Shown in pieces: positions 1 through 64,000 of a DNA stretch of 64,000 nucleotides. Position 1 is the stretch's first letter. Every line of letters begins with the position of its first letter. Source of the stretch: Acidobacteriaceae bacterium (GTDB lineage Bacteria > Acidobacteriota > Terriglobia > Terriglobales > Acidobacteriaceae); NCBI GenBank assembly GCA_035482415.1, contig DATHQT010000057.1, positions 105,944-169,943 of the forward strand, in the 5' to 3' direction. The notes beneath the pieces are model-generated. The model saw nothing but the letters and a program-made list of their open reading frames with translations, was not told where the DNA came from and did no database searches. The translations under genes were made by a program, and so were the position numbers.

Positions 1-900
1 GCGATTGCTGATGACGCTGCCACCATGCGCAGCAGAGGCGCTCCCACTACCCGCAGCGGGGGCGCTGCCACCACCGACCGCGGAGACGCTCTTGGGCTGC
101 CCCGGTCCAGCAGCGTCCGAATTGGATGCCGCGGCCGATTGATTCGCGGGTGGCAACGAAATCGTTCCCTTGGAGAGCATCACATCGGATACCGACAACA
201 CCGCCTTGGCCGCCGGCTGCGCGGGTGAGTTGGAGGAGGATTGCGGAACCTGAGACGGATCCAGTCCATGCACCAGGACGGGCGTAGTGGTTCCGGCGAG
301 CATTGGAATTGTCTCGACGGAGACAGGGCTCGATGCCAGCTTGATCTCTGCGACGTGCAATTCGTGGTTCGGCATGGAGAGAGAAGGACGGACGCTGGCC
401 GCGGTCTGTTGTTGAGGCGGAGGAGGAACGATCTTCTCGACAGGCAGGTCGTGTGGAGTCCACAACACGACGGTCGGAATGGGAGCTTTTATCGGGGGCA
501 GTACATTGGGGGGTATATCCGGCTCGATGAGGGTGATGGGCGCTGGAGTTCGGTAGGCCGGCGATTGCGGGAGCGCCGCTGCCGCGGGCGATTGTGGGGT
601 CGCCGCCGCAGCGGCCATCGGTTCCGATGGACGCGTTGCGTGCGTATCCGCCTGCGGGGTAGAGGGTGCAGCGCCGCCTCCGGAAGACCATTCCACTTTG
701 GGCTCATCCCTCTGCAGCTTGACGATCAAGCTTGTGTAGCGTCGCGGGACGGGTGATGGTTCGACTCTCGGGGTGTGGATGAGGGTAAAGGCTGCCAGAA
801 CCACCAAGCCGTGCATCAGCACGGAGACCATGAAGAAACCTGGTCTGGTGTGCCACTGGGTCCGAGTCGTGAAGAGCGTGTTGATCGGCGAAGATCTCAA
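1..900 (-). CDS. Partial CDS running off the left edge: membrane-anchored Pro/Ala/Ser-rich protein with a TonB-like N-terminus
   Basis: Absent from the ORF track because no stop lies inside the window. My own translation of the minus strand in the frame of nt 900 is open from an in-frame TAG (963-961) down to nt 1, about 300 codons. It reads (TTG-900)RSSPINTLFTTRTQWHTRPGFFMVSVLMHGLVVLAAFTLIHTPRVEPSPVP...TPQSPAAAALPQSPAYRTPAPITLIEPDIPPNVLPP. That is a basic N-tail, one TM helix containing S-x3-H, then a long proline-rich spacer. AGGAG lies 11 nt upstream of TTG-900; an alternative ATG is at 831. The listed ORFs 47..691(-) and 241..756(+) look like Arg-rich shadow frames. Confidence 0.45.
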   Translation of the reverse strand, partial: MRSSPINTLFTTRTQWHTRPGFFMVSVLMHGLVVLAAFTLIHTPRVEPSPVPRRYTSLIVKLQRDEPKVEWSSGGGAAPSTPQADTHATRPSEPMAAAAATPQSPAAAALPQSPAYRTPAPITLIEPDIPPNVLPPIKAPIPTVVLWTPHDLPVEKIVPPPPQQQTAASVRPSLSMPNHELHVAEIKLASSPVSVETIPMLAGTTTPVLVHGLDPSQVPQSSSNSPAQPAAKAVLSVSDVMLSKGTISLPPANQSAAASNSDAAGPGQPKSVSAVGGGSAPAAGSGSASAAHGGSVISNR

Positions 901-1159
901 TTCGGTAGTAACTCCTGCTGGTGGGCGGCGTGTTCGCGTCGATATCGACGGGAAGGGTAGCTATCGTCTGCTGTAAGTCACACCAGGATCCGGAGCAATT
1001 CTCAGGCCAACCGGCAGACTCCTAAGTCCCGCTAGACCGCGGACATGTCGTATCAGGAGTGTCTCTACGGCTACACCGGCGGGCAAAGGGGTAAACACGT
1101 GTTCACACTTGCGGCCGGACGTGCCCTCTAACCCACGCATTCGTCGACTTTCCTTCCTT

Positions 1160-1175
1160 TGGCATAGGAATTGCC
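1160..1175 (+). promoter_or_regulatory. Candidate sigma-54 (-24/-12) promoter upstream of cpaB
   Basis: TGGCAT-aggaa-TTGCC compared with consensus TGGCAC-N5-TTGCW. GG and GC have the correct 10-nt separation. It lies about 55 nt upstream of the cpaB ATG at 1231. Confidence 0.55.
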
Positions 1176-1230
1176 ACCATCTGAGCAGAACCCAGAATTT
1201 CTTACAGCCAGTTTGGAAACAGGTGCCTGA

Positions 1231-2082
1231 ATGAACCGAAGATTGACGGCTATTCTATTGACCGCTTTTGTCGTTGCGATTGCGTGCAGCTATCTTGTAT
1301 TTCGGATTGTCGGGAATCGCCTCGGCGCATCGAATCATCAGGTGACGCGCGTAGTTGCTGCGGCGAGGGACATCAAGCTCGGCAGCCTTCTAACCAGTGC
1401 CGATCTGACCACGATTGAGATTGCAGGCACACTTCCGGATGGCGCCATCGTCAAGCCATCGGATGCGATCGGCCGAGGTGTTCTCTCCGAGCTGTTCTTA
1501 GGCGAACCCATTCTGAACGGCCGACTCGCCACGCCAGGGTCCGGCGGAGGTCTCGCCGCAACGATTCCAGATGGAATGCGTGCGTGTGCGGTAAAAGTCG
1601 ATGACGTGGTCGGCGTAGCTGGATTCGTTACGCCGGGCATGCGGGTCGACGTGCTGATCTCGGGCAATCCGCCCGGGACGAGCAATACTGCGCAGGGATC
1701 TCAGGTGCGCACCCTGCTGCAGAACATACAGGTTCTGTCTGCCGGCACGGACATTCAGAAAAACGGAGAAGGGAAGCCGCAACAGGTCCAGGTGGTGAAC
1801 CTGCTGGTGACGCCACAGCAGGCAGAGGCTTTGAGCCTGGCGAGCAACCAGACAAAGATTCAGCTCGTCCTGCGGAACCCGCTGGACACCAAGGTTGCGG
1901 AGACACCAGGAACAGGCCTGGCGCGCCTGTATGGCGAGGCGAATGTACCAGTAGGGACGCCGCGGCCGGCAACGATGAATCGCAAGCCCGCCACCGCAGC
2001 GCCTCGCTTGTACCTGATCGAAGTCTTCAACGGATCGAAGCGCAGTGAAGCAAAATTTGCATCCCGCGAGGAAAACCAGTGA
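1231..2082 (+). CDS. cpaB: Flp pilus assembly protein CpaB/RcpC
   Basis: N-terminal TM anchor (LTAILLTAFVVAIACSYLVF) followed by a SAF-like segment (VVAAARDIKLGSLLTSADL). It sits directly upstream of, and overlaps by 4 nt, a Tad-type secretin gene. Confidence 0.85.
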   Translation: MNRRLTAILLTAFVVAIACSYLVFRIVGNRLGASNHQVTRVVAAARDIKLGSLLTSADLTTIEIAGTLPDGAIVKPSDAIGRGVLSELFLGEPILNGRLATPGSGGGLAATIPDGMRACAVKVDDVVGVAGFVTPGMRVDVLISGNPPGTSNTAQGSQVRTLLQNIQVLSAGTDIQKNGEGKPQQVQVVNLLVTPQQAEALSLASNQTKIQLVLRNPLDTKVAETPGTGLARLYGEANVPVGTPRPATMNRKPATAAPRLYLIEVFNGSKRSEAKFASREENQ

Positions 2083-3629
2083 ACGTTAAAACCGGAGTTG
2101 CAGTTCTGTGTTTCTATGCCATTTCTTGTGTGTCCACTCGGGGGACGGAACTTCTTGCAGAGAATGCAGATCCTTTCCAGCAGCAGCAGCAGCAGCCAGC
2201 GGAAGTCACCAGTCAAGACTCGGCCAATGATCTCGTCGTAACCGTGGGACAGTCCGTACTGGTCGATACCACGCAGCCGATTGTTCGGGTGGCGCTGGGG
2301 ATGGAGGGAATCGCCGAGGCCACCGCAACGAGTCCGACCGAAGTGATGGTGAACGGAAAGATGCCCGGCGTCACGAGCCTGATCATCTGGGAAGCTCGGG
2401 GAGGCCGTCAGTTTTTCAAGGTCAGGGTGCGCGCGAGTACATCGGTAGAGAACGATGAGGTGGCGGGCATTCAGCGGCAACTCCGGCTCGAGCTTCCGGG
2501 ACAATCCCTGAAACTCAGCGCCGAGGGCGGAACGATCTTCCTGCGTGGCACGGTGAAGGACTTGAATAGTTCACAGCGCGCCATGCAGATCGCGTCCACC
2601 GGGGGCAAAGTCGTCAACTTGTTATATGTAGACGTCCCGCCACCGCAACCGCAGATTCTTTTGAAGGTGGTCTTTGCCAGCGTCGACATGAGCAAAGTGA
2701 GACAGCTTGGCCTGAACATTTTCAGTGTGGGAGCGGCGAATACCATTGGCACCGTGACCACCGGGCAATTTCAGTCGCCCACGGTCTCCACTCCGGCCAC
2801 AGGGCCCGCCGTAGCGGCGATAGGAAGTGCGTTGAACATCGCATTGTTCCGCAGAGACCTGGGTTTGGGAGTCACCATCCAGGCCCTGGAGAATGCGGGA
2901 GTGATTCAGGTCCTTTCCGAACCCAACCTGCTGGCTGCGGACGGCAAGCAGGCCAGCTTTCTTGCGGGCGGAGAATATCCCTATCCAGTCGTGCAGGGAG
3001 TCACGGGAGGCGGCACAGGCGCGGTCACCATTCAGTTTCAGCAATTCGGCGTGCGCCTGAACTTCATTCCTACGATCACCTCTCGCAATACCATCCGTCT
3101 CCAGGTCGCGCCGGAGGTCAGTTCGCTGGACTTCGCCAACGGCGTGCAAATCTCTGGATTCACCGTGCCTTCCCTGGACGTTCGCAGGATGAACACCGAG
3201 GTCGAAATGGAACAAGGGGAGAGCTTCGCACTCGGCGGTCTGCTCGACAATCGCGAAACCCAGAATTTAGAGAAGATTCCGTTCCTCGGGGACATCCCCA
3301 TTCTCGGCAAACTCTTTCGGTCGATCTCGAAGACGACCACCAGCACGGAGCTGATCGTGATTGTGACGCCGGAGATTGTGGCTCCGATCCCCGTTGGTGT
3401 TCCTTTGCCGAAACTGCATTATCCTGAGCCGTTCCTGCCAGAGAATTCGAAGATCCCCATGACCACTCCGGGTGCGGATGTGACCGGTGCGAAACCGCTG
3501 CCGTCTTCACCGCAGGATATTCCCATCGAGACGATGATGGACAGCCTGAAGCCGGAGAAGCCATTAGTGATCACCACCGGGGCTGGAGTCTCGAGCGGTG
3601 GCGGCGGCACCGCAGGTTCGCCGCAGTGA
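2079..3629 (+). CDS. cpaC: Tad/Flp pilus secretin CpaC/RcpA (type II/III secretin family)
   Basis: Signal peptide, then a secretin C-domain: LSEPNLLAADGKQASFLAGGEYPYP, ESFALGGLLDNRETQNLEKIPFLGDIPILGKLFRS, TELIVIVTPEIV. The GTG start overlaps the cpaB stop (GTGA). Confidence 0.9.
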   Translation: MNVKTGVAVLCFYAISCVSTRGTELLAENADPFQQQQQQPAEVTSQDSANDLVVTVGQSVLVDTTQPIVRVALGMEGIAEATATSPTEVMVNGKMPGVTSLIIWEARGGRQFFKVRVRASTSVENDEVAGIQRQLRLELPGQSLKLSAEGGTIFLRGTVKDLNSSQRAMQIASTGGKVVNLLYVDVPPPQPQILLKVVFASVDMSKVRQLGLNIFSVGAANTIGTVTTGQFQSPTVSTPATGPAVAAIGSALNIALFRRDLGLGVTIQALENAGVIQVLSEPNLLAADGKQASFLAGGEYPYPVVQGVTGGGTGAVTIQFQQFGVRLNFIPTITSRNTIRLQVAPEVSSLDFANGVQISGFTVPSLDVRRMNTEVEMEQGESFALGGLLDNRETQNLEKIPFLGDIPILGKLFRSISKTTTSTELIVIVTPEIVAPIPVGVPLPKLHYPEPFLPENSKIPMTTPGADVTGAKPLPSSPQDIPIETMMDSLKPEKPLVITTGAGVSSGGGGTAGSPQ

Positions 3630-3752
3630 GTTTAGCGCAGTGGCCGCGAGGTGGGATAGTCGCCTCGGGCCTGGCACCACGTGGTTAAGAAATCTCCTGG
3701 ATGGGCGGGCTGTGGAGGCGCCATCGGGATTGCAAATGCCTAGGAGGCATAC

Positions 3753-4841
3753 ATGTCGAATTGCCGTCGTTTCGTAGCGTTTCCGCCCATCTGCATGCTG
3801 CTCTTTCTTGCTGGATGTGGCAACCCGGCGGGGCTCGACTCCGTGAGTGTGACACCGGCAACTCAGTCGGCGGCGGTTGGTCAGACTACGCAATTTACGG
3901 CAATTGGGACCTATGGCAATGCGAGCCACTCCTCGACCCAGGACGTAACGAGCACCGTGACGTGGACCTCCAGCACTCCTGCGGTGGCGACTGTGAGCGC
4001 TTCCGGCGCCGCAACTGCCGTGAGTGCGGGCTCGACTGTCATCACCGCCAACGCAATGGGTTATAACGGTCCGATCAGCTCCAGTGCAACCCTCACCGTT
4101 ACAGGATCGGCCGGTGGCGCAGGTGGAGGGAGCGGGGGAAGCATTCTTTCGCTCACCATTATTCCGAGTGGGATTGACTTCGGCAGTTTGGGCGAAAGTG
4201 GGCAATTCCTGGCCATCGGAACGTTTTCGACTGCGCCGACCGTGAGGGACCTGACCAACTCGGTCACCTGGCATTCGTCCGAACCCAATAGCTTCCCTGT
4301 GAACAACAACACAGTGGTCGGGGGGCAGGGGACAGAAAACGGTGGAGTCGTCAGCGCGTTTGGTTCCAGCAACGGCGCCACTGGCGCTACCATCACGGCC
4401 GAGGCAGCCGACAGCAATGGATCGATTGCCACCGCTACAGCGACGGTTGGTTGCCCGCTGGTTCTCCCCAACCCGCCAACTACTCCCGGTTCCTGCTATC
4501 AGTCTCCACCGTACCCGCTGCCCCTGCTGGTCACCCTGAATGTCTATAACGAGGGTTTGAATACCACGGATTGGGAAGTAACCGCTGACTCCGCGACGCA
4601 TACGCCGAACGTGCTTCATTGCGGTCCAGGCTGGGTCTTGAATAACCCGGGGGGAGCCTCTGTCTGCGCCGCGACCTATCCTTATGGATCCACCGTGACG
4701 TTGACAGCCCCTGCCAACGGAGCTGCTTTCGGGGGATGGTCAACCAATTGCACGAACACTGGGACTATCACTGCAACCGGGCCGAACACGTGCACGGTCA
4801 TCATGACGTCCGACGATACTGTGGGAGCTATCTTCAACTAA
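3753..4841 (+). CDS. Lipoprotein with bacterial Ig-like (Big_2) domains
   Basis: Lipobox LFLAGC. Big_2-like repeat: VSVTPATQSAAVGQTTQFTAIGTYGN...VTWTSSTPAVATVSASGAATAVSAGSTVITA. A second similar module follows (LTIIPSGIDFGSLGESGQFLAIGTF...VTWHSSEP). Confidence 0.7.
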   Translation: MSNCRRFVAFPPICMLLFLAGCGNPAGLDSVSVTPATQSAAVGQTTQFTAIGTYGNASHSSTQDVTSTVTWTSSTPAVATVSASGAATAVSAGSTVITANAMGYNGPISSSATLTVTGSAGGAGGGSGGSILSLTIIPSGIDFGSLGESGQFLAIGTFSTAPTVRDLTNSVTWHSSEPNSFPVNNNTVVGGQGTENGGVVSAFGSSNGATGATITAEAADSNGSIATATATVGCPLVLPNPPTTPGSCYQSPPYPLPLLVTLNVYNEGLNTTDWEVTADSATHTPNVLHCGPGWVLNNPGGASVCAATYPYGSTVTLTAPANGAAFGGWSTNCTNTGTITATGPNTCTVIMTSDDTVGAIFN

Positions 4842-4850
4842 GGGTCAGGG

Positions 4851-5273
4851 ATGAGTGTGACAAGTCAGGTGCGCGACTTCTTTATGCCGCGCCGGCGTGG
4901 AGAGCCGGATGTTCTCTGGAAGATTGTGAACCTCACGCGGCAGACGACCCTCGCTGACCGCGTGGAAGTCGCGGACACCGGTGCCAGGCGCAATAAAGGT
5001 CTCTTGGGCCGCAGTGGCCTGGAGCCGGGAGAAGGTCTATGGATCACTCCCTGTGAAGCCGTGCATACCTTCTTCATGCGGTTCTCCATCGACCTTGTCT
5101 ATGTCGACCGCGACAAGCAAGTTAAAAAAGTGCGCAGCCATGTAACACCGTGGCGGATGTCCGCATGTCTCTCCGCACACTCTGTTGTCGAGCTCGCTTC
5201 GGGTACCGTTTGCGGCACGCAGACTAGACCAGGGGATCGGCTCGAATTCTCCCGCCTCGGCTCGTGTAGCTAA
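4851..5273 (+). CDS. DUF192 (COG1430) family protein
   Basis: Pattern ADTGARRNKGLLGRSGLEPGEGLWITPCEAVHTFFMRFSIDLVYVD matches the DUF192 core (R..GL.GR...G(L/M).I.PC..(I/V)HT.(F/G)MRF.ID). Confidence 0.65.
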   Translation: MSVTSQVRDFFMPRRRGEPDVLWKIVNLTRQTTLADRVEVADTGARRNKGLLGRSGLEPGEGLWITPCEAVHTFFMRFSIDLVYVDRDKQVKKVRSHVTPWRMSACLSAHSVVELASGTVCGTQTRPGDRLEFSRLGSCS

Positions 5274-5324
5274 GGCGTCGATACGGCCGCGCTCTTGCAA
5301 GCCAACGTTATGTCCGAATCTTGA

Positions 5325-5355
5325 ACAGCATCCACGCTGGTGGATGCTGTCTTTG
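5325..5355 (+). terminator. Rho-independent-type terminator after the cpaB-cpaC-Big_2-DUF192 unit
   Basis: Perfect 10-bp stem CAGCATCCAC / GTGGATGCTG (5326-5335 / 5340-5349) plus an outer A-T pair. The loop is 4 nt (GCTG) and is followed by TCTTTGC. Confidence 0.55.
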
Positions 5356-5422
5356 CTCGCAAACTTCTTACAGATCCCTCAGAATCTCGAGTTCCGTCGG
5401 TGGAGGAGATCTTAGTGCCCGC

Positions 5423-5463
5423 GCCGCGTATACGGACGTATCTTTCAGCACGGCCGCGTATAC
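5423..5463 (+). promoter_or_regulatory. Two exact 11-bp direct repeats GCCGCGTATAC spaced 30 bp apart; candidate enhancer (UAS) for the flp sigma-54 promoter
   Basis: GCCGCGTATAC occurs at 5423-5433 and 5453-5463, each with a GTATAC palindrome. A degenerate third copy CGCGTAT is at 5493-5499. They lie about 75-115 bp upstream of the -24 element at 5539. Confidence 0.35.
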
Positions 5464-5538
5464 AGATGGTCACATTTCAAGAGATCGAAAGACGCGTATC
5501 TATTTGAATAATAAAGGGAAGTGAGTATAGATCAGGGA

Positions 5539-5554
5539 TGGCACTTCATTTGCA
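5539..5554 (+). promoter_or_regulatory. Sigma-54 (-24/-12) promoter upstream of flp-1
   Basis: TGGCAC-ttcat-TTGCA is a perfect match to TGGCAC-N5-TTGCA. It lies 64 nt upstream of the flp-1 ATG at 5618. Confidence 0.65.
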
Positions 5555-5617
5555 ATAGCTAAGGCAGGGCCAGCGCTAGCTGGAAGATGAATTAAATCAA
5601 ACGGAGGAACAAATCAA

Positions 5618-5821
5618 ATGAAGGATCTATTTTACAAAGTGTCAGGCAAGATGGAGCTGCTCAAGGCTGTGTTGCAGAACGAACAGGGCCAGGACCTGAT
5701 CGAGTATGCGCTGTTGGTTGCGTTTGTGGCCTTCGCCGCTACCGTCGGAATGCATTCACTGGCCGTATCCATCAACGGTGCATTTACCACCATCGGCACC
5801 GACCTGACTGGTTCTATCTAA
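5618..5821 (+). CDS. flp: Flp/Fap family type IVb pilin, copy 1
   Basis: 67 aa. Contains the prepilin motif G/QDLIEYALLVAFVAFAA (Flp G-XXXXEY signature) followed by a hydrophobic helix. GGAGG lies 10 nt upstream. Confidence 0.9.
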   Translation: MKDLFYKVSGKMELLKAVLQNEQGQDLIEYALLVAFVAFAATVGMHSLAVSINGAFTTIGTDLTGSI

Positions 5822-6066
5822 GCGAGGTCAGTGCCGCAAGACAACCCTGACGCCCTTTGGAAGGCGCTTGAGCTCGAAGCTGGTGTGCTCTGGCGCTCTT
5901 CTCTTTAGGAGTCCGCGGTCACGCGCGGTGTAAACCTTCGCAGAGTTTCGTTATTACGCGCGCGATCGCATCGTTAGGGCCAGGAAAAGCTCTATCTGTA
6001 CCTTGAAGTCCAGCGGGCTACCGCCATGGCTGGAACTTATCTTGATGAAAGGGAGGAATACGTCGC

Positions 6067-6270
6067 ATGAACGATCTACTTTTCAAATTGTCTTTCAAGA
6101 TGTATCTGCTCAAGGATGCGCTACAGAACGAAGAGGGCCAGGATCTAATCGAGTACGCGCTGTTGGTTGCGTTTGTCGCCTTCGCGGCTACCGCGGGGAT
6201 GACTGCGCTGGCCACAAGCATCAACGGCGCTTTTACCACCATCGGCACCGACCTGACCGGGGCCATCTAG
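6067..6270 (+). CDS. flp: Flp/Fap family type IVb pilin, copy 2 (tandem paralog)
   Basis: 67 aa and near-identical to copy 1 (NEEGQDLIEYALLVAFVAFAATAGM...INGAFTTIGTDLTGAI). GGGAGGA RBS at 6051-6057. Confidence 0.9.
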   Translation: MNDLLFKLSFKMYLLKDALQNEEGQDLIEYALLVAFVAFAATAGMTALATSINGAFTTIGTDLTGAI

Positions 6271-6380
6271 GTGAGGTCTGTGCAACAACATAACGCTGTC
6301 GTCATGGAAGAGCTGCCGGGACAAAACCAGGTCACCGGCGTGCTCTCCCTTGTACTTCAATAAAGTTTGGGGATCCATCG

Positions 6381-7442
6381 ATGCTCCTTTCCATTGTTAT
6401 TCCGGTTTTGAACGAGGTCCAGACGATACCACTGTTGCTGGAGCGTCTCCGTGACACACTCCGCGCCGTGGTGTGGGAGGTCATCTTCGTGGACGATGGC
6501 AGCACGGACGCAACGCCGAGCGTGCTGGCATACGAGGCCCTGAGAGATGACCGGGTCAAGGTGATCCGGTTCACCCGGAACTTCGGCCATCAGGCTGCAG
6601 TCACGGCCGGATTGGATTTTGCGAACGGAGACGCAGTGGTGGTGATGGATGCGGATCTCCAGGACCCTCCAGAGCTGTTGCCACGCATGCTGGACTTGTT
6701 TGAGCTGGGCTACGACATCGTGTCTCCCCAGCGCAGCTCCCGCGAGGGAGAGACCGCGTTCAAGCGTTGCACAGCGAAGATCTTCTATCGCGCTCTGTCG
6801 CGTGTTGCCGACCAGCCGATGACGCCGGACGTTGGAGATTTTCGCCTCTACAGCCACAGGGCTGTTCTGGCCATCCGCTCGTTGCGAGAGCAACACCGGT
6901 ATATGCGCGGCATGGTTGCATGGCTCGGGTTGAAAGAAGCGATGCTTCCGTTTGAGCGGAAAGCACGGGCTGCCGGTGAGACCCACTACCCATTGCTCAA
7001 GATGCTGCGATTCGCCTGGACCGGTGTCACCTCTTTCTCGGCGTTTCCCCTGCGCATCAGCATTGCGGCTGGCTGTGTACTCAGTGTTGCCGGTTTTCTC
7101 TATTTCCTGCGCGTGACGTATCTGGCCTTCTACACCACAACACTTGTGCCTGGATGGGCCTCGGTCGTCGCGCTGCAATGCATCTTCTCCGGGATGATCC
7201 TGTTGGCGCTTGGCGCCATTGGCGATTATGTCGCTAGAAACTATGAAGAAGCGAAAGAACGTCCGCTGTATGTTGTGACCGAAGTACGGAACGTCCTGGT
7301 AACAGGAAAAGCACAGCCGCGTGCCGTCATCCTGGCCGATGCTGCGCTTCCGTCAGGCCCGTTCGTTGTGGATACAGAGCGCGTCGCTCCCGCATCCACT
7401 ATGACACCCTCGTATCAACCGCTCGCTGGCGTGCGCGCATAG
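6381..7442 (+). CDS. GT2 polyprenyl-phosphate glycosyltransferase (GtrB/ArnC/DPM1-like)
   Basis: LSIVIPVLNE...VIFVDDGSTDAT...VVMDADLQDPPELL, plus two C-terminal TM helices (FPLRISIAAGCVLSVAGFLYF; ASVVALQCIFSGMILLALGAIG). This is the typical architecture of the GtrB/ArnC group. Confidence 0.85.
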   Translation: MLLSIVIPVLNEVQTIPLLLERLRDTLRAVVWEVIFVDDGSTDATPSVLAYEALRDDRVKVIRFTRNFGHQAAVTAGLDFANGDAVVVMDADLQDPPELLPRMLDLFELGYDIVSPQRSSREGETAFKRCTAKIFYRALSRVADQPMTPDVGDFRLYSHRAVLAIRSLREQHRYMRGMVAWLGLKEAMLPFERKARAAGETHYPLLKMLRFAWTGVTSFSAFPLRISIAAGCVLSVAGFLYFLRVTYLAFYTTTLVPGWASVVALQCIFSGMILLALGAIGDYVARNYEEAKERPLYVVTEVRNVLVTGKAQPRAVILADAALPSGPFVVDTERVAPASTMTPSYQPLAGVRA

Positions 7443-7475
7443 CGGATTCGTTGCACGTCATCAGGATGGAAGCCT

Positions 7476-9107
7476 TTGGAACTGACAGTTGAAGCGGCGC
7501 CGGAGAGGCCTTGCGAAGACAGCGACGCAAGCGCGGTGGCCCCTACGCCTAGATGCACGACGGCTCACCCATCGTCGGCATCGCAAGTCGCGCGCTACTT
7601 AATCTTTACTCTCTGTGCCGCCATCTATCTGCTGCCGTTCATGCGCCTTGTGTTTGTTGGCGACGAGGGAACGCTTATCGTTGGCGCAGTGAGGATATTG
7701 CACGGTGAGGTCTTTGCCCGTGACTTCTTTGAGGTGATTGGACCGGGCACCTTTTACTCGCTTGCTGCAATGTTCAAGCTGTTTGGCGCAACCTTTTTCG
7801 TGGTTCGCATGTGGCTTTTCTTAACTTCCCTCGGGACGCTTCTAGCGATGTATTTTCTGTCGCGGAGGGTGTCCGCTCGATACCAGACTCTTCCTGCGAT
7901 CCTATTGGTCGGTGTTTACTTCAGCACGTTGTGGCCTATGGTGAATCACCATGTGGACAGCAATTGTTTTGCGCTGTGGTCGGTCGTTTGTATGGTCCTG
8001 TGGCAGGATCTGCGCAAGACGGTTCTGTTGTTCGCGGCCGGCGCTCTGGCTGGAGTGACAACCTGCATCCTGCAGCCTAAGGGGCTCCTCCTGCTGCTGG
8101 CGTTTTGCGTATGGCTTTGGGTGCAGCAGCGACGAACGTCAGCGTTGCCGCGATCGATAGCCCTGGTCGTCGGTGGTTCCTTGTGCGTGGTGGGATGTAC
8201 CATGCTCTACTTCTGGAGCCAGGGTGCCCTGTGGGATCTGATCTACATGAACTTCGTGTGGCCCAACCATAACTACGGTTCGTTGAATGCCATACCGTAT
8301 GGGCGAGGTATCTTCCTGTTTTGGAACCATTGGGCTTTTCCGATCCACGGAGTCCGATGGCTCATCCCACTGGCGATCATCCTGACATTTCCATTCGTTC
8401 TGGTGGCCGCGCTTCCTGCACTCGTTCCCATCCTCGGCATTGCCCACGGCAAAGGAAATCTGCGGCCTGTGATTCTGTTGTACTGGCTTTGCGCGTGGGC
8501 ATTCTGGTTATCCGAGATTCACCGACGCGATCTAGCTCATCTCATATCGGGATCGCCCTTGCTGCTTATTTTGTGCGCTTACTTTTTACTTGAATATCGA
8601 GGAAAGGTTGCAACGTTGCTCTTACAGCTTCTTGCGATTAGTGCGGTTGGGTTGGCTACCGTCAACCTGTTCATGGTGCTCTCCGCGAAGGGTACGCCCA
8701 CCAGGGCTGGCACGGTGACGATGTTCGAGCCAAATGCGGCGATTGCTTTTATCGATAGTCATATAGCGCGCGGGACAGAGATATTCGTGTATCCATACGG
8801 CCCCATGTATTATTTCCTAACCGCCACCACGAATCCCACGCGCTACAGTCTTCTGCTCTATAACTACAACACTCCCTCCCAGTTTCAAGACGCCATTCAA
8901 GTCCTCGATCAGCACAGGGTAAGGTATGTGTTGTGGGATACAACCTTCGAGAGGAAGGCTGCCCCTTATTTCTCTTCTGAGATGGACCATCCTGCTGGCG
9001 GGTTGCGGATGGAGCCCTATCTTGAATCACACTATAAGGTCGTGCAGGATTTCGATGGCGTGCGGATCATGGAACGCAAAGAGGACGATCGTGCCGCCAA
9101 GCGCTAA
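7476..9107 (+). CDS. Polytopic GT-C fold glycosyltransferase (ArnT/PMT, GT39/GT83-like)
   Basis: About 11-13 predicted TM helices. An Asp-Glu pair sits in the first loop (VFVGDEGTLIVGAVRIL). A C-terminal soluble domain of about 120 aa follows. Positioned directly after a GtrB-like GT2. TTG start as in the ORF track. The family call rests on architecture only. Confidence 0.6.
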   Translation: MELTVEAAPERPCEDSDASAVAPTPRCTTAHPSSASQVARYLIFTLCAAIYLLPFMRLVFVGDEGTLIVGAVRILHGEVFARDFFEVIGPGTFYSLAAMFKLFGATFFVVRMWLFLTSLGTLLAMYFLSRRVSARYQTLPAILLVGVYFSTLWPMVNHHVDSNCFALWSVVCMVLWQDLRKTVLLFAAGALAGVTTCILQPKGLLLLLAFCVWLWVQQRRTSALPRSIALVVGGSLCVVGCTMLYFWSQGALWDLIYMNFVWPNHNYGSLNAIPYGRGIFLFWNHWAFPIHGVRWLIPLAIILTFPFVLVAALPALVPILGIAHGKGNLRPVILLYWLCAWAFWLSEIHRRDLAHLISGSPLLLILCAYFLLEYRGKVATLLLQLLAISAVGLATVNLFMVLSAKGTPTRAGTVTMFEPNAAIAFIDSHIARGTEIFVYPYGPMYYFLTATTNPTRYSLLLYNYNTPSQFQDAIQVLDQHRVRYVLWDTTFERKAAPYFSSEMDHPAGGLRMEPYLESHYKVVQDFDGVRIMERKEDDRAAKR

Positions 9108-9241
9108 CGCCTCTCCGGAATTTTATCCATAGGCGTCCGCTTATGCTGACCTGCTCGAGGATCTCCTTCGAAACTCTGCGCGGAGTTGATGAATTCGTTA
9201 TGAAGGTGCGTGCCCAACTCTGACGGTACTGTTCCCGATGG

Positions 9242-9751
9242 CTAGGTTTTTGGCCATTGATTGAACATCTTTGTGACGGCCTTCTGCACCAGCTGCTGAT
9301 TCTTGCCACCGTTGTTGCTGAGGGAGTTCTGGCCGATTCCACGCCAGACCAGGCTCTGGGTTTTTGCGTCGTAAAGATCGACGATCAACGTTCCCTCAAC
9401 ATTTTGCTGCGGGGTAATCGTGCCCATGCCTCCGCCGAATCCCCGCATACCCATTGCGGTGTAAGAGGTTTGCTGCTGCATTCCGCCATTGGCGGTAACG
9501 ATCAGGTCTGGATTCTGATTTTCCGCGACCTTCTGCAGCCCTTTTCCTTGCAGCGCCGCGTCGACATTTTGCACTGCCACCTGTGCCAGAATTGAATTCT
9601 TGATTTGGTTAGCGTTATTGGATCCCCATGCGTAGGTGTGATACGCGGCAAAACTCTGACTGTGGTTGTAATTGACCGAGACCGTTTGGCCAACCGCAAA
9701 CGTGGCCGTCATGCAAAGCAAAATTGCGCACCATACAGATTTGATCTTCAT
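9242..9751 (-). CDS. Secreted DUF4136-like protein
   Basis: Signal peptide MKIKSVWCAILLCMTATFAVGQ. Motifs YHTYAWGS and GTLIVDLYDAKTQSLVWRG are typical of DUF4136. GAGGAGG RBS. Confidence 0.6.
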   Translation of the reverse strand: MKIKSVWCAILLCMTATFAVGQTVSVNYNHSQSFAAYHTYAWGSNNANQIKNSILAQVAVQNVDAALQGKGLQKVAENQNPDLIVTANGGMQQQTSYTAMGMRGFGGGMGTITPQQNVEGTLIVDLYDAKTQSLVWRGIGQNSLSNNGGKNQQLVQKAVTKMFNQWPKT

Positions 9752-10020
9752 GAAACGTCCTCCTCTTGAAATCCGATTGCTTGCTCATACCTTCACAACT
9801 GATTGAAGCCGGTATCATCCTGCAGATGACCAAGACAAGCGTTACTCGTTCTATCCCCGAAACGGCTCAGCCCAGGCGAAGCTAGGGACGTTGCATGTGC
9901 CTCCGATGGCGCTGGAGACCATTGGGTTGTGCAGCGTAGTGATCCTTGGCCTGGGCGCGGAGTGAGTCGCGCAGAAGTTACGCTCCGGGCCGTCCGGGTC
10001 CTTGCACGGCTATTCCTTCG

Positions 10021-10770
10021 TTAGCCGCCCATCATCTGGTAATTCGAGTTTGTCGTCGTCACGACGAGTTGTTTGGCGGTTGCGTTCAGAACACTCTGTT
10101 GGACATAGTTCGTCCCGTCGGGAAGGCTACCCATTTGAACCTGCAACGTGACCGCGTCTTTCGCTTGACCCATGTAGGTTTGGACACTCAATGAGATGAC
10201 CTGCTTGGTCGCGGGGTTGAAGGTGATCGTCATCTGGTCGCCGGGCTGCGCATAGTTTTTGAAGACTAAGTTCACCAAGCCACCGCTGGGATTCAAATAG
10301 GCATTGCCTGCCGCATACGCTTGCTGCATTTTTTGAGGGTCGGGTGGAACGTAGAGAGTGAGAAGATTCTTCACGTCTCCCATATAGTCCTGCATCTCTG
10401 CTTTTTTGTTCGCGACGACCCTTTGCTTCAATCTGCCACCGCTGGGCGGCGGTGGAGGTGGAGTGATGAGAGCCTTCTGAACCTGTCCGCCGGGGCCGTA
10501 TTGACATAGGTTTTGAGACGGAGGTTTTGGATCACCTTTCAAGGTAAGCTGCGTTGTCTCTGTCCATTGATATCTCTGCAACCTCATCTTGTTTGCTGCC
10601 ATTGATTGCTGGACAGCTGCAAGCTTCTGTTGCAGTTCAGCACTTTGAGCAATCAGGGGAAGGGCAAGTGTAAATGCGATGGAAGAGGTGATGATCCAGC
10701 GTGTAGGAGCGGACCTGATCGATTTGCCGCTGCGCTTCTTGCAGAGTTGAAAGACGCTTCTCAAATTCAT
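10021..10770 (-). CDS. Secreted hypothetical protein
   Basis: Signal-like N-terminus (IITSSIAFTLALPLIAQSA) and a PPPPPPSGG tract. I recognise no family. Confidence 0.5.
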   Translation of the reverse strand: MNLRSVFQLCKKRSGKSIRSAPTRWIITSSIAFTLALPLIAQSAELQQKLAAVQQSMAANKMRLQRYQWTETTQLTLKGDPKPPSQNLCQYGPGGQVQKALITPPPPPPSGGRLKQRVVANKKAEMQDYMGDVKNLLTLYVPPDPQKMQQAYAAGNAYLNPSGGLVNLVFKNYAQPGDQMTITFNPATKQVISLSVQTYMGQAKDAVTLQVQMGSLPDGTNYVQQSVLNATAKQLVVTTTNSNYQMMGG

Positions 10771-11270
10771 GAATTTCCCTCAATTTACTTGATCGGGTGA
10801 ATGTTCGATGGCAAATCGTGCACGTCGCTCTCGCCGGTAGAACTATGCATGCCAAGGGAACTTGGAGGAGCATGCGGGGAAAGTCGAGTTGAGCATAGAC
10901 CTCTTCTGCTGCGTCGGGAACTGTTAATACTGACAGGGACGCCGAATGCATGGGTTGCGTGGCCATCTGCATTCGGAATCAATACACTCTCGGAATTTTG
11001 TTGATCGGATGGATCAGGCGTCCGCACAAAACGGAGCTTGAGATTGTGCGTGAGTTACCGCGTACCAGGCTACTGATCCGTATCCGTTGTAGACGATATC
11101 GTCGGGCAGGATTGAGCGTGTCTGCCTGATGGACAGGGCCGTTCCTGCTCAGAAATTCGAATAAGGCTGGTAGTTTTGCCAGTTGGCATTTGATAGTTGC
11201 GTGGGCAGAATCAGACTACCTCATGAAGGATTTGACCTGCTCAGCAGCATTGCAGTGCAAAATTCCTGGA

Positions 11271-11312
11271 CCTGCAAAGACTGACCTGCGAAGACTGACC
11301 TGCGAAGGCTGG
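11271..11312. repeat. 14-bp tandem repeat x3 (CCTGCRAAGRCTGR)
   Basis: cctgcaaagactga / cctgcgaagactga / cctgcgaaggctgg, read directly. It lies inside an 830-bp stretch with no convincing ORF, about 290 bp upstream of the OmpA-family gene. Confidence 0.8.
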
Positions 11313-11602
11313 AAAAACGGAATGACGAACTTCCAATCAGGATCGATTGCCGAATTGCAATCACTGAAATTTCGCCAGGAGTTAGAGCTCCCATCGCTTC
11401 GTACTCGTGCCGTTGTTTCGCAAGAGACTCCGTGGTGCAAAAGACGAAGGTACTACCGAAGTTGAAGGATCTCGACGAACAGCAAATGGTTATGGTAATC
11501 ACACGCCGGACACGCAAGACGAACACCTAGCAAATGTTCTACAGCGATCAGGAAATAGTAGCTCGCTAACTTTCACATTGTTTTCTACAGGGAGGACTTC
11601 TC

Positions 11603-13720
11603 ATGAGTATTCACAGAAAGATCTTCGGCGGTGACATCGCTGCAACGATCGGCCTGCTACTTTTCACCACCGCAACTGCGGTAGTCCAGGCTCAGATCAA
11701 AACCCAGGTTCAGGATCAAAATCAGGTCAACGCCCAGGCAGAGACTGCTAGGCCTGCCGGAACCAGCGTAGTGGCGGCCGTTCGACCAGACCTGTTTTTC
11801 GCTCCATCCTCGGCCGTGAGCTCCAGCTCTGACGCAACGGCGCTGCCGAATGCGCCGATGCCGTGGCAGGACCAGATGCCCCCGGTGCAAGCGTACCCCA
11901 CAGGACTTAACGCTAGCGACAACTGGCGCGTCGGGATTAGTCTCTACGGTTGGTTCGCCGGATTGCACGGAACCGTTGGAGCTTTTGGCCACAATGCTGG
12001 CATTCATGTCCCTTTCTCCGATCTCTTTCATGCCCTGGTATTTGAAGTGCCGATCGCCGTCGAGGCAGATAAGGGCCGCTTCGTGATGCCGATAGATTTC
12101 TTATGGATGAAGTTCGGTATCGATAATGCAGTTCCAGAGAATGATTTTGAGCAGTTGTACATTAACACTCGCCTTACGCAGTCGATCCTAACGCCGAAGA
12201 TCGGGTACAGGCTGATTGATGCGGATCACTTCAAATTCGACGTCCTTGGCGGCCTGCGCTACTGGTACGTGAGCGTCAACAACACGTTATATCCGTCGGC
12301 CGCCAGCTATGGACGATCGGTCAACATTGTCGACGGCCTGGGCGGCGGGCGGATGATACTGCCCTTCAGCGAAAAGGCGGCCATCACTATCGCCGGTGAC
12401 GCCGGTGCAGGCTCATCGACGCTGGACTATCAGCTCCTGGGCTTGCTGAATGTGAACTTCAACCCCAGGTTCGGAATGGCCCTTGGCTGGCGTTATTTGT
12501 ACGAGAACTACCGGCCTACGACGGATGAGTTCGTCTATAACCCGACGATTAGTGGTGTGATTGCGGGTCTGAACTTCAATCTTGGCGGCAAGCCACCCAT
12601 TCCTCCGACGGCTTCATGCTCGGTTTCCCCTGCGGAAGTCTATGCGGGCGATCCGGTTACCGCGACTGCGACTCCCGTGGGTCTGAATCCAAAATTGAGC
12701 GTGGTGTATACGTGGACGGGCGATGGCGTTACCGGCAGTGGACCGACGGCTAGCATCAACACAACTCCTATGAATCCTGGGACCTATCCCGTGAGAGGCG
12801 AGGTGAAGGAAGGGAAGCCGGGCAAGGAAGGGGAGAAGCCCTGGCAGGTTGCCAGCTGCTCGACCTCGTATACCGTCAAGCCATTCCAGGCACCAACTAT
12901 AACCTGCTCGGCGAATCCAACGGATCTCAATCCAGGTGATTCGGCGACCGTTACAGCGCAAGGTGTGAGCCCGCAGAACCGGCCGTTGACCTACAACTAC
13001 CAGGCTTCCAGCGGCAGCATTACCGGGAGTGGCGCCACGGCCACGTACTCTTCGGCGGGTGCTTCCCCAGGTCCGGTGCAGATCAGTTGCGGCGTCACGG
13101 ATGACAAAGGCCAAGTTGCCACGGCCAGTGTTACTGTCAACATTCAGGCGCCGCCTCCGCCGGCACCTGAGGTTGAGGCCCGTCTGGTATTGCACAGTGT
13201 GTACTTCCCGACCGCTCAGCCGACCGCGCTACATCCCGATCGCGGCCTGGTCGACAGCCAGAAGGCCACTCTCACGGCGCTCGCAACCGACTTCAAGGTA
13301 TATCTGCAGCAGAAACCGGATGCGCGTCTCACTCTGACCGGTCACGCGGATCCGCGTGGAACTCCGGCATACAACCTGAAGCTCTCCGAACGTCGTGTTG
13401 CTCGTGCCGCGGCTTACCTCGTGGAGCAGGGTGTTCCCGCTTCGAGCATTGATATCAAAGCAGAGGGTGAGGAGAAGCAGCTCAGCAAGGAAGAAGTCAA
13501 GGATCTGATCCAGACCAATCCTGACCTGACTGACGAACAGAGGACGAAGCTGCTGCGCAACCTGAACGTGATTGTTCTGGCTCAGAACCGCCGCGTTGAC
13601 ATCAGGCTGAATGGATCGGATGAGAAATCTACGCGTCATTATCCATTCAATGCTGTTGATTCCTCGACGCTTCTCGATGTTCAGAAGCCGGTTCACAAGG
13701 CCGCGCCCAGGAAGAGGTAG
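11603..13720 (+). CDS. OmpA-family outer-membrane protein: N-terminal barrel-like region, two Ig-like repeats, C-terminal OmpA domain
   Basis: Signal peptide. C-terminal OmpA_C motifs: LTLTGHADPRGTPAYNLKLSERRVARAAAYLVEQGV...NRRVDIRL. Two internal repeats begin SCSVSPAEVYAGDPVTATA and TCSANPTDLNPGDSATVTA. Confidence 0.8.
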   Translation: MSIHRKIFGGDIAATIGLLLFTTATAVVQAQIKTQVQDQNQVNAQAETARPAGTSVVAAVRPDLFFAPSSAVSSSSDATALPNAPMPWQDQMPPVQAYPTGLNASDNWRVGISLYGWFAGLHGTVGAFGHNAGIHVPFSDLFHALVFEVPIAVEADKGRFVMPIDFLWMKFGIDNAVPENDFEQLYINTRLTQSILTPKIGYRLIDADHFKFDVLGGLRYWYVSVNNTLYPSAASYGRSVNIVDGLGGGRMILPFSEKAAITIAGDAGAGSSTLDYQLLGLLNVNFNPRFGMALGWRYLYENYRPTTDEFVYNPTISGVIAGLNFNLGGKPPIPPTASCSVSPAEVYAGDPVTATATPVGLNPKLSVVYTWTGDGVTGSGPTASINTTPMNPGTYPVRGEVKEGKPGKEGEKPWQVASCSTSYTVKPFQAPTITCSANPTDLNPGDSATVTAQGVSPQNRPLTYNYQASSGSITGSGATATYSSAGASPGPVQISCGVTDDKGQVATASVTVNIQAPPPPAPEVEARLVLHSVYFPTAQPTALHPDRGLVDSQKATLTALATDFKVYLQQKPDARLTLTGHADPRGTPAYNLKLSERRVARAAAYLVEQGVPASSIDIKAEGEEKQLSKEEVKDLIQTNPDLTDEQRTKLLRNLNVIVLAQNRRVDIRLNGSDEKSTRHYPFNAVDSSTLLDVQKPVHKAAPRKR

Positions 13721-13811
13721 GCGTCAGGGTCTTCTCTCTGTTCTTGAAACGAAGGTGCTAACCGGCCCTTTCAGCAGGAAACAGCGAACTTGTGAAGTTC
13801 ATCGAAAGTCT

Positions 13812-13847
13812 CCGGAACAGGTCGCCCAGGCCTGTTCCGGAGTTTAT
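13812..13847 (+). terminator. Stem-loop / probable terminator after the OmpA-family gene
   Basis: Perfect 10-bp stem CCGGAACAGG / CCTGTTCCGG (13812-13821 / 13831-13840) with a 9-nt loop, followed by AGTTTAT. The T-tract is weak. Confidence 0.45.
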
Positions 13848-14087
13848 AGCAAGAAGGTAGAACCAAGAGCATCCACGCTCCAGCCGGGTTCCGAAGACGC
13901 CGGTGAGGCTAGTAGTTCTGACAGTTCACGCTTCAATCTTGACGGTGCATGATTGCATATGCACTGAGAGGATTAGCGGGCGCGCGACTCTAAGCAGCGC
14001 TCACCGTGCTAGTCGCAGAAGTTGATCCGTTGGAAGAGCTGGCGCACGTAAATAGGCTGTTTGATTCGTTCCAACTGCTCGCCTTTG

Positions 14088-15407
14088 ATGGCTAGGGGAA
14101 GAAGGACTGCTGTGACCTTCCGGTTTGCACTGAATATCAAGGACCGTCATGGGGTCTGGGCCCATCGGCAGGAATCCGATAGGTTAGAGGACGCCGCGTC
14201 GCAGTGGATCTCTCGGTTGGCTCGCTTTTGTCTCGTCTTGTTGCTGTTTTTAGTGGTTTGCGACTCGGGACATCTCTACGCGCAAAACAATAGCCAACAA
14301 AACAACCCATTGAACACTACGGCAGCTCTTAACAACACTCCCAACGACAAGGAGAGCAAGAAAGATAAGAAGGGCAAGAAGCCCAGGAAGAAGCTTCTCC
14401 CGGGCTCTTTTGTTGTCGCGCCGATTCCAATCGTTAGTCCGGCAATTGGTGATGGGATTATCCCCGTAGTTGGCTATATCTTCCCGTTTAACAAGAATGA
14501 CAAGATTTCTCCACCTTCTACCGTTGGCGTTGGCGGATTGATCACGGATAACGGTTCGCGCGCCTATTTTCTAGGTGGCCAATTATTTTTTGACAAGAAC
14601 AAGTATGAGGTCACGACCGGCTACGCTCACGGCAATATAAATTACAACATTTATGGAGCTGGATTTGTGAATGGTCCACAGGATCTGAAGCTTCCCCTGG
14701 TACAAACCGGGGAAGTATTTTTTGCCGAGGCGTTACGTCGCTTCTGGTGGCAGATATTTATAGGGCCTCGACTCACAGTAGGAAGCTCGTTCATTACGGT
14801 AGGAACGATAAACAACCCCAACATCCCTCCGATTCCGCCCGATGTAGGTCTTCACACGAACTTGCGTGCTCTGGGGGTGAGGACCGTGCGCGACACGCGT
14901 GCCAACCATTTTTTCCCGACCGGAGGATCGAAAGTTGAGTTCACTGCCGACTTTTACGCGCAGGCGCTGGGGAGCAAACAGACATTTCAACAGTACAAAT
15001 TGCATTTTGACAAATACATGACTGTGCACAAGAACCAGGTCCTGGCGGTGGATGGATATGTCTGCAATGTAGCGGGCGACGCGCCTTTCTACCAGAAATG
15101 CATCTACGGAGCGAGCAACGAGCTGCGTGGATATACGGCGGGCACCTATTTCGATCGACACATGTTCACAGCCCAGGCAGAGTATCGTCTATCGCTGCCA
15201 AAACGGATTGGCCTGGCGGCATTCGGGGGTCTCGGTTACGTGCGTCCTGGAGACAGTGAATTCTTCACTACCAGTCATTTCCTGCCGGACATTGGGGGCG
15301 GTCCACGATTCGAGTTGAGCAAACAATACCACGTGAACCTACGCGCCGATTTTGCACGAGGCGTAGGCAGTTGGACCTGGAGCATGGGTATTGGTGAGGC
15401 CTTTTGA
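14088..15407 (+). CDS. Outer-membrane beta-barrel protein (Omp85/bacterial surface antigen-like, no obvious POTRA)
   Basis: Hydrophobic signal LARFCLVLLLFLVVCDSGHLYAQ, a Lys-rich tract (KESKKDKKGKKPRKK), alternating beta-strand patterns, and a C-terminal aromatic residue (...MGIGEAF). The start is uncertain: the ORF track gives TTG 14061, and ATG 14088 is used here. Confidence 0.5.
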   Translation: MARGRRTAVTFRFALNIKDRHGVWAHRQESDRLEDAASQWISRLARFCLVLLLFLVVCDSGHLYAQNNSQQNNPLNTTAALNNTPNDKESKKDKKGKKPRKKLLPGSFVVAPIPIVSPAIGDGIIPVVGYIFPFNKNDKISPPSTVGVGGLITDNGSRAYFLGGQLFFDKNKYEVTTGYAHGNINYNIYGAGFVNGPQDLKLPLVQTGEVFFAEALRRFWWQIFIGPRLTVGSSFITVGTINNPNIPPIPPDVGLHTNLRALGVRTVRDTRANHFFPTGGSKVEFTADFYAQALGSKQTFQQYKLHFDKYMTVHKNQVLAVDGYVCNVAGDAPFYQKCIYGASNELRGYTAGTYFDRHMFTAQAEYRLSLPKRIGLAAFGGLGYVRPGDSEFFTTSHFLPDIGGGPRFELSKQYHVNLRADFARGVGSWTWSMGIGEAF

Positions 15408-15493
15408 AGGAGCCCGGGCCGTTTATTTCATTCCACAAATGAATGTTGTCGTTGTATTTCTTTCGTCGCGTGGCAGCCGTTCGGAGGCTAAGG

Positions 15494-16249
15494 ATGAATT
15501 CGGACCACGTAAGCCTGATGGCCCTCGTAGTTATCTTCGGGGGAGGGATCCTGGGTATCGTGCTGCGCCGCGTGTTGCCTCGAGAGCACTTCGTTCCTGC
15601 GTCGGAAACCGTGATCAAGCTGGTGACTGGCTTTGTGATGACCATGACTGGAATCATCCTCGGAATGCTCGTATCTTCCGCCAAGGCATCCTACGATGGG
15701 CAGAAACTCCTGGTCGCTCAGATAGCATCCGATGTAATTCTTCTGGACCGCGCCATGGCGGTGTATGGTTCAGAGACCGATACGATCCGCATCGACATAC
15801 GTGAGGCACTCGAAGCCGCTGAGGATCGCGTGTGGCCTGCTAGGGCATCCGCACAGGTGACGTTGCATCCCGAGGACAAGATGGATCTCGTTGAAGCAGA
15901 ATTGAATGCGCTGGAGCCGAAAACGAGCCGTCAAGCGTATGCCAAAACGCATTCGATGACCGTACTCAACGATTTGGAGCGATCCAATTGGCTGCTCTTT
16001 GTTCAGTCGGATACCAACAAGCTCTCGGTGCCACTGCTGGTCATCCTGGTCTCGTGGATCGTGGCGATTTTTATCAGCTTTGGCCTTTACGCGCCACCTA
16101 ATCCCACGGTGATCGTGACCATACTCGTGGGTGCCTTTGCAGTCTCGGCGGCCATCTTCATCATTGTTGAGATGTATTCGCCGTTCAGCGGCATGATGAG
16201 GATCTCGTCCGACCCGATTCGTGAAGCAATTGCCCAGGTCGGCCATTGA
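15494..16249 (+). CDS. Membrane protein, DUF4239 (bestrophin-like) candidate
   Basis: Two N-terminal and two C-terminal TM helices flank a soluble helical region. The C-terminus is IFIIVEMYSPFSGMMRISSDPI. GGAGG (15483-15487) sits 6 nt before ATG 15494, and the track ORF starts upstream at 15443. The family call is from memory of the C-terminal pattern. Confidence 0.45.
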   Translation: MNSDHVSLMALVVIFGGGILGIVLRRVLPREHFVPASETVIKLVTGFVMTMTGIILGMLVSSAKASYDGQKLLVAQIASDVILLDRAMAVYGSETDTIRIDIREALEAAEDRVWPARASAQVTLHPEDKMDLVEAELNALEPKTSRQAYAKTHSMTVLNDLERSNWLLFVQSDTNKLSVPLLVILVSWIVAIFISFGLYAPPNPTVIVTILVGAFAVSAAIFIIVEMYSPFSGMMRISSDPIREAIAQVGH

Positions 16250-16662
16250 AATTGGCTTCTTCGGGTCACGGTGTCACACATCGCAGCGCCGATATTACAG
16301 CCTGCTGGTGGCGGAGTTTTGACCCACTCCTTGCTGCTGTCACATTTGACAGTTCCCAACGTCGAAGCGGCGAACTACGCTGCTTGCCAGAATGAATTAA
16401 TTCTCCGCTGGGCGTAACGGATTCATCACCCTCCATAAATCGGTAACGCGGATACGACACACCCAGCGTTTACGGCAATGAAGAAAGGCTATCCAGTGTC
16501 GTGGCGAGAGAACTCTGATTCGCCATTGTGCAAACTGGAACTCCTGGCAGCGGAGATCGAAGTGGAAGCTGTCATGTGATTGTTCAACCTCTCACACCGA
16601 AGTCGGGTGTGATTTCCGCGCCTATACCGGCGAATTCAACATAACCCGAAAAGGAGTAAGAC

Positions 16663-18249
16663 ATGGCTACTGAAAAGCCCAATATTCTAATTCTCTGGGG
16701 CGATGATATCGGTTGGTGGAATATCAGCTTCAACAGCCGCGGCCAGATGGGCTACCGTACCCCGAACATCGACCGCGTCGGAAACGAAGGTGTCGTCTTC
16801 ACCGATTACTACGGCCAGCAGAGCTGTACCGCCGGACGCGCCGCCTTCATCACCGGCCAGAATCCGCTCCGCACTGGCCTCACCAAGGTTGGCATGCCTG
16901 GCGCGAATCTCGGTCTCCAACCGGAAGATCCCACGATCGCAGAGATGCTCAAGCCGCTCGGCTATGCCACCGGCCAGTTCGGCAAAAACCACCTCGGCGA
17001 CAAAAACGAGTTCCTGCCGACGGTGCATGGCTTCGACGAGTTCTTTGGCAATCTCTATCACCTCAACGCCGAAGAAGAGCCCGAGCTTCCGGATTATCCC
17101 AAGGACCCCAGGTTCCTTGCGGCCTTCGGACCGCGCGGCGTCCTCCACTGCAAGGCGACCGACACCGTGAGCACGCTGCCCGACGATCCGCGGTTCGGAC
17201 CTATCGGCAAGCAGACCATCGAAGATACTGGCCCACTCACCAAGAAACGCATGGAGACTGTCGACGAGGAGATCACCGCTGCCGCCCTTAGCTGGATGGA
17301 AACCCAGGCGAAAGCGAATAAGCCCTTCTTCCTGTGGTACAACTCCACCGCCATGCACTTCCGCACGCACGTAGCGCCGAAAAACATCGGCAAGAGCGGC
17401 CAGGATCCGTACAGCGATCGCATGGTTGTTCACGATGAGCAGATCGGCATGATGCTGGATAAGCTCGACGAGCTTGGCATCGCCGACAACACCCTGGTGA
17501 TGTACTCCACCGACAACGGGCCCGAGAACGATACCTGGCCCGACGGTGCCAACAGTCCATTCCGCGCGCAGAAGGACACCAACTGGGAAGGTGCATGGCG
17601 CGTTCCATGCTTCATGCGCTGGCCCGGTAAGATCAAGGCCGGTTCCACGCTCAATGGCGTCATGTGCCACCAGGACATGCTGCCAACCATCCTGGCCGCG
17701 GCTGGCGAGCCGAACATCAATCAGAAGTTGATCGATGGCTACACTGCGGGCGACAAGACGTTCAACGTTTGCATCGACGGAATCAATATGGTGCCCTGGC
17801 TGACCGGCGAAGTGAAGGATAGCCCAAGGGAGCACTTCTTCTACGTTAGTGACGACGGCGGAATTATGGCGATTCGTATCGGCGACTACAAGTTGACGTT
17901 TGAATCGCAGGACTGCCCCGGGACCATGAAGTTGTGGCAGCACCCGTTCACCAAGCTGCGGGTTCCGTATATTCACAATCTTCGTCGCGATCCGTTTGAG
18001 CGCGCCGATTTCAACTCCAATACCTACTGGGATTGGGTCGTGGATCACGTTCCGTACCTCTACGCAGCCCAGGCAATCGTTGCTGGCCAGGTGGCGAACT
18101 TCATCAAGTTCCCACCGCGCCAGAAGGCAGCGTCCTTCAACCTGGATACGGTGATGGCGTCGCTGGGACCAGCCCAGGCCGCAGCAGCCGCAGCCAAGGC
18201 AAAGGCCGCGGCGGAAGCCAAGACCGAGGCCGCAGCAGCGAAGAAATAG
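16663..18249 (+). CDS. Arylsulfatase (formylglycine-dependent sulfatase family)
   Basis: NILILWGDDIGW...QQSCTAGRAAFITGQ carries the Cys-type C-x-A/P-x-R formylglycine motif. Also GKNHLGD and YSTDNGPE. AAGGAG RBS. No signal peptide is visible. Confidence 0.85.
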   Translation: MATEKPNILILWGDDIGWWNISFNSRGQMGYRTPNIDRVGNEGVVFTDYYGQQSCTAGRAAFITGQNPLRTGLTKVGMPGANLGLQPEDPTIAEMLKPLGYATGQFGKNHLGDKNEFLPTVHGFDEFFGNLYHLNAEEEPELPDYPKDPRFLAAFGPRGVLHCKATDTVSTLPDDPRFGPIGKQTIEDTGPLTKKRMETVDEEITAAALSWMETQAKANKPFFLWYNSTAMHFRTHVAPKNIGKSGQDPYSDRMVVHDEQIGMMLDKLDELGIADNTLVMYSTDNGPENDTWPDGANSPFRAQKDTNWEGAWRVPCFMRWPGKIKAGSTLNGVMCHQDMLPTILAAAGEPNINQKLIDGYTAGDKTFNVCIDGINMVPWLTGEVKDSPREHFFYVSDDGGIMAIRIGDYKLTFESQDCPGTMKLWQHPFTKLRVPYIHNLRRDPFERADFNSNTYWDWVVDHVPYLYAAQAIVAGQVANFIKFPPRQKAASFNLDTVMASLGPAQAAAAAAKAKAAAEAKTEAAAAKK

Positions 18250-18292
18250 CAACCGCCAACTGGAGCGCCCAGCAATGGGTGCTCATAAACCT

Positions 18293-18329
18293 CATTCGAA
18301 GGGGAGATCAATCGTCTCCCCTTCGAATG
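18293..18329. terminator. Strong stem-loop after the sulfatase gene
   Basis: Perfect 15-bp stem CATTCGAAGGGGAGA / TCTCCCCTTCGAATG with a 7-nt loop, 44 nt after the stop codon. There is no clear T-tract. Confidence 0.5.
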
Positions 18330-18577
18330 CAGAAATTCCGAGATAACGACTGCTATAAGCGCTTCCCCGATCATCTGCTGGGGACTTCCTGGACCGACAC
18401 ATTTGAATCCAAGGTCAAGCGGTGCTTGGGGACTTATCTCGAGTCTTCGACAAACAGTGATGGCTTCAGTGATGGCTTCGCTCGATTGGTACCGCATGGT
18501 CCGGCACCGAACTGAGAGCGTGCTGTCGGAAGAAGCGTCCGCCGAAAACAGATGCACCCCGTCCCCTGGAGGGAACA

Positions 18578-19996
18578 ATGATCAGGAACTTAGCAACAAG
18601 AGTGTTAACCGCGTCGCTGTGCTTCCTGCTGGTCATTGTGACCGGGCCGTTCGGAGCTGAGGTTCAACTATCGGCACAAGAGGCAGCGACGAATTATTCC
18701 GGACAAGGCGCACCGTTGACGGCGCAAGAGTTGCAGGGACTGGCCGCTCCTATCGCCCTCTACCCGGACGCCTTGGTTGCCCAGATTCTTGGCGCTTCTA
18801 CCTTCCCTGACCAAGTTGCCAGCGCCGGTATGTGGCTTGAGCAGAACCAGAGCCTCACCGGCCAAGCCTTGCTGCAGGCCGTTAATGCGCAGTCGTGGGA
18901 GCCGAGCGTGAAGGCGCTCACGCAATTTCCCACGGTACTGACCAACATGGCCAAGAACCTCAGTTGGACATCCGCGCTGGGCGAGGCCTACGCGACACAG
19001 TCCGCCGACGTGATGACCGCGGTGCAGGTATTGCGCGCAAAGGCGCAGGCTGCCGGCAATCTCAAGTCTGGCTCGCAGATTACGGTGGTGCAGCAGGCGC
19101 CGAATGTCATCGTCATTCAGCCCGTGAATCCGCAGGTGGTGTATGTTCCCACCTATAACCCCGCAGTGGTGTACGGGTACCCCTACGTTGTGCCCGGGTA
19201 TAGCACTGCAGCAGTCGTGACCACCGGTGTGATCGCATTTGGAGTAGGCATCGCTGTTGGCATGGCGATCAGTGGTGGCTACGGGTGGGGCTGGAATTCA
19301 TGGAACTGCGGCTGGCACGGTGGCACGGTTGTCTACCACGGCGGTTCGTACTACGGGAACTCTGCCTGGCATGGCAGCAGCTACTACGGCTCGAATGGGT
19401 ACGGTGGCTATGGCAGCGCTTCAAGGGGCTATAACCCCTCGACCGGAACCGTTGCGCGTGGGGGAACCGTCTCGAACGGTTACGGGTCAGTCAGCGGAGG
19501 TCAGGCGTACAACACAAGAACCGGCGCCTCCGCAGCTACGGTGCAGGGCTCCAACGCTTACGGCAGCTATGGTGCCTCGACGGCTTCGAAGAACGGCACC
19601 ACTGTTAACGCTCAGCACCAATCAAACTACAACGGGACCACCGGGCAGGCGCATTCGTCAAACGGCGGGAGCGCATATGCTGCTTCGGGGAAGTATGGCA
19701 ATAGCGCTGCTGTCGCTCAGACCGCAAATGGAAACAAATACGCTTCGGCCAACGGGAACACGTACAGCAATACAGGAAACGGCTGGAGCGGCAATTCGAA
19801 CAACACCCAGAAGGCCAACAGCTACAATTCATCCGCATCGAAAGGTTACGGATCACAAGAAAGATCGAGCAGTTCATCGGCCTTCGGCGGCGGCGGCAGC
19901 AACGGGTGGCAATCCAGGGCTGACAGTTCCCGTGGCGCGTCCAGCATGGGCGGCGGCGGCGGCTGGAGTCGCGGTGGCGGAGGAGGTCGTCGATGA
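18578..19996 (+). CDS. DUF3300 domain protein with a long Gly/Ser/Tyr/Asn-rich low-complexity C-terminus
   Basis: Signal or TM segment, then LAAPIALYPDALVAQILGASTFPDQVASAGMWLEQN (DUF3300 signature), a TM segment (VVTTGVIAFGVGIAVGMAI), and about 240 aa of G/S/Y/N-rich sequence ending GGGGGWSRGGGGGRR. Confidence 0.8.
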   Translation: MIRNLATRVLTASLCFLLVIVTGPFGAEVQLSAQEAATNYSGQGAPLTAQELQGLAAPIALYPDALVAQILGASTFPDQVASAGMWLEQNQSLTGQALLQAVNAQSWEPSVKALTQFPTVLTNMAKNLSWTSALGEAYATQSADVMTAVQVLRAKAQAAGNLKSGSQITVVQQAPNVIVIQPVNPQVVYVPTYNPAVVYGYPYVVPGYSTAAVVTTGVIAFGVGIAVGMAISGGYGWGWNSWNCGWHGGTVVYHGGSYYGNSAWHGSSYYGSNGYGGYGSASRGYNPSTGTVARGGTVSNGYGSVSGGQAYNTRTGASAATVQGSNAYGSYGASTASKNGTTVNAQHQSNYNGTTGQAHSSNGGSAYAASGKYGNSAAVAQTANGNKYASANGNTYSNTGNGWSGNSNNTQKANSYNSSASKGYGSQERSSSSSAFGGGGSNGWQSRADSSRGASSMGGGGGWSRGGGGGRR

Positions 19997-20070
19997 CTCA
20001 TTGCGGACCGCCGGATCCCGTGGACGAGACGAACCACAGAATTGCTATCAAGCCAAATTTATGGAGGACT

Positions 20071-21009
20071 ATGATGTCGCTCAACGGACGTAGAGTCGGT
20101 GTAACCAGTGGCTTAATCTTGGCGGCGGTGATGGTCGTTCTGGTTGCCTGCAAGAAAACGCCTTCGTACGAAACCTTTGCCAGTCCCGATGAGGCTGGCG
20201 ATGCGTTATTGCAAGCGGCCAAGTCAGGGGATCAGGACCAGGTGTTGGCAGTCTTCGGCCCTCAATCAAAGAACGTCATTTTTTCGGGGGACGCTACACA
20301 AGACAAGGCCTCGATCGACGCATATGTTCAGGCTTATGGGACGATGCACCGGTGGCGCAAGATGCCGGATGGCGCGCAACTGCTATTGGTGGGAGCTGAC
20401 AATTTTCCATTCCCAATCCCGCTCAGGAAAGCCAGCGATGGAAAATGGTTCTTTGATGCTGGAGCCGGGGAAGAGGAGATACTAAGGCGCCGCATCGGGC
20501 GAGACGAGTTAGCCGTGATAGACGTCTGTTACGCCATTGCGGATGCGCAGGCCCAGTACTATTCTCAACCTCGAAATGGCGAAAGCACACAACAGTTCGC
20601 GCCAAAGTTTATCAGCGATCCAGGCAAACAAAACGGATTGTATTGGGAGTCGGCGCAAGGTCAGCCGCCGAGCCCGCTCGGGCCGTTGGTGGCCTTTGCA
20701 ACCGGAGAGGGATATAACGTCAAGCCGAATGAGCACGTGCCTTTCCACGGCTACTATTTCAAGATGCTGAGCAACCAAGGAAGCAATGCCCCTGGCGGTG
20801 CAAAGGACTACTTAGTCAATGGAAAGATGGCGGGTGGGTTTGCATTGGTCGCGTATCCCTCTAACTACGGTAACTCGGGAGTGATGACCTTCATCATTAA
20901 TCAGGATGCTGTGCTGCTTCAAAAAGACCTTGGCAAGACAACCAACCAAACTGCAGAGGCAATGACAGCGTTCGATCCTGACAAAAGTTGGAGCATTGTT
21001 TCGGAATAA
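20071..21009 (+). CDS. DUF2950 family protein (probable lipoprotein)
   Basis: MMSLNGRRVGVTSGLILAAVMVVLVACKK fits a lipobox. Also AIADAQAQYYSQ, GLYWES, PFHGYYFKML and GGFALVAYPSNYGNSGVMTFIINQDAVLLQKDLG. GGAGG lies just upstream of ATG 20071. The track ORF begins at 19993 with an ATGA overlap on the DUF3300 stop. Confidence 0.75.
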   Translation: MMSLNGRRVGVTSGLILAAVMVVLVACKKTPSYETFASPDEAGDALLQAAKSGDQDQVLAVFGPQSKNVIFSGDATQDKASIDAYVQAYGTMHRWRKMPDGAQLLLVGADNFPFPIPLRKASDGKWFFDAGAGEEEILRRRIGRDELAVIDVCYAIADAQAQYYSQPRNGESTQQFAPKFISDPGKQNGLYWESAQGQPPSPLGPLVAFATGEGYNVKPNEHVPFHGYYFKMLSNQGSNAPGGAKDYLVNGKMAGGFALVAYPSNYGNSGVMTFIINQDAVLLQKDLGKTTNQTAEAMTAFDPDKSWSIVSE

Positions 21010-21028
21010 TTAATTGTCAACGAATTAG

Positions 21029-21075
21029 CGCCGAGCCTTCCTCGCTAGCAGCCGCGCGGAAGGCTCGGCGTTGTC
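21029..21075 (+). terminator. Stem-loop / probable terminator after the DUF3300-DUF2950 pair
   Basis: Perfect 13-bp GC-rich stem CGCCGAGCCTTCC / GGAAGGCTCGGCG (21029-21041 / 21058-21070) with a 16-nt loop, followed by TTGTC. Confidence 0.45.
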
Positions 21076-21184
21076 ATGCGCAAAACATGATCCGGCCCGG
21101 GTCACCTTGACGAATCTTGCGTATAGTGGAAACGTGCTTGTACAGATCAGTGCAAGCAAAATAGAGGGCCCGCGCCAGATACCA

Positions 21185-23116
21185 ATGAATGGTTCCCGTC
21201 AGTGGCGTTTGATTTGCCGGTCTATCCTGCGCGCTCACATGAGCTGGCGGCTTAGTTTGCCATCAATCTGCATCCTCCTGGTATTTTCCCCGCAGTTCCC
21301 AACTGCACCGTCTTTTGCAGAACCAGCCGCAGGGCCTATTAAGGCCGTTGCGCCGTTTTACGGCGAAGACGACCCTCTACCTCTTGTCCGGGTTGAACAT
21401 GGGATTGGAACCAGGGTCGAGCCTGCTCTGAAAGCTCGCGCGTGGATTTATGCGCACGCATTGGATGAGTTACGGTTCGCACGTCACTTCGCGCGCACAG
21501 ATCCTACGTGCAGTATCGTGATTGATCGCGAAGTTACCCTTGGGGAGCTCGCTAAATGGCGGGTCATAGGACTAGGCATCTTCCTCCTTCTTCTATCCCT
21601 GCTCGTAGGCATATTTGTCTGGTTGGTCATCCTCCAGAGACGCCACGCAAGGCAACTGGAGGGCCAACGGCGCCTTGCAGGCATTGTCGAATCGGCCGAA
21701 GATGCTGTGATTGCGGTGGATACCGAGCAACGAATTGTGATCTTCAATGCGGCGGCAGAAAAGATCTTCGGATGCGGCGTCGATGAGGCCGTGGGATCTT
21801 ATCTGGATCGCTTCATTCCCGGGAGTTTTCGTGCGCAGCATAGTAAGAAAGTTCTTCAATTTGGTGAATCCGAGCAGGATACCCGGTCAATAGGCGGCCT
21901 CAACACCTTCATGGCGCTCCGGGCCAACGGCGAGGAATTTCCTATTGAAGCCTCGATCTCGCATGTCGAGACCGCCAGCGGTAAACTCTTTACCGCTATC
22001 ATTCGCGACAATACGGAACATGAAAAGGCAGAGCGCCAATTGCATCAGAGCTATGAGCTCAATCTGTCGATTCTGCAATCGCTGAAAAATCACCTGGCCG
22101 TGTTGGACGCGGACGGAACCGTCATCGCGGCTACCGCGCGAGGTCCTGAGTTTATCGCTGTAAGTGGGATCAACCTGCTTGAAATTCGTGTAGGCGATAA
22201 CTATCTCGAAACGTGTAGAGCGCTCGCAGAGCATGGCGACCGGGACGTAGTCGCGGCGCTCGAGGGCGTGAAAGCGGTTTACGACAGAAAGATGAAGTAC
22301 TTTGAAATGCGATACGACTACAAAGAGGGCATTGACAAGCAGTGGTTTCTGATGACCGTCATGCCGATGAGATATCCCGGGCGAGGAGTCGTGATTTCGC
22401 ACGAAGACATCACCGTGCGCAAGCGGCACGAGCAGGCGATCCATGAACTCAATGGCCGCTTGATCAATGCCCAGGAGGAGGAACGTCGCCGCATCGCCCG
22501 CGAATTGCATGACGACATTAATCAGCAAGTCGCCATGCTTGCTATCGACCTGCAGCAGATGAAAGTGCTCTTCCCGAAAGAATCAACTGAAGGGATTGCG
22601 AGAGTCGATGTCCTGTGGGAAAGGACCCACGCGCTTTCGCTGGATATTCAGCATCTCTCGCATCAGCTTCACTCCACCAAACTCGATCATCTTGGGATCG
22701 CGGCCGCCCTGCGGGGTCTGTGCAGCGAGGTTTCGGAACAATGCAAAATCGCAATTGAATTCGAGTTCAAGCGGGTGCCGGCGGAAATCGGCACGGGGGT
22801 TGCTCTGAGCATCTTCCGCGTCGCGCAGGAGAGCCTGCATAATGTCGCCAAGCATAGCCACGCATCGAATGTGCGTGTGGAGCTCTTGGGGAGCGCTGAC
22901 TCGATCATGCTGCGCATCAAGGACAACGGCACCGGATTCGACCCCGAAGAGAATCAGGGCGTAAGTGGCTTGGGAATGGTTAGCATGAGAGAACGGATGC
23001 GCCTGGTTAACGGAACCCTGACAGTGACCTCAACGCCATTATCTGGAACACTCATCGAAGCCAAAATTCCTATCACGCATGGCGACCCTGCGTCACAAGC
23101 GGCACACGGGAATTAA
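21185..23116 (+). CDS. PAS-domain sensor histidine kinase, NarL-partner type (HisKA_3 + HATPase_c)
   Basis: TM segment (LGIFLLLLSLLVGIFVWLVIL), two PAS-like regions, H-box ARELHDDINQQVAML, and ATP-binding DNGTGFD...GLGMVSMRERM. The start is uncertain: track 21071 lies within the preceding hairpin, and ATG 21185 or 21239 is more plausible. Confidence 0.8.
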   Translation: MNGSRQWRLICRSILRAHMSWRLSLPSICILLVFSPQFPTAPSFAEPAAGPIKAVAPFYGEDDPLPLVRVEHGIGTRVEPALKARAWIYAHALDELRFARHFARTDPTCSIVIDREVTLGELAKWRVIGLGIFLLLLSLLVGIFVWLVILQRRHARQLEGQRRLAGIVESAEDAVIAVDTEQRIVIFNAAAEKIFGCGVDEAVGSYLDRFIPGSFRAQHSKKVLQFGESEQDTRSIGGLNTFMALRANGEEFPIEASISHVETASGKLFTAIIRDNTEHEKAERQLHQSYELNLSILQSLKNHLAVLDADGTVIAATARGPEFIAVSGINLLEIRVGDNYLETCRALAEHGDRDVVAALEGVKAVYDRKMKYFEMRYDYKEGIDKQWFLMTVMPMRYPGRGVVISHEDITVRKRHEQAIHELNGRLINAQEEERRRIARELHDDINQQVAMLAIDLQQMKVLFPKESTEGIARVDVLWERTHALSLDIQHLSHQLHSTKLDHLGIAAALRGLCSEVSEQCKIAIEFEFKRVPAEIGTGVALSIFRVAQESLHNVAKHSHASNVRVELLGSADSIMLRIKDNGTGFDPEENQGVSGLGMVSMRERMRLVNGTLTVTSTPLSGTLIEAKIPITHGDPASQAAHGN

Positions 23117-23178
23117 GGCTTCCCGGCGACGATCTGCCGAGAGAAGGTCACGCAGAAGCCTTGCCTGCAACTCTCTGT

Positions 23179-24603
23179 CTACGGGTGCAGCACGGGTGGT
23201 GCGATGTAGCCGAAATCCTGTTCAAGGATGGTAGCGATTGCGAGCACGTCTTCATCGCCATAAGGGCGTCCGGCAAGCTGCAGGCCGATCGGAAGGCCCT
23301 CTGCGGAGCGGCTGATCGGAACGACCGCGGCAGGAGCACCAAGCAGATTGAACCACTGCGTGAAGCGCATGGCATCAAGGTAGGCGAGTGGCCGCGATGC
23401 TCCATTCGCATCATGCAATGTCCAGTTGCGTTCGCCGTGACGAAACGCGGGGATCGAGCAGACGGGGCTTAGCAGGATAGGGAAGTCGCGCATCTCCGAG
23501 AGCAGTTGCGATCGGACGATATCGGTCTCGCACCAGGCATCGAGCAGTTCGGCGGCCGCGAGCGGCGGGTACGTGTGGGCGATCGACAGGAAGTCAAGGA
23601 ACGTGGGACTGAAGTCGGACTCGCGGCCGCGGCCCAATCGCTCCAGCAGCAGGGCGCCGCAGCGGGCAAAGAAGGTGTACCAGAGTTCTCGCGCGCGCTC
23701 GAGAGAAGCGGGCCGAAATGGCTCGACGTGAAACCCGTGGCGACGCAGCGAGTGCACGGCGTCCTGCACGGCCTGCCGCGTCTCCGCTGTTACAGGAACC
23801 AGGCCATCGTCTTCGAAGTAGCCGATGCGGATTCTCTTGAAAGCTTCCGGGGCCGAAGGTCGGTAGGGAACGGGCGCGGCGATGGGGTCGATGTCGAGTG
23901 CACCGGAGACTACGCGGAACAGCAACGTGACATCCGCCATGGTTCTGGCCATCGGGCCAACGGTGCCGAGTAAGGAAAATGGTCCCACATTGTCCGGGAG
24001 ATGGCCAGCCGTAGGAATGCGGCCGGGCGTTGGCTTCATCGCGCAGATGCCGGTGAAGTGAGCAGGCTCGCGAACCGATCCGCCGCCATCCGAGCCAAGG
24101 CCTCCCGCCGAGAGTCCGGCTGCAATTGCCGCTGACTCACCGCCGCTCGAGCCGCCTGAGGTGCGCGTCAGATCCCACGGGTTGGACGTGCGACCGTATA
24201 GGCGGTTGTCAGTCTCGTAGGCCATGAGAAACTCAGGGCAATTAGTCGTTCCAAGGATCAGCGCACCAGCTTTGCGCAGACGCTTGACAGTCTCAGCGTC
24301 GTCTGTTGGCCGATGGCCCTTATTGAGGAGACTGCCGGTCTCGCACAAGTGGCCTGCGACGGAGATAGAGCTCTTCACGGTGAGCGGAAGACCATGCAGC
24401 AGACCGCGTGGCGACGTCGAGCGATCCAGCGCCATCGCTTGATGGCGAATGTCTTTCGGATCGAAATCAATCAGCGCATTCAGGCTTGGATTTAGCTGTT
24501 CAATGCGTTGGATGTGCATGTCGGCGAGTTCGAGAACGGAGAGTTTCTTCGCCTCCAGAAGGGCGAGCAGATCGACAGCGGGTTGCGTGAGAAGATCGGT
24601 CAA
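23179..24603 (-). CDS. Amidase (amidase-signature family)
   Basis: AS motif GGSSGGESAAIAAGLSAGGLGSDGGGSVREPA. I moved the start to TTG 24603 (AGGAAA 7 nt upstream), which is 10 nt after the upstream stop. The track ATG at 24690 would overlap the upstream gene by 77 nt. Confidence 0.85.
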   Translation of the reverse strand: MTDLLTQPAVDLLALLEAKKLSVLELADMHIQRIEQLNPSLNALIDFDPKDIRHQAMALDRSTSPRGLLHGLPLTVKSSISVAGHLCETGSLLNKGHRPTDDAETVKRLRKAGALILGTTNCPEFLMAYETDNRLYGRTSNPWDLTRTSGGSSGGESAAIAAGLSAGGLGSDGGGSVREPAHFTGICAMKPTPGRIPTAGHLPDNVGPFSLLGTVGPMARTMADVTLLFRVVSGALDIDPIAAPVPYRPSAPEAFKRIRIGYFEDDGLVPVTAETRQAVQDAVHSLRRHGFHVEPFRPASLERARELWYTFFARCGALLLERLGRGRESDFSPTFLDFLSIAHTYPPLAAAELLDAWCETDIVRSQLLSEMRDFPILLSPVCSIPAFRHGERNWTLHDANGASRPLAYLDAMRFTQWFNLLGAPAAVVPISRSAEGLPIGLQLAGRPYGDEDVLAIATILEQDFGYIAPPVLHP

Positions 24604-24613
24604 TTCAGATTTC

Positions 24614-27600
24614 CTATGGCTGGGTTTCCGGTGTCGACGCTTGCGGAACGTAGTTGAACTTGAATGAGCGATCCACCGCACCCGACTCAAAGCGGGTGTT
24701 GTACTCGAGCTGATAGGCCGTGTGAGCAGCGTCCGTCGGGTAGTGCTCGGTTGCCGGATAGGGATAGCTGCTCATCCCATGGAAGGGCAGGCTGCCGACG
24801 CTGAACGGTCTGGCCTCGTAGAAGTCCATGTCCTTCACAAAGCCATTCGCGTAAAAGAAGTAGTCGCGCGACCAACCCTTGGGCAGCGCGGGGAGAGTGG
24901 CCGCGCTAAACTCCAGGTCCATGTCCTCACCAGTTCCGAAGATCACGAACTCGTCGTCAATCGCGTGCAGGAGCGGCGTCACATCGCCGTATCGCGTGTA
25001 CGCTCCGCGATGTGGAACGAAGGGCCCAGTGGCGCTCATACGCTGATAGTTGTAGGTGAGGTCGCCCGGCGTGCGCCCATCCAGCTGTTGCGGATATCCG
25101 CGGAAGGCCAGCGTGGCATGGGCCAGCGGAAGCTCAGTGGACTGCGTTGCTAACCCCGCGTTATCAGGCTGCTGTGGTGGCGAGGCTTCGTTGTCGACCA
25201 GCGCCTGGTCCCAGTAAATTTGCAGGTTGGTTGTGATGCGCAAACGCGTTACGCCGGCAGGAAACTTGCCCGTGAGATCAACCGTGACGGTGCGCGGCAA
25301 GCCGGCAGGAAAGCCCATGTCGGCAACCACCTTTCGCCAGGAACCATCGGGCATCTGAGCCTCAATATACGGCGGAATGGGCGAGAGGCCCGCCTGCCAT
25401 GCAGAGTACATAGAACTCGCTGAGAAGTATTCGATGAACCCATGCAGCAGAAGTTGGAGAGGCCACTGCGGCGACCACGCCCCAATGTCGATGGTCAACG
25501 AATGAAGATTTGCGAAGCCAGCGAATGGAAGGTTGGTGAAGTCGCGGACATAAGTCCGTGTCTCGCGATCACTGATATTGCGCTGGCGGAGCACGTCGAG
25601 CACGTTGTTGCCGTGGTCGTCCCAGGCGCCGGCCAGCGGACGCGCGGCTGCGGCAACGATTGTCTTTTCCTTGGCGAAGGGCCGCTCGGAGAGAAAACCT
25701 TCGTTGGGAAAGACACTCGTCCCGGACGGGTGATCGATGGCGACCAGCCGAACCTGGTCGACAAAGTTGACCTCCTCCATGGGCTCGCCGAAGCGAAGAC
25801 TGAAGAGTCCGTTGCGCTGCTGCAGTTGATCACCCTCCACCTTGATCCACTCGTCGGGGTCTGGAATATTTGTGCGCGCAGGCGACACCCAGTGACCAAT
25901 CACCGCCGCGCCGATCACATCCGCGACGAAGTTGTAGCGGGTTCCATTCCATGCAAAGAGGGTTGGGCACGAACTCCCGCGACGATCGATCTCGGTAATG
26001 GGATGCAGGTCGCTCGCCGCGACATCGATCTCATCCTGCGGAACTCCGGTGGGCCACAGCAGTCTCACCAGGTCCGCCTTGTCTGCGCTGCCAAGGCCGG
26101 CAAGAATCTCGCGCTGGCCGGTATCCTCCCACTTCTGCCAGAGCCCATTTGCGAAGACCTGAACCTTGGTGCCGATACCAGTCTTGTTGTCCGCAGCGCC
26201 ATGCAGCACGACGTGCAGCGAGTGGTTGCGGTTGCCACCGACATTCGCAAGCAGCACGCTCGAGCCGTCCGCGTGGGTCACAATCAAATCCGCAGCGCCC
26301 GTGTGATTTACGTCGTCCGCAAGCAGCGAGCGCGGTGAGCGAAGATGGATTTCATTCAGTTTGAGTTCTGCGCTGACATCCACGAAGCCGGCGGGTCCAA
26401 GATTGCGCAGCACTCGAAGTTCAGGACCACGCCGCGTTTGCACCAGCGCTGCAATATCAATCCAGCCGTCATTGTCGAAGTCAATCGGGATCGCCGCTGT
26501 GGCGCTGAGAACGTCCTTCATCGGCAGTGTAACGCGCTCGAAGTTTTTGCCATCGACGTTGCGCCAAAGCGTCACGCCCGGTTCGCTGGAGTGCGACAGA
26601 AGTACATCCATCCACCCATCCTTATTGAAGTCCAGGGTAGCAACCGAGACGGTCGGCGGCAGGCTCGCCGTGTACAGTGGCGAAGACCCGAACGGTCCTT
26701 CACGATGATTCGAGAAGAAGGTAGGAGCAGAGGTTTTGCCCGCCACCAGTAGATCCACGGCACGGTCATTGTTCAGATCTGAAAGGATTGCCGCAGACGT
26801 CGGAGCCGTCCCTTCAAGTCCGGCCGGCTTGGTCCAATCCGTGAAGGTCTTGTTGCCGTTGTTGCGCCACAGCGCGTTGGCCGATCCATGCGAGGCCGTC
26901 GGAGTTCCTGTGATGAAGAGGTCGAGATCCCCATCATGGTCATAGTCGACGAACATCAGGCTGGTCGGGTGGCTGGTATCCGAAATGCCAGAGACGGCAG
27001 TGGCATCTTCAAATTTCCCGTTGCCAAGATTGCGATAGAGCGCGATGCGATCCTGTCCATCCGGGCTGGTCACCGCCAGCGCCAGGTCCGGAAGTCCATC
27101 GTTGTCAAAATCGCCGACGGCGCACGCGAGACCCGTGCCAGCGAGGTGAATGCCCGTAACGGTGGAGGGAACTTCCGCAAATCGAGTCGAACCCGCGCGG
27201 TCAAACACGCGGATAGCATCGTCGCCTTTGCCCATCAGGATAATCGCTGGTTCGTTGTCGGATGATGGATCCAGGAGGCATGCTGCGCCGCTCATGCCGG
27301 TCGTTGCCGTGGCCGCAGGGTGCGAGCTCCACGACTCGCGGAACGTGACCGGGATCATCGCTTCAACGCGGGTCGGCGCAAGCGCAGCATCTTCCACGCG
27401 CGCGTAGATTCCTTCCTCTCCATAGTTGTGCGAGAGCGGCGTCCCGAGCTTGGTGGAGCTGATATGTTGAAAGCGAGCAAGAGCCTGCTGGGCGCCGGCC
27501 GTGTCCCCTTCGCGGCGAAGAACGCGCGCAAGACCAAACAAAGCAGAAGCGTGATGCGGGTCCAGCTCCAGCGCCTTCTGATACTCCGCCTTCGCGGCTG

Positions 27601-28087
27601 AAAGATTGTTCAGCTCGAAATCGACGGACGCAATCATGTAGTGCGTGTCAGGATCGCCCGGCCGAAGCGCGGCAACCTTCTGGAAGGCCTCCAGAGCTTT
27701 GTCTGGTTGATTCTCGTTGCGATAGAGCAGACCAAGGGCATACCAGACATGAGGATCCTTCGGATCTTCGACGGCCGCCGCCTCAAACAGTTGCTTCGCG
27801 TCCGGCAGCTTCTGCAGATACATGAGGGCGATGCCTTCATTCACCTTGGCCAGGGTGAGGCTCGGATCGGCCTTGGCTGCGGCGGCAAAGGTGCTGACCG
27901 CGCGGTCGAGGAACTGCTGGCCTACCAGCGCAGTCCCGAGATTGTTGAGGCGCGCCGCCTCAATCGCTGAGGTCTGCTGCTGGGCGCGGAGCATCGGGGA
28001 AAATGCCGCTGAAATGACCACCACACCCAGGCTCAGGCGCCGCGTGGCTCGTGCTGCAATGTTGCGTTCATCGAAGAAGACAGGCAT
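24614..28087 (-). CDS. 1157-aa exported TPR + FG-GAP/VCBS repeat + ASPIC/UnbV protein (CRTAC1-like) with a long C-terminal extension
   Basis: Signal peptide and N-terminal TPRs (AVEDPKDPHVWYALGLLYRNENQPDKALEAFQKV...). Repeated FG-GAP/VCBS motifs follow (GDFDNDGLPDLAL, VDYDHDGDLDLFI, DFNKDGWMDVLL, DFDNDGWIDIA). ASPIC/UnbV-like segment: NHSLHVVLHGAADNKTGIGTKVQV. Confidence 0.8.
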   Translation of the reverse strand: MPVFFDERNIAARATRRLSLGVVVISAAFSPMLRAQQQTSAIEAARLNNLGTALVGQQFLDRAVSTFAAAAKADPSLTLAKVNEGIALMYLQKLPDAKQLFEAAAVEDPKDPHVWYALGLLYRNENQPDKALEAFQKVAALRPGDPDTHYMIASVDFELNNLSAAKAEYQKALELDPHHASALFGLARVLRREGDTAGAQQALARFQHISSTKLGTPLSHNYGEEGIYARVEDAALAPTRVEAMIPVTFRESWSSHPAATATTGMSGAACLLDPSSDNEPAIILMGKGDDAIRVFDRAGSTRFAEVPSTVTGIHLAGTGLACAVGDFDNDGLPDLALAVTSPDGQDRIALYRNLGNGKFEDATAVSGISDTSHPTSLMFVDYDHDGDLDLFITGTPTASHGSANALWRNNGNKTFTDWTKPAGLEGTAPTSAAILSDLNNDRAVDLLVAGKTSAPTFFSNHREGPFGSSPLYTASLPPTVSVATLDFNKDGWMDVLLSHSSEPGVTLWRNVDGKNFERVTLPMKDVLSATAAIPIDFDNDGWIDIAALVQTRRGPELRVLRNLGPAGFVDVSAELKLNEIHLRSPRSLLADDVNHTGAADLIVTHADGSSVLLANVGGNRNHSLHVVLHGAADNKTGIGTKVQVFANGLWQKWEDTGQREILAGLGSADKADLVRLLWPTGVPQDEIDVAASDLHPITEIDRRGSSCPTLFAWNGTRYNFVADVIGAAVIGHWVSPARTNIPDPDEWIKVEGDQLQQRNGLFSLRFGEPMEEVNFVDQVRLVAIDHPSGTSVFPNEGFLSERPFAKEKTIVAAAARPLAGAWDDHGNNVLDVLRQRNISDRETRTYVRDFTNLPFAGFANLHSLTIDIGAWSPQWPLQLLLHGFIEYFSASSMYSAWQAGLSPIPPYIEAQMPDGSWRKVVADMGFPAGLPRTVTVDLTGKFPAGVTRLRITTNLQIYWDQALVDNEASPPQQPDNAGLATQSTELPLAHATLAFRGYPQQLDGRTPGDLTYNYQRMSATGPFVPHRGAYTRYGDVTPLLHAIDDEFVIFGTGEDMDLEFSAATLPALPKGWSRDYFFYANGFVKDMDFYEARPFSVGSLPFHGMSSYPYPATEHYPTDAAHTAYQLEYNTRFESGAVDRSFKFNYVPQASTPETQP

Positions 28088-28132
28088 GTTCGCTCGCGTT
28101 CGAGGCTGTTGATTGTTCCAAAGATCCGGTGA

Positions 28133-29260
28133 TTAAGATATACGCCTGATCGCTAGTTTCAGGGCGTCGCATACGGCTGCGATCTGTGAATCGTTAATCC
28201 GATTGAAGAAGGGAAGCGCAATGGTGCGCGAGGCGATCGACTCGGTAACGTGAAGGTCCGCGGCAGTCAGAAGGTCGGCGTAGGCCGGCTGCAAATGAAT
28301 GGGTGCGAAGTATCGAGCGCAGCCGATGCCGGCCTGCTCAAGCTCCTTGATCACCTGGTCTCGGTGCGCGGCAGTAAACGCATCTGCAAGACGGACCACA
28401 TAGACGAACCAGCTGATACGGCGGCCAGGGATCTCGTCGATCGGAAGAGTGAGGCGAGTCTCTGCGCATAGCTGCCGGTGATAGATGCGCGCGATTTCCT
28501 CGCGCCGGTCGAGAATAGCGGCCAGGCGCCGCATCTGCCCAATTCCGAGCGTGCACGCGATCTCGGACAGCCGATAGTTGTACCCAATCTCTGTGTGTTG
28601 CACCCAGCTGTCAGTCGGCGCGCGCCCCTGGTTGCGCAAGCTCCGCATCCGCGCAGCAAGATCGGGATCGCGCGTCACGATCATGCCGCCCTCGCCGGTC
28701 GTGATCTGCTTGTTGGGATAGAAGGCGAAGACGGCAACGTTGCCGAAGGAGCCAATCGGCTGCGAGTCAATGGTCGCGCCGAGAGCTTCACAAGCATCCT
28801 CAATCAAGGCAAGCTTATGGTGCTGCGCGAGCGCCACCAGCGCGGGCATATCGGCAGGAACGCCGAACGTATGTACGACGACGATGGCCCGCGTGCGCGA
28901 GTTGACTGCCCGCTCGACCGCGGCCGGCGACAGGTTAAGCGTGATGCAGTCAATGTCAGCAAACACAGGAGTCGCGCCAACATAACGAATCGCGTTGGCT
29001 GCGGCGATGAAGGTGAACGAGGGAACGATGACCTCGTCGCCCGCGCCGATCCCGAGCGCCAGCATCGCGAGGTGCAGCCCTGCGGTGCCCGAGCTTACCG
29101 CAACTGCGTGCGCGACCCCCGTCAGATGCGTGAACGTCGCCTCGAACTCTGTCAGACGCGCCCCCAGGCTGAGTTGTGGGGAGCGCAGTGTCGCAGCCAC
29201 GGCTTCAATTTCAGCTTCGGTAACATCGGGCGATGAGAGAGGAATCTTCGGCGAAGTCAT
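28133..29260 (-). CDS. DegT/DnrJ/EryC1/StrS-family sugar aminotransferase (PLP-dependent)
   Basis: MTSPKIPLSSPDVTEAEIEAV..., VPSFTFIAAANAIRYVGATPVFADID, NKQITTGEGGMIVT. ATG 29260 forms an ATGA overlap with the stop of the upstream epimerase. The track ORF's 114-aa N-terminal extension overlaps that gene and is rejected. Confidence 0.85.
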   Translation of the reverse strand: MTSPKIPLSSPDVTEAEIEAVAATLRSPQLSLGARLTEFEATFTHLTGVAHAVAVSSGTAGLHLAMLALGIGAGDEVIVPSFTFIAAANAIRYVGATPVFADIDCITLNLSPAAVERAVNSRTRAIVVVHTFGVPADMPALVALAQHHKLALIEDACEALGATIDSQPIGSFGNVAVFAFYPNKQITTGEGGMIVTRDPDLAARMRSLRNQGRAPTDSWVQHTEIGYNYRLSEIACTLGIGQMRRLAAILDRREEIARIYHRQLCAETRLTLPIDEIPGRRISWFVYVVRLADAFTAAHRDQVIKELEQAGIGCARYFAPIHLQPAYADLLTAADLHVTESIASRTIALPFFNRINDSQIAAVCDALKLAIRRIS

Positions 29261-30429
29261 TTGGCTGACAGAAGCTCCGCGGGAAGTGACTGGGCGCGCT
29301 TGTGCAGCAAACTCTCGAGCGGTGTCGAGGTCAGCACACCCACGATTCGCTCCGCAGCGTGACCATCGCCGTAGATGTTCTTCATGGATCGAAGGCTCTC
29401 GCGGAAAGCAGGCCGTCGGGACCGGGCAACCTGCACGAGGATGGAGCCGACCGAAGCCGCAGCATCCAGAACGTTGGGACCACGCTCGCGACCTTGCTGC
29501 CGCATTCCTACGTTCACCACCGGCAGCGCAAAGGACGCAGCCTCCATGATGCCGCTGCTGGAGTTGCCCAGCAGCACACTTGCCTCGCGCAGAAGGCTCC
29601 AATAGGTAATCGAAGCAAGGTTGATAAACAAATGCGCGTCAGGATGTACATTGCAAAACGCTCGAATGCGAGCCATCAGCTCGTGGCTCCCGGCGTCGGC
29701 ATTGGGATAGCAAAAGATGATCTGCCCGGAAAGACCTTCGATTGCTGCGAAGACCGCATTCGCTTCGGCCGTTGTGTCCTTGAAGAGGGTAACGGGGTGA
29801 TACGCAACGACGATAACATCCTCCGCCAGCGAAACCTCAAGCGCCCTCTCAAGTTCAGCGCGCGTGAGCAGGGTGCTGCGGCGGATGTGGTCCAGCGAGG
29901 GCGCGCCGGCGCGATGCACACGCCACGGCTCTTCTCCCATGGAGATCACCCGGGCCCGCGCAATATCGGTCGAGGTGAAATGAAGGTGAGCCATCTTGGT
30001 GAGTGCGTTGCGGACAGCATCGTCGATAGCGCCCTCGCTGATCTCGCCCCCTTCGATATGCGCGACGGGGATCCGCAAGGTAAGTGCGACGCTGGCCGGT
30101 GCAAGCATCTCGTAGCGATCCGCGATCAGCAGCAACAGGTCCGGGCGCATGTGGGCGAGCGCGTCCGTGAGGCCGAGAACCGCAAGCCCAAGCGTCTTGG
30201 CCATACCGACGTCGCTGTCCGAACTGAGCAGGCATTCAATTCGCGACGCGATCGGAAAGCCGTCCCGCTCGATCTCGCTGACCGTGGCGCCGAACTCGGG
30301 CGAAAGATGCGCTGCGAGCACGATCAACTTGAGGTCAACTTCAGGATGCGCTTGGAGATCCCTTAGCACCCAATAGAGATGGCTGTAATCGGCGCGCGAG
30401 GACGTGACGACCGCGATGGTGCGTTTCAT
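29257..30429 (-). CDS. UDP-N-acetylglucosamine 2-epimerase, hydrolysing type (NeuC/LegG-like)
   Basis: KRTIAVVTSSRADYSHLYWVLRDL and VAHIEGGEISEGAIDDAVRNALTKMAHLHF match the NeuC-type signatures. ATGA overlap with the upstream dehydratase stop at 30426-30429. Confidence 0.8.
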   Translation of the reverse strand: MKRTIAVVTSSRADYSHLYWVLRDLQAHPEVDLKLIVLAAHLSPEFGATVSEIERDGFPIASRIECLLSSDSDVGMAKTLGLAVLGLTDALAHMRPDLLLLIADRYEMLAPASVALTLRIPVAHIEGGEISEGAIDDAVRNALTKMAHLHFTSTDIARARVISMGEEPWRVHRAGAPSLDHIRRSTLLTRAELERALEVSLAEDVIVVAYHPVTLFKDTTAEANAVFAAIEGLSGQIIFCYPNADAGSHELMARIRAFCNVHPDAHLFINLASITYWSLLREASVLLGNSSSGIMEAASFALPVVNVGMRQQGRERGPNVLDAAASVGSILVQVARSRRPAFRESLRSMKNIYGDGHAAERIVGVLTSTPLESLLHKRAQSLPAELLSAK

Positions 30430-31625
30430 GCGCGCATCTCCGTTGCCAGCCTCAGCGCAGAGTCTTCCTTGCGCGCGGCCAGGATCAGGCTACTGGGTTG
30501 GTACTCGGGCACAAGGAACTGAATCGCGCGTAGCAGTTCCTGCAAGTCGCGCCCACGGGCAGCATCGCGGAGCGTGTCCAGTGCATCGCTCATCTCCGCC
30601 GCAGCAGGTATCGGGGTGTGGATGGTCCGCAGACCCGAGCCACCGAGCTCATCTTGCGAACGCAGCGACTCGGGGCTCGAAACAAGCTGTTCGGAAAGCT
30701 TGTCGCCAGGGCGCAACCCGGTGAATTCGATGGACGCCAGGCTTTGGTGGTGCGCAATTAGATATCGCGCCAAGTCGAGGATGCGGACCGCAGGACCGAC
30801 GCTGGGGAGAATGAGCGCCTTGTCGGATTCCACATCCAGCGCGGCGAATAGTACTCGGACAGCTTCGTCCAACGTGATGAAGTAGCGCTGCGCCTCGGGG
30901 TGGGTTACGCTGACCGGGCCGCCCAAGGCAATCTGCTCAAGAAACAATGGAAGCACGCTGCCCTGCGAACCCATCACGTTGCACAGGCGCGCCACCTTCA
31001 TGCGTGTGGAACCCGGCAGGCTGAGAAGAAGGAGCTCTGCGATGCGTTTGGACGCGCCCATGATACTGCGCGGTTCAACCGCCTTGTCCGTGGAGACGAG
31101 AACAATCTGTTCTACCTCGTGTGCGATCGCAGAATGCGCCAGGGCATACGTGCCGAACACGTTCTGTTCAATGGCCGCAAACGGATTTTGTTCCATCAAT
31201 GGAACGTGCTTCAGAGCTGCTGCGTGGAAGATGATCTCGGGTCGATGCTCCGTCAAGGCACGATCGAGCGTATCGGAATTGCAGACGTCGCCGAGAAGGG
31301 AAACATGTTCTCTCGAACCAGCCTCATGCAGACTGCGATCGACCTGGTAGAGCCCATTCTCCGAGCTGTCGAGGAGCACCAGGCTGGCAGGCAGGGACGC
31401 CGCCGCTGCATGCGACAAGGCCGATCCGATGGACCCTCCCGCTCCCGTAATCAGAACGCGTCTTCCTGTCAGGGACCGCGATCCGAGCAGCCGCCAACTC
31501 GCCGGAGAGCTCGGTGCGATCAGCCGGTCCCAGAACACGGCACCGTGACCCTGGGGCCCGGCAATGCGAAGATCCGTTGAAGCCGCCGTTTGCATGTGTC
31601 TACAGTCTAGAGAATTTCTCCGCAT
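30426..31625 (-). CDS. Soluble CapD/PglF/PseB-like NAD-dependent nucleotide-sugar 4,6-dehydratase
   Basis: Rossmann motif GRRVLITGAGGSIGSAL. FHAAALKHVPLME is typical of the CapD/FlaA1 group. No TM domain. The start could also be the internal ATG (MQTAAS...). Confidence 0.8.
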   Translation of the reverse strand: MRRNSLDCRHMQTAASTDLRIAGPQGHGAVFWDRLIAPSSPASWRLLGSRSLTGRRVLITGAGGSIGSALSHAAAASLPASLVLLDSSENGLYQVDRSLHEAGSREHVSLLGDVCNSDTLDRALTEHRPEIIFHAAALKHVPLMEQNPFAAIEQNVFGTYALAHSAIAHEVEQIVLVSTDKAVEPRSIMGASKRIAELLLLSLPGSTRMKVARLCNVMGSQGSVLPLFLEQIALGGPVSVTHPEAQRYFITLDEAVRVLFAALDVESDKALILPSVGPAVRILDLARYLIAHHQSLASIEFTGLRPGDKLSEQLVSSPESLRSQDELGGSGLRTIHTPIPAAAEMSDALDTLRDAARGRDLQELLRAIQFLVPEYQPSSLILAARKEDSALRLATEMRA

Positions 31626-31805
31626 CGGTCACAACTGCCGGTTTCTGCGTGCAATACCCGGCGTGTCCATCGATCGGTGGAGGAGGACACCCTTCAATAA
31701 GTCCAATACGCCACACGTCTAAGTTGGTATACCTGAATCATCTCCCAACGATCAGAAGCTTGAAAGAGCGCGCCGGCGGACCGTTCCGCTTGCGCGAAGG
31801 CCTTT

Positions 31806-33284
31806 ATGGACGTCGTCGGGAAGATCGCATGTGCAGGTTTGGGTATAGCCCTGTGCTTTGGGTGTGAGGCGGCTGCCTTCACGCAGCGTGCCACGCAGCC
31901 CGGCATTTCCGTCGCCGCGAAGAGGTTGCAGGGTCCCACAGACATCGCCTTCATTCAGACGCTCGAATTCAGACCGGGCAATCCCGCGCAGCGCTTTCCG
32001 CTTGGCAGCCGGCTCGTGCGCTTGCGCCTCGGGGCCGATGGCACGGCATCCTCCATTGCCACCCCCCTGACGCTACAGTTCTTTGCCGCTGCTGATCCCC
32101 AGGTCTCTTTCGACGGCAGCGAGCTGCTCTTCGCCGGCCAAGCCCAGCGCGGCGCCACGTGGCAGATATGGGCGATGCCGGTGGACGGCGGGGCTTCACG
32201 GCAGATCACTCATTGCGCCGGAGATTGTGTCCAGCCCGCGTACCTGCCGGGTGGCGAGATCGCTTACACGTCGCTGCGAGGCGCGGAACCTGCCCGTGCG
32301 TCGGAGGTGCAAGTCTGCCGCAACGACGGATCTGATGTGCATCCGATTACGTTTGGGCCCGGCAGGTACGAAATCGAGGCCGTTTTGCGCAGCGGCCGAC
32401 TGCTGCTGTCTGCCGAGTCGCCGCTGGGGGACAGCCGTGAGGCAGAACCGCTGCGAACACTGTATCTGGTCGACCCGGATGGGTCAGGGTTGATGCGGCT
32501 GCGACAAGACGATCGTGCGCGGGCTACTCATAGCAGCGCTGTCGAGCTGGCGGACGGGACCATCCTCTTCATGCAGCGGAATGCGACGAGCACTTCGGAA
32601 GGGCGCCTCGCCTGGATCCGTCCCGGAGCCTTGAACGCCACGGCCATCGAGCACACGCATTCGGAATATGCGTCGGCGACCGCGCTCGACGATGAGACGC
32701 TGCTGGTATCGCGGCGCGCCCCGGGACTTCGCTTCGATCTGTATCAACTCTCTCTAAACAGTGGCGGCCGCGAGCAGTTGCTCTACCGGGATGCGCACGC
32801 GTCGAGCGTTCAGGCCGTTCATATTGTTCCCCATCCCGCAGCGCTCGCTTACCGCAGCATTTTGCATCCGGATCGTACATCCGGACGCATCATTTGTCTC
32901 GACGCCTATGCTTCCAAAGATTTTGCTAACGGTCGCTTGCCCGGGCCGATCGTGCGCGTGCGAGCTCTCATGAAGACGCAGAGCGGCGAGAAGATTCTGG
33001 GAGAAGCCCCGGTCGAACGCGACGGATCGTTTTACGCGACAGTGCCCGCGGATCTGCCGATACGCCTGCAGTTGATTGGCGCAGAGGGTGAAGTTCTGAA
33101 GCAGCAGCGCAGCTGGATGTGGGTGCGTAATGGGGAAGATCGCGGATGCGTTGGGTGCCATGAGAGCCAGGCGCTGACGCCAGAGAATCGTTCGCCAATG
33201 ACCTTGCAGCGCCTCGATACACCGACGCCGCTCATGGGTGAACGGGTCTCTAACCCAGGCACGCAGAAGGGAGCGCGACCTTGA
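31806..33284 (+). CDS. Exported PD40/TolB-like beta-propeller protein with a C-terminal single CxxCH haem-c motif (HzsA-middle-domain-like candidate)
   Basis: Hydrophobic N-terminus IACAGLGIALCFGC. PD40-like blades (GSELLFAGQAQRGATWQIWAMPVDGGASRQIT; LYLVDPDGSGLMRL). The C-terminus reads WMWVRNGEDRGCVGCHE, with CVGCH at nt 33147-33161. Confidence 0.55.
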   Translation: MDVVGKIACAGLGIALCFGCEAAAFTQRATQPGISVAAKRLQGPTDIAFIQTLEFRPGNPAQRFPLGSRLVRLRLGADGTASSIATPLTLQFFAAADPQVSFDGSELLFAGQAQRGATWQIWAMPVDGGASRQITHCAGDCVQPAYLPGGEIAYTSLRGAEPARASEVQVCRNDGSDVHPITFGPGRYEIEAVLRSGRLLLSAESPLGDSREAEPLRTLYLVDPDGSGLMRLRQDDRARATHSSAVELADGTILFMQRNATSTSEGRLAWIRPGALNATAIEHTHSEYASATALDDETLLVSRRAPGLRFDLYQLSLNSGGREQLLYRDAHASSVQAVHIVPHPAALAYRSILHPDRTSGRIICLDAYASKDFANGRLPGPIVRVRALMKTQSGEKILGEAPVERDGSFYATVPADLPIRLQLIGAEGEVLKQQRSWMWVRNGEDRGCVGCHESQALTPENRSPMTLQRLDTPTPLMGERVSNPGTQKGARP

Positions 33285-34996
33285 GAGCTTCACTGAAAAT
33301 TTGCACGGTGTTCATTGCAATCTCATTGCCGGCATTCGCTGGGCGGTCCACTGCGCAGACAGCCGCTGTTGCGGTAGACAAGGTAACCCATGCGATTCCG
33401 CTTCCGCAGTTCGAGGATGTGACGAAGAAGTCCGGGATCGACTTCCAACACTCCTTCGGCGAAAAGACCTTGAGTTCGATCCAGGAGGGAACAGGATCGG
33501 GCTGCGCCTGGATCGACTACAACAACGACGGGTGGATGGATCTCTACATCGTGAACGGACGGCATGTCGATGGGCTCACCGACCACTCTGCACCGGATGG
33601 GATGGACGCGACCAACCACCTCTATCGCAACAATGGCGACGGCACCTTCACCGACGTAACGGTGCAGGCGGGTGTTCCGGGCAATGGCTTCGGTGTCGGC
33701 ATCACGGCGGGAGACTTCGACAACGATGGCAACGAGGACCTCTACGTCACCAATTACAACTCGGCGATCTTGTATCACAACAACGGAAATGGGGCCTTTA
33801 CGGACATTACTGCGAAGGCCGGCGTGACCAACCTGAACTTCGGAACGGGCGCCGCCTTCCTCGATTATGACCGCGACGGACGCCTTGATCTCTTCGTCGG
33901 CAACTACCTGAAGTACGATCCCAGCAACCGGCAGTTTTATTCAGCGCAGCAATACCCGGGGCCGCTCGAATACGCGCCGGAGACCAATCGGCTCTTCCAT
34001 AACAACGGCGACGGAACATTCACCGATGTCTCCACGGCATCCGGCATCAGCGCTCAGCCCGGGCGTGCCATGGGCGTCACGGTCGGAGACTTTGACGGCG
34101 ATGGATGGCCCGACGTCTACGTTGCGAATGACACCATGGCAAGCTTCCTCTATCACAACAATCGCAACGGTACGTTCACCGATGTCGCCGCCGAAATGGG
34201 CGCGGCCTACGGACAGAACGGCGAGGCTTCCACCGCGATGGGTCCCGTCTTCGGGGACTATGAGAACAAGGGACGCCAGGGGTTATTCGTCTCCGATGCC
34301 CACTTTCACCGGCTGCTGCGCAACAGCGGCAAGCCGGGCGAGCCGTTCGAAGATGTGACCAACGAATCAGGGGTCGGAGCGGTCTCAGGACAGTTTGTTG
34401 GCTGGGGCGATGGCCTCTTCGACTTCGATAACGATGGATGGAAGGACCTGTTCATCGTGAATGGCGGCCTGGTGTGGCTCATCCCCCAACAGAGTTCGCT
34501 GCTGCGCAACAACGGCGACGGGACATTCGCGGACATCTCCCTGCAGGCGGGAAGCTTCTTCTCAACCCAGATTGTCAGCCGCGGTGCCTGCTTTGCTGAC
34601 TACGACAATGATGGATATGTCGACGCGTTTGTCGTAACACTGGGCGGCAAGGGAATTCTGCTGCACAACACGCCGCCGGCAGTGAAGCGCAATCATTGGC
34701 TGACGATCAAGCTGGTGGGGACGCGCAGTAATCGCGACGGCTATGGAGCCAGCCTCGAGGCAATTGCCGGAGACCTGCACCAATGGGTGCAGTCCACGTC
34801 GGCCAGCGGATACCTCTCGCAGAATGATCCGCGTCCACACTTCGGCCTGGGTCAGCATGAGGTCGTGGATACCCTGACAATTCATTGGCCCAGCGGAACC
34901 GTCCAGACCCTGCACGATATCCGGGCGGACCAGGTACTCAAGATCACCGAGCCCGCCGCAAGCGGCGTTACCCCTACAAAGGGGAAGACGCCATGA
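33281..34996 (+). CDS. CRTAC1-like protein (FG-GAP/VCBS repeats + ASPIC/UnbV)
   Basis: Signal peptide ICTVFIAISLPAFAGRSTAQ. Repeats: IDYNNDGWMDLYIVNG, GDFDNDGNEDLYVTN, LDYDRDGRLDLFVGN, GDFDGDGWPDVYVAN, FDFDNDGWKDLFIVNG, ADYDNDGYVDAFV. ASPIC/UnbV segment: NHWLTIKLVGTRSNRDGYGASLE...SGYLSQNDPRPHFGLG. The TTG start overlaps the upstream stop (TTGA). Confidence 0.8.
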   Translation: MRASLKICTVFIAISLPAFAGRSTAQTAAVAVDKVTHAIPLPQFEDVTKKSGIDFQHSFGEKTLSSIQEGTGSGCAWIDYNNDGWMDLYIVNGRHVDGLTDHSAPDGMDATNHLYRNNGDGTFTDVTVQAGVPGNGFGVGITAGDFDNDGNEDLYVTNYNSAILYHNNGNGAFTDITAKAGVTNLNFGTGAAFLDYDRDGRLDLFVGNYLKYDPSNRQFYSAQQYPGPLEYAPETNRLFHNNGDGTFTDVSTASGISAQPGRAMGVTVGDFDGDGWPDVYVANDTMASFLYHNNRNGTFTDVAAEMGAAYGQNGEASTAMGPVFGDYENKGRQGLFVSDAHFHRLLRNSGKPGEPFEDVTNESGVGAVSGQFVGWGDGLFDFDNDGWKDLFIVNGGLVWLIPQQSSLLRNNGDGTFADISLQAGSFFSTQIVSRGACFADYDNDGYVDAFVVTLGGKGILLHNTPPAVKRNHWLTIKLVGTRSNRDGYGASLEAIAGDLHQWVQSTSASGYLSQNDPRPHFGLGQHEVVDTLTIHWPSGTVQTLHDIRADQVLKITEPAASGVTPTKGKTP

Positions 34997-36969
34997 CCTG
35001 CGCCAGGGATCGTGCTTCGTCGCGCGTTCCCCGTCGAGACGAAGCCTTCCTCGGAATCGCGTTGCTGTCCGTGGTCATCACGCTGACCATGTTCGTGGCT
35101 CAGCAGCAGAAACCTGCCGCCGCGGCAGAACACGTGCCCGCGCCCGAAGCTGCCACCCGCTATCTAAGCCCAGTCGCCCTGCAACTCTCGCCGGATGGTC
35201 AACGCCTGTACGTTGTCTGCGAGGACAGTGACGCAGTGCTCGCGGTCGATACGCGCTCTCAACGCGTAGTGGGCCGTGCAGAGGTGGGCAAGCGGCCGAA
35301 GGGAATCGCAATCTCGCCGGACGGAAAGTCGCTCTACGTCTCCGAAGAGGCCAGCGATGCGGTGACTGAAATCGATGCGCAGACATTGGTAATCCGCCGC
35401 ACCATCCGTGTGGGCTGGAGTCCCGTAGGTCTGGTCACCGATCGTGCAGGAACCACGCTGTACGTCGCCAACACGCTCGGCGATGACGTATCGGTCATCG
35501 ATCTGCTCACCGGAACGGAGACGAAGCGGCTTCATGCCGGCCGTTTTCCAGAGTATGTCGCTCTTTCGCGCGATGGCAGCCGCGTGTACGTTGCAAATCT
35601 CCTGGCGCGCCTGGGTCCGCCGGATCAACCACCCGTGTCCGAGTTGACCGTGATTGACTGCACGAAGCAGCAGATCGCCGCGCGCCTCGATGTTCCGGGA
35701 GTACTCCAACTGCGCCACATCGTGGAGCTGCCGCTCGCTGCAGGAGGCTATCTGCTTATCCCGTTCCTGCGTCCCAAAAACCTTAACCCGTTGGTGCAGA
35801 TCCAGCAGGGCGGCTATCTGACTCATGGCATGGCAGTGATTCGGCCCTCCGCCACGAGCGGAGGGGAAGCGCTCGACTACAAGGTATCCGAGGTACTGCT
35901 GGACGATATCGATCGTTCCTACGCGGATGGATTTGGCGTCGCCGCAACGCCCGACGGACACCGGGCGCTGGTGACCGCTTCCGGATCGAACATCGTTTCC
36001 ATCGTCGATACATCAAGGCTTCGAACGATGCTTCTGAACAGCACGTCGATGCGCCGGCGGGAGCTCGCAAATCGGCTAGACTCGGCCCATATTTTCGTCA
36101 CCGCTCGCCTGCCCACAGGCCGCAATCCAACCGACGTCGTCACCTCGACCGACGGGCGCTTCGCCTACATTGCCAATCGCATGGACGACACGATCGACGT
36201 GCTGAACATGACGCGGTTGCAGCTCGCAACGACGATTGACCTCGGTGGTCCCCGGCTGCTTTCGCGTAATCGCAGAGGGCAGCAACTCTTTTTTGACGCG
36301 AGCCATTGCTACCAGGGGCAGATGGCGTGCGCGACGTGTCACCCGCATGAGGGGCTTTCCGATGGCCTCGCGTGGAGCCTCGAGACGCCGCAACTCGGTC
36401 GTGATGTCGTGGAGAATCGCACGCTCTACAGCATCGAGGGGACCGAACCCTTCAAGTGGAATGGCAAGAATCCAGACCTTGAAACACAGGACGGCCCGCG
36501 CACTGCCATGTATATCTTCCGCAGCCAGGGATTCAGTTCAAGCGAAGTAGACGACCTGGTCAACTACATCTTTTCGCTGCACCTCGCGAGAAATCCTCAC
36601 CTCGCCGCAGATGGGCAGATGACTGCCGCGCAGGCCCGCGGCCAGGTGCTGTTCTTTCGCGAAACGACCAGCAGCGGTGTGCCGATCTCCGCCTTACAGC
36701 AGTGCCCGACGTGCCACTCTCCGCTGACGCATTTCACCTCGAAGATTCAAATCGATTTGGGCACAGCAACGAAATATGACACCATCACGGCATTCGACGT
36801 TCCGCAGTTGGAAGGCGCCGTCATGAAGCCTCCTTACCTGCACAACGGCGAGGCACTCGAGCTGGAAGAGATCTGGACGCGATTCAATCCGGAGGATAAA
36901 CACGGCCTCACATCCGACATGAACAAGGCGCAGCTCAACGATTTGATCGAGTACCTGAAGACATTATGA
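34993..36969 (+). CDS. Membrane-anchored YVTN-type beta-propeller fused to a di-haem cytochrome c peroxidase/MauG-like domain
   Basis: TM anchor FLGIALLSVVITLTMFVA. YVTN-like repeats: GQRLYVVCEDSDAVLAVD, GKSLYVSEEASDAVTEID, GTTLYVANTLGDDVSVID, GSRVYVAN, GRFAYIANRMDDTIDVL. Two CxxCH motifs: CATCH at nt 36328-36342 and CPTCH at nt 36703-36717. ATG 34993 forms an ATGA overlap with the upstream stop. Confidence 0.7.
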   Translation: MTCARDRASSRVPRRDEAFLGIALLSVVITLTMFVAQQQKPAAAAEHVPAPEAATRYLSPVALQLSPDGQRLYVVCEDSDAVLAVDTRSQRVVGRAEVGKRPKGIAISPDGKSLYVSEEASDAVTEIDAQTLVIRRTIRVGWSPVGLVTDRAGTTLYVANTLGDDVSVIDLLTGTETKRLHAGRFPEYVALSRDGSRVYVANLLARLGPPDQPPVSELTVIDCTKQQIAARLDVPGVLQLRHIVELPLAAGGYLLIPFLRPKNLNPLVQIQQGGYLTHGMAVIRPSATSGGEALDYKVSEVLLDDIDRSYADGFGVAATPDGHRALVTASGSNIVSIVDTSRLRTMLLNSTSMRRRELANRLDSAHIFVTARLPTGRNPTDVVTSTDGRFAYIANRMDDTIDVLNMTRLQLATTIDLGGPRLLSRNRRGQQLFFDASHCYQGQMACATCHPHEGLSDGLAWSLETPQLGRDVVENRTLYSIEGTEPFKWNGKNPDLETQDGPRTAMYIFRSQGFSSSEVDDLVNYIFSLHLARNPHLAADGQMTAAQARGQVLFFRETTSSGVPISALQQCPTCHSPLTHFTSKIQIDLGTATKYDTITAFDVPQLEGAVMKPPYLHNGEALELEEIWTRFNPEDKHGLTSDMNKAQLNDLIEYLKTL

Positions 36970-38111
36970 GACCGGCAATGAATGCGAACAAAATCACGAG
37001 CGTACTCCGAAGGGCTCTTCTGAGTGTGGCATTGCCACTCGCCGCACTGCCGTGCGTCCGTGCACAGGCGCCGGCGCCGGATCGGGCGGCCAAACCCGCG
37101 CTCTACACGAAGTGGATCAATTACACCGCGGCGAACGGATTTCCAGAGGGTGAGGTGTATTGCGTGACGGTCGACGGCACACGCGTATGGGCCGGGACAT
37201 CGCATGGACTCGTCCTGCTCGAAGGTGGCCGCGTGAAGAAAGTGTTCACGCCAGAAGATGGCTTAGCCGGCCGTGCGGTGATGTCGATCGCGGTCGACAA
37301 ACAAAACGGCGATGTGTGGGTGGGAACTTTCGGCGGCCTGAGTCTTTATTCGGGTGGGAAATTCCAGAGCTTCACAAACCTCAACAGCGGCCTCGCCAAC
37401 GATCTCGTGTATGGCGTCGCGATGCAGGGGCAATTTCTTTGGGTTGCAACAGCCGCCGGAGTCAATCGCCTCGATACAAACTCTGGAAGCTGGTCGATCT
37501 TCAATGAAACCAATGCACCGTTCAATGAGCCATGGGCCTACGGAATCTCAGTTGCTCAGCAGAAGGTGTACTTCGCCGTCTGGGGCGGGGGAGTTCTGGC
37601 ATACGATCTCGCAAAAGAAACCTGGAAGCCGTTCACCGACCCCGACGGGGAGCAAGAACTAGTTCTCTATCGAAACCAGGGGTTGATCCACAACATCGTC
37701 AGCAGCGTTTCTTACAACACGGACACGAAGACGTTTTGGGCCTCCACCTACTTTGGTCTCAGCAGCTACGATGGCCGAAACTGGCACAACTACCTCACCA
37801 AGGACAGCGGACTGGCCTCAAATTTCATCAACGCCGTACAGTCGCGCGGCGACAACGTATGGGCCTCCACGCAGAGCGGCCTGAGCCAGCTCGACACCAG
37901 AACCAACACCTGGATCACCTATAACCGGAATCAAAAAACCGGGCGCGGCGAGATCCTCGTCACGAGCGCGGATGGCGGCAAGCAACGGATCGCCACGGAG
38001 ACCAGCCTGGCGCACAGCTACATTCTCAACACAGCATTTCAAGGCGACGACATCTGGGTGGCGACCGCACAGGGTCTGAGCCATGGTATCCGCGCACAAC
38101 CGAAGGAGTAA
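36966..38111 (+). CDS. Exported beta-propeller protein with two-component-regulator-propeller (Reg_prop)-like repeats
   Basis: Signal peptide LLSVALPLAALPCVRAQA. Repeated motifs of the form GxxVxxIAVDxxGxVWVGTxxGLSxY: VYCVTVDGTRVWAGTSHGLVLL, VMSIAVDKQNGDVWVGTFGGLSLY, VYGVAMQGQFLWVATAAGVNRL, INAVQSRGDNVWASTQSGLSQL. ATGA overlap with the upstream stop. Confidence 0.6.
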   Translation: MRPAMNANKITSVLRRALLSVALPLAALPCVRAQAPAPDRAAKPALYTKWINYTAANGFPEGEVYCVTVDGTRVWAGTSHGLVLLEGGRVKKVFTPEDGLAGRAVMSIAVDKQNGDVWVGTFGGLSLYSGGKFQSFTNLNSGLANDLVYGVAMQGQFLWVATAAGVNRLDTNSGSWSIFNETNAPFNEPWAYGISVAQQKVYFAVWGGGVLAYDLAKETWKPFTDPDGEQELVLYRNQGLIHNIVSSVSYNTDTKTFWASTYFGLSSYDGRNWHNYLTKDSGLASNFINAVQSRGDNVWASTQSGLSQLDTRTNTWITYNRNQKTGRGEILVTSADGGKQRIATETSLAHSYILNTAFQGDDIWVATAQGLSHGIRAQPKE

Positions 38112-38116
38112 AGACT

Positions 38117-38641
38117 ATGAGCCCCACGATCGTAGCAACGCACAACATGACGAATGAAACCATAGGCGCACACAAGCCGATTCGCAAAAAGGCGATGTCC
38201 GCTCCCAAGGCGCTCAACGAGGCCTACAAGTACCAGCGCCCCTCGTCCTTCTCGCGCGGCATGCGCCTGGACATCAAGGGCATTACCATCCTGATGATCT
38301 CGGGGACAGCCAGCGTTGGAGAAAACGGCGAGACCGTTCATCCCGGCGACTTCGGCGCACAAACCAAACGCGCCTACCAGAACGTCACCGAGCTGCTGAA
38401 GTCCGAAGGCGCTACCTGGAAAGACGTGGTCCGCACAACCTGCTACCTCCGCGACATTGAGCGCGACTACGAGCAATTCAATCTGATCCGCACGGAGTTC
38501 TTCAAAGAACAGGGCCTCGAAATCCTGCCAGCCTCCACCGGCATCCAGGCCATCCTCTGCTGGCCAACCCTTCTCTATGAGATGGAAGCCATGGCAATCT
38601 TCGAAACACCTGCATCCATCGATCCGCCGCACTTGAGATAG
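38117..38641 (+). CDS. RidA/YjgF-superfamily protein (possibly a chorismatase-like FkbO/Hyg5/XanB2 single domain)
   Basis: [62 protein letters not shown]. The ISGTAS variant, rather than the classical RidA SGQ, recalls the chorismatase group. AAGGAG RBS. It starts 6 nt after the upstream stop. Confidence 0.65.
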
Positions 38642-38661
38642 CCAAGGTAAGGAGCTCCAAC

Positions 38662-39588
38662 ATGAACCAGAAGATTGCAGGTCAAGTGAGCCTCGAGGAC
38701 CTTTCGCGGATCTGTCCGACGATCAGTCGCCGTATGCACCCCGAGTTTGGCGAGTGTTGCGGTTTTGAAGTGGAAGTCGGCACAGTGCGGTTCGGCACTA
38801 AAGTCCCGGTCGTGATTGCAGGACCGTGCGCCGTTGAAAGCGAGCGGCAGATGATCGAGGTCGCCCTCGCGGTGAAGGCGGCTGGTGCAGACATGTTGCG
38901 CGGCGGCGCCTTCAAACCACGCACCTCGCCGCATGACTTTCAGGGGCTGGGCCTGGAAGGGCTCAAAATTCTGCGGGCCGCAAGCATTCTCACCGGCCTT
39001 CCTGTCGTCACGGAAGTTTTGGACGTTCGGCTGGTCGAACTGGTCAGCCAATACGCGGACATGTTGCAGATCGGCTCGCGCAGCATGCAGAATTATCCGT
39101 TGCTCGTCGAGGCGGGGCGCAGCGGCAAGCCTGTTCTCTTGAAGCGCAGCATGGCGGCGAGCCTGTGCGAATGGCTGGGCGCGGCTGAGTACATTGCCAA
39201 CGAAGGAAACCTGAACATCGTTCTCTGCGAGCGTGGAATCAAAACCCACACTGCCGGAGAATACTCGCGCTACGCTCTCGATCTCAACGTGGTTCCCGCT
39301 GCGCATGCGGAGACATTTCTTCCAGTGATCGTGGACCCAAGTCATGCGACCGGTGTGGCATCCAGGGTGGAGCAGGCAAGCCGCGCAGCCATTGAATTTG
39401 GCAGCGATGGCTTGTTGATCGAGGTCTCGACTTGGGACCGCGATCCCGACTCGCGGCGGCCATTATGCGATGCCGACCAGGCAATCACCCCTGAGACGCT
39501 GGCCAGAATCGTCGAATTTATCCGCGAACGGGAAGCCGCCGCGCAGTACAGTACCGACCCGGCGATGCTACTCGGGTCAGAGCACTAG
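38662..39588 (+). CDS. 3-deoxy-7-phosphoheptulonate (DAHP) synthase, class I-beta (KDO8PS-related)
   Basis: [65 protein letters not shown] and IVDPSHATG match class I-beta DAHPS. Confidence 0.85.
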
Positions 39589-39617
39589 AGGTGATTGTCG
39601 ATCCGGAGATTCGAACG

Positions 39618-40967
39618 ATGAAGACGAAACGATGTGTTGCGGTTCTGCTAGTGGCCGCGAGCGGTTTGCTGGCAGCGCACGCCAATGCGCAAGCGACCTC
39701 GCCGGCCACTCGCGCAGAAAAGGCCGAAGTGCCGTACGGGAATATGCCGCCCGCTGCCAGGCCTTTTGCGAACTACCGCAAGCCATACCAGGAGTGGTAC
39801 GTGCAGCCGGACTCGCTCGATTATGGTGGCGCTGCGCGAAGCGAACCGGATGGAGATGTAACCGCGCTCAAGACAATCAACATCGGCTTTCTCGGCCCCC
39901 TGGACGCAGACAATGAAGACTCACCCTATGGAATCGCCATGCTGCATGGCGCGCAACTCGCCATTGACGAGGTCAATGCAAGCGGGGGATATCGTCGCAA
40001 ACCCTTCGCTCTAATCATCCATGACGATCTCGCGCTATGGGGAGCTTCGTCGATGGCGATCGTTGACATGCGCTATAAGGATCAGGCGTGGGCGATGCTT
40101 GGCTCGGTTGACTCAGCGTCAACGCACGTCGAATTGCGCGCGACCTTGAAGCTCGAACTGCCGATCATGGATACCGCCACCAACGATCCCACCGTCACCC
40201 AGACACTCGTTCCGTGGCTGCTGCATAACTTTCCCGACGACCGGCAGCAAGGGTATGCGCTGGCCGATTACATCTTTCTGCAGCGTCACCTGAAACGTAT
40301 CGGCATCCTGCAGGTGAACAATCGCTACGGTCGGGTCGGAAAGGAAATATTCTCCGCAACAGCGCGCCGCATCGGTCGCCAGCCAGTTGTCGAAGTCTGG
40401 TTTGGCGCGGACACCACGGATTTTTCATCTCAATTACGCACAATCAACGCGAGTAACGTGGACGGCCTGGTCATCTGGGGCAATGCGGCAGAGGCAGGTC
40501 TCATCCTGAAACAGATGCGCGCTCTGGGAATGCAGCAACCGGTGTTTGGCAGCAGCCGTATTTGCAGTCCGGAGGTTATCAAGATTGCTGGCGCGGCATC
40601 CGAGGGTCTGACCGTTATCAGCGCCATCAATCCAACGCGCAACGATCCCACGTGGATGGCCTTCCAGCAACGGTTTGCAAAACGCTTCGGCGTCGAGCCG
40701 GATGCCTATGCCGCCTACGCTTACGATGGCGCAACGATGCTGATGGGCGCGATCAACCAGGCAGGCCTCAATCGCGGCCGCATCATGGATGCATTGCGCG
40801 GCTACGAGATGAAGCACTATGCAGGTGTGAGCGGAAGCGCCTTCTTCGATTACACGCTGAATAACATCGCCCCCGTTACGTTTGCCCAAATTCGCGACGG
40901 GAAGTTTGCCTACTGGCCAGAGCAGCGCACCGACTGGAAGCGCGCCGATGTGGCCAATGCGCGGTAG
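39618..40967 (+). CDS. Periplasmic LivK-type (Peripla_BP_6) substrate-binding protein
   Basis: Signal peptide MKTKRCVAVLLVAASGLLAAHANAQ. INIGFLGPLD...YGIAMLHGAQLAIDEVNASGGY is typical of branched-chain amino acid/urea-type SBPs. Confidence 0.75.
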   Translation: MKTKRCVAVLLVAASGLLAAHANAQATSPATRAEKAEVPYGNMPPAARPFANYRKPYQEWYVQPDSLDYGGAARSEPDGDVTALKTINIGFLGPLDADNEDSPYGIAMLHGAQLAIDEVNASGGYRRKPFALIIHDDLALWGASSMAIVDMRYKDQAWAMLGSVDSASTHVELRATLKLELPIMDTATNDPTVTQTLVPWLLHNFPDDRQQGYALADYIFLQRHLKRIGILQVNNRYGRVGKEIFSATARRIGRQPVVEVWFGADTTDFSSQLRTINASNVDGLVIWGNAAEAGLILKQMRALGMQQPVFGSSRICSPEVIKIAGAASEGLTVISAINPTRNDPTWMAFQQRFAKRFGVEPDAYAAYAYDGATMLMGAINQAGLNRGRIMDALRGYEMKHYAGVSGSAFFDYTLNNIAPVTFAQIRDGKFAYWPEQRTDWKRADVANAR

Positions 40968-42132
40968 GGAACTGGGTTGCTACGCTGTCATCGTTGCGTT
41001 GCTGCAACTAGGATGTGTCGCGCCGGCGCGCGCCCAGACCACGACGCCGTACGCTTCCATCTCCACAGAGGTGGAAAGCTACGCAGGGCCGGGGCGAGCG
41101 TCCGCAAACGATTTGACTGGCCAGGTGGTTCGGATTGGGCTGCTCGCTCCACTGCAGGGTGCACGCAAGGCCGAGGGCGAGGCGATGATAGCAGCCGCTC
41201 AGATGGCACTGCGCGACACGGCGTCGCAGCGGTTGAGCCGGCGCCGCGTAGCGTTGGCCGTGGAGGACTCGAGCGGGTCGACCTGGGGCATGGTCTCCGA
41301 TGCGGTGATCCGTCTCATGCTCAACGACGAGTCAATTGCAGTGATCACGTCCACCAGCAGAGCGGATGCTCACTTGTGTGAGCAGGTTGGCAACCGGATC
41401 GGCGTCCCTGTGCTGACGCTCTCCGCGGACGCAACCACGACCCAGATTGATATTCCATGGATCTTCCGCATGGGCCCGAGCGATGCCGCAGAGGCACAGG
41501 TGATCGCCCAGGATATGTATAGCGTGCGCAAGCTTCACAACGTGCTGCTGATCACACAACACGACCGTGAGGGCGATCGTGCCGCCCAGGAAATGAAGCA
41601 AGCCGCATTAGGCCTCGGTGCGCCGGCCCCTCACGTGATCTCTCTCGATGAAGCACCACTAGATCCTGGATCCATCGTGAGAGCGATCCAGTCTGAGTCT
41701 CCACAAGCGATCGTCATTTGGACGAGTCCAACGACCGCGGCAATCCTATTACGCGCACTTCAAATTGCAGGAGTGAAAACCATCTGCTACCTTTCGCAGA
41801 ATGCAAGCTCCGAGATGCACGACGCGTCGACGAGCGAATCAACCGCCAGTGAGACCTGGACCATCGCCGGCAATGATGAACCAACCGGCACCCGCCAGAG
41901 TTTTGCAGACCGCTTCCGTCGATCGACAGGGACAGCCCCAACTCTTGTCGCGAGCCAGACCTACGATGCGGTGATTCTAACCGTGCATGCATTGCAGACA
42001 GCAGGCCCGAATCGTGCGCGTGTCCGGGATGAGATTGCCAAGGCCAACCAGTACGACGGGGTGTCTGGCAAAATCTCCTTCGACTGCGAAGGCAACGACC
42101 GCGCCGCCCTGCACCTGGTCCAATTGAAGTAG
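40948..42132 (+). CDS. Second LivK-type (Peripla_BP_6) substrate-binding protein
   Basis: Signal GCYAVIVALLQLGCVAPARAQ. VRIGLLAPLQGARKAEGEAMIAAAQMALRD. The start is taken at ATG 40948 (or 40957), overlapping the end of the upstream SBP gene. The track start 40882 is an upstream extension. Confidence 0.7.
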   Translation: MWPMRGRELGCYAVIVALLQLGCVAPARAQTTTPYASISTEVESYAGPGRASANDLTGQVVRIGLLAPLQGARKAEGEAMIAAAQMALRDTASQRLSRRRVALAVEDSSGSTWGMVSDAVIRLMLNDESIAVITSTSRADAHLCEQVGNRIGVPVLTLSADATTTQIDIPWIFRMGPSDAAEAQVIAQDMYSVRKLHNVLLITQHDREGDRAAQEMKQAALGLGAPAPHVISLDEAPLDPGSIVRAIQSESPQAIVIWTSPTTAAILLRALQIAGVKTICYLSQNASSEMHDASTSESTASETWTIAGNDEPTGTRQSFADRFRRSTGTAPTLVASQTYDAVILTVHALQTAGPNRARVRDEIAKANQYDGVSGKISFDCEGNDRAALHLVQLK

Positions 42133-42320
42133 CTGGCTGCCTCCGCCAACTCGGCGCAAGCGGTTGGGTGAGAGAGCCATCTCGCTAACGCCTTGTGATT
42201 ACAGTGTCAGGGGTTGAATCGACGGCCAGCCCTATCCGGGTGTAGCTCTCAGGCATTACTATGGATCGCGAACTAAAGCGCTTTACGAAATAACGATAGA
42301 GTAGCTCTCCGGAGAGATCC

Positions 42321-43892
42321 ATGCGCCGATCCATTGCATCTCGAAGCTCCGCCATCCACGTCAGCCTTGTACTCTTCGCGTGCATCAGTTATGGCGCGCA
42401 TGCGCAAGACAACGCCTCCGCTTCCTCGCTGCCCGCGCCGGTAACCTTTACGGCTGCGCAGGATCATCAGAACATGATGGATCAACTTGGCATCAAGCGG
42501 CTCCGGCCCGGGCCAAGCGGTAATGAAAAAGCACCCGACCACGCGAACTATGAGGAGGCGGTCGCGAACCCTTATCCACACCTTCCCGACGCGCTCCTGC
42601 TGAACAATGGCCAGCCCGTAACGACCGCGAAGGAATGGTGGGAGGTACGACGGCCTCAGATCGTGCACGCATTTGAAGAGAATGTTTATGGCAAAGTTCC
42701 GGCCGACGTGCCCACGGTCCACTGGACCGTAGCGGCGATCGATCACGAGATCATTGGCGGCCACCCGGTCATCGCGAAGGCCTTAGTTGGACAGGTGGAC
42801 AACTCTGCCTACCCGCAGATCTCCGTCACCATTCACATGACGCTGGTTCTCCCGGCGAGCGCGACCGGCCCGGTGCCGGTCCTCATGATGTTCGGCCGAG
42901 CAGGCTTTCCTGCACCCAACCAGCCTTCGACCGACGAGCTTGCAAAAATCAACGCGGCCGAAAAAGCGCTCCTCGTGCAGCAGGATCCTTCTCTCAAACA
43001 AGTCTTCGCCGATCATCCCGCGTGGGAACCAAACCTTCCTGTGCCCTTCGAGTTTCCTCAGTTCAATGCCGACGGCGATCCGCCCAACACCTGGGAACTC
43101 ATCGCAGCCGGTTGGGGCTTCGTCACCATTGACCCACAGAGCATCCAGGCCGACAACGGAGCAGGTCTCACCCGAGGCATCATCGGTCTCGTCAACAAAG
43201 GGCAGCCGCGCACACCCGATCAATGGGGTTCGCTGCGGGCCTGGGCGTGGGGCGCCGGACGCGGCCTCGACTACCTGGCGACCGATCCCGCGGTCGATGC
43301 CAAACACATCGGAATCGAAGGCGTCTCCCGCTACGGAAAGGCTGCCCTCGTGACCATGGCCTTCGATCAGCGCTTCGCCATGGTGCTGGTTGGCTCGTCC
43401 GGCAAAGGTGGTGCAACGCCACTGCGCCGCAACTTCGGAGAAGCGGTTGAGAGCCTGACATCGGATGGGGAATACCACTGGATGGCGGGCAACTTCCTGA
43501 AGTATGGAGCCGTGGACGCCAGCTTCGGAAGCAAGACTCCCGGCGATCTTCCTGTCGACTCCAACGAGTTGATTGCCTTGTGCGCGCCGCGCCTGACCTT
43601 TATCAGCTACGGAATTCCAGAGAAGGGCGATGCAAAGTGGCTCGATCAGCGCGGAAGCTACATGGCTACCGTTGCGGCGAGTCCAGTCTTTACGCTGCTT
43701 GGCGTCAAGGGCCTTGGTGTGGACGAGGACTATCACACCGCCAAGATGCCGCCCGTGAATGATGGCCTGCTGGACGGACATCTTGCGTGGCGCCAGGACG
43801 ATGGCGGCCATACCGACGCGCCCAACATGAAATATTTCATCCAGTGGGTCGACAAGGCCGTCGGCTACGGCAACGCAACATCTCAAAACTAG
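42321..43892 (+). CDS. Secreted carbohydrate esterase family 15-like (glucuronoyl esterase) candidate
   Basis: Signal peptide SAIHVSLVLFACISYGAHAQ. The N-terminal region is typical of CE15 (PDALLLNNGQPVTTAKEWWEVRRPQIVHAFEENVYGKVP). The nucleophile motif GVSRYGKAAL compares with CE15 G-C-S-R-x-G-K. Confidence 0.6.
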   Translation: MRRSIASRSSAIHVSLVLFACISYGAHAQDNASASSLPAPVTFTAAQDHQNMMDQLGIKRLRPGPSGNEKAPDHANYEEAVANPYPHLPDALLLNNGQPVTTAKEWWEVRRPQIVHAFEENVYGKVPADVPTVHWTVAAIDHEIIGGHPVIAKALVGQVDNSAYPQISVTIHMTLVLPASATGPVPVLMMFGRAGFPAPNQPSTDELAKINAAEKALLVQQDPSLKQVFADHPAWEPNLPVPFEFPQFNADGDPPNTWELIAAGWGFVTIDPQSIQADNGAGLTRGIIGLVNKGQPRTPDQWGSLRAWAWGAGRGLDYLATDPAVDAKHIGIEGVSRYGKAALVTMAFDQRFAMVLVGSSGKGGATPLRRNFGEAVESLTSDGEYHWMAGNFLKYGAVDASFGSKTPGDLPVDSNELIALCAPRLTFISYGIPEKGDAKWLDQRGSYMATVAASPVFTLLGVKGLGVDEDYHTAKMPPVNDGLLDGHLAWRQDDGGHTDAPNMKYFIQWVDKAVGYGNATSQN

Positions 43893-43952
43893 ATCAGCAT
43901 TCGGCAGCCCGCGGGCCCGCAAAGCCGCGCTGCGCACCCAGAGAGGGAACCC

Positions 43953-45038
43953 ATGGACCGCCGCCAATTCGCAAAGACTTCCGCGTTCGCACTCGCTGCC
44001 ACGCATCTTCCATCCTTCGCCCAGGCACCCGCGGCGCAAAAACCCGTAGGGTTCGCCGCGGTGGGCCTTGGAACAATCTCGGACATCTTCATGCGTGCCT
44101 GCGCCAACTCGCAGTCCGCGAAGATCACCGCGCTCGTCACCGGCCATCCCACGGAGAAGGGAAGCAAGTACGCTGAGATGTACGGCATCCCGAAGAGTTC
44201 CATCTACACGTACGAGCAATATGAACGCCTCGCTGAGAACAAAGAGGTCGACGCGGTCTACATCGGGTTGCCCAACAGCATGCATTGCGAGTACACCGTG
44301 CGTGCCGCGCGAATCGGCAAGCATGTGCTCTGCGAGAAGCCGATGGCTATCTCAAGCGTGGAATGCCGCACCATGATCCAGGAGTGCCGCACCGCGAACG
44401 TAAAACTCATGATCGCCTATCGCGTTCACTTCGATCCCACCTGGCAACAGGCGATGCAGATCATTGACTCCGGCGGCATTGGCGACATCCAGTCGTTTCA
44501 GGGAGGATTCTTCAACCAGCAACGCGCAGGCGCCTGGAGGCTCAGCCGCAAGCTTGGCGGCGGCGGCTCCGTGCTCGATGTCGGCATCTACCCGCTCAAC
44601 GCGATCCGTCACCTCACGCGCGAGGAGCCCACCAGTTACACGGCCGTCGTCTCGACCCGCGACTTCAGTGGCCGCTTCGCGGAGGTTGAGCAATCGGTGG
44701 AGTGGACCATGAAGCTCCCCTCCGGCATCATCGCCTCCTGCGGCTCTTCCTACGGCCAGAGCGCTCCAGGCTTCTTGACGATCAATGGTGACAAGGGCTA
44801 TCTCCAGTTGCAGCCTGCGTTCCTCTACGATGGCGTGCAGCTGGTCGGCCGCGTCAACGGGGAGCCGATCGATGTGCTCGGCACCGGCAAGGCTCCGTTC
44901 CAGTTCGCTTTGGAAGCAGAACATTTCGCCGACTGCATTCGCCACAACAAACGCCCCGAATCGCCCGGCGAAGAAGGCCTCAAGGACATGCTCGCGATCG
45001 AAGCTATCTACAAAGCCGCAGGTACACCGATCGCGTGA
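43953..45038 (+). CDS. Tat-exported Gfo/Idh/MocA oxidoreductase (glucose-fructose oxidoreductase-like)
   Basis: Twin-arginine leader MDRRQFAKTSAFALAA. Rossmann VGFAAVGLGTISD. AVYIGLPNSMHCEYTVRAARIGKHVLCEKPMA. Confidence 0.8.
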   Translation: MDRRQFAKTSAFALAATHLPSFAQAPAAQKPVGFAAVGLGTISDIFMRACANSQSAKITALVTGHPTEKGSKYAEMYGIPKSSIYTYEQYERLAENKEVDAVYIGLPNSMHCEYTVRAARIGKHVLCEKPMAISSVECRTMIQECRTANVKLMIAYRVHFDPTWQQAMQIIDSGGIGDIQSFQGGFFNQQRAGAWRLSRKLGGGGSVLDVGIYPLNAIRHLTREEPTSYTAVVSTRDFSGRFAEVEQSVEWTMKLPSGIIASCGSSYGQSAPGFLTINGDKGYLQLQPAFLYDGVQLVGRVNGEPIDVLGTGKAPFQFALEAEHFADCIRHNKRPESPGEEGLKDMLAIEAIYKAAGTPIA

Positions 45039-46132
45039 GAACACTCTTCCAGGAAAGTTGGCGTCCAAGAATGCGAACTCTACCATTCACCCGTGGCGTG
45101 CTTGGCGCGTGCGCGTCAATCGCCGCCATCGCGGCGCTGCCTCGGACTCTCCCGCTCATGCCGCACGTGCTCGCGGCAGCATCCCAGGCTAGTCCCTCCT
45201 TGCAACCTGAGATCCTTCGCCTCGACCCGGCGCTTGATGCAATCATCGCCCCGGGAACGAAGATCGAAAAAGTTGCCGACACCTTCAAGTTCACCGAAGG
45301 TCCCATGTGGTACGAAGGCCGCCTATGGATCTCTGACGTGGTAGGCGACAAGACCTATGCGGTATCGGCCGACGGCGTCGTGCAACTGCTGGTCGACAAG
45401 TCCGGAGGCTACCCCAATCCCCCTGTCGGATCGTATCTCGGTCCCAATGCCATGGTGACGGACAAGGACGGCACCGTGCTGCTCGCCCAGCAGGGTGGCC
45501 GGCAGATTGTGCGCATCGTGCGCGTCGGAGATCACCTGGAGCTTCGGCCGTTCCTCTCCACCTATGACGGTAAGAAGTTCAACAGCCCGAACGACCTCGT
45601 CTTCGCTCCGGACGGCTCGCTGTGGTTTACCGATCCTTCCTATGGCCTCGCTCTCGGCGATAAGGACCCCGCAAAGGAATTTCCGTTCAACGCCGTCTTC
45701 CGCTTCGCACACGGAAAGCTGACGCCGGTGATCAAAAACCTTACCCTGCCCAACGGGATCGGTTTTTCGCCCGACGGAAAGATTCTCTACGTCTCGAACT
45801 CCGGCCCGGACCTGTGCGTGATGCGCTACGACGTGCTCCCGGACGGCTCCGTCTCCGCCGGCGTCAAGCTCATCGACTACCCCCACCCCATCGGTAGCGG
45901 AGTCCCCGACGGCCTCAAGGTCGACGCGGCAGGGAATATCTGGAGCACCGGCCCGGGCGGCGTTCGCATCATCGCTCCCTCCGGCAAAGTCCTCGGTCAA
46001 ATTCGACTGCCCCAGACTGCAGCCAATCTCGCCTTTGCAGATCGCGGCACGACGGTTTACATTACGGCGCAGACCACGGTCTATCGCATCCACGTCGTCA
46101 CGCCAGGAGAGATGCCGCTCTACCAGCGATAG
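45035..46132 (+). CDS. SMP-30/gluconolactonase/LRE-family lactonase
   Basis: FTEGPMWYEGRLWISDV, NSPNDLVFAPDGSLWFTDPSYG, PNGIGFSPDGKILYVSN. The GTG start overlaps the upstream stop (GTGA); an alternative ATG is at 45071. Confidence 0.8.
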   Translation: MRTLFQESWRPRMRTLPFTRGVLGACASIAAIAALPRTLPLMPHVLAAASQASPSLQPEILRLDPALDAIIAPGTKIEKVADTFKFTEGPMWYEGRLWISDVVGDKTYAVSADGVVQLLVDKSGGYPNPPVGSYLGPNAMVTDKDGTVLLAQQGGRQIVRIVRVGDHLELRPFLSTYDGKKFNSPNDLVFAPDGSLWFTDPSYGLALGDKDPAKEFPFNAVFRFAHGKLTPVIKNLTLPNGIGFSPDGKILYVSNSGPDLCVMRYDVLPDGSVSAGVKLIDYPHPIGSGVPDGLKVDAAGNIWSTGPGGVRIIAPSGKVLGQIRLPQTAANLAFADRGTTVYITAQTTVYRIHVVTPGEMPLYQR

Positions 46133-46564
46133 AGGCACGCACCCTATTCCGGACGCGTTTTCCACCGAATCCATCGCGCCCATCCGCCCAGGCCCAGACT
46201 AATCGATTAAGTAGACGTTCCCGGAGATCCGGGCGGAGTCACCGGAAAAGCGAATTGCCCTGTGCAAAATTCTGTCGCTCCTGGTTTGAAATTGAGCATT
46301 GGCTCGACGGTCGATGGTCTCTCATAAACTGTTCTCCTGCAAATAGTTACAAGGAGCGTAACTCCCCGCACGTAGCTCTCGCCTGTGTACGGAACCTGAT
46401 CGTGTTCCAGCTTTCCTAAAGCCCTTTAAGAAATAGATTGACAACCCTACATTGAGGTCTGTAAAGAATGGTGCGGCATTAAATCGCATTAATAGATGCA
46501 AATGAATGTGTATGGGCTTTCAACCGAACGACTTAAAAGAGGCCGTATGAACTCTGGAGGTAGT

Positions 46565-49500
46565 ATGCAAATGAATCACAGGAAGATGGAGCAGGGCCGA
46601 AGCGATAGCCTGAATGCTCCAGCCAATGTGCTGACGACGAAACTTCGTCGCGGCAACTGGCTTAGCTTGGGAGCGGGACTGTTGGCAACACTCCTGCTGC
46701 TATTCGCTCTACCCGCACTGCACGCTCAAACGACCGCGCAGATCTCTGGCCTGGTCACCGACACCACCGGCGCCGTCATCCCCGGCGCGACCGTCACCCT
46801 GGTCAACGAGGCCACGCAGGACAACCGCGTCGTCAAGTCCAACGGCGATGGACTCTACTCCTTCCCCGCTTTGCTGCCTTCCTCCTACACCATCAAGGTG
46901 ACGGCGAAAGGTTTTGAACCAAAGAGCCTCACGGGCCTCATCCTGCACGCAGGTGACGAGCGTTCGATTCCGGCATTTGCCCTAACCATCGGTTCCGAGA
47001 CCCAGACCGTAACCGTCGAAGCCTCCGGCGAGATGATCCCGCAGGATAACGGCGCGCGTTCCGACGTTCTCACCTCCAAAGACATCGAGAACCTGGCTCT
47101 CGAAGGCCGCGATACGACGGAACTCTTGAAGGTTCTTCCGGGCGCGGTCACGATGTCGGGTGGACTCACGCAAAATAATCCCTCCTTCAGCGATCTCAGC
47201 ATTTCGGCGAACGAAAGCGCCATCGGCACCGGCATCGCTCTCAATGGCGTTCCGAACCGCGGCGGTACGGCTCTCCTTTCGGACGGCGTCAGTGTTCTCG
47301 ACCCGGGCGACATGGCAAGCTCGATCGGCATCATCAACCCCGAAATGACGGCTGAGGTCAGCGTCCAGACCTCCAACTTCGGCGCCTATGTGCAGAACGG
47401 TCCAGTCGTCGTCAGCGCCATCAGTAAGTCTGGTACGTCACACCTCCATGGAACTGCGTACTTCGTTGCCCGCAACGATATCTTCAACGCCAACGGCTGG
47501 CAGCAGAATCACCAGGGAATTCCCAAGGCGGGTGCCCACTACTACTATCCCGGCGGCAACATCGGCGGCCCTGTCCCCTTCACGCACGACAAGGCCTTCA
47601 TCTGGGGCGGCTATGAGCGCTTCCTGCAGAACCCCGGTAACGGCAACATCCTGGAGTCGTACATCCCCTCTCCGGAGATGATGAAGGGCGATTTCAGCAC
47701 CGACAACGCAGACAACAACATCCTCTGCCCCAATGGCTTCTCTTCTACGGCCCAGGGTAACTGGTGCAACAACCTCGCCGGCATGGTCCTTCCGGACGGC
47801 ACAGCCATCACTCCTGGACCAGGCACCACCGGTTCCATCATCCCTTCGCAATACATCGATCCGGGCGCGGCGGCATTGGCATCTTTCTGGCCGAAAGCCA
47901 ACGCCAACCCTGCAACCACTGCTGGCGGGTACAACTATTACGCTCCCGTCGTTGCCCCCAACAATGGTTGGGTCTATCGCATTCGTATGGACTACAACCT
48001 CAACGACAGCAATAAATTCTACGTTTCCTATCAACAGGCCTACAGCTCAACACTCGCTCAAGGCAATGGCGCTCACATCTACTGGACCCCCGGGAATTCC
48101 ATTCCTGCCCCCGGCGGTGGCTTGGTCGGCCAGGTCTTTACTAAGTCGATCTCCGGTCACTTTGTTCACACCTTCTCCGCTACCACCACCAACGAATTCA
48201 TCGCGGCTTGGGGCTTCGGCAGCTTCCCCTTCGGACCTCCAAACCCGAAGGCTGCTTATAAGAGCACGCTGGGCTATACCTACGGATCCGTCTTCAACGC
48301 TTCGCAGCTGATTCCGTCTTACAGTTCCGCAGGTACCGACACCTTCCCCGACTTCTCGCAGGGTGATTGGTTCGAGCCCAACGGATATTACCTGGTCCGC
48401 AAGGAAGTCCCCAGCTTCACGGATAACTTCACCAAGGTCTGGGGTGCGCACACGCTCAAGATCGGTGCCTATACCCAGAACACCGGCAACCTGCAGGGCA
48501 ATGATGGTGTGAGCCCGAACGGAAGCATCAACAGCTTCAGTGGTAAAAACCCGAACGCCTTCACCGGAATCAGCACCGGTTCGCCTAACAATCCCGATGC
48601 GAACTTCTTCATCGGCAACGTCTCGAGCTACACGGAAAGCAATTCGGCTCCGGTTAGCGATATGGCTTACCAGAACACGGCCGTATATGTTGACGATTCC
48701 TGGAAGGTCAACAGAAAGCTGAACGTCGAACTCGGCGCTCGTATCGAGCACGTAGGTCACTGGTACGATCGCGAGGGCACTGGTATGGCGGTGTTCCTCC
48801 CAGGCCGCGTCTTCTCGGATTACTATTCCGGCAAGATCGACCCGGGTTACTACTGGCACAAGATTGACCCGGGCATCCCTCTAAGCGGACAGCCTAACCG
48901 TTTCGCCTTTGTCTCTCCTCGCTTCGGTGTTTCCTATGATCCGTGGGGAACCGGCAAGACCGTGGTCCGCGGAGGTTGGGGCGTCTATCGCTTTGCTGGA
49001 CAATACAACGATTACGCCGCTGCGCTGACCACCGCACAGGCCGTCGTCAACTACAGCTTGCCGGGGCAGAAGACTGTTCAACTCAGTCAGATCGCCAATC
49101 TGAAGTCTCAGCCTTGCACCACGCCTCCTTGCGGGATCAGCGGCGGGCAGAATGGATTGGATGCCAATGATTATGGCGTGCCAATCACCTACGCCTGGAA
49201 CCTGACCATCGATCATCGCTTCAAGTGGAACACGCTTCTGGATATCGCCTACGTCGGCAACACCGCTAGCCAGATCCTGGATAACGGCGAGACGATCCAA
49301 GGCAGTGGTTTCACCGCCCTTGCAGATCAGAACAAGACCCCGATTGGGGCGCTGTTCCTGCCAGATCCTAAGACTGGTATCACCTCCACCAACCCGGAAA
49401 ACGTAGGTACAAACCCAACCACGGGTGCACCCACCGGCAACTCGCTGGCGGACTACCATCCCTTCGGCTATGCCTATGGCACCAACACGGTTGCCATGTC

Positions 49501-50362
49501 GCAAAGCAACCAGTACTCCAACTACAACGGTCTGCAGGCCGCCTATATCAAGGAAACCGGCAAGCTGAACTTCGACTTCAACTTCACGTGGTCGAAGACC
49601 CTGGGAACCGTATTGCAGGCAAACCCCTTCACCGTTCGTGCTGGAAACTACGGGATAGCATCCATTGACCGTCCCTTTGTCTTCAACGCGACCTACCTCT
49701 ACCAGACCGGCGATTTCAATCACTGGGGCAAGATTGGTCATATCCTCCTCAGTGGCTGGACCGTCTCTGGAATCTCAACCTGGCAGGCAGGCGGCAGCTT
49801 GTTGGCCCTTCTCGGCAACAGCGTTCCGAACTTCGGTCTGTCGGAGAGCTACAGCAACAACCCAACCACCAACGGCGTCGGTTCCGGGGTCTCTCAGGCG
49901 ACCTACTACGGTACCGACGAGGGAGGCCTGGCCATCCAGCCAGTGCTTACCTGCAATCCGAACAAGGGTCTTGCGAAGTATCAGCGCCTTCAGGTTAGCT
50001 GCTTTGCAGCACCCACGATCGCTGGTAACAACCAGATCGGCGAGTTCGGTGGTAAGGCTTACCCCCGCATGAGCATGGGTTCGTACTTCGATAATGACCT
50101 TGCTTTCTACAGAACCATCCACATCCACAACACCCAGAACGTCCAGTTCCGCTTCTCAATGTTCGACTGGATGAACCACGCGTTGCCGGAGTTCAGCTCG
50201 TCGAATCAGGTTACCCTGCGGTACCTGGTCGACTACCCAAGCAAGGCCGTCACGCTCAACACCGGCACAGGTGGAACTTCGAAAACGTTCGGATATATGG
50301 ACACAAAGACCGCATATCCGTACGCCCGTATCCTCGAGTTCAACCTGAAGTACACCTTCTAA
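46565..50362 (+). CDS. TonB-dependent receptor with N-terminal carboxypeptidase-regulatory-like domain (Acidobacteria-type)
   Basis: Signal ...LLLLFALPALHAQ. QISGLVTDTTGAVIPGATVTLVNEATQDNRVVKSNGDGLYSFPALLPSSYTIKVTAKGF is a CarboxypepD_reg domain. A plug and a very large barrel follow, with C-terminal ...NLKYTF. GGAGG lies 5 nt upstream of ATG 46565; the track start is 46496. Confidence 0.8.
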   Translation: MQMNHRKMEQGRSDSLNAPANVLTTKLRRGNWLSLGAGLLATLLLLFALPALHAQTTAQISGLVTDTTGAVIPGATVTLVNEATQDNRVVKSNGDGLYSFPALLPSSYTIKVTAKGFEPKSLTGLILHAGDERSIPAFALTIGSETQTVTVEASGEMIPQDNGARSDVLTSKDIENLALEGRDTTELLKVLPGAVTMSGGLTQNNPSFSDLSISANESAIGTGIALNGVPNRGGTALLSDGVSVLDPGDMASSIGIINPEMTAEVSVQTSNFGAYVQNGPVVVSAISKSGTSHLHGTAYFVARNDIFNANGWQQNHQGIPKAGAHYYYPGGNIGGPVPFTHDKAFIWGGYERFLQNPGNGNILESYIPSPEMMKGDFSTDNADNNILCPNGFSSTAQGNWCNNLAGMVLPDGTAITPGPGTTGSIIPSQYIDPGAAALASFWPKANANPATTAGGYNYYAPVVAPNNGWVYRIRMDYNLNDSNKFYVSYQQAYSSTLAQGNGAHIYWTPGNSIPAPGGGLVGQVFTKSISGHFVHTFSATTTNEFIAAWGFGSFPFGPPNPKAAYKSTLGYTYGSVFNASQLIPSYSSAGTDTFPDFSQGDWFEPNGYYLVRKEVPSFTDNFTKVWGAHTLKIGAYTQNTGNLQGNDGVSPNGSINSFSGKNPNAFTGISTGSPNNPDANFFIGNVSSYTESNSAPVSDMAYQNTAVYVDDSWKVNRKLNVELGARIEHVGHWYDREGTGMAVFLPGRVFSDYYSGKIDPGYYWHKIDPGIPLSGQPNRFAFVSPRFGVSYDPWGTGKTVVRGGWGVYRFAGQYNDYAAALTTAQAVVNYSLPGQKTVQLSQIANLKSQPCTTPPCGISGGQNGLDANDYGVPITYAWNLTIDHRFKWNTLLDIAYVGNTASQILDNGETIQGSGFTALADQNKTPIGALFLPDPKTGITSTNPENVGTNPTTGAPTGNSLADYHPFGYAYGTNTVAMSQSNQYSNYNGLQAAYIKETGKLNFDFNFTWSKTLGTVLQANPFTVRAGNYGIASIDRPFVFNATYLYQTGDFNHWGKIGHILLSGWTVSGISTWQAGGSLLALLGNSVPNFGLSESYSNNPTTNGVGSGVSQATYYGTDEGGLAIQPVLTCNPNKGLAKYQRLQVSCFAAPTIAGNNQIGEFGGKAYPRMSMGSYFDNDLAFYRTIHIHNTQNVQFRFSMFDWMNHALPEFSSSNQVTLRYLVDYPSKAVTLNTGTGGTSKTFGYMDTKTAYPYARILEFNLKYTF

Positions 50363-50473
50363 CCCTAACCTTGTGGCCGGGATGCATCTCAATGCCTCCC
50401 GGCCAGACTTTTCAGAGGTGCGGCCATTCCACCGGCCACCCAAGCACCCGCTATCAATTCAGTGCCTCCATCG

Positions 50474-50506
50474 GAGGGTGGCGTTTTCCAGCCACCTTCT
50501 TTTTTT
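50474..50506 (+). terminator. Rho-independent terminator after the TonB-dependent receptor gene
   Basis: 9-bp stem GAGGGTGGC / GCCACCTTC (one G-U pair) with an 8-nt loop, followed by a run of 7 T. It lies inside the track ORF 50373.., which argues for a later start of the next gene. Confidence 0.7.
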
Positions 50507-50573
50507 GTCACGTAAAATAACCGTGAAGCTCGGTTGTCCTTCCCGCCACCACGACGATACAGCTCAATTTTTC

Positions 50574-52595
50574 ATGCATTGGATGCTTTCGATGAACCTC
50601 GTCAAGATGAGCCCGCCACCCGCCGTATTGGCGAGCCTGCTGGTCCTCATTGGCGGCCTTCCCGCACCCGCACAACAGACCCAGGCGCCCGCCACAGCAA
50701 CCGGCGACTCCATCCTGCAACGCCGCTACGACGCTGCGCAGAAGTTCCAGGCAGCCAACGAACTCGATCATGCCGCGCAGCAATACAAGATCTTTATCGC
50801 CGACGCGCTCGGAGAGTTTGCCCTCGGCCACGCCCGCGCCGGCCAGTACGGCAAGGCAGCAAACGACTTCGATACAGCACTCAGCCTGGTCCCTGATTTT
50901 CCCGCGATGAAGATTCAATACGCCCGTGTCGCGCTGGACAGCGGTAATCTCGACCACGCAAAACTCCTGGCCTCCGGCGTAATTCAGAACTATCCCAACA
51001 ACCCGAAGGTCGCAGCCGATGCCCATGCGATTCTTGGGCGCGTCCTTCTGAAAGCCAACGAAGACACCAAAGCCAGGCAGGAATTCGAAGCCGCGGTCGC
51101 CCTGGATCCGACCTTCGAAAATGGCTACGAGCTAGCCGTCGCCGATCTCGATCTCGGCGATGGTCCAGGCGCTTCGAAGATCTTCTCCGAAATGCTGTCC
51201 TCCTTCGGCGATACAGCGCCCATCCACATGTACTTCGGCCAGGCCTACGGCCGCTCTGATTTTCAGGACGACGCCGTCGCCGAGTTCACCAAGGCCATCG
51301 CCAAAGACGACAAGCTGCCCGGCGTCCATTACTCCCTCGCCGCCGCCTATCTCTCCACCTCCGGCAACTCGAAACTTCCCGAGGCTGAAGCCGAGCTGAA
51401 GAAAGAGATCGCCATCTCGCCAAAATACGCAGCAGCGTACGCGGCTCTCGGCCATCTGCTGGCCCAACAGCATGACCCTGCCGCGCAGCTCGAAGCGGAG
51501 ACTGATCTCAAGCGTGCGACCGAGCTCGCCCCCACCAGTCCCGACGGATTCCTCTACCTGGGCCAGTTCTACTCGGACGCTCACAAGCTTCCCGAAGCAG
51601 AAGCCGCTCTTCGTCAGTCCATCGCCCTCACCAACGACGTCTCGCGAAATGCATACCAGGTGCAGAAGGCGCACTATCTCCTCGGACGCCTCCTCATGCA
51701 AACTGGCCAACCCGAGGAAGGGAAGAAGGAGATCGCGATCTCACAATCGCTGCTGCAGCAAAATCTTCAGCGCGACCAGAATCAGCTATCCGATTATCTG
51801 CAGACCAAACGGGCCGCGCAGACCGCCTCCACGCTCGCTCCCGAGATGCCCATGACGGTCGAAGATCACACCGTCGATCCCGAAGCCGAACACCAGGTGG
51901 AGCAACTCGAAAAGCAACTTGGTCCCGCCATCGCCGACAGCTACAACAACCTTGGCGCGATTGCCGGCAGCCAGGGCAACTATGTTGCTGCATTGCAGTC
52001 CTTCGAACGTGCCGCCGAGTGGAACTCTGCATTGCCCGGCCTCGATGTCAACTGGGGGCGTGCGGCTTTCTCAGCAGGCGCCTTCGCTCAAGCTGTCGTT
52101 CCACTGAGCCACTATCTGCAGGCCCACCCAACCGATAAAGACGTGCGTGCCGAGCTCGGCCTTAGCCAGTTCTCCATCAAGGACTACGCCGCCGCGCGCC
52201 AGACATTAGAACCCCTCAACGATCCTTCAAGCGAAGCTCCGCGCCTTCAGTTCGCCTACGCTGCCTCCTTGATCGAGACTGGCGACACAAGCACCGGCGT
52301 AGCCCAGTTGCTCGCCTTGGAGAAGGCAAATCCAAACGTCGGCGAAGTTCACCGGGCACTCGGCGAAGCCTACTCAAAACAGAAATCCGCAGGCGCCGCA
52401 ACCGAACTGGAGACCGCAATTCGCCTCGACCCCTCCGACGCCGACGCGCACGTCGCGCTCGCCCGCCTCCGTTTGGCGCAGGGAAACAAGTCGGCTGCTA
52501 TCACCCAGTTCCAAGCTGCCCTGAAGCTTGAGCCCGGAAACCAATCCCTGCAAAAAGAACTCGCGGATGTCCCGGGCGCCACTGCCCATCACTAG
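50574..52595 (+). CDS. Exported TPR-repeat protein
   Basis: Signal MSPPPAVLASLLVLIGGLPAPAQQ, then many TPR-like units (e.g. AAYAALGHLLAQQHDPAAQLEAETDLKRATELAPTSPDGFLYLGQFY). The start lies somewhere among ATG 50574/50583/50592/50607. Confidence 0.7.
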   Translation: MHWMLSMNLVKMSPPPAVLASLLVLIGGLPAPAQQTQAPATATGDSILQRRYDAAQKFQAANELDHAAQQYKIFIADALGEFALGHARAGQYGKAANDFDTALSLVPDFPAMKIQYARVALDSGNLDHAKLLASGVIQNYPNNPKVAADAHAILGRVLLKANEDTKARQEFEAAVALDPTFENGYELAVADLDLGDGPGASKIFSEMLSSFGDTAPIHMYFGQAYGRSDFQDDAVAEFTKAIAKDDKLPGVHYSLAAAYLSTSGNSKLPEAEAELKKEIAISPKYAAAYAALGHLLAQQHDPAAQLEAETDLKRATELAPTSPDGFLYLGQFYSDAHKLPEAEAALRQSIALTNDVSRNAYQVQKAHYLLGRLLMQTGQPEEGKKEIAISQSLLQQNLQRDQNQLSDYLQTKRAAQTASTLAPEMPMTVEDHTVDPEAEHQVEQLEKQLGPAIADSYNNLGAIAGSQGNYVAALQSFERAAEWNSALPGLDVNWGRAAFSAGAFAQAVVPLSHYLQAHPTDKDVRAELGLSQFSIKDYAAARQTLEPLNDPSSEAPRLQFAYAASLIETGDTSTGVAQLLALEKANPNVGEVHRALGEAYSKQKSAGAATELETAIRLDPSDADAHVALARLRLAQGNKSAAITQFQAALKLEPGNQSLQKELADVPGATAHH

Positions 52596-52617
52596 ATCGT
52601 CACGAGCCGAAACTCCA

Positions 52618-54414
52618 TCAGTGCTTCACACCGGCCGGAACGATCTTCTCGCGAGGCACCACCCCCTGGCCCTCGAGCACACAATAGAATTTGTCCGCCG
52701 CCAAATTCTTCAGCGTCTCTTTCTGTCCGGACGGCCACGTGATCTCCACGCTGTCCACCGTCTCGTGCGCTCCTAAACCAAAGTGCAGCCGCACGTCATT
52801 CTGCGAAAGATAGCTGCCCCCGCTGCGTACTTCGCCAAGTTGTACAAGGTCGCCGGCCGTCACGTGTACTCTCGCGTTCAGCGCCAACCGGTTGCTCTTG
52901 GTCCCCGCGAGCTCAAAGTTGATCCAGTGATTCTTCGGACCACCCTCGGTGCGTAGAATCATCGGGCTGCCTTCAAGATTCTCCACCACCAGCTCCGTGT
53001 GCCCGTCATTGAAGAGATCGCCCACCGCCAGCCCGCGACTCACCTGCGGAATCTGAATGGCCGGCCCCACCAACTCGCTTGCGTTCCGGAATGAGCCGTT
53101 GCGCTGATTCAAAAACATCTGCTTCGGCTCTCGGTACTTCGTTCCAATGTCTCTCGTGTCCACTTGCGGATACACGTGGCCATTCACCAGAAACAAATCC
53201 GCCCAGCCATCATTGTCCAGATCGAAGAACGCGTCCCCCCAGCCAACATAGGGCGACGTTGCAACCGTCAGCCCCGCCTGGTCCGACACATCCGTGAAGT
53301 TCAAATCCCCATCATTGCGAAACAGCGCGGTGTACTCCTCGCTGAAGTGCGTGACCGCAACCGAGAAGCGTCCGGCATGCAGATAGTCTCCCAGCGCCAC
53401 TCCCATATTCGCCTGTTCGTAGCCATCTTTATTAACCGCAATGCCAGACGGATACGCCACATCCGTAAACTTACCCTTGCCGTCGTTCTGATAAAGATAG
53501 TTGGGCTCGCCATCGTTTGCCACGAACAAATCGATCTTGCCATCCCCATTAAAATCCGACCACACCGACGTCAATCCAAAATACTTCTGCGCATCGTCCA
53601 CGCCTGCCTGCTTCGAAACGTCGGTGAATGTCCCATCCCCGTTGTTGTGGTACAGATTGTCCGGCGAGCCCGTCAGTCCGCGCGGGCCGCACTGCACGGC
53701 AATCTCGTGGTACATGCAGGTCTTCTTCGACCCCAGCGTCGGCAGGTCATTCAAATTCAGATCGACATAGTGCGGAACAAACAGGTCCACATAACCATCG
53801 TTGTCATAGTCCCCAAAGGCCGCGCCCGTCGCCCAGCCCGCATCGCTGCTCAGCCCCGACAGCTTGGTCACATCCGTAAATGTTCCGTCGCCATTATTCC
53901 GATACAGCACCACGCCACCAAAGCACGACACCAGCAGGTCCGGCCAGCCATCGTTGTTGTAGTCTCCCACCATCGCGCCCATCGCCCAGCACGGATGGGC
54001 CACACCCGCCTTCTCCGTAACATCCGCAAACGTGCCATCGCGATTATTATGGTAAAGCGCACTTCGCGCCTTCGTCCCCGCCAGCGACATGTCCACGTCC
54101 GGCGCATTCGTGAAAAAGATATCCGGCCAACCATCGCGATCATAATCAATCAGCGCCACGCCGCCGCTCATCGACTCGACAATGTACTTCTTGGCCTCCG
54201 ATGAAAGATGAGTGAAGTGAATCCCCGTCTTCGCCGTAATGTCCACTAGCTGCGGAAGGTCATTCACCGCCACCGCCCCAGGCTGAACCACCGCAGCAGA
54301 CTTCTTCGCGCCTACCTGCTGGGCCCATGACGCCTGCATCAGCGATGCGCACACGATCAACATCGCTGCCCACCGCATCCCACCCAACCCTCGAGAGCTA
54401 CTGAACGCGATCAT
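52618..54414 (-). CDS. CRTAC1-like protein (FG-GAP/VCBS repeats + ASPIC/UnbV)
   Basis: Signal MRWAAMLIVCASLMQASWAQQ. Repeats: IDYDRDGWPDIFFTN, GDYNNDGWPDLLVS, GDYDNDGYVDLFV, SDFNGDGKIDLFVAN, FDLDNDGWADLFLVNG. ASPIC/UnbV segment: NHWINFELAGTKSNRLALNARV...GGSYLSQNDVRLHFGLG. An alternative start at 54378 gives a cleaner signal peptide. The gene begins 10-46 nt downstream of the NtrC-like gene. Confidence 0.8.
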   Translation of the reverse strand: MIAFSSSRGLGGMRWAAMLIVCASLMQASWAQQVGAKKSAAVVQPGAVAVNDLPQLVDITAKTGIHFTHLSSEAKKYIVESMSGGVALIDYDRDGWPDIFFTNAPDVDMSLAGTKARSALYHNNRDGTFADVTEKAGVAHPCWAMGAMVGDYNNDGWPDLLVSCFGGVVLYRNNGDGTFTDVTKLSGLSSDAGWATGAAFGDYDNDGYVDLFVPHYVDLNLNDLPTLGSKKTCMYHEIAVQCGPRGLTGSPDNLYHNNGDGTFTDVSKQAGVDDAQKYFGLTSVWSDFNGDGKIDLFVANDGEPNYLYQNDGKGKFTDVAYPSGIAVNKDGYEQANMGVALGDYLHAGRFSVAVTHFSEEYTALFRNDGDLNFTDVSDQAGLTVATSPYVGWGDAFFDLDNDGWADLFLVNGHVYPQVDTRDIGTKYREPKQMFLNQRNGSFRNASELVGPAIQIPQVSRGLAVGDLFNDGHTELVVENLEGSPMILRTEGGPKNHWINFELAGTKSNRLALNARVHVTAGDLVQLGEVRSGGSYLSQNDVRLHFGLGAHETVDSVEITWPSGQKETLKNLAADKFYCVLEGQGVVPREKIVPAGVKH

Positions 54415-54424
54415 CGAAGGTTCA

Positions 54425-55864
54425 CTACTCTTTGCCGCGCTTCTTCAGGACAATGTTCAGTCGCTTGATCTTCTGATTCAACGTCGAAAGCGGAATCCTG
54501 AAAAACTCCGACGCCTCCGTCTGGTTCCAGTTGCAACGCTCCAGCCGATCCGCGATGATCCTCCGCTCAATGTCCTCGATCACATCGAAGAGGGAAGCGT
54601 CCGGCCGCTGCTCCAGCAGCGCCGTAGAAAACGTATTGCCGCGCAGCTGTTGCGGCAGCAAATCCGGGCTCAACGTCGGCCCATTCGACAGCACAACGCC
54701 GCGCTCCATCGCATTCTCAAGCTCGCGCACATTGCCCGGCCACTCATAATCCATCATCAGACGCAATGCTTCCGAGGACAGCTCGGGTGGCGGAAAGCCG
54801 TTCTCTTCCGCATAGAACTTGAGATAGTGATTCGCCAGCAAGGGAATATCTTCCTTGCGATTCCGCAGCGGCGGCAGCTCCAGCGAGATCACATTCAGCC
54901 GATAGAAAAGGTCTTCGCGGAATCTACCTTCCTTCACCGCCTGCTCCAGGTTCACGTTGGTCGCAGCGACGATCCGGATATCCACCTGGATCTCCTGTGT
55001 TCCGCCGACATGCATAAACCGGCGATCCTGCAACACGCGCAGAATCTTCGCCTGCATGTCCATGCGCATCGTGCCAATCTCGTCGAGGAACAGCGTCCCG
55101 CCGTCCGCCACCTCAAACAATCCCTTCTTCGCCGCCACTGCCGAAGTGAACGCACCGCGCTCATGTCCAAACAGCGTCGACTCCAGCAAATCTGACGGCA
55201 CCGCTCCCGTGTTCACCGGGATAAACGGCTTATCCCGCCGCGGCGAGTGCGCGTGAATCGCCTTCGCGATCAGCTCCTTGCCGGTGCCGCTCTCGCCCTG
55301 GATCAGCACCGTCGAGCGGCTCGGAGCCACCTGCGCCACCAGGTCAAACAGTCGCAGCATCGGCTCGCTCTTGCCTACAATGTTCTCAAACGAAACCCGC
55401 TGTTTCAGCGTCCGCTTGAGATGCACAACCTCCTGCTCGGCGCGATTCTTTCCAATCGCAATGCGAATATCCGCCAGCAGCTTCTCGTTGTCCCACGGCT
55501 TCTGAACAAAGTTCGACGCGCCCGCGCGGATCGCATCCACCACGTTGCCCACCGTTCCGTACGCCGTAATCATGATCACCGGCAGATCCGGTACCAGCGC
55601 TTTAATCCGTGGCAGCAGGTCAATGCCGCTCTCTCCCGGCAGCGCGAGATCCAGCAGCATCAGGTCATACGCATTGCGCGTCAGCTGGTCCAGGCCCGCA
55701 ACGCCATCGCCCGCCAGGTCGACGCGAAATCCCTCCAGCGTCAACAGCGTCTCCAGCGAGTCGCGGATCCCTGCCTCGTCGTCAATGATGAGGATCCTCT
55801 GACCCAACGGGTGAACAGCTACACTCGGCTCGTCGATCGGTTCACTCACGGCTGCCTTAGACAT
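54425..55864 (-). CDS. Sigma-54-dependent response regulator (NtrC/Fis family enhancer-binding protein)
   Basis: REC domain (ILIIDDEAGIRDSL...YDLMLLDLALPGESG). AAA+ domain with Walker A GESGTGKELIAKAIH and the sigma-54 contact loop GAFTSA (GAFTGA variant). C-terminal Fis-type HTH (EASEFFRIPLSTLNQKIKRL). Confidence 0.9.
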   Translation of the reverse strand: MSKAAVSEPIDEPSVAVHPLGQRILIIDDEAGIRDSLETLLTLEGFRVDLAGDGVAGLDQLTRNAYDLMLLDLALPGESGIDLLPRIKALVPDLPVIMITAYGTVGNVVDAIRAGASNFVQKPWDNEKLLADIRIAIGKNRAEQEVVHLKRTLKQRVSFENIVGKSEPMLRLFDLVAQVAPSRSTVLIQGESGTGKELIAKAIHAHSPRRDKPFIPVNTGAVPSDLLESTLFGHERGAFTSAVAAKKGLFEVADGGTLFLDEIGTMRMDMQAKILRVLQDRRFMHVGGTQEIQVDIRIVAATNVNLEQAVKEGRFREDLFYRLNVISLELPPLRNRKEDIPLLANHYLKFYAEENGFPPPELSSEALRLMMDYEWPGNVRELENAMERGVVLSNGPTLSPDLLPQQLRGNTFSTALLEQRPDASLFDVIEDIERRIIADRLERCNWNQTEASEFFRIPLSTLNQKIKRLNIVLKKRGKE

Positions 55865-58820
55865 GGACTACCTTTCCCTCTGCGCTGGCGGGCTCACTGC
55901 CGGCTTGCGTCTTGTGCTGGGGTCGCGGTCCCGTGGTATCGACTGCAGGCAACTCCAGGCGAAAGACCGTGCCCTCGCCCTGCGTGCTGCTCACTTCGAT
56001 CGTCCCGGCGTGCTCCTGGACGATCCCATACGTCACCGCCAGGCCCAGCCCCGTGCCCTTGCGCTGTCCTTCCTTGGGATTGCTCTTGGTCGTGAAGAAC
56101 GGGTCGTAGATCTTGCGCATCACCTCCGGCGACATACCCACACCGTTGTCCTCCACGCGAATCTCTACTCCCTTGGACGTGCGCGCCGTGAAAATGCGCA
56201 CGCTGCCGCTGCCTTTCTCCTGCAGCGCGTCCTTCGCGTTCAACACCAGGTTGACCAACACCTGCTGCAACTTGCCGCGGTTTCCCGACACCAGCGGCAG
56301 ATCCTCATGCAACTCCGTCGCCACCGCCACACCGGCCGATCGCATCTGGTGCTCCAGCAGCAACACCGTATCGCGCACCATCAGGTTCACATCCACGCGC
56401 CCAAAGTCCACGCTGCCCATGCGCGAAAAATTCAGCAGCCCGTTCACAATCTCAGACGCGCGAAACGTCTGCTGCGTTATCTTTTCCAGTACCGGCTGCA
56501 GCCGCGCATGCGTCGCCTCATCCGAGCGCAACTGCTTGCCCAGCATCTGTGCGTAGCTCGAAATCACTGCCAGCGGCGTGTTTACCTCGTGCGCCACGCC
56601 TGCCGCCAGCAGCCCAATCGACGACAGCTTCTCGGACTGCGTCAGCTGCGTCTCCATGTTGATGCGGTCCGTAATGTCGTCCACAATCACAATGCGTCCC
56701 ACCGCCTGAAACTCCCGGTTCAATAGCGGAGCAATCGTGATATTCGCCGTGCGTGCCTCGCCCGTCGGCGTTGGCAGACGGAACTTGTACAGCGTGCTCA
56801 CGCCCTGTTCGCCGCGCAGGCGATCGAACTCCTGCAGAAACTCCACCGGGAACACCTCGCGCAGCGGATGCCGCAGTGCGTCGGCCCTGGGCGTCGCATA
56901 CATCACTTCCATCTCCGCATTCCAGCTCTCGATCCGGTCTTCCAGATCAACCGCGAACACGCCGATGTTGATCGACTCCACGATGTTCTCGTTGAAATCA
57001 CGCAACCGCTCGAAGTCCTGGATCTTCTGCTCCAGCCGGCGATACAGCTGGGCATTCTGAATCGCGATCCCGATATACCCCGCCAGTGATTCCAGCAGCT
57101 CCATGTCCTCGCTGGAAAGGAAGTCGCCTTCGCCCGTGCGCCCCAGGCCCAGCACCGCAATGGTGCTGCGTCCTGTGCCCTCATGCCTTGCGGCCCGGCA
57201 CGGCACGTAATAATTCAGATCCAGCGCCGCAGCCGTCTGCCTCTGTTCATCCGGAAGCCGCAGCATGGCATTCGGCGTCTCGAAAAATAAATGGCTGCTG
57301 CTGTCCCGGTTATCGAAGTCCAGAAACCCGAGCTCCAGCGAGTCCGCATTCGGAAGCACCTGCTGCGAAAGCCCGTGCGCCGCTGCCAGCGAGAACTTGC
57401 TCTTCCGCCCCGCCGTCTCTTCCTGTGCCAGGAAGACCGCCACGCGCGTCACCAGCAACGTCTCCGGCAGCCGCTGCACAATCGAGTTCACCAGCGCCCG
57501 CAAATCCGTCTGCGCATTCAGCTCGCTGCCAAACTCCACCAGCGTCTCGCGGTAGTCGATGCTCTTCTGATCGAACACCCGGTCCAGCTGTCCCTGGATT
57601 ACCCGCTTGAGCGGATCGAACACCAGGCCCGTCACGATGACGGTCGCCACCAGCGCCCACTCGCCGAGATGCTGAAACCGCGTGTGCACCATCTCCGCGC
57701 TCAGCGCGACCACGCCAAAGTAGACACCCACCAGCGCCGCCGTCGCCAACGTGTACGACGCGCCGCGCTTGAAGATCAGGTCCACATCCATCAGCCGGTA
57801 CCGCACGATGGCCCAGCTGAATGTCAGCGGCAGCAGGATCAACGACAGCAGCGCAACCCTGGTCAGCGCGCTCGGCATATACGCGTTGAACAGGAACGGA
57901 ATCACGTACAGCGCGGTGAAGGGAACTACCGTAAGTACTGTTCCGCGCGACAGCCACTTCAGCTGCTGACGTTGCAGCGGCTGGACCTCGGACCGATAGC
58001 GCACCCAGAACACGATCGCCGCCAGAATGTAGAAGCTCGCCAGGTAGGCATAGTCGAACTTGTCCAGGCGCTGCTGCAGTGCCCCGGTCGACTCCCAATG
58101 GGTATACGAAAGGTACCGTAGAACCCCCAGCACCAGCCCCGGCACATAGATCAGCGGGTACAACAACCTGCGCCGCCGCCGCGACCCCTCCTGGGTAAAA
58201 CTGATTGCGAAGTGCAGAAACAGCGCCGGCTGCAGCTCGGTTGCAATAATGTTGCCGGTCAGAATCGTTATGTCGAGGCCGTCAAGAATCCCCGTGAACT
58301 TGAATGCATAAAAGATGAACGAGACCAGGCAGAACACGAAGAAGTGTGTCGACTTCGGCGCCGTCCAGCGTCGCAAAAGTACAAACAAACCGATCGCCAG
58401 GTACACCAGCGCAATCAGCCGCTCCACCTGCCAGTCGGTCCGGTCCATCGGCTCCAGGTACACCACCACCGGAACCGCGACCATCGAGCTCCCCGTGGTC
58501 TTCCGCAGCAGCAAATACCTTACCTTCGACCAGACCCCGAACGCATCAATCTGCCGCTGCAGGGAAGCCAGACGCAGCGTCGGAACGTCGTTCACCGACG
58601 TGAGCGTATCCCCCGAACGCACCCCGGCCCGATACGCTGGGGTATCCGGCGGCACCAGGTACGCACGCAATCCCCCTGCTGTCTCTGTCCATCCCGCGCC
58701 GTCCGTTGCTGGCGTGTAGTCGCTCTCCTGCACCAGGTTCGCAATGGCGAGTCCCAGGGCGGCCAGAGTAAAAATCGCCAGGACAATCGCCAGCAACCGA
58801 GTTTGAGCACCGCTTTTCAC
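55857..58820 (-). CDS. Multi-domain sensor histidine kinase: N-terminal TM + PDZ-like domain, polytopic membrane region, GAF, PAS, HisKA, HATPase_c
   Basis: PDZ-like segment LRAYLVPPDTPAYRAGVRSGDTLTSVNDV, then about 8 TM helices. H-box GLLAAGVAHEVNTPLAVISSYAQML. ATP-binding EDNGVGM...GTGLGLAVTYGIV. GTG start. 8-nt overlap with the regulator gene. Confidence 0.85.
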   Translation of the reverse strand: MKSGAQTRLLAIVLAIFTLAALGLAIANLVQESDYTPATDGAGWTETAGGLRAYLVPPDTPAYRAGVRSGDTLTSVNDVPTLRLASLQRQIDAFGVWSKVRYLLLRKTTGSSMVAVPVVVYLEPMDRTDWQVERLIALVYLAIGLFVLLRRWTAPKSTHFFVFCLVSFIFYAFKFTGILDGLDITILTGNIIATELQPALFLHFAISFTQEGSRRRRRLLYPLIYVPGLVLGVLRYLSYTHWESTGALQQRLDKFDYAYLASFYILAAIVFWVRYRSEVQPLQRQQLKWLSRGTVLTVVPFTALYVIPFLFNAYMPSALTRVALLSLILLPLTFSWAIVRYRLMDVDLIFKRGASYTLATAALVGVYFGVVALSAEMVHTRFQHLGEWALVATVIVTGLVFDPLKRVIQGQLDRVFDQKSIDYRETLVEFGSELNAQTDLRALVNSIVQRLPETLLVTRVAVFLAQEETAGRKSKFSLAAAHGLSQQVLPNADSLELGFLDFDNRDSSSHLFFETPNAMLRLPDEQRQTAAALDLNYYVPCRAARHEGTGRSTIAVLGLGRTGEGDFLSSEDMELLESLAGYIGIAIQNAQLYRRLEQKIQDFERLRDFNENIVESINIGVFAVDLEDRIESWNAEMEVMYATPRADALRHPLREVFPVEFLQEFDRLRGEQGVSTLYKFRLPTPTGEARTANITIAPLLNREFQAVGRIVIVDDITDRINMETQLTQSEKLSSIGLLAAGVAHEVNTPLAVISSYAQMLGKQLRSDEATHARLQPVLEKITQQTFRASEIVNGLLNFSRMGSVDFGRVDVNLMVRDTVLLLEHQMRSAGVAVATELHEDLPLVSGNRGKLQQVLVNLVLNAKDALQEKGSGSVRIFTARTSKGVEIRVEDNGVGMSPEVMRKIYDPFFTTKSNPKEGQRKGTGLGLAVTYGIVQEHAGTIEVSSTQGEGTVFRLELPAVDTTGPRPQHKTQAGSEPASAEGKVVHV

Positions 58821-58850
58821 GGGGAAGTACCATCTTTCAGGGATGAAGCA

Positions 58851-58866
58851 TGCAAATCAGCGGCCA
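58851..58866 (-). promoter_or_regulatory. Candidate sigma-54 (-24/-12) promoter for the kinase-regulator-CRTAC1 operon
   Basis: The minus strand reads TGGCCG-ctgat-TTGCA, with GG and GC at the correct 10-nt spacing. It lies about 30-45 nt upstream of the GTG start at 58820. Three mismatches flank the -24 core. Confidence 0.4.
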
Positions 58867-59097
58867 AAGGGCGAATACTAGCGAATACCGCCGATAACCC
58901 AGCAGAATGAGGGAGGTTGAGGAAATCTTGGCCTTTCAGATGCACGAATTCATATGCAGATACGTATTTCAGAATAGCTCGGTTCAGCGCTTACTCGCCA
59001 TTTGCCTGATCAAATCGGCCTGTCTTATCACCTCATCCACCTGAAAAAGCCTGCATACTCCACGACATCCCGGCCCAGAACTCCTTGCGCGCCGGAA

Positions 59098-59162
59098 CCA
59101 ATTGTTAAAATCCACGGCCTCAGGCTACCTTCAGCGGAATTTCACGTATCTTTAACAATTGG
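59098..59162. repeat. Perfect 12-bp inverted repeat CCAATTGTTAAA ... TTTAACAATTGG separated by 41 nt
   Basis: Read directly: 59098-59109 and 59151-59162. It lies in the 457-bp divergent intergenic region, about 230-300 bp upstream of the candidate sigma-54 promoter and about 115 bp upstream of the hydrolase gene. Confidence 0.8.
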
Positions 59163-59277
59163 CGCTTAGCGATGAATGATCTTCAGCCTTCCTATGTTGA
59201 TCAAACGATCAATGGACCAGCCGAAGCCTGCAAACGTTAGCGAACCGAAAATTTGAACTAGGGGAACCTCCGGCACC

Positions 59278-60210
59278 ATGATGAAGCGCCGTCATATTCA
59301 GCTCGATGGCCTTCGCCTCTCGTACCTCGAAAAGGGAAGAGCGGTGGAGAATCAGCCCTCGCTCGTTCTGCTTCACGGCCTCATGGGCTGCGCCGCCACC
59401 TTCGTCCCCCTCATGGAGCAGCTGCGCCCCGACCTCCACGTTATCGCCCTCGATCTCCCCGGAGCCGGCGAGTCCGAACGCCGCCACGACATCGACTCGC
59501 GCATGGCCACCACCGCAGAACAAGTCAGCCGCATCCTCGACGAGCTCCATCTGCACCGTCCCATCGTCCTCGGCCATTCACATGGCGGAGCGGTCGCGAT
59601 GAGCCTTGCCGCCAATCATCGCAAGTCGGTTGGCTCGCTCGTTCTTGTCTCGCCCGCGCACCCTTACTTCCGCGAGGGTGATCCGCTCATCCGCTTCTAT
59701 CTCTCCAAGCCCGGCCAGCTCTTCGCCCACTGCATGCCGTGGATGCCCGAGTGGCTGCAGATGATTGGCCTCCGCCGCATGGCCGGCCCGCAAAGCTGGG
59801 ACACCCCTGAGCGCCTCAAGCCCTACCGCGACAACCTCCGCACTCCAGGCACCGTCCTCCACCTGCTCCGCCTCCTCCAGACCTGGCACGACGACATGGC
59901 CGGCCTGCGCCGCGCCCTCCGCCGCCACCTCGAAACCCCCAGCCTGGTCCTCTGGGGCGACTGCGACCGCGCGGTCCCGGTCCACTCCGCGCCCGAGCTG
60001 CGCCGCCATCTACAGCACTCCGATCTCATCACCCTCCCCGGCGTCGGCCACCGTCCCGCCGAAGAGGCCCCCGAGTTGGTAGCCAACTTCATCCGCATGT
60101 GGCTCGAGATGGAAGTGCCCGCGCCGTCCATTCGCTACAGCGCGAACGTCTCTCCCAGCCACGCCCGCAAGCCCTCGCGCATCACCCCGAGCTTCGAATC
60201 CGGCGACTGA
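59278..60210 (+). CDS. Alpha/beta-fold hydrolase
   Basis: LVLLHGLMGCAATF and nucleophile elbow GHSHGGAVA, with a C-terminal His region (LPGVGHRPAEE). Confidence 0.75.
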   Translation: MMKRRHIQLDGLRLSYLEKGRAVENQPSLVLLHGLMGCAATFVPLMEQLRPDLHVIALDLPGAGESERRHDIDSRMATTAEQVSRILDELHLHRPIVLGHSHGGAVAMSLAANHRKSVGSLVLVSPAHPYFREGDPLIRFYLSKPGQLFAHCMPWMPEWLQMIGLRRMAGPQSWDTPERLKPYRDNLRTPGTVLHLLRLLQTWHDDMAGLRRALRRHLETPSLVLWGDCDRAVPVHSAPELRRHLQHSDLITLPGVGHRPAEEAPELVANFIRMWLEMEVPAPSIRYSANVSPSHARKPSRITPSFESGD

Positions 60211-60827
60211 GCTGTCCCCGCAAAGAAGTGGTCCGCACCCTCCACCCACACAATCTTCTTCGGCTCCGCAGCCGCAACCAGCGTTGCCTCCAGCATCCCC
60301 TGCGGGCAGAACTTGTCGTGATCCCCACTCACAAACAGCTTTGGCAGGCTCCCGCACGCCGGCAGAAACCGATAGCTGTAATCGCGGCCCGCCGACTGCA
60401 GCGGCAGCCCTAATCCCACCAGCCCCCGCACCCGCGCATCGCCGCACGTCGCCCTCAGCCCAACATTCGCGCCAAACGAGAACCCCGCAAACAGCACGGG
60501 CAGCCCGAACCTCTCCGTCAACCAGTCCACCGCCGCGCGCACATCGTCCACCTCGCCATAGCCGCCGTCGTGCACGCCCTCGCTCAACCCCGTGCCCCGA
60601 AAGTTGAACCGCAGCACCGGCAGCCCAAAGCTCGAGAACGCCTTGGCCGCGTGATACACCACCTTGTTATGCATCGTGCCGCCGCTGGGTGGATGCGGAT
60701 GCGCCACCACCGCCGCGTACAGCGCATCGTCTTTGCCGGTGCTGAGGATCGCTTCCAGCCGCCCGCCCGGCCCGCGCAGGTCGTCAACACTCTTCAGATG
60801 GGATCGAAATAAAGCAGAATCACTCAC
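60135..60827 (-). CDS. Alpha/beta hydrolase (COG2945-like)
   Basis: VVAHPHPPSGGTMHNKVVYHAAKAFSSFGLPVLRFNFRGTGLSEG and nucleophile-elbow-like GFSFGANV. Confidence 0.7.
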   Translation of the reverse strand: MSDSALFRSHLKSVDDLRGPGGRLEAILSTGKDDALYAAVVAHPHPPSGGTMHNKVVYHAAKAFSSFGLPVLRFNFRGTGLSEGVHDGGYGEVDDVRAAVDWLTERFGLPVLFAGFSFGANVGLRATCGDARVRGLVGLGLPLQSAGRDYSYRFLPACGSLPKLFVSGDHDKFCPQGMLEATLVAAAEPKKIVWVEGADHFFAGTAQSPDSKLGVMREGLRAWLGETFAL

Positions 60828-60893
60828 ACCCTCAGTTTAGCCAGTTCCAAGGCTGACTCGCTGACTCGCTAACCTCAGTTATCCTTACAGCAG

Positions 60894-61943
60894 ATGCCAG
60901 CCAAGATCCCGATCGATCCCATCCAACTCACCCGGCAGCTCGTCGACCTTGAATCCACCACCTACCACGAGGCCCCCGCAGGCGAGTTCCTCTCCACCTA
61001 TCTCGCTGCCCAGGGGTACATCATCGAGCGCCAGCCCGTCCCCCAGCCCGATCCCACCAAGAATCCCGCCGCCGGCACCGGCCCCCGCTTCAACGTCTAC
61101 GCCTCGCTCCCCGGCGTCACCCCCGACATCGTCCTCTCCTCCCACATGGACACCGTTCCGCCCTTCCTCGGCCCCTGCCGCGAAGACGCCGACTTCCTCT
61201 ACGGCCGCGGCACCTGCGATGCCAAGGGAATCATCGCCACCCAGATCGCTGCCGCAGAAAAACTCATTGCTGCCGGCAAGCGCATCGCGCTGCTCTACGT
61301 CGTTGGAGAAGAGCGCGACTCCGCTGGCGCCCTCCTGGCCAACACGACCCCCAAAGGCTCCCGCTTCATCATCAACGGCGAGCCCACCGACAACCGCCTC
61401 GCCCTGGCCTCCAAAGGCTGCCTCCGTGTAGAGCTCCGCGCCAGCGGCAAGATGGCCCACTCTGCCTATCCCGAGCTAGGCGACTCCGCCGTAGACAAAC
61501 TCCTCGCCGCCCTCCACGATATTCAGGCCCTGCCCTTGCCCGTAGTAGAGGGCATCGGCGACTGCACCATGAACATCGGCGTCATCCGCGGCGGCGTCGC
61601 TCCCAACGTCATCCCCGACAAAGCCGAGGCCCACATCCTCATTCGCCTGGTCGGCCCGCCCGAAGAGCTGATGGCGCAGATCACCCAGGCCGCCGCCGGC
61701 CGCTGCGAGGTCAGCTTCACCCTCAAGCTCCCCTACATGCACATGCGCGCGATCCCGGGCTTCGATACCATGATCGCCAAGTTCACCACCGACATCCCCT
61801 CCCTCACCAACTGGGGCGAACCCTTCCTGCTCGGGCCCGGCAGCATCCTCGTCGCCCACACCCCCGACGAACACATCCGCAAGTCCGAGCTGCTGGAGTG
61901 TGTTGATCTCTACGTAAAACTTGCCAACAGCCTGCTCGGCTAG
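60894..61943 (+). CDS. M20-family metallopeptidase/deacylase (ArgE/DapE-like)
   Basis: LSSHMDTVPPF, GRGTCDAKG and GEERDSAG are metal-binding motifs of the M20 family. Confidence 0.8.
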   Translation: MPAKIPIDPIQLTRQLVDLESTTYHEAPAGEFLSTYLAAQGYIIERQPVPQPDPTKNPAAGTGPRFNVYASLPGVTPDIVLSSHMDTVPPFLGPCREDADFLYGRGTCDAKGIIATQIAAAEKLIAAGKRIALLYVVGEERDSAGALLANTTPKGSRFIINGEPTDNRLALASKGCLRVELRASGKMAHSAYPELGDSAVDKLLAALHDIQALPLPVVEGIGDCTMNIGVIRGGVAPNVIPDKAEAHILIRLVGPPEELMAQITQAAAGRCEVSFTLKLPYMHMRAIPGFDTMIAKFTTDIPSLTNWGEPFLLGPGSILVAHTPDEHIRKSELLECVDLYVKLANSLLG

Positions 61944-61982
61944 GCCTTACGGCAACTTGCTCCACCGGAACTTTAAGTCGCC

Positions 61983-62684
61983 ATGTTTCCAGCACTACGC
62001 ATGCTCTTCGTCTTCACCCTGTTCGGCCTGCCCGCCGCCCTCGTAGGCATTCCTTACTCACTTCTCCGAGGCAACATTCGCACCATGTACGGCTGGGCCA
62101 TGTTCGCCATGCGCGCCGGCGTCCGCGCCGGAGGCATCCGCGTCGTCATCCAGGGCGCGGAAAACATCCCCACCGGCGAGTCCTGCATCTTCCTGAGCAA
62201 CCACGTCTCGAACCTCGACCCGCCCATCCTATTGCCCGCGATCCCCGGCATGTGCAGCGTCTTCCTCAAGAAGTCCTTGATGAGAATCCCCTTCGTCGGC
62301 ATCGCCATGCGCATGGCCAAATACGTCCCCGTATCGCGCGGCCACTCCCGCGCCGAAGCCGAGCAGAGCGTAGCCATCGCTGCGGATGCTCTCCGCAGCG
62401 GCCTGCACATCTTCATCTTTCCCGAAGGCACGCGCTCCCCCGACGGCCACCTTCTCCCCTTCAAAAAGGGCGCATTCTTCCTCGCAGCCGACGCCAACGC
62501 ACCCATGGTCCCCATCGTCATCCAGGGCACCGCGCAGATGATGCGCAAGGGAAGCCTCAAGGTCTTTCCCGGAGTAGCCACCGTCCGCTTCCTCCCCGCC
62601 ATCCGCCCCCAGGACTTCGCCACCCGCGAAGACCTCATGGATGCAGTCCGCCTCGAGATGCAGACAGCCCTCCTCGAAACCTAA
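61983..62684 (+). CDS. plsC: 1-acyl-sn-glycerol-3-phosphate acyltransferase
   Basis: N-terminal TM. Acyltransferase motifs NHVSNLD (HxxxxD) and IFPEGTRS. Confidence 0.8.
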   Translation: MFPALRMLFVFTLFGLPAALVGIPYSLLRGNIRTMYGWAMFAMRAGVRAGGIRVVIQGAENIPTGESCIFLSNHVSNLDPPILLPAIPGMCSVFLKKSLMRIPFVGIAMRMAKYVPVSRGHSRAEAEQSVAIAADALRSGLHIFIFPEGTRSPDGHLLPFKKGAFFLAADANAPMVPIVIQGTAQMMRKGSLKVFPGVATVRFLPAIRPQDFATREDLMDAVRLEMQTALLET

Positions 62685-62731
62685 ACCTGCAGCCAGCGTT
62701 CGCCGCCAGCCAGCCTCTCGAATCGCCGCTT

Positions 62732-63364
62732 CTATTTAATGATGGGCTGATATCCATCGGCCAGCAGCCGTTGCTTCGCGGCCGCAGCGTCCTTCATGTT
62801 CGTGAACGGTCCCACCTGGATGTGAAAGAACTTGTCCCCGGTGTCCGCATGCGCGCTAACCGGATAGCCCTTCGCGCGCAACGCACTCACCAGCAGTTGC
62901 GCGTCTTCCTCGTGCGAGACCGCCGCGACCTGCACCACGAAGGTTCCGGTCGCCGATGGCTGCTCGGGCGTCGTCACCACCGGGGTTGCCGCATGCGCAG
63001 CCGGTGCAGCTACGGGCTGCGCATTCTCTGCCACTGGCGCTGCGCCGCGAGCCACTCCCGAACCGGACCTCGCCGGCGCCGACCCAGAACCATTCCCGGC
63101 ACTCGGAGCCGCAGGCGATCCCATCGGCGATCCCGCAGCCGGCTTGAACCCGCTGAACATGCCCGACGACGGCTGCGCACCCTCCGAATTCGCTGCCGCA
63201 CCCAGCGGCACCGGCTGGTGGCTGCCCATCTTGTACCCAAGGCCGAAGAACGCCCCGCACAGCACTACCAGTGCGAGAAATATCCCCAGGATCACCCCGG
63301 TACTAAGCGTCAGTTCACGCTCGCGCTTCAGGTCTTCTTCGTCTTCGTACACAGGTCGAGTCAT
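62732..63364 (-). CDS. SPOR-domain (peptidoglycan-binding) membrane protein
   Basis: N-terminal TM (GVILGIFLALVVLCGAFFGLGY), a Pro/Ala/Gly-rich linker, and a C-terminal SPOR domain FVVQVAAVSHEEDAQLLVSALRAKGYPV...FFHIQVGPFTNMKDAAAAKQRLLADGY. Confidence 0.75.
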   Translation of the reverse strand: MTRPVYEDEEDLKRERELTLSTGVILGIFLALVVLCGAFFGLGYKMGSHQPVPLGAAANSEGAQPSSGMFSGFKPAAGSPMGSPAAPSAGNGSGSAPARSGSGVARGAAPVAENAQPVAAPAAHAATPVVTTPEQPSATGTFVVQVAAVSHEEDAQLLVSALRAKGYPVSAHADTGDKFFHIQVGPFTNMKDAAAAKQRLLADGYQPIIK

Positions 63365-63403
63365 CGTGGCAAGCTCAATCCGAAAATCACAAGCAGGGAA
63401 CAG

Positions 63404-64000
63404 CTAGTACCGAATATAAAACCCGGCCATCGGTTCCAACGTCGTAGCATGCTTCAGGATCGTCAAATAGTTCTGTCCAAAGTCCGGATCCAGGAAGAAC
63501 AACTCGCGGAACCCGACGCGCAGACCGAAGTGCGGGCTTACGTCCTTCTGCATTCCCAGCGAATAGTAATACGTCATGCGCGCCTTTTCCGGCAAGGATT
63601 GTCCACCGCCCGGGGTTGGGTTGAACGCCATCGGGCCGGCGCCAGCCGACGCAAATGGTTGCAGCCCAAAGATCGTGTACGGCGGCGTAATCAGATACCC
63701 AAACGTGTATTCGCTCACCTTCGTCTGGACCTGGAAGTCCGTGATGCCGTTTGGTAGGAAACTCGCGATCGCAGGGCCCGAATAGTTCTCGGTATAACGG
63801 GCGTAGCTGTAATTGAACTCAAGCCCAAAATAAGGTTTTGCCGGATAATGAATCGACACCAGCGCGCCCAGGGTATTGGAGCCGGACTGCGTCATCGCCA
63901 GGCCTTCGTTCGGTGCGACGGGAACAACTGTCCCCGATACCGTGTTGTTGAAGATACCAACACCCGCAATCGATAAATCCAGCTTGTCGAGCTGCTTCTG
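63404..64000 (-). CDS. Outer-membrane beta-barrel-like protein, partial (N-terminus beyond the right edge)
   Basis: Alternating aromatic/aliphatic strands (YFGLEFNYSYARY, YTFGYLITPPY, HFGLRVGFRELFF) and a C-terminal ...GFYIRY. My translation of 63896-64000 on the minus strand stays open (QKQLDKLDLSIAGVGIFNNTVSGTVVPVAPNEGLA), so the track Met at 63895 is probably internal. Confidence 0.5.
   Translation of the reverse strand, partial: QKQLDKLDLSIAGVGIFNNTVSGTVVPVAPNEGLAMTQSGSNTLGALVSIHYPAKPYFGLEFNYSYARYTENYSGPAIASFLPNGITDFQVQTKVSEYTFGYLITPPYTIFGLQPFASAGAGPMAFNPTPGGGQSLPEKARMTYYYSLGMQKDVSPHFGLRVGFRELFFLDPDFGQNYLTILKHATTLEPMAGFYIRY

What the first reader, a model, noticed from the sequence alone, without database searches (positions are those of the whole stretch)
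5618..9107. Flp pilin genes followed directly by a GtrB-like GT2 and a GT-C glycosyltransferase: possible Flp pilin glycosylation module
Seen in sequence: two flp genes are followed after 110 nt, with no convincing terminator in 6271-6380, by a polyprenyl-phosphate GT2 (GtrB/ArnC/DPM1 architecture) and then a 543-aa polytopic GT-C-like protein. Established knowledge: the pairing of a polyprenyl-P sugar synthase with a GT-C transferase is the standard route for periplasmic glycosylation of proteins or glycolipids. Examples are Ppm1/Pmt protein O-mannosylation in actinobacteria, GtrB/GtrV O-antigen glucosylation, ArnC/ArnT lipid A modification, and TfpW arabinosylation of Pseudomonas type IVa pilins. 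Inference: the mature Flp C-termini are Thr/Ser-rich (FTTIGTDLTGSI and FTTIGTDLTGAI). The position of the gene pair suggests that Flp pilins, or another Tad component, are its substrate. I am not aware that glycosylation of Flp/Tad pilins by a dedicated GT-C enzyme is an established system.
Basis: inference. Interest (0 to 1): 0.65.

Follow-up and report, generated by a model that had tools for sequence, protein, structure and literature searches.

The report
Flp pilin genes with glycosyltransferase cassette
In this soil acidobacterium the two tiny Tad-pilus subunit genes are followed by a lipid-sugar synthase and a membrane glycosyltransferase, a pairing kept in dozens of related genomes, which suggests (without proving) that these bacteria sugar-coat their Tad pili with an enzyme system not described before for this pilus type.

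Summary
Window 5618-9107 holds two Flp pilin genes, a GtrB-like polyprenyl-phosphate GT2, and a 543-aa GT-C enzyme. The GT-C fold is confirmed: AF2 pLDDT 90, best PDB match ArnT, top 24 matches all GT-C.

The adjacency is not chance. In 62 of 68 related genome loci anchored on the GT-C, a same-strand flp lies within 5 kb upstream. Only 1 of 61 has flp downstream, and the downstream flank is not conserved.

An independent sample anchored on the secretin CpaC gives the same picture. In 19 of 20 informative loci, flp arrays are followed directly by glycosyltransferase genes. These form a variable cassette: the window-type GT-C, GT87-like GT-Cs, an uncharacterised 585-aa polytopic family, and GT2s. 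There are 16 architectures in 49 loci.

The best reading is periplasmic O-glycosylation of Flp pilin tails from a polyprenyl-P-sugar. This is analogous to TfpW on Pseudomonas type IVa pilins and to streptococcal GtrB/PgfS plus GT-C.

Several points remain unproven:
- The substrate is inferred, not shown.
- Ser/Thr richness is weak evidence.
- Co-transcription is unresolved, because a stable conserved hairpin sits between flp2 and the GT2.
- No paper describing such a system was found.

Verdict: a new variant of a known kind, of moderately high interest.

The parts
1231..2082 (+). cpaB/rcpC, a Tad pilus periplasmic component (context; start of the conserved gene string)
   Evidence: Pfam RcpC 99 bits plus SAF. 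Conserved upstream of the flp cassette in most related loci.
2079..3629 (+). cpaC/rcpA, the Tad secretin
   Evidence: Pfam Secretin 156 bits and T2SS-T3SS_pil_N. Used as the independent anchor for the metagenome sample.
3753..4841 (+). Big_2 domain protein with an N-terminal hydrophobic stretch and Cys (a possible lipoprotein signal, read by eye). A variable member of the locus.
   Evidence: Pfam Big_2 38 bits. Present at this position only in the closer relatives.
4851..5273 (+). DUF192 protein, conserved between cpaC and flp
   Evidence: Pfam DUF192 73 bits. Found at this position in most loci.
5618..5821 (+). flp1: Flp prepilin of 67 aa. Predicted cleavage is after G24, giving a 43-aa mature pilin of 4400.0 Da unmodified.
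   Evidence: Flp_Fap 25.6 bits. G/QDLIEY motif. Near-identical soil metatranscriptome contigs cover 5580-6001. Mass.
6067..6270 (+). flp2: paralogous Flp prepilin, 79% identical to flp1. Mature pilin is 43 aa, 4305.9 Da.
   Evidence: Flp_Fap 29.0 bits.
6303..6352 (+). Stable RNA hairpin in the flp2-GT2 spacer, with no U-run after it. Candidate leaky terminator or mRNA-stabilising or processing element.
   Evidence: -26.1 kcal/mol, z = -4.04. Hairpins with the same outer stem GGGAGAG/CTCTCCC occur in 11 of 32 flp-GT2 spacers. No covariation could be shown.
6381..7442 (+). GtrB-like GT2: a predicted polyprenyl-phosphate sugar synthase, made of a cytoplasmic GT-A domain with a DAD motif plus a C-terminal two-helix membrane hairpin.
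   Evidence: PF00535 121 bits. NCBIfam PgfS 256 bits and ArnC 156 bits, both below the equivalog cut-offs. PDB 5EKP GtrB E 2.5e-70 over residues 3-302. Hydrophobic segments at about 219 and 255.
7476..9107 (+). GT-C fold glycosyltransferase (PMT_2/ArnT-like), 543 aa. The transmembrane core spans about residues 34-403 and the periplasmic alpha/beta domain about 405-535. The first periplasmic loop carries conserved D63-E64, R73, R82, D83 and E86.
   Evidence: AF2 pLDDT 90, pTM 0.90. Foldseek: ArnT 5F15 E 1.9e-7, TM 0.55; top 24 hits all GT-C. Residue conservation over 88 members. RNA contigs at 8572-8896.
9242..9751 (-). Convergent DUF4136 gene, marking the 3' boundary of the unit
   Evidence: Pfam DUF4136 110 bits. 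Not found downstream of the GT-C in any related locus.

Best explanation
This is a pilin-linked periplasmic O-glycosylation module for Tad (Flp) pili.

Proposed mechanism:
1. The GtrB-like GT2 loads a monosaccharide from a nucleotide sugar onto undecaprenyl phosphate at the cytoplasmic face of the inner membrane. Family membership is shown; the activity is inferred.
2. The lipid-linked sugar is flipped by an unidentified flippase. This step is inferred, and no GtrA-like gene is present.
3. The GT-C enzyme has its acidic first loop at the periplasmic membrane surface. It transfers the sugar to hydroxyl side chains in the roughly 20-residue periplasmic tail of membrane-embedded Flp pilin, before the pilin is assembled into the pilus. 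This step is inferred from gene linkage and from topology. A tail this short can reach only a membrane-proximal active site, and nucleotide sugars are not thought to be available in the periplasm.

The window carries the commonest version, flp-flp-GT2-GT-C. Across Acidobacteriaceae/Terriglobia the position just after flp is a hot spot. It holds exchangeable sets of one to several GT-C-type and GT2 enzymes, consistent with strain-specific pilus glycans.
For: - **Enzyme identities.** GtrB-like GT2. GT-C fold with conserved loop-1 acidic residues, kept even in tandem paralogs.
- **Linkage to flp.** 62 of 68 GT-C-anchored genome loci have a same-strand flp within 5 kb upstream, against 1 of 61 downstream.
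- **Non-conserved flank.** The downstream flank is not conserved, so the pair belongs to the tad/flp unit.
- **Independent sample.** In CpaC-anchored loci, 19 of 20 informative loci have GT genes directly after the flp array. Of these, 17 include a polytopic enzyme.
- **Linkage survives rearrangement.** In six loci flp-GT has no cpaB/cpaC upstream. In strain KBS 96 flp-GT2-GT-C sits beside cpaE-cpaF-tadB instead, with yet another PMT_2-like GT-C divergent from flp.
- **Tight coupling.** GT2 and GT-C reading frames overlap or abut in 20 of 23 pairs.
- **Rapid turnover.** 16 architectures in 49 loci, and different cassettes at 85% CpaC identity. This resembles the pilin accessory genes of Pseudomonas.
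- **Clade specificity.** The sister clade of the GT-C (35-43% identity) lies in GT2-methyltransferase-GT-C units without tad genes. The flp association is therefore a specific recruitment.
- **Expression.** flp1 and the GT-C are both present in soil metatranscriptome contigs.
- **Precedents.** TfpW is a GT-C encoded just after pilA (bioRxiv 10.1101/2020.04.19.049825). Streptococcal GtrB/PgfS plus GT-C enzymes O-glycosylate Ser/Thr-rich extracytoplasmic segments (PMC12041528).
Against: - There is no direct evidence that Flp is modified.
- No Ser/Thr position in the Flp tail is invariant. Some relatives have few hydroxyl residues, and at least one has none.
- Ser/Thr-rich tails also occur in Caulobacter PilA, where cryo-EM saw no glycan.
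- The tail is helical in assembled Tad pili, whereas PMT-type enzymes usually act on disordered segments.
- A stable hairpin separates flp2 from the GT2, and no RNA contig spans the junction. A separate or strongly attenuated transcript is therefore possible.
- The closest solved structure is ArnT, a lipid A-modifying enzyme.
- A few loci have flp with no GT, or a GT2 only (L099, L083, L098). A few GT-C homologs are not next to flp (L013, L058).
Confidence: 0.57

Rival explanations
1. The GT2/GT-C cassette glycosylates another protein of or near the Tad apparatus, or acts as a general periplasmic O-glycosylation system that merely resides in the tad locus. Candidate targets are the minor pilins TadE/F/G, the Big_2 protein, the secretin or CpaB.
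For: The cassette always lies inside tad clusters. Streptococcal GtrB/PgfS plus GT-C systems have many membrane-protein substrates (PMC12041528). The sister clade works outside any tad context.
Against: The cassette follows flp itself in two different locus organisations, rather than any other tad gene. The Big_2 gene is absent from this position in most loci that keep the cassette. TadE/F/G lie several kb away in E. aggregans.
Confidence: 0.15
2. The cassette modifies a glycolipid or polysaccharide (lipid A, LPS core or O-antigen, or an adhesive exopolysaccharide). Its production would be co-regulated with pili, as ArnC/ArnT or GtrB/GtrV do. There would be no action on the pilin.
For: The best structural match is ArnT. 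GtrB plus GT-C pairs classically decorate O-antigen, lipid A and teichoic acids. Strain-to-strain turnover of such genes is also typical of O-antigen modification. The stable hairpin after flp2 could end the pilin transcript.
Against: This reading does not explain why the cassette sits immediately 3' of flp, on the same strand, in about 90% of loci across deep divergence and after locus rearrangement. No arnA/B/D-type or O-antigen genes flank it. The ArnC equivalog cut-off is missed by a wide margin, 156 against 529 bits.
Confidence: 0.2
3. The adjacency has no functional meaning: an unrelated GT2/GT-C operon happens to lie next to the end of the tad operon in this lineage.
For: Co-transcription is not demonstrated. 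The spacers are 110-130 nt and carry a hairpin.
Against: The adjacency is kept down to about 36-45% GT-C identity, while the other flank changes freely. Three unrelated polytopic families occupy the same slot after flp. This points to selection on the position rather than inheritance of one accident.
Confidence: 0.04

Closest known systems
TfpW of Pseudomonas aeruginosa group IV strains (pilin D-arabinofuranosyl transferase)
   Same: It is a GT-C type polytopic enzyme with a periplasmic loop 1 and a large periplasmic C-terminal domain. It is encoded immediately downstream of the major pilin gene. It uses a polyprenyl-phosphate-linked monosaccharide made in the cytoplasm, and it modifies Ser/Thr of the pilin (bioRxiv 10.1101/2020.04.19.049825).
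   Different: TfpW acts on type IVa pilins with a globular head, not on 43-aa Flp pilins. Its donor synthesis genes (DprE1/DprE2, GtrA-like) are elsewhere and of another kind. No GtrB-like GT2 is adjacent to it. Sequence relatedness to the window GT-C was not tested.
Streptococcal protein O-glycosylation by GtrB/PgfS plus GT-C enzymes (PgtC2, PgfM1)
   Same: A GtrB-type GT2 makes Und-P-sugar, and a GT-C enzyme transfers it outside the cytoplasm to Ser/Thr-rich segments of membrane-associated proteins (PMC12041528). PgfS is the best NCBIfam match of the window GT2, at 256 bits.
   Different: The match is below the PgfS equivalog cut-off of 500 bits. The streptococcal GT-Cs are YfhO-type and act on disordered tails of many proteins in Gram-positives. 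They have no pilin linkage.
Actinobacterial Ppm1/PMT protein O-mannosylation (GT39)
   Same: It has the same two-step logic: a polyprenyl-P-mannose synthase, then a GT-C transferase to Ser/Thr. The window GT-C has a weak match to Pfam PMT_2 and a D-E pair at the start of loop 1.
   Different: No PDB PMT appears among the top fold matches. There is no sequence-level hit to any solved GT-C. PMT is coupled to Sec translocation of many substrates, not to one adjacent gene.
ArnC/ArnT lipid A aminoarabinose transfer
   Same: It is a GT2 plus GT-C pair. ArnT is the closest solved structure (TM 0.55), and ArnC is the second-best structural relative of the GT2.
   Different: No arnA/B/D/E/F genes are nearby. 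The ArnC equivalog score is far below its cut-off. The genomic partner here is flp, not lipid A genes.
GtrA/GtrB/GtrV O-antigen glucosylation cassettes
   Same: A GtrB homolog is followed by a variable, serotype-specific GT-C enzyme. The GT-C partner turns over quickly between strains.
   Different: There is no GtrA flippase gene, no prophage context and no O-antigen genes. The cassette is fixed behind pilin genes.
TfpO/PilO, PglL and PilO-type O-oligosaccharyltransferases of type IVa pilins
   Same: The pilin-modifying enzyme gene lies directly after the pilin gene. The glycan varies between strains and affects phage susceptibility (bioRxiv 10.1101/150227).
   Different: Those enzymes belong to the Wzy_C family and transfer a preassembled Und-PP-oligosaccharide en bloc. 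They are not GT-C enzymes using Und-P-monosaccharides.
Reported modification of Aggregatibacter actinomycetemcomitans Flp1
   Same: It is the only earlier hint found that a Flp pilin may be glycosylated. RcpC was implicated (cited in PMC12307814).
   Different: No transferase was identified, and there is no GT-C or GT2 in that tad locus as described. The Caulobacter Tad pilus shows no glycan density (PMC10710030).

Membership tests
Flp/Fap pilin (Pfam PF04964) | Score at or above the Pfam gathering threshold (32.2 bits) | tested here: not met
   25.6 bits (flp1) and 29.0 bits (flp2), with E 1e-5 and 9e-7. These are near misses for very short proteins.
Flp/Fap pilin (Pfam PF04964) | Prepilin peptidase motif G/XXXXEY followed by a hydrophobic helix, with a mature length of about 40-50 aa | tested here: met
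   The motif is ...NEQG/QDLIEYALLVAFVAFAAT..., and the mature form is 43 aa. The motif is conserved in 194 unique relatives.
Flp/Fap pilin (Pfam PF04964) | Location in a tad/cpa locus | tested here: met
   cpaB and cpaC lie directly upstream. tadE/tadG-like genes are in the orthologous locus of E. aggregans, and cpaE/cpaF/tadB are next to flp in KBS 96.
GtrB-type polyprenyl-phosphate glycosyltransferase (GT2) | GT-A catalytic domain with a DXD-type motif | tested here: met
   PF00535 121 bits. The sequence VVMDADLQDP is visible in the translation.
GtrB-type polyprenyl-phosphate glycosyltransferase (GT2) | Full-length similarity to a solved GtrB, including the C-terminal membrane hairpin | tested here: met
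   5EKP E 2.5e-70, with residues 3-302 aligned to 28-329. Two hydrophobic segments at about 219 and 255.
GtrB-type polyprenyl-phosphate glycosyltransferase (GT2) | Equivalog-level identity to a named enzyme (PgfS, ArnC) | tested here: not met
   PgfS 256 of 500 bits and ArnC 156 of 529 bits. The sugar specificity therefore cannot be named.
GT-C glycosyltransferase superfamily (ArnT/PMT/STT3-like) | GT-C fold: a polytopic core with a long first periplasmic loop bearing juxtamembrane helices, plus a periplasmic C-terminal domain | tested here: met
   AF2 pLDDT 90, pTM 0.90. Foldseek against PDB: ArnT E 1.9e-7, TM 0.55, then STT3, AglB, PglB, DPY19, AftA, AftB and ALG9. The top 24 hits are all GT-C.
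GT-C glycosyltransferase superfamily (ArnT/PMT/STT3-like) | Conserved acidic residue(s) at the start of periplasmic loop 1 | tested here: met
   D63 is 78% conserved and E64 98%, directly after TM1. D83 is 100% and E86 99% conserved over 88 family members, including tandem paralogs. The position in 3D could not be inspected.
GT-C glycosyltransferase superfamily (ArnT/PMT/STT3-like) | Pfam PMT_2 gathering threshold (26.1 bits) | tested here: not met
   24.5 bits for the window protein. Many orthologs carry a precomputed PF13231 hit. There is no sequence hit to any PDB chain.
GT-C glycosyltransferase superfamily (ArnT/PMT/STT3-like) | Use of a polyprenyl-phosphate-linked sugar donor | not testable with these tools
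   Supported only by the abutting GtrB-like gene. Reading frames overlap or touch in 20 of 23 relatives.
TfpW-type pilin glycosyltransferase | Gene immediately downstream of the major pilin gene | tested here: met
   62 of 68 loci have flp within 5 kb upstream on the same strand. In many loci the GT-C follows flp within 100 nt.
TfpW-type pilin glycosylation | Sequence homology to TfpW/Emb, including the proline-rich motif | not tested
TfpW-type pilin glycosylation | Demonstrated modification of the pilin | not testable with these tools
   This needs mass spectrometry of pili.
ArnC/ArnT lipid A modification system | Presence of the L-Ara4N biosynthesis and flippase genes (arnA, arnB, arnD, arnE/F) with the pair | tested here: not met
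   Neighbours in the window and in E. aggregans are tad genes, DUF192, DUF4136, an SDR and a TetR regulator.
Gtr O-antigen modification cassette | gtrA flippase gene preceding gtrB | tested here: not met
   flp2 and a 110-nt spacer precede the GT2. No small four-helix ORF lies between or beside the pair.

The most novel reading that the evidence does not exclude
Soil Acidobacteriaceae coat their Tad/Flp pili with strain-specific O-glycans built in the periplasm. The glycans would come from an exchangeable cassette encoded right after the pilin genes. The cassette draws on at least three unrelated polytopic transferase families, one of which (about 585 aa, DDFSFLLAADTF loop motif) has no annotation at all. 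This would be the first dedicated glycosylation system for Flp-type pilins. Its rapid turnover would reflect selection by pilus-specific phages or by adhesion targets.
Probability: 0.45. Interest if true: 0.78.

Novelty: new variant of a known kind. Interest (0 to 1): 0.68.

Why it matters
Tad/Flp pili are among the most widespread adhesive filaments of bacteria. Their 40-50-residue pilins are usually treated as bare helices, and the one high-resolution bacterial structure shows no modification.

A conserved pilin-linked GT-C system would have several consequences:
- Flp pilins could be glycosylated by dedicated enzymes, as type IVa and archaeal pilins are.
- It would give a genetic handle, in cultured strains with the same gene order, on surface properties of Acidobacteria. 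These are dominant but poorly understood soil bacteria.
- It would add new GT-C families with a tiny, defined peptide acceptor, which is attractive for enzymology and glyco-engineering.

The fast turnover of the cassette behind a conserved machinery also suggests an arms race at the pilus surface, comparable with the phage-driven diversification of Pseudomonas pilin glycosylation.

Tried and rejected
- **Sequence search of the GT-C profile against all PDB chains.** No hit at E <= 1.
- **First AF2 model from 21 close homologs.** It was poor (pLDDT 61) and gave only low-TM GT-C matches. It was replaced by a 136-sequence alignment that includes the sister clade.
- **RNA evidence for co-transcription.**
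  - Soil metatranscriptome contigs cover flp1 and part of the GT-C but not the flp2-GT2 junction.
  - One low-depth run for E. aggregans was uninformative.
  - No run was found for Terriglobus albidus.
- **Ser/Thr richness of Flp tails as evidence.** Rejected as non-discriminating.
- **Relating the 585-aa polytopic family to GT-C.**
  - Pfam gave nothing.
  - hhalign against the window GT-C family and the GT87-like family was not significant.
  - The PDB profile search found nothing.
- **RNAalifold on the spacer alignment.** It recovered only five outer pairs with no covariation. Conservation of the hairpin therefore rests on separate folds of eight of the spacers, six of which give the GGGAGAG/CTCTCCC-closed hairpin as the minimum-energy structure.
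- **Rfam scan of the window.** No family matched.
- **ArnT-like lipid A modification, Gtr serotype conversion and chance adjacency.** All were considered and ranked lower, for the reasons given under the rival explanations.

Full report
**What is in the window.** On the + strand the window carries a compact string of genes:
- cpaB/rcpC, 1231-2082
- the secretin cpaC, 2079-3629
- a Big_2 protein, 3753-4841
- a DUF192 protein, 4851-5273
- two Flp prepilin genes, 5618-5821 and 6067-6270
- a GT2, 6381-7442
- a 543-aa polytopic protein, 7476-9107

A convergent DUF4136 gene (9242-9751) closes the unit.

The two Flp proteins are 79% identical. Both carry the G/QDLIEY processing motif, which gives 43-aa mature pilins. 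Their Pfam Flp_Fap scores (25.6 and 29.0 bits) fall just below the 32.2-bit cut-off, but motif, size and context leave little doubt.

**The two enzymes.** The GT2 aligns over nearly its whole length, including the C-terminal membrane hairpin, with the solved Synechocystis GtrB (5EKP, E 2.5e-70). It aligns less well with ArnC (1e-39) and dolichol-P-mannose synthase. Its best NCBIfam models are PgfS (256 bits) and ArnC (156 bits), both far under their equivalog cut-offs. It is therefore a GtrB-type polyprenyl-phosphate sugar synthase of unknown sugar specificity.

The 543-aa protein has only a sub-threshold PMT_2 match and no sequence match to any PDB chain. A first model from close homologs was poor. 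Adding a sister clade found with a distant homolog gave a confident model with pLDDT 90 and pTM 0.90. The best PDB match of that model is ArnT (E 1.9e-7, TM 0.55). Next come STT3, AglB, PglB, DPY19, AftA/AftB and ALG9, and the top 24 matches are all GT-C enzymes.

Across 88 family members, including tandem paralogs, the first periplasmic loop keeps D63 (78%), E64 (98%), R73, R82, D83 (100%) and E86 (99%). Further polar residues are also near-invariant: H158/H159, D161, K202, E347, H349, R350 and D352. This is what is expected of active GT-C enzymes.

**Is the adjacency meaningful?** A scan of one genome per species with a GT-C profile returned 79 loci, almost all Acidobacteriaceae/Terriglobia. 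Searching their six-frame ORFs with the window proteins showed a repeated order: cpaB-cpaC-(Big_2)-DUF192-flp (1-4 copies)-[GT2]-GT-C (1-2 or more copies).
- Of 68 loci with at least 5 kb upstream, 62 have a same-strand flp within 5 kb upstream of the GT-C.
- Of 61 loci with 5 kb downstream, only one has a flp there.
- None of the window's downstream genes recurs in any relative. In Edaphobacter aggregans the downstream genes are an unrelated SDR, a TetR regulator and a hydrolase.

The pair is thus the 3' end of the tad/flp unit, not part of a neighbouring cluster. GT2 and GT-C reading frames overlap or abut in 20 of 23 pairs.

**An independent sample.** Anchoring on the GT-C could bias the result, so I also anchored on the secretin CpaC in metagenome contigs. 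Twenty loci had an flp array and at least 2.5 kb beyond it. In 19 of them glycosyltransferase genes come directly after flp, and 17 of those include a polytopic enzyme.

The enzymes differ between loci:
- the window-type GT-C
- one to three GT87-like GT-Cs (Pfam GT87)
- a roughly 585-aa polytopic family with a conserved DDFSFLLAADTF loop motif, usually followed by a small GT2 and sometimes directly by a window-type GT-C or another enzyme

The 585-aa family has no Pfam family and no detectable profile relation to the other two families.

Among 49 fully informative loci there are 16 cassette architectures. Loci whose CpaC proteins are 85% identical can carry different cassettes. The window's flp-GT2-GT-C is the commonest form.

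The linkage survives rearrangement. Six loci keep flp-GT without cpaB/cpaC upstream. In strain KBS 96 flp-GT2-GT-C-methyltransferase lies beside cpaE-cpaF-tadB, with a further PMT_2/TMEM260-like GT-C divergent from flp.

By contrast, the sister clade of the GT-C (35-43% identity) sits in GT2-methyltransferase-GT-C units with no tad genes. The rare Acidobacteriaceae copies away from flp are in unrelated contexts. The association with flp is therefore a lineage-specific recruitment, maintained by selection.

**Most likely mechanism.** The steps are as follows.
1. Shown: family membership of a GtrB-type Und-P-sugar synthase and a GT-C transferase, and their tight coupling to each other and to flp.
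2. Inferred: the GT2 charges undecaprenyl phosphate with a monosaccharide in the cytoplasm.
3. Inferred: the lipid-sugar is flipped. No GtrA-like gene is present, so the flippase is unknown.
4. Inferred: the GT-C transfers the sugar to Ser/Thr in the periplasmic tail of Flp while the pilin still sits in the inner membrane.

Topology favours step 4. After insertion, only about 20 residues of Flp protrude into the periplasm. That is exactly where GT-C active sites lie, and nucleotide sugars are not thought to be available there.

Additional GT-C and GT2 genes in other loci would extend or vary the glycan.

Two precedents fit this mechanism. TfpW is a GT-C encoded right after pilA that arabinosylates Pseudomonas pilins. 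Streptococcal GtrB/PgfS with the GT-C enzymes PgtC2/PgfM1 O-glycosylate Ser/Thr-rich extracytoplasmic segments.

**Weak points.**
- **Substrate.** It is not demonstrated.
- **Ser/Thr argument.** In 194 unique Flp relatives, Ser/Thr make up 28% of the tail and form a stripe at positions 23, 26, 30, 33, 37 and 40/41. This is the polar face of an amphipathic helix. No position is invariant, and at least one tail lacks hydroxyls altogether. Caulobacter PilA has a similar tail (from my memory of the sequence) and shows no glycan density in cryo-EM.
- **Co-transcription.** It is unresolved. The pattern scan finds no canonical terminator. However, 6303-6352 folds into a hairpin of -26.1 kcal/mol (z = -4.0). 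Hairpins closed by the same GGGAGAG/CTCTCCC stem occur in 11 of 32 flp-GT2 spacers. The flp-stop to GT2-start distance clusters at 110-130 nt. Covariation could not be shown.
  - This looks like a leaky terminator or a stabiliser of the abundant pilin mRNA. Such an element is compatible with an operon in which the enzymes are made at much lower level, but equally with separate transcripts.
  - Soil metatranscriptome contigs cover flp1 (5580-6001) and part of the GT-C (8572-8896), but not the junction. Runs for cultured relatives were uninformative.
- **Closest structure.** It is ArnT, so a glycolipid acceptor cannot be excluded from structure alone.

**Comparison with what is known, and novelty.** Full-text searches found no description of a dedicated glycosyltransferase for Flp/Tad pilins. 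The only hint is an old report implicating RcpC in Flp1 glycosylation in Aggregatibacter, cited in PMC12307814. The Caulobacter Tad pilus structure reports no modification, and a 2026 review of type IV pili mentions glycosylation only for type IVa pilins.

The logic (a pilin gene followed by its modifying enzyme, and a polyprenyl-P-sugar synthase plus GT-C) is well known from TfpW, Ppm1/PMT, GtrB/GtrV, ArnC/ArnT and the streptococcal systems. I therefore rate this as a new variant of a known kind rather than categorically new. What is new:
- the pilus class
- the GT-C family, which has no curated model
- the discovery that the slot after flp is a variable glycosyltransferase cassette across a whole bacterial family

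**Verdict.**
- Best explanation, Flp pilin O-glycosylation: confidence 0.57.
- Glycolipid or polysaccharide target: 0.20.
- Another protein target: 0.15.
- Chance adjacency: 0.04.

Cultured strains with the same gene order exist, so the decisive experiments are straightforward: intact pilin mass in wild type against GT-C and GT2 mutants, and reconstitution in E. coli.

Noticed in passing
window 6303-6352 (and the flp-GT2 spacers of L001, L003, L006, L015, L017, L019, L047, L068, L074, L075): A stable hairpin closed by GGGAGAG/CTCTCCC lies about 30-45 nt before the GT2 start codon. The inner stem differs between loci. Some relatives have T-runs after it, but the window does not. The flp-stop to GT2-start distance clusters at 110-130 nt.
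   Followed up: partly
L007:8107-8673, L009:8299-8751, L010:7040-7474, L011:8232-8669, L012:7772-8119, L031:8313-8579, L032:9369-9662: In several relatives the last flp paralog before the GT2 carries a long Gly/Asn-rich C-terminal extension (for example GGGGGNNGNNGNN...GFFGGFF) after a normal Flp core. This looks like an unusual 'tailed' Flp pilin. The window has no such copy.
   Followed up: no
L043:8111-9850, L016:837-2609, L087:15245-17002 and about 30 other loci: An uncharacterised polytopic family of about 585 aa has 8-10 hydrophobic segments and an invariant DDFSFLLAADTF...NPT loop motif. It sits directly after flp and is usually followed by a small GT2 (in other loci directly by a window-type GT-C). 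It has no Pfam family, no PDB sequence hit and no profile relation to the other GT-C families.
   Followed up: partly
L100:18253-21556, L125:8835-11906, L130:15678-18640, L152:4779-7315: Tandem arrays of two or three GT87-like (GT-C) genes directly follow the flp arrays in other Acidobacteriaceae Tad loci.
   Followed up: partly
L065:1-12491 (Acidobacteriaceae bacterium KBS 96): This locus has a different organisation. tadB-cpaF-cpaE and a 613-aa PMT_2/TMEM260-like GT-C lie on one strand, divergent from flp-GT2-GT-C-methyltransferase on the other. The same class of methyltransferase sits between GT2 and GT-C in the non-tad sister clade (L160-L162).
   Followed up: partly
window 4851-5273; L017:20-439 and 7770-8297: Two DUF192 paralogs are conserved parts of this Tad locus type. 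One lies between cpaC and flp and one near the tadE/tadG-like genes. The role of DUF192 in Tad systems is unknown to me.
   Followed up: no
L017:461-1342: In Edaphobacter aggregans a TadE-like pseudopilin domain is fused to an N-terminal PilZ (c-di-GMP binding) domain.
   Followed up: no
window 28133-31625 (- strand): Three adjacent genes encode a DegT-type aminotransferase, a UDP-GlcNAc 2-epimerase-family enzyme (Epimerase_2; the NeuC-like assignment is my inference, not tested) and a Polysacc_synt_2 4,6-dehydratase. This set is typical of bacillosamine or nonulosonic-acid precursor synthesis, sugars often used in protein glycosylation. It lies 19 kb from the GT-C, and no link was shown.
   Followed up: no
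window 31806-36969: A protein with a hydrazine-synthase-alpha middle domain lies next to an FG-GAP/ASPIC protein and a beta-propeller fused to a di-haem cytochrome c peroxidase domain. This is an unusual combination that was not examined.
   Followed up: no
window 5580-6001 and 8572-8896: Near-identical contigs in three soil metatranscriptomes cover flp1 with its 3' spacer, and part of the GT-C gene. The organism and these genes therefore appear to be active in situ.
   Followed up: partly

Follow-up and report, generated by a model that had tools for sequence, protein, structure and literature searches.

The synthesis of sialic-acid-like sugars usually opens with a 4,6-dehydratase, an aminotransferase and a hydrolysing 2-epimerase, and hydrolysing epimerases of the NeuC/LegG type serve as genome-survey markers for such sugars. 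In the legionaminic acid pathway of Campylobacter, Legionella and Acinetobacter the enzymes are LegB/PglF, LegC, LegH, LegG, LegI and LegF. PglF-type and DegT-type enzymes are likewise the standard opening of bacillosamine-type protein and LPS glycosylation. The locus described here lies in a 64,000-nucleotide stretch of an Acidobacteriaceae genome (the window; the genome, G000, is 95.6% complete), where ORF calling and sequence reading found five closely spaced minus-strand genes for three sugar enzymes (the trio), a very large protein (the giant) and an amidase, beside a divergent operon:

23179-24603, minus strand: amidase-signature enzyme, 474 aa from TTG 24603, predicted cytoplasmic
24614-28087, minus strand: giant gene, predicted exported TPR/FG-GAP protein, 1157 aa
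28088-28132, minus strand: degT-giant gap, 45 nt
28133-29260, minus strand: DegT/DnrJ/EryC1 sugar 4-aminotransferase, 375 aa
29257-30429, minus strand: LegG/NeuC-type hydrolysing NDP-HexNAc 2-epimerase, 390 aa
30426-31625, minus strand: PglF/CapD-type UDP-GlcNAc 4,6-dehydratase, 399 aa, first of the trio
31626-31805, no strand: shared intergenic region of the divergent trio and exported-protein operons
31806-38111, plus strand: hydrazine-synthase-like (HZS-like) haem cassette
38117-38641, plus strand: RidA-like gene
38662-39588, plus strand: second DAHP-synthase paralogue
39591-42132, plus strand: two Peripla_BP_6 binding proteins

The starts of the epimerase and of the aminotransferase can each be read in the sequence on the stop of the preceding gene, as ATGA overlaps at 30426-30429 and 29257-29260. 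The TAG stop of the giant (24614-24616) is followed, after 10 nt, by the TTG of the amidase at 24603, a start that has AGGA about 8 nt upstream and is supported by orthologue alignments beginning at query residues 1-14. Folding of the degT-giant gap is not above that of shuffled sequence (z = +1.07), and the close relatives L037-L039 keep the identical order of the five genes, with about 45-50 nt at this position. An earlier sequence-only reading of the window had described this packing, and its overlaps and its 45-nt and 10-nt gaps were all found again; no terminator-like or promoter-like site, which that reading had named as evidence against itself, was found in the degT-giant gap. Its term "co-operonic" holds for the tight co-directional arrangement seen here, but this is a minority layout, as shown below. 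In the relatives' common layout the giant-amidase operon begins across the equivalent of the 31626-31805 region, in which neither a sigma-70-like nor a sigma-54-like consensus was found, and genes of the 31806-42132 type then follow in the same direction.

Profile searches place the dehydratase in Polysacc_synt_2 (PF02719, 285 bits), and by its sequence it is of the PglF type and not of the LegB type: the LegB model TIGR04180 yields only 39 bits, while among solved structures C. jejuni PglF/WlaL comes closest (5bju, 189.6 bits; CapE 118 and PseB 2gn4 113). The epimerase matches Epimerase_2 (264 bits) and exceeds the NeuC_NnaA cut-off (TIGR03568, 428.9 vs 235.9 bits; wecB 71.9), its closest structure being a hydrolysing GDP/UDP-diNAcBac 2-epimerase (5xvs/5zlr, 272.9 bits); hydrolysing activity is thus predicted from family membership. 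The aminotransferase belongs to DegT (PF01041, 401 bits), reaches 300 bits against a cut-off of 420 with LegC, and has perosamine synthetase (3bn1, 279 bits) and ArnB (233 bits) as its closest structures, PglE (1o61) scoring 131. Assignment of the dehydratase and the aminotransferase to the PseB and PseC equivalogs of the pseudaminic acid pathway was rejected, both models staying under their cut-offs (155 vs 407.75 bits for TIGR03589 and 337 vs 423.5). Family and structure matches agree with the three enzyme assignments made earlier from the sequence.

The enzymes that would carry such a pathway further are absent from the window and from G000 alike, as the sequence-only reading had noted for the window, and no full Leg/Pse gene set lies just outside the region. 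The best NeuB match in G000 (PF03102, 43.8 bits) falls on a DAHP synthase gene and TIGR03569 reaches 22 bits; NeuB models are seen to cross-match DAHP synthases. For a LegH/PglD/NeuD acetyltransferase the window holds no candidate, and the best G000 match to TIGR03570 scores 70 bits where 160.8 are required. The sole strong CTP_transf_3 match in G000 (191.5 bits) is KdsB, which passes the TIGR00466 cut-off, so that no CMP-nonulosonate synthetase was found. A hexapeptide gene follows degT in 18 loci, but it is probably a housekeeping DapD, since it is single-copy in each of the five genus-g9 genomes searched and 69% identical to a G000 gene located elsewhere.

In the genus, 14 of 37 genomes carry the giant and all 14 have NeuC; 12 of the 14 are without a real NeuB, six of these being 97-100% complete. 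Among 201 genomes of the order, NeuC occurs in 51, of which 50 also have the giant and 48 the amidase. NeuC is located at most 10 kb from the giant in 38 of the 51 carriers, and the trio is directly followed by the amidase in four more (G066, G097, G144 and G151, of which three were checked). In 42 carriers, NeuC and at least one of giant and amidase are thus no more than about 10 kb apart, in at least four gene orders. NeuB is absent at E<=1e-40 from 34 of these 42 linked genomes. A second NeuC copy is present in five of the eight that have NeuB, less than 5 kb from it in G139, G227 and G176, and about 40 kb from it on one contig in G138 and G143. The linkage of trio, giant and amidase is beyond chance, which makes the association described in the sequence-only reading a real one, and the amidase link is at least as tight as that of the giant; since related genomes are non-independent, separate events are fewer than the counts suggest.

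We also compared 80 loci around NeuC orthologues drawn from many acidobacterial genera. A giant-like gene is present in 47 of them, contrary to the refuting case named earlier, in which giant orthologues would never neighbour sugar genes; the amidase is present in 42, NeuB in one, and a PglD-like gene or a CMP-transferase in none. The giant is divergent upstream in 37 of the 47 giant-bearing loci, co-directional downstream in seven, as in the window, and co-directional upstream in three. Arrangements in relatives include co-directional and divergent ones, the amidase placed in between, and the trio with the amidase alone; where giant and amidase are separated, the sugar genes remain beside the amidase. 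Neither partner is within reach in 33 loci, some of which have the dehydratase and the epimerase alone beside unrelated genes.

It is unlikely, if not negligibly so, that this neighbourhood is merely inherited, the trio making an envelope sugar and the giant-amidase pair taking up or processing an outside nitrogen compound. The giant is found in 109 of the 201 genomes and the amidase in 89, without NeuC in 59 and 41 respectively, so that neither requires the product of the trio, which is an add-on to the pair. The amidase-giant operon of genera g15 and g21, which are free of the trio, includes an amino-acid permease and a multihaem cytochrome instead, a content that fits uptake of an outside compound better than consumption of a sugar made by the cell itself. 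Giant relatives of family f2 (35-38% identity) have neither trio nor amidase within 8 kb. The genes are apart in nine of the 51 NeuC genomes, and the carriers all come from one bacterial family, implying strong shared ancestry. Against mere inheritance, proximity has outlasted at least four rearrangements; giant orthologues are just 46-64% identical between layouts; the giant is present in 50 of 51 NeuC carriers vs 59 of 150 non-carriers; and the trio goes with the amidase when the pair is split.

A nucleotide-activated sugar is a quite improbable product: the epimerase would have to be non-hydrolysing in the cell, and a transferase from another locus would attach the sugar to the envelope or to the exported haem and propeller proteins. 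The neighbours are indeed exported proteins, and a PglF-type enzyme with a DegT-type one is how bacillosamine-type glycosylation begins. Yet the epimerase scores far higher on the hydrolysing family than on wecB and has a hydrolysing enzyme as its closest structure, and the 80 loci revealed no recurrent glycosyltransferase, oligosaccharyltransferase, flippase or acetyltransferase beside the trio.

The phylogeny of NeuC, for which a reference-genome scan confirmed 553 relatives, places all giant- or amidase-linked copies in a single 99-row clade (SH-aLRT 99). The NeuC copies of canonical Leg clusters, which share 40-47% identity with the window copy, branch elsewhere; in the same order, such clusters hold a PtmE-like enzyme, a LegB-type SDR, PglD, NeuB and a CMP-transferase within EPS loci. 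One subclade of the linked clade adjoins NeuB (L131 / G191:C54), so that NeuB is not absent throughout the clade.

On the plus strand, the HZS-like cassette is one more optional module rather than the trio's partner, since an HZS-alpha-like gene is found in only 33 of the 201 genomes, and 20 of the 33 have NeuC. The neighbouring DAHP-synthase paralogue (38662-39588), a PEP-condensing TIM barrel, could in principle replace NeuB and complete a nonulosonic-acid pathway, a possibility we consider barely credible. The paralogue is nearby in 27 of the 80 loci and, where the common layout is found, immediately follows the amidase; it has no N-terminal regulatory domain, and its stretch at the conserved EVH-PNP site is altered and five residues longer; the cross-matching of NeuB models to DAHP synthases also leaves room for such a role. 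However, it passes the DAHP-synthase cut-offs (345 vs 335 and 311 vs 268 bits) and retains the KPRT motif, which presumably binds a substrate phosphate that a 6-deoxy sugar cannot bear. Furthermore, it accompanies the HZS-like cassette and not the trio, and a CMP-transferase is absent from G000 and the 80 loci.

The amidase is a clear member of its family (PF01425, 336.8 bits vs a cut-off of 27) with a readable GGSSGG stretch, and it stays under the cut-off of every NCBIfam amidase model; among solved structures it comes closest to generic AS amidases, the ClbL amidase, FAAH and GatA (144-184 bits). Amidase-signature enzymes are not known to act as sugar de-N-acetylases. The giant, which has full-length orthologues in relatives at 35-90% identity, matches TPR families and FG-GAP_3 (119 bits, six stretches), and its hydrophobic N-terminus with RR is a putative export signal. 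The following parts can be delimited:

27446-27904, minus strand: TPR region, residues ~62-214, with TPR_2, TPR_16, TPR_19 and PknG_TPR matches
26198-27130, minus strand: FG-GAP beta-propeller, residues ~320-630, limits approximate, FG-GAP starting at residue 323
26015-26179, minus strand: ASPIC/UnbV-like stretch, residues 637-691, sub-threshold
25181-25651, minus strand: C-terminal beta-sandwich, residues ~813-969, predicted to be galactose-binding-domain-like (CBM32/35-like)

The ASPIC/UnbV domain attributed to the giant by the sequence-only reading falls short of the Pfam threshold (UnbV_ASPIC PF07593, 17.7 vs 23.4 bits, E = 0.0033), and the giant is not among the nine UnbV_ASPIC genes of the genome; it likely carries a diverged copy of the domain. 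Two clear CRTAC1/ASPIC-UnbV members are present in the window (33281-34996 and 52618-54414), and the propeller part of the giant resembles the first of them, with 26-29% identity in relatives. For residues 690-1157, an AF2 model from a 32-sequence alignment has a pLDDT of 67 and a pTM of 0.70. VIA-align superposes its beta-sandwich on CBM32, CBM35 and F5/8-C domains (Z 8-10.4, rmsd about 3 A across about 115-140 residues), and Foldseek returns weak matches only. The fold is widespread, and the resemblance is no more than a weak hint of function.

We give about an even chance to the reading that the trio is an orphan front end of the bacillosamine/legionaminic-acid type, uncoupled in Acidobacteriaceae from nonulosonic-acid synthesis and serving the amidase and the giant; because most of these genomes are without the enzymes that finish a sialic-acid-like sugar, it probably feeds an undescribed pathway. 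We infer that the PglF-like enzyme would convert UDP-GlcNAc into a 4-keto-6-deoxy sugar, that DegT would add an amino group at C4, and that the LegG/NeuC-type enzyme would then epimerise C2 and remove the nucleotide. The route would stop at a free 2-acetamido-4-amino-2,4,6-trideoxyhexose of the manno type, as there is no synthase or CMP-transferase. The trio would be an optional addition to two proteins that are widespread as a pair in Acidobacteria, the cytoplasmic amidase and the exported TPR/FG-GAP/CBM-like giant. The amidase would most likely act on a sugar amide or amine, by de-N-acetylation or by amide transfer at the 4-amino group, and the giant, acting outside the cytoplasm, would bind or use this product or some related compound. 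Counting against this reading are the giants and amidases that occur free of the trio, the permease and cytochrome of g15 and g21, the 33 loci with neither partner, the subclade beside NeuB and the lack of known de-N-acetylases in the amidase family. The sequence-only reading had offered a truncated pathway or a functional link between the sugar and the giant as alternatives; the truncation holds genome-wide and the sugar genes are linked to giant and amidase, and the roles it proposed for the sugar, as ligand, modification or matrix, are candidate ones. A bolder version, which we regard as a long shot, has Acidobacteriaceae make the free diamino-trideoxy-hexose as an independent small molecule and not to build glycans; tailored by the amidase, it would serve the propeller proteins and, in genomes that have them, the HZS-like haem enzymes as an extracellular ligand or substrate. 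If true, this would be a hitherto undescribed kind of extracellular nitrogen chemistry based on amino sugars. The free amino sugar is a concrete candidate for the small molecule that possibly connects the amidase and giant families, and the linkage is the first genomic handle on these two very common, uncharacterised acidobacterial families.

Compared with known systems, the trio shares with the legionaminic acid pathway its 4,6-dehydratase, DegT-family 4-aminotransferase and hydrolysing 2-epimerase, the last with the Acinetobacter LegG-type enzyme 5xvs as its closest solved relative. It differs in that the acetyltransferase, NeuB/LegI and CMP-transferase were not found in the window, the genome or 79 of the 80 loci, and, from Leg clusters, in its PglF-type dehydratase and separate NeuC clade. 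With the linked clade mostly in synthase-free genomes, marker surveys would mis-call these copies, which form a large clade in abundant soil bacteria. Like the bacillosamine route PglF-PglE-PglD of Campylobacter N- and Neisseria O-glycosylation, it pairs a dehydratase closest to PglF with a DegT-family aminotransferase. Unlike that route, it comes without PglD, PglC or other transferases, its aminotransferase is distant from PglE and nearer to perosamine synthetase, and its hydrolysing epimerase would destroy the nucleotide sugar. A published account (Genome Biol Evol 2025, PMC12758564) gives the order of non-anammox HZS-like clusters as alpha, CRTAC1/FG-GAP, beta-gamma and a pair of binding proteins; a term search of its main text returned no mention of amidase, epimerase, aminotransferase or DAHP. 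Such a cassette lies divergently beside the trio here and follows giant and amidase co-directionally in most relatives. The giant itself shares with bacterial CRTAC1/ASPIC-UnbV proteins an FG-GAP propeller followed by an ASPIC-like stretch, and differs from that family in adding an N-terminal TPR region and a C-terminal beta-sandwich region of about 460 residues outside any Pfam family.

The five minus-strand open reading frames proposed by the sequence-only reading were all recovered, and the tight packing described there holds. Both ATGA start/stop overlaps are present among the dehydratase, epimerase and aminotransferase genes (hereafter the trio), degT lies 45 nt from the gene of the 1157-aa TPR/FG-GAP protein (the giant), and 10 nt separate the TAG stop of the giant from TTG 24603, which is taken as the amidase start and has an AGGA just in front. 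This start is supported by orthologue alignments, which begin at residues 1-14. The features concerned are:

30426-31625, minus strand: gene 1, dehydratase (Polysacc_synt_2, 285 bits)
29257-30429, minus strand: gene 2, NeuC-type epimerase (NeuC_NnaA model, 428.9 bits against a cut-off of 235.9; wecB just 71.9)
28133-29260, minus strand: gene 3, aminotransferase (DegT, 401 bits)
24614-28087, minus strand: gene 4, giant (TPR repeats and FG-GAP repeats)
23179-24603, minus strand: gene 5, amidase (amidase-signature family, 337 bits; no specific equivalog)
31806-38111, plus strand: hydrazine-synthase-like (HZS-like) cassette (alpha-like, FG-GAP/ASPIC, beta-gamma-like propeller with di-haem peroxidase, Reg_prop)
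38662-39588, plus strand: third DAHP_synth_1 paralogue; the other two are the housekeeping DAHP synthase (contig C63) and KdsA (C62)

A terminator or promoter between degT and the giant had been named as evidence against a common operon; consensus scans found no terminator-like or promoter-like site in that gap or in the giant-amidase gap, and the 45-nt gap folded no better than shuffled sequences. A sigma-54 promoter scan gave 41 matches window-wide versus 34 expected by chance, none of them in 31626-31805, the intergenic region between the trio and the HZS-like cassette. On the other side, the window and close relatives have a DUF3300/DUF2950 gene pair (18578-21009, plus strand) adjoining the island, and at the distant loci L087, L089 and L104 such a pair also stands beside the dehydratase and epimerase genes. 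The left end of the window carries Tad/Flp pilus genes (1231-3629, plus strand; RcpC/CpaB-like, secretin) unrelated to the island. Positions 46496-54414 encode a 1288-aa CarboxypepD_reg/OMP_b-brl_4 outer-membrane barrel, a 740-aa TPR protein and a convergent 598-aa FG-GAP/ASPIC protein, the window's third gene of this type, and are adjoined by a sigma-54 two-component pair (54425-58820).

The closest solved structure to the dehydratase is C. jejuni PglF (189.6 bits), with CapE and PseB behind, and that to the epimerase is 5xvs, a hydrolysing GDP/UDP-diNAcBac 2-epimerase. The aminotransferase scores under the PseC and LegC cut-offs, its nearest solved structure being a perosamine synthetase. 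The solved structures nearer to the amidase include ClbL, the colibactin amidase, which makes, rather than breaks, an amide. The TPR and FG-GAP assignments of the giant stood; its proposed ASPIC/UnbV domain scores below threshold (17.7 bits versus a cut-off of 23.4), and the giant is absent from the genome's nine UnbV_ASPIC genes. Its N-terminus appears signal-like in translation, and residues ~700-1157 match no Pfam family. An AF2 model of the C-terminal region, built on 32 aligned orthologues, is all-beta (pLDDT 67, pTM 0.70, with pLDDT <50 over ~30% of it). VIA-align on this model found likeness to CBM32/35 and F5/8-C modules (Z 8-10) limited to one sub-domain, residues ~813-969; Foldseek returned weak jelly-roll matches (TM <0.27), and the ESM Atlas matches were all acidobacterial clusters without names. 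The fold is a common one, and the modelled CBM-like sub-domain may at most give a hint of function.

The synthase, the acetyltransferase and the CMP-activating enzyme had been reported absent from the window, and a search of the whole host genome, which is 95.6% complete, found none of them either. The top NeuB match (43.8 bits) falls on a DAHP synthase gene, no NeuD/PglD-family acetyltransferase exceeds the cut-off, and KdsB is the sole strong cytidylyltransferase. The pathway really is truncated genome-wide. A hexapeptide acyltransferase gene located 3' of degT in 18 loci was considered as the missing acetyltransferase and rejected; it is probably DapD, since the five genus-g9 genomes searched have one copy apiece and a 69%-identical gene lies on a different contig of the host genome. 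The DAHP-synthase paralogue, which is without the N-terminal regulatory domain and whose conserved EVH-PNP site has five inserted residues and Ser in place of His, was likewise set aside as a NeuB substitute, because it keeps the KPRT motif, passes DAHP-synthase cut-offs and co-travels with the HZS-like cassette, occurring in nearly the same of the 80 loci described below. It is preceded by a RidA/YjgF-like gene (38117-38641, plus strand) with a faint chorismatase-N match. In most relatives the HZS-like cassette forms the downstream part of one co-directional giant-amidase-DAHPS-HZS string. It occurs in 33 of the 201 genomes in our even sample of the order, 20 of which carry NeuC, and is another optional module.

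Textbook legionaminic-acid clusters do occur in two genomes of the same order (G003 and G037), where genes for a PtmE-like nucleotidyltransferase, LegB-type SDR, DegT, PglD, NeuC, NeuB and CMP-transferase lie inside Wzx/Wzy/Wzz loci. Among 37 genomes of the genus, host included, a giant orthologue is found in 14, all 14 with NeuC; the one further NeuC carrier is G003, with its canonical cluster. Twelve of the 14 giant carriers are without a real NeuB, six of these being 97-100% complete (the genus tallies take in unpublished genomes, none among the 14). The synteny comparison proposed earlier shows the genes kept together within the genus in four orders: capD-neuC-degT-giant-amidase as in the window; trio and giant-amidase divergent; trio then giant paralogue, with the amidase divergent from the trio; and giant-amidase then trio, all on one strand.

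A NeuC protein scan of reference genomes yielded 553 relatives. In the best 80 of these (62-89% identity, many acidobacterial genera, short loci counted too), a dehydratase and DegT are each near NeuC in 58 loci, a giant-like gene in 47 and an amidase in 42, while NeuB is near in one, and a PglD-like gene and a CMP-transferase in none. Giant orthologues that never neighbour sugar genes had been named as a refuting outcome; they do neighbour them. Where at least 9 kb is available on both sides of NeuC, 32 of 49 loci have the giant-like gene. Its position is divergent upstream in 37 loci, co-directional downstream, as in the window, in seven, and co-directional upstream in three; the co-operonic reading applies to a minority layout. 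In a 65%-complete relative (L040 / L011 / L032; G028, contig C3), giant, degT, neuC and amidase are all in several frame-shifted pieces, which points to sequencing errors in the assembly, made from long reads, or to decay of the entire island. In an Alloacidobacterium MAG (L083) the trio lies directly 3' of murG, closing a dcw-type string of cell-wall genes (Mur ligases, MraY, MurD, FtsW, MurG).

Across the 201 genomes, NeuC exceeds its cut-off in 51, the giant (E<=1e-100) is present in 109, the amidase orthologue (E<=1e-110) in 89 and NeuB (E<=1e-40) in 63. The giant accompanies NeuC in 50 of the 51 carriers and the amidase in 48; by coordinates read by hand, 38 have NeuC no more than 10 kb from the giant. 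Four others (G066, G097, G144, G151) have a giant that is distant or on another contig and an amidase directly 3' of the trio, as checked by tblastn in three of them, so that NeuC is linked to giant and/or amidase in 42 carriers. Without the unpublished G122, these figures become 49/50, 47/50 and 42/50 for giant, amidase and linkage. NeuB is absent at the same threshold from 34 of the 42 linked genomes, and five of the eight that have it carry a second NeuC copy, located at most 5 kb from NeuB (G139, G227, G176) or ~40 kb off on the same contig (G138, G143).

Phylogenetic placement, also proposed earlier, was run for NeuC (106 copies, >=90% coverage, >=40% identity, with the L040 copy and others that were frameshifted or incomplete excluded; quick IQ-TREE, LG+G4). 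All giant- or amidase-linked copies fall in one 99-row clade (SH-aLRT 99), outside of which are the canonical-cluster copies of G003, G037, G138, G139, G176 and G227 and one of G191. The window's NeuC is 62-92% identical to clade members versus 40-47% to canonical copies. The linked copies are thus set apart from the canonical ones, but the clade is mixed, as it takes in 32 rows with no partner gene in reach, some of them from short contigs, and one small subclade that adjoins NeuB (L131 / G191:C54). The same clade has a second recurrent setting (L082, L084, L085, L088, L094, L108, L150), where genes for PLP-dependent decarboxylase, PhzF-like isomerase, response regulator and ABC-2 exporter precede a dehydratase and epimerase without DegT, and a sigma-54 activator comes next.

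Giant and amidase are much more widespread than the trio and occur in other operon settings, so that the trio is an optional addition to a core formed by these two. The amidase is found without NeuC in 41 of the 201 genomes. Genera g15, g21, g25 and g32 have an operon of amidase, multihaem cytochrome/TPR, ASPIC, giant and amino-acid permease genes, with genes for a GH2 exo-glucosaminidase and a YdjC-like protein near. Family f2 has giant relatives (35-38% identity) with neither trio nor amidase nearby, and a search of 28 genomes gave no amidase orthologue. At loci L152, L154, L157 and L161 of NeuC-free genera (G173, G160, G153, G126), the amidase heads the operon and its mate is a ~950-aa multihaem cytochrome/TPR protein with Cytochrome_C554 and MtrC-like matches; the ASPIC protein, giant and permease come next, and the exo-beta-D-glucosaminidase (GH2) and YdjC-like genes are close by.

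We consider it very probable that the trio is not part of a nonulosonic-acid pathway, and likely, with somewhat less assurance, that it is functionally linked with the amidase and the giant. The specific chemistry is a tentative and rather doubtful proposal. By analogy with the known chemistry of PglF, DegT-type and LegG/NeuC enzymes, UDP-GlcNAc would be converted to a 4-keto-6-deoxy sugar, which a DegT-type enzyme would turn into a 4-amino sugar, and a LegG/NeuC-like step would release free manno-configured 2-acetamido-4-amino-2,4,6-trideoxyhexose. Given the gene linkage, this sugar might be a substrate of the amidase, which would either de-N-acetylate it or carry out an amide transfer at its free 4-amine; the exported giant, with its CBM-like module, might encounter the product or a related compound from outside.

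Full-text searches on Acidobacteria and nonulosonic acids and on CRTAC1/FG-GAP proteins returned no paper describing the trio-amidase-giant association. The tables of the Solibacter genome paper (PMC3174227) include an ASPIC/UnbV paralogue. The neighbourhood of the HZS-like cassette in PMC12758564 comprises a CRTAC1-like gene and two binding proteins, and a term search of its main text gave no mention of amidase, epimerase, aminotransferase or DAHP. The enzymes themselves belong to known kinds; the NeuB-free use of the trio and its conserved linkage with an amidase and with an exported CRTAC1-like protein appear to be undescribed.

Follow-up and report, generated by a model that had tools for sequence, protein, structure and literature searches.

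The window, by which we mean the whole 64,000-nucleotide stretch of Acidobacteriaceae DNA that was analysed, comes from a soil host close to Granulicella. Four same-strand genes (g1 to g4) span positions 31806 to 38111 (Table 1), and neighbours are joined by 4-nt overlaps reading TTGA at 33281 to 33284 (g1/g2), ATGA at 34993 to 34996 (g2/g3), and ATGA at 36966 to 36969 (g3/g4). Such overlaps are common in bacterial operons and are unremarkable by themselves; they are also not universal among related loci, two of which (L005 and L006) show gaps of 2 to 121 nt at some junctions. Beyond g4, the close-packed array runs on to position 42132; three of its further junctions are short gaps (+5, +20, and +2 nt), and one is an overlap. 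The conserved unit comprises eight or more genes (31806 to 42132), in the order alpha, CRTAC1, beta-gamma, Reg_prop propeller, Arg-less Rid-like protein, 3-deoxy-7-phosphoheptulonate (DAHP) synthase, and two orphan LivJ-like binding proteins, and the four-gene extent first proposed for it was too small. In other respects the original prediction described the locus correctly: the four coupled genes, the three CxxCH motifs, the CRTAC1/ASPIC and Reg_prop assignments of g2 and g4, and the acidobacterial, non-anammox host were all recovered. The signal or anchor sequences that it reported are visible as hydrophobic N-termini in all four proteins, from which we infer export. Across the window, no c-type cytochrome open reading frame (ORF) other than g1 and g3 was found. 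A CE15 esterase gene also lies in the window.

Table 1. Features of the cassette and of a related gene in the window
Feature	Position	Strand	Remarks
Large TPR + FG-GAP + ASPIC-like protein, predicted exported	24614..28087	-	1157 aa; Pfam
g1, short HzsA-related protein	31806..33284	+	492 aa, ATG start
g1 haem motif CVGCH (C448, C451, H452)	33147..33161	+	Aligns to HZS haem alpha-I CxxCH
g2, CRTAC1-family protein (FG-GAP/VCBS propeller + UnbV_ASPIC domain), predicted exported	33281..34996	+	571 aa, TTG start
g3, HZS-beta-like seven-bladed YVTN propeller + HZS-gamma/bCCP/MauG-like di-haem domain, predicted membrane-anchored	34993..36969	+	658 aa, ATG start
g3 residues 257-279 (PFLRPKNLNPLVQIQQGGYLTHG), counterpart of HZS-beta loop 245-260 near the inter-haem tunnel	35761..35829	+	Aligned to HZS-beta 'tpknwlpvceaengqvftnn'
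g3 first haem site CATCH, counterpart of catalytic haem gamma-I/peroxidatic haem	36328..36342	+	Aligned to HZS-gamma CASCH; invariant
g3 Trp489 codon, at the HZS gamma-His144 and bCCP/MauG inter-haem Trp position	36457..36459	+	'PFKWNG' aligns with HZS 'PFRHEG'
g3 second haem site CPTCH, counterpart of surface-exposed electron-transfer haem gamma-II	36703..36717	+	Invariant
g4, stand-alone Reg_prop beta-propeller, predicted exported	36966..38111	+	381 aa
g5, cytoplasmic Rid/YjgF-family protein, ~50-aa N-terminal extension	38117..38641	+	Pfam Ribonuc_L-PSP 5e-17
g6, type I-beta DAHP synthase, cytoplasmic	38662..39588	+	NCBIfam and PDB
g7, LivJ-like (Peripla_BP_6) solute-binding protein, predicted exported	39591..40967	+	Pfam 6e-46
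g8, second Peripla_BP_6 binding protein, fast-evolving	40882..42132	+	Pfam 2e-35

The g1 protein combines a signal sequence, a PD40/TolB-like propeller, and the middle domain of hydrazine synthase (HZS) alpha with one c-type haem site. It matches the Pfam model HZS_alpha at 8.8e-20 (71.5 bits; cut-off, 26.6) but scores only 89.5 bits against the NCBIfam model hydrazine_alpha (equivalog cut-off, 800). HZS-alpha (5C2V_A) is its best PDB match in sequence searches (8e-17, improving to 1.7e-27 with a profile) as well as in the fold search (E = 5e-24; TMq = 0.57), where TolB trails by twelve orders of magnitude (2.5e-12). The AF2 model (pLDDT, 77.8) has an N-terminal helix at residues 4 to 19. The single CxxCH motif sits in a family signature, W-x-W-x-R-x-G-E-x-R-G-C-x-G-C-H-E; it is invariant in 54/54 homologues and was found in 117 of 120 full-length representatives of the wider alpha family, which forms 711 clusters at 50% identity (E<=1e-30). 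The protein ends 40 residues downstream of this motif, and the second (alpha-II) haem domain is absent. No Tyr follows the haem His in g1 (CVGCHESQALTPENR), and none is conserved there among the 117 relatives; a ligand of the alpha-Tyr591 type is missing.

The longest g3 ORF opens at TTG 34885, and the ATG at 34993 was preferred because homologues measure 651 to 663 aa. Residues 56 to 405 match the whole of HZS-beta (5c2v_B, 9e-34) and residues 427 to 658 match HZS-gamma (5c2v_C, 7e-19). The propeller fits 5C2V_B (Foldseek E = 9e-30; TMt = 0.89), with generic propellers next at 6e-21. Pfam CCP_MauG (4e-12) and the TTQ_mauG model also match, and the NCBIfam model hydrazine_BC gives 167 bits (equivalog cut-off, 1250). 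In the AF2 model, an N-terminal helix covers residues 15 to 37, and the haem domain is modelled with low confidence (pLDDT <50 at residues 440 to 512). The loop at residues 257 to 279 is conserved across phyla, with P257, P261, N263, L267, Q272, G273, Y275, T277, and G279 invariant and the Glu of the HZS beta-loop replaced; its low AF2 confidence at 263 to 275 is what would be expected of a loop needing a partner.

The nine haem Cys and His residues of g1 and g3 show no change in any of the 54 homologues compared for each protein. Trp489, Gln499, and Arg503 of g3 are likewise invariant and kept across phyla, as is His637 (36901 to 36903; 'DKHG' aligned to HZS 'DMHG'), which is likely the second axial His of the second haem; the HZS gamma-II haem is bis-His ligated (PMC12607021). 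Because these residues are so strictly kept, we regard the haem sites of both proteins as functional. The C-terminal 230 residues of g3, with their two CxxCH motifs, resemble the bCCP/MauG superfamily (Pfam CCP_MauG) and retain its inter-haem Trp (FKWNG versus FWDGR), distal-pocket Gln, and PYLHNG motif (partly by manual alignment). Unlike in bCCP and MauG, this domain is fused to a propeller and always paired with an HzsA-related haem protein; in manual alignment, Phe631 takes the MauG Tyr294/bCCP Met275 ligand position, the ligand itself probably being a His, as it is in HZS, and Ile508 takes the position of the bCCP catalytic Glu. Without this Glu, g3 need not catalyse a simple peroxidase reaction.

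g2 matches Pfam FG-GAP_3 (9e-51), UnbV_ASPIC (1.6e-20), and human CRTAC1 (9ETN, 1.7e-19). g4 matches Pfam Reg_prop (7e-10) and has as relatives the propellers with which Bacteroides hybrid two-component systems sense ligands in the periplasm (4A2L, 2e-25; 3V9F, 2e-18); unlike those sensors, it stands alone, without kinase or regulator domains.

In the Rid-like g5, the Arg that RidA imine deaminases use for catalysis is missing ('PAS' aligned to 'PAR' of RidA structures). The protein shows a weak likeness to chorismatases (TIGR04444, 7.5e-7), has no hydrophobic N-terminus, and is the best-conserved cassette protein, with 61 to 63% identity across phyla. The DAHP synthase assignment of g6 rests on NF006421 (344.9 bits; cut-off, 335), TIGR01361 (311.5 bits; cut-off, 267.75), and PDB 1vs1 (8e-77). 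The best solved matches of g7 (4gnr, 2e-27) bind amino acids, not aromatic acids. The longest ORF of g8 begins 86 nt before the end of g7, so the true start probably lies further in. Genes for an ABC permease or ATPase were not found within 10 kb of g7 and g8. The large TPR-CRTAC1 gene lies 3.7 kb upstream of the cassette on the opposite strand; judged by its domain architecture and by its identity of 28 to 37%, up to full length (tblastn), to the ~1190-aa gene that ends the cassette in loci L088 to L091, it is the counterpart of the terminal cassette gene of Bacteroidales, Gemmatimonadota, and unclassified loci.

To assess conservation, we considered distant Acidobacteriaceae loci, defined by <60% alpha identity, with only loci having enough DNA in each denominator. 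After g1, the next three genes were present in 52/52 (g2), 38/38 (g3), and 32/32 (g4) loci; therefore, the g1-to-g4 order is far beyond chance. The remaining genes were present in 26/29 (g5), 26/27 (g6), 27/27 (g7), and 23/24 (g8) loci, with a median identity of only 43% for g8. The block from 31806 to 42132 is kept in ~30 of these loci, and its flanks are unrelated (upstream flanks differ). A reordered set occurs in one Bacteroidales metagenome-assembled genome (MAG), one Gemmatimonadota MAG, and several unclassified MAGs, which also carry the large TPR-CRTAC1 protein; among cross-phylum loci with enough DNA, the Reg_prop propeller is present in 5/5 and the DAHP synthase in 3/5. A GMC oxidoreductase gene follows the cassette in 12/23 distant Acidobacteriaceae loci; it is absent from the window, and no signal peptide was found on the GMC protein. 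Carbohydrate genes (GH30, pectate-lyase-like, GH31, and SusC/SusD) lie beside some cassettes elsewhere.

Because the Pfam HZS_alpha score is above threshold and HZS subunits are the top PDB sequence and fold matches, g1 and g3 are true but distant homologues of HZS-alpha, -beta, and -gamma, with common ancestors. The alpha plus fused beta-gamma layout proposed in the original prediction is thus supported by Pfam, sequence, and fold alike, although as true homology rather than the mimicry suggested there. The three outcomes that the original prediction named as refuting it (no significant HMM or structural similarity, no co-occurrence of the four genes in related genomes, and CxxCH cysteines that vary among orthologues) were each looked for, and none was obtained. 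All three modules of the Kuenenia stuttgartiensis HzsABC complex (PDB 5C2V; Dietl et al. 2015, summarised in PMC12607021) recur here. Alpha joins a propeller to a haem-bearing middle domain, beta is a seven-bladed propeller carrying a loop insertion, and gamma is a di-haem domain of the bCCP/MauG kind whose surface haem is bis-His ligated; the beta-gamma fusion in g3 is as in Scalindua.

Clusters of this kind have been described before, and in this respect the module is not novel. Hagglund et al. 2025 (Genome Biol Evol, PMC12758564) reported alpha-CRTAC1-beta-gamma clusters in non-anammox bacteria, with two binding-protein genes downstream. The window cassette matches their clade II and does not differ from it in its core: alpha is upstream, a CRTAC1/FG-GAP gene lies between it and the fused beta-gamma gene, the short alpha protein is without haem alpha-II, the haem motifs of beta-gamma are limited to the two near its C-terminus, the gamma-His144 position is taken by Trp, and two ABC-type binding-protein genes follow. 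The supplement of that study includes the g3 orthologue of Granulicella sp. L46, whose locus (L001) is syntenic with the window cassette at 77 to 92% identity, and its clade III covers the Bacteroidales/Gemmatimonadota-type loci. Two earlier reports cover a 'previously undescribed HzsA' from cold-seep MAGs, with its like in ten phyla (Nat Commun 2025, PMC11828985), and 'hzs-like' genes from Phycisphaerae/KSB1 MAGs (FEMS Microbiol Lett 2023, PMC10732223). In both, an HzsA-like gene adjoins a fused HzsBC-like one, with Sec signal peptides, in Acidobacteriota, Bacteroidota, Gemmatimonadota, and other phyla, and the genes are interpreted as a sign of possible anammox or as members of a wider family acting on other substrates. 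No function is assigned to the clusters in PMC12758564, and that part of the original claim of novelty still stands. New here is the conservation of the Reg_prop, Rid-like, DAHP synthase, and large TPR-CRTAC1 genes with the alpha/CRTAC1/beta-gamma core; these genes are not mentioned in the main text of PMC12758564.

The cassette most likely encodes a membrane-tethered periplasmic three-haem enzyme. In the reading that we prefer, g1 and g3 would assemble on the HZS plan into a complex with three haems, anchored on the periplasmic side of the inner membrane. The bis-His g3 haem (His575/His637) would exchange electrons with an unlinked cytochrome c. In the manner of bacterial di-haem peroxidases and MauG, Trp489 would relay these electrons to the five-coordinate haem (His450; distal Gln499/Arg503), which may activate a small oxidant such as H2O2, NO, or hydroxylamine. 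What forms there, whether a product or an oxidising equivalent, would then move past the conserved beta-loop to the ordinary His-ligated g1 haem, where a second substrate would react; our best guess for the latter is a small nitrogenous or aromatic molecule that the two LivJ-like proteins would present. CRTAC1 and Reg_prop may be structural or ligand-binding partners. The proposed subunit contacts, tunnel, and substrates are extrapolated from HZS. As the whole explanation, a widespread, already reported HZS-homologue cassette encoding an HZS-like three-haem enzyme with a two-site mechanism has, in our judgement, an even chance of being right. A purely periplasmic enzyme leaves the cytoplasmic Rid-like and DAHP synthase genes unaccounted for, and the presence of four different propellers would fit a scaffold that binds polymers or proteins no less well than an enzyme for small molecules.

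An unlikely alternative is extracytoplasmic oxidation of a polymer or phenolics. A glycan or matrix polymer would be the ligand of the propellers, and the haems would use peroxide to oxidise either this polymer or an aromatic mediator; the DAHP synthase and the chorismatase-like Rid protein would supply that mediator, and the LivJ-like proteins would bind it. Among solved structures, g4 is indeed most closely related to glycan-sensing propellers, the weakly chorismatase-like g5 adjoins a true DAHP synthase, carbohydrate neighbours are frequent (the CE15 esterase gene in the window and the four kinds listed above elsewhere), and the GMC oxidoreductase gene often follows the cassette. However, these neighbours vary by locus in phyla that are carbohydrate-gene-rich anyway, the GMC protein has no signal peptide and is not in the window, the mediator pathway is hypothetical, and g7 resembles amino-acid binders.

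Protein maturation of the MauG type, with the g3 di-haem using H2O2 or O2 to oxidise a partner (CRTAC1, Reg_prop, or alpha) at long range via Trp489 and so to generate a cross-link or protein-derived cofactor, seems to us quite unlikely. MauG is co-encoded with its propeller-containing substrate, and the obligatory co-encoding of g3 with several exported propellers therefore counts for this reading, as do the CCP_MauG and TTQ_mauG matches and the invariant Trp at the MauG/bCCP hole-hopping position. Yet Phe631 occupies the MauG Tyr294/bCCP Met275 site, His637 probably being used as in HZS gamma-II (manual alignment); alpha keeps its own invariant haem and middle domain, needless for a mere substrate; and no conserved candidate target residue was identified.

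We consider it very improbable that the cassette is a genuine divergent hydrazine synthase and its host capable of anammox-like nitrogen loss, as PMC11828985 reads similar genes, which were reported there to be transcribed and predicted to assemble. The homology to all three HZS subunits is real and the fusion is Scalindua-like, but the NCBIfam scores of g1 and g3 fall 6-9 fold under the equivalog cut-offs, and g1 has 492 aa and no alpha-II haem domain, compared with ~800 aa for Kuenenia HZS-alpha. Tyr591/Zn-type haem ligation, the third haem-binding Cys165, Asp168, and the loop Glu are also missing, gamma-His144, Cys165, and Asp168 being Trp, Asp, and Thr in g3. The gene order is reversed relative to Kuenenia, with alpha first, the CRTAC1 gene inserted, and extra genes added. 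Granulicella-like Acidobacteriaceae are aerobic heterotrophs, and the window contains no octahaem HAO/HDH (hydrazine dehydrogenase) gene, again unlike the Kuenenia system. From these sub-cut-off scores, the loss or replacement of residues on which hydrazine formation is believed to depend, and the lack of any other c-type cytochrome gene in the window, we conclude that the cassette is not a hydrazine synthase and that it neither makes hydrazine nor indicates anammox. The residue losses, including Trp at gamma-His144, agree with PMC12758564, where this reading is explicitly rejected, and the residues, host, and gene content do not support hydrazine synthesis, in contrast to the possible anammox potential raised in the earlier reports.

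Hardly tenable at all is an ordinary operon of unrelated exported proteins whose HZS likeness reflects generic propeller and cytochrome c domains: propellers, CxxCH motifs, and 4-nt overlaps are all common, but this reading is refuted by the HZS-specific middle domain above the Pfam threshold, by the PDB sequence and fold matches in which HZS subunits lead generic propellers widely (g1, 5e-24 versus 2.5e-12; g3, 9e-30 versus 6e-21), and by the gene order in distant loci and across phyla.

The array that opens with the alpha-like gene g1 runs through eight genes on one strand, which are listed with the other features discussed here in the table of coordinates. The first four open reading frames (ORFs), g1 to g4, are joined by 4-nt junctions (TTGA, ATGA, and ATGA) and carry three haem motifs (CVGCH, CATCH, and CPTCH), exactly as the original prediction, made from the sequence alone, had claimed. 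Each of the four proteins opens with a hydrophobic segment, from which we infer export, and the AlphaFold2 models show an N-terminal helix in g1 (residues 4 to 19) and g3 (residues 15 to 37). The array extends past g4 through g5, g6, g7, and g8. A promoter and terminator scan of positions 31000 to 43000 gave fewer matches than shuffled controls did, and no operon boundary could be drawn from it. The longest g8 ORF starts at a TTG codon within g7; a later in-frame codon just ahead of a signal-peptide-like segment (…MWPMRGRELGCYAVIVALLQLGC…) is the more likely start. The g8 match is in two pieces in several related loci (L002, L004, L013, and L015).

Coordinates of the features discussed, in the window and in homologous loci (numbers beginning with L)
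Feature	Sequence	Positions	Strand	Remarks
DUF3300/DUF2950 gene pair	window	18578-21009	+	
PAS-domain histidine kinase	window	21071-23116	+	HisKA_3 type
Amidase-signature gene	window	23179-24690	-	Pfam Amidase, 3.7e-100
TPR + FG-GAP + ASPIC gene	window	24614-28087	-	1157 aa
Three sugar-nucleotide genes	window	28133-31625	-	
g1, alpha-like	window	31806-33284	+	492 aa
Cys364 of g1	window	32895-32897		motif G-R-I-x-C-L-D
Haem motif of g1	window	33147-33161		CVGCH
g2, CRTAC1	window	33281-34996	+	571 aa, TTG start
g3, fused beta-gamma-like	window	34993-36969	+	658 aa
First haem motif of g3	window	36328-36342		CATCH
Second haem motif of g3	window	36703-36717		CPTCH
g4, Reg_prop	window	36966-38111	+	381 aa
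g5, Rid/YjgF family	window	38117-38641	+	
g6, DAHP synthase	window	38662-39588	+	above NCBIfam cut-offs
g7, LivJ-like Peripla_BP_6 binding protein	window	39591-40967	+	
g8, second LivJ-like Peripla_BP_6 binding protein	window	40882-42132	+	
Overlap of longest g8 ORF with end of g7	window	40882-40967		86 nt
CE15-type glucuronoyl esterase	window	42321-43892	+	
Beta-gamma gene in two/three ORFs	L007	12981-14963		
Beta-gamma gene in two/three ORFs	L091	11461-13496		
CRTAC1 gene, split	L090	8279-9988		
OmpR-type regulator + HAMP histidine kinase	L088	6040-8089		
OmpR-type regulator + HAMP histidine kinase	L090	4294-6409		
OmpR-type regulator + HAMP histidine kinase	L093	5717-7875		

The original prediction likened g1 and g3 to the alpha and the fused beta and gamma subunits of anammox hydrazine synthase (HZS; PDB 5C2V, chains A, B, and C), and this likeness proved to be true homology, seen in the sequences of both proteins and in the folds of g1 and of the g3 propeller. 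Residues 393 to 453 of g1 match the Pfam model HZS_alpha (PF18582) with 71.5 bits (E = 8.8e-20; gathering threshold, 26.6), and NCBI gives its homologues the name "HzsA-related protein". Its sole significant sequence match in the PDB is HZS-alpha (5C2V_A; 8e-17, improving to 1.7e-27 with a profile of 54 sequences), which is also the top fold match of its single-chain model (pLDDT, 77.8; E = 5e-24), followed by TolB (2.5e-12). In g3, residues 56 to 405 match the whole HZS-beta chain (9e-34) and residues 427 to 658 match HZS-gamma (7e-19); the top NCBIfam model is the beta-gamma fusion subunit, and Pfam CCP_MauG scores 47.4 bits (cut-off, 25.6). The g3 propeller is well modelled and fits 5C2V_B with a TM score of 0.89. 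Foldseek reported HZS-beta only, without HZS-gamma, because the haem domain is poorly modelled (pLDDT < 50 over residues 440 to 512 and 572 to 622), and it is the sequence that points to gamma homology. The CxxCH residues are conserved, as the proposed likeness needs: each haem-binding Cys and His of g1 and g3 (nine in total, those of g3 being C446/C449/H450 and C571/C574/H575) is invariant in 54/54 homologues.

Relatives of HZS were searched by Hagglund et al. (2025; PMC12758564), who found four clades of colocalized alpha and beta-gamma homologues. Clades I and II carry a CRTAC1-family FG-GAP gene between alpha and beta-gamma; in clade II, alpha is short and without haem alpha-II, beta-gamma is without extra haems, and two ABC-type binding-protein genes come after the cluster. 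The order and domains of g1, g2, and g3 (alpha, CRTAC1/FG-GAP, and fused beta-gamma) are those of clade II, as is the pattern of a single haem motif in g1 against two in g3. Judged by gene layout and motifs, the window has the arrangement that defines this clade, and among the names in the supplementary hit list of that study is the Granulicella sp. L46 orthologue of g3. Similar genes were named "hzs-like" in 2023, when a broader family with alternative substrates was proposed (PMC10732223); a 2025 study took them to show a potential for anammox across ten phyla, Acidobacteriota and Bacteroidota among them (PMC11828985). The original prediction had described a module without an assigned function; indeed none has been assigned, but the module itself is not new to the literature (PMC12758564, PMC10732223, and PMC11828985). 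The core alpha-CRTAC1-beta-gamma module is already published, and the interpretation first given to it here is supported.

A genome contig search with g1 alone returned four near-identical, fully syntenic Acidobacteriaceae loci, which are uninformative on module conservation. We therefore relied on 80 metagenome loci gathered with a profile of g1 homologues and on look-ups of individual distant homologues, counting as distant those loci with <60% alpha identity to the window and scoring each gene where there was enough DNA for it. The expected co-occurrence of g1 to g4 was found without exception, and the same order continued through g8 in nearly all loci. The fastest-changing cassette proteins are alpha and the second binding protein, and the slowest is the cytoplasmic Rid-like protein. 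We are all but certain that this is both HZS homology and membership in a conserved cassette. The closest genome is that of Granulicella sp. L46 (73 to 92% protein identity over the region), in line with the non-anammox acidobacterial host originally supposed; Granulicella is an aerobic heterotroph.

Conservation of the cassette: gene order in distant loci with enough DNA, protein identity to the window, and occurrence in five cross-phylum or unclassified loci with enough downstream DNA (L088-L091 are four loci from other phyla or unclassified MAGs)
Component	Same order	Median identity, distant Acidobacteriaceae loci	Identity, L088-L091	Cross-phylum/unclassified loci
g1, alpha		45%	28-33%	
g2, CRTAC1	52/52	71%	39-47%	
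g3, beta-gamma	38/38	59%	36-42%	
g4, Reg_prop	32/32	66%	43-50%	5/5
g5, Rid-like	26/29	75%	61-63%	4/5
g6, DAHP synthase	26/27	70%	51%	3/5
g7, binding protein 1	27/27	64%	42-44%	5/5 (both)
g8, binding protein 2	23/24	43%	27-31%	5/5 (both)
~1190-aa TPR + FG-GAP + ASPIC protein				5/5

The surroundings of the cassette are less uniform. Upstream flanks vary among loci and include, for example, an efflux system, DsrE/Hdr-like genes, and glycoside hydrolases. Downstream of g8, the window and its close relatives have a CE15-type glucuronoyl esterase. In 12 of 23 distant Acidobacteriaceae loci this place is taken by an FAD oxidoreductase of the GMC family that has no signal peptide and is absent from the window (the gene was seen in L005-L007, L019, L027, and others). 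The split beta-gamma and CRTAC1 genes of L007, L091, and L090 could reflect pseudogenization or frameshift errors in long-read "contig_" assemblies.

The wider short-alpha family comprises 711 clusters at 50% identity (E ≤ 1e-30), some of whose distant members carry the source names Gemmatimonadota, Bacteroidales, Cyclobacteriaceae, Rhodothermales, and FCB-group MAGs. In all seven such contexts examined, the CRTAC1 gene lies immediately ahead of alpha and beta-gamma, and five of the seven had enough downstream DNA for the remaining components to be counted. These CRTAC1-first loci share with clade III (PMC12758564) both the upstream CRTAC1 gene and one extra beta-gamma haem motif, which in loci with clade III features lies near residue 40 to 55. 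The ~1190-aa protein that ends these cassettes has a homologue in the window, the 1157-aa TPR + FG-GAP + ASPIC protein. Immediately upstream of the cassette in L088, L090, and L093 (one named Bacteroidales, two unclassified) are an OmpR-type regulator and a HAMP histidine kinase, and two of the three loci adjoin SusC/SusD genes; L094 instead has a PAS kinase and a sigma-54 activator. Such genes suggest that the cassette is inducible by some signal.

Pfam and PDB matches uphold the domain calls originally made for the partners of g1 and g3. The CRTAC1-family protein g2 has FG-GAP repeats and UnbV_ASPIC and matches human CRTAC1 (9ETN; 1.7e-19); a search of the literature on what bacterial CRTAC1/UnbV proteins do yielded nothing useful. 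The stand-alone Reg_prop propeller g4 matches 4A2L (2e-25), and its relatives are periplasmic sensor domains of Bacteroides hybrid two-component systems. In g5, which has no export signal, the tripeptide PAS aligns with the catalytic PAR of RidA deaminases (2dyy, 1j7h, and 7zs6); the catalytic Arg (Arg105 in Escherichia coli RidA numbering) is missing, and we therefore rejected a canonical RidA. The PAST of g5 is retained across phyla, and its scores fall under the cut-off of every NCBIfam Rid model. A weak similarity to chorismatase (7.5e-7, far under cut-off) offers a possible lead to its function. Scores of 344.9 bits against NF006421 (cut-off, 335) and 311.5 bits against TIGR01361 (cut-off, 267.75) identify g6 as a 3-deoxy-7-phosphoheptulonate (DAHP) synthase of type I-beta. 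The best solved relatives of g7 are amino-acid binders. No ABC permease or ATPase gene was present in any cassette examined or within 10 kb in the window, so g7 and g8 were rejected as parts of a normal ABC importer.

Several features of g3 bear on how electrons might move through it. Trp489, Gln499, Arg503, and His637 are invariant and retained across phyla. Trp489 occupies the inter-haem Trp position of bacterial di-haem peroxidases (bCCP) and MauG, where this residue carries electrons or holes. His637 (in "DKHG" versus "DMHG" in HZS) probably serves as second axial ligand to the C-terminal haem, which would then be bis-His like haem gamma-II of HZS; the latter is surface exposed and receives electrons from a cytochrome c (PMC12607021). 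The loop at residues 257 to 279, one of the most conserved stretches of g3, is of low confidence in the AlphaFold2 model of the isolated protein, and this fits a putative partner-dependent element like the beta 245-260 loop of HZS.

The data show an HZS-homologous alpha and beta-gamma pair with intact haem sites in a conserved cassette, without hydrazine-specific residues. Our overall picture, which we hold to be evenly poised, is that g1 and g3 form a membrane-tethered periplasmic three-haem complex; channelled two-site chemistry within it is possible, if tentative. The bis-His haem of g3 would trade electrons with an unlinked cytochrome c, and electrons would pass Trp489 to the five-coordinate haem of g3, where a small oxidant (H2O2, NO, hydroxylamine, or similar) would be activated. 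An intermediate or oxidizing equivalent would then travel past the conserved beta loop to the His-ligated g1 haem, at which a second substrate would react. The orphan binding proteins g7 and g8 are the best candidates to present this second substrate, and CRTAC1 and Reg_prop may be structural or ligand-binding partners. It is quite unlikely, in our estimate, that the complex is a new periplasmic enzyme of nitrogen chemistry, keeping the two-haem, tunnel-coupled logic of HZS for other substrates. In such an enzyme, NO, hydroxylamine, or peroxide at the gamma-like haem might, for example, be coupled to an amine, amide, or amino acid that the orphan LivJ-like proteins would bring to the alpha-like haem, with an N-N or N-O bond made or broken, and the Arg-less Rid-like protein and the DAHP synthase would process or supply this organic partner in the cytoplasm.

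Among the other explanations, peroxide-driven oxidation of polymers or phenolics, with an aromatic mediator from the DAHP synthase and Rid-like protein, is unlikely, and a MauG-like maturation machine with the partner propellers as its targets is a little less credible still. In common with bCCP and MauG, g3 has two CxxCH motifs and the inter-haem Trp. The Met/Tyr axial ligand and the catalytic Glu are lacking in a manual alignment, built from bCCP/MauG motifs and the HZS alignment and weaker than a tool alignment, in which Phe631 presumably stands at the Met (bCCP) or Tyr (MauG) ligand site and Ile508 at what we take to be the site of the bCCP catalytic Glu.

Genuine hydrazine synthesis, which the homology might bring to mind, is highly improbable, and very probably no hydrazine comes from this cassette: all the hydrazine-specific features that could be tested fail. 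The NCBIfam equivalog cut-offs are not reached by g1 (hydrazine_alpha, 89.5 bits versus 800) or by g3 (hydrazine_BC, beta, and gamma, 166.8, 159.7, and 79.6 bits versus 1250, 560, and 625). The single CxxCH of g1, a state common to 117/120 relatives, is at residue 448 of 492, and the C-terminal bis-His haem alpha-II domain with its second CxxCH is absent because the protein ends 40 residues later. In HZS the haem iron ligand is Tyr591, and zinc is bound by the motif histidine (PMC12607021). HZS-type ligation of haem alpha-I (Tyr591, with His587 and Cys303 to zinc) appears to lack its Tyr in g1: no tyrosine follows the haem motif in CVGCHESQALTPENR, where the haem His is followed by ESQALTPENR, and none is conserved past the motif among 117 distant relatives (consensus, GCHE[DN]xxxxPxN), which share the signature W-x-W-x-[RM]-P-x-E-x-R-G-C-x-G-C-H-E. 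A 2-residue gap at the alpha-Tyr591 site was reported in all such homologues (PMC12758564). In g3, HMMER alignment to 5c2v_C shows that the gamma-I pocket trio is entirely replaced, with Trp489 at the site of His144, Asp500 at that of the third covalent Cys165, and Thr504 at that of Asp168; the Mg-binding Glu of the HZS beta 245-260 loop, an element that comes close to the inter-haem tunnel, is also absent (LVQIQQGG versus CEAENGQ), although the loop itself is present and highly conserved. The 64-kb window holds only one other CxxCH ORF, short and probably spurious, and no multi-CxxCH ORF, so that hydrazine dehydrogenase, octahaem proteins of the HAO type, and a cytochrome c partner are all missing from the neighbourhood. 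The published survey (PMC12758564) describes the same residue differences and concludes that no hydrazine is made by these proteins.

A separate observation concerns Cys364 of g1, which does not vary among 54 Acidobacteriaceae homologues and hardly varies in distant relatives, with Ala in the Gemmatimonadota protein. The published alignment does not equate it with the HZS zinc ligand Cys303, and our profile-to-PDB alignment leaves the "CLD" motif uncovered.

Four-nucleotide overlaps are common in operons, and those of g1 to g4 are only partly kept among relatives; gene order and haem residues are conserved far beyond chance, and a meaningless juxtaposition is next to inconceivable.

Elsewhere in the window, the TPR + FG-GAP + ASPIC gene is immediately followed on its own strand by the amidase-signature gene, with a 77-nt overlap between the two, which suggests an ammonia-releasing hydrolase cotranscribed with the cassette-associated large propeller protein. 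Between the gene for this propeller protein and g1 are a DegT-type aminotransferase, a NeuC-like UDP-GlcNAc 2-epimerase, and a CapD-like dehydratase, identified by eye from translations; their synteny is limited to close relatives (≥60% alpha identity), and distant loci lack them. The DUF3300/DUF2950 pair and the kinase gene that follows are, as far as tested, unrelated to the cassette. GC skew is positive over the first ~32 kb, close to zero between 32 and 44 kb, and strongly negative (-0.09 to -0.28) from 44 kb on, regardless of gene strand, with a cumulative maximum at ~32 to 34 kb; such a shift might indicate either a replication terminus or a boundary in base composition.

To our knowledge, HZS was long held to be without relatives. 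Whether HzsA-like genes represent hidden anammox is disputed, with one study in favor (PMC11828985) and one against (PMC12758564); the failure of every testable hydrazine-specific feature in the window supports the latter, and caution is warranted when HzsA-like matches serve as anammox markers in soil metagenomes. What is new here is that the conserved unit comprises eight to ten genes, beyond the published core. Its presence in cultivable Granulicella strains provides concrete experimental handles in Acidobacteria, and its soluble parts (the two binding proteins, the Rid-like enzyme, and the DAHP synthase) are easy to test; knowing what they bind could reveal which substrate a very widespread haem enzyme family acts on. 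If the nitrogen-chemistry reading were true, the cassette would represent a previously unrecognized, widespread step in the turnover of nitrogen in soils and sediments, found in aerobic Acidobacteria, Bacteroidota, and Gemmatimonadota, and would show the evolutionary origin of HZS.
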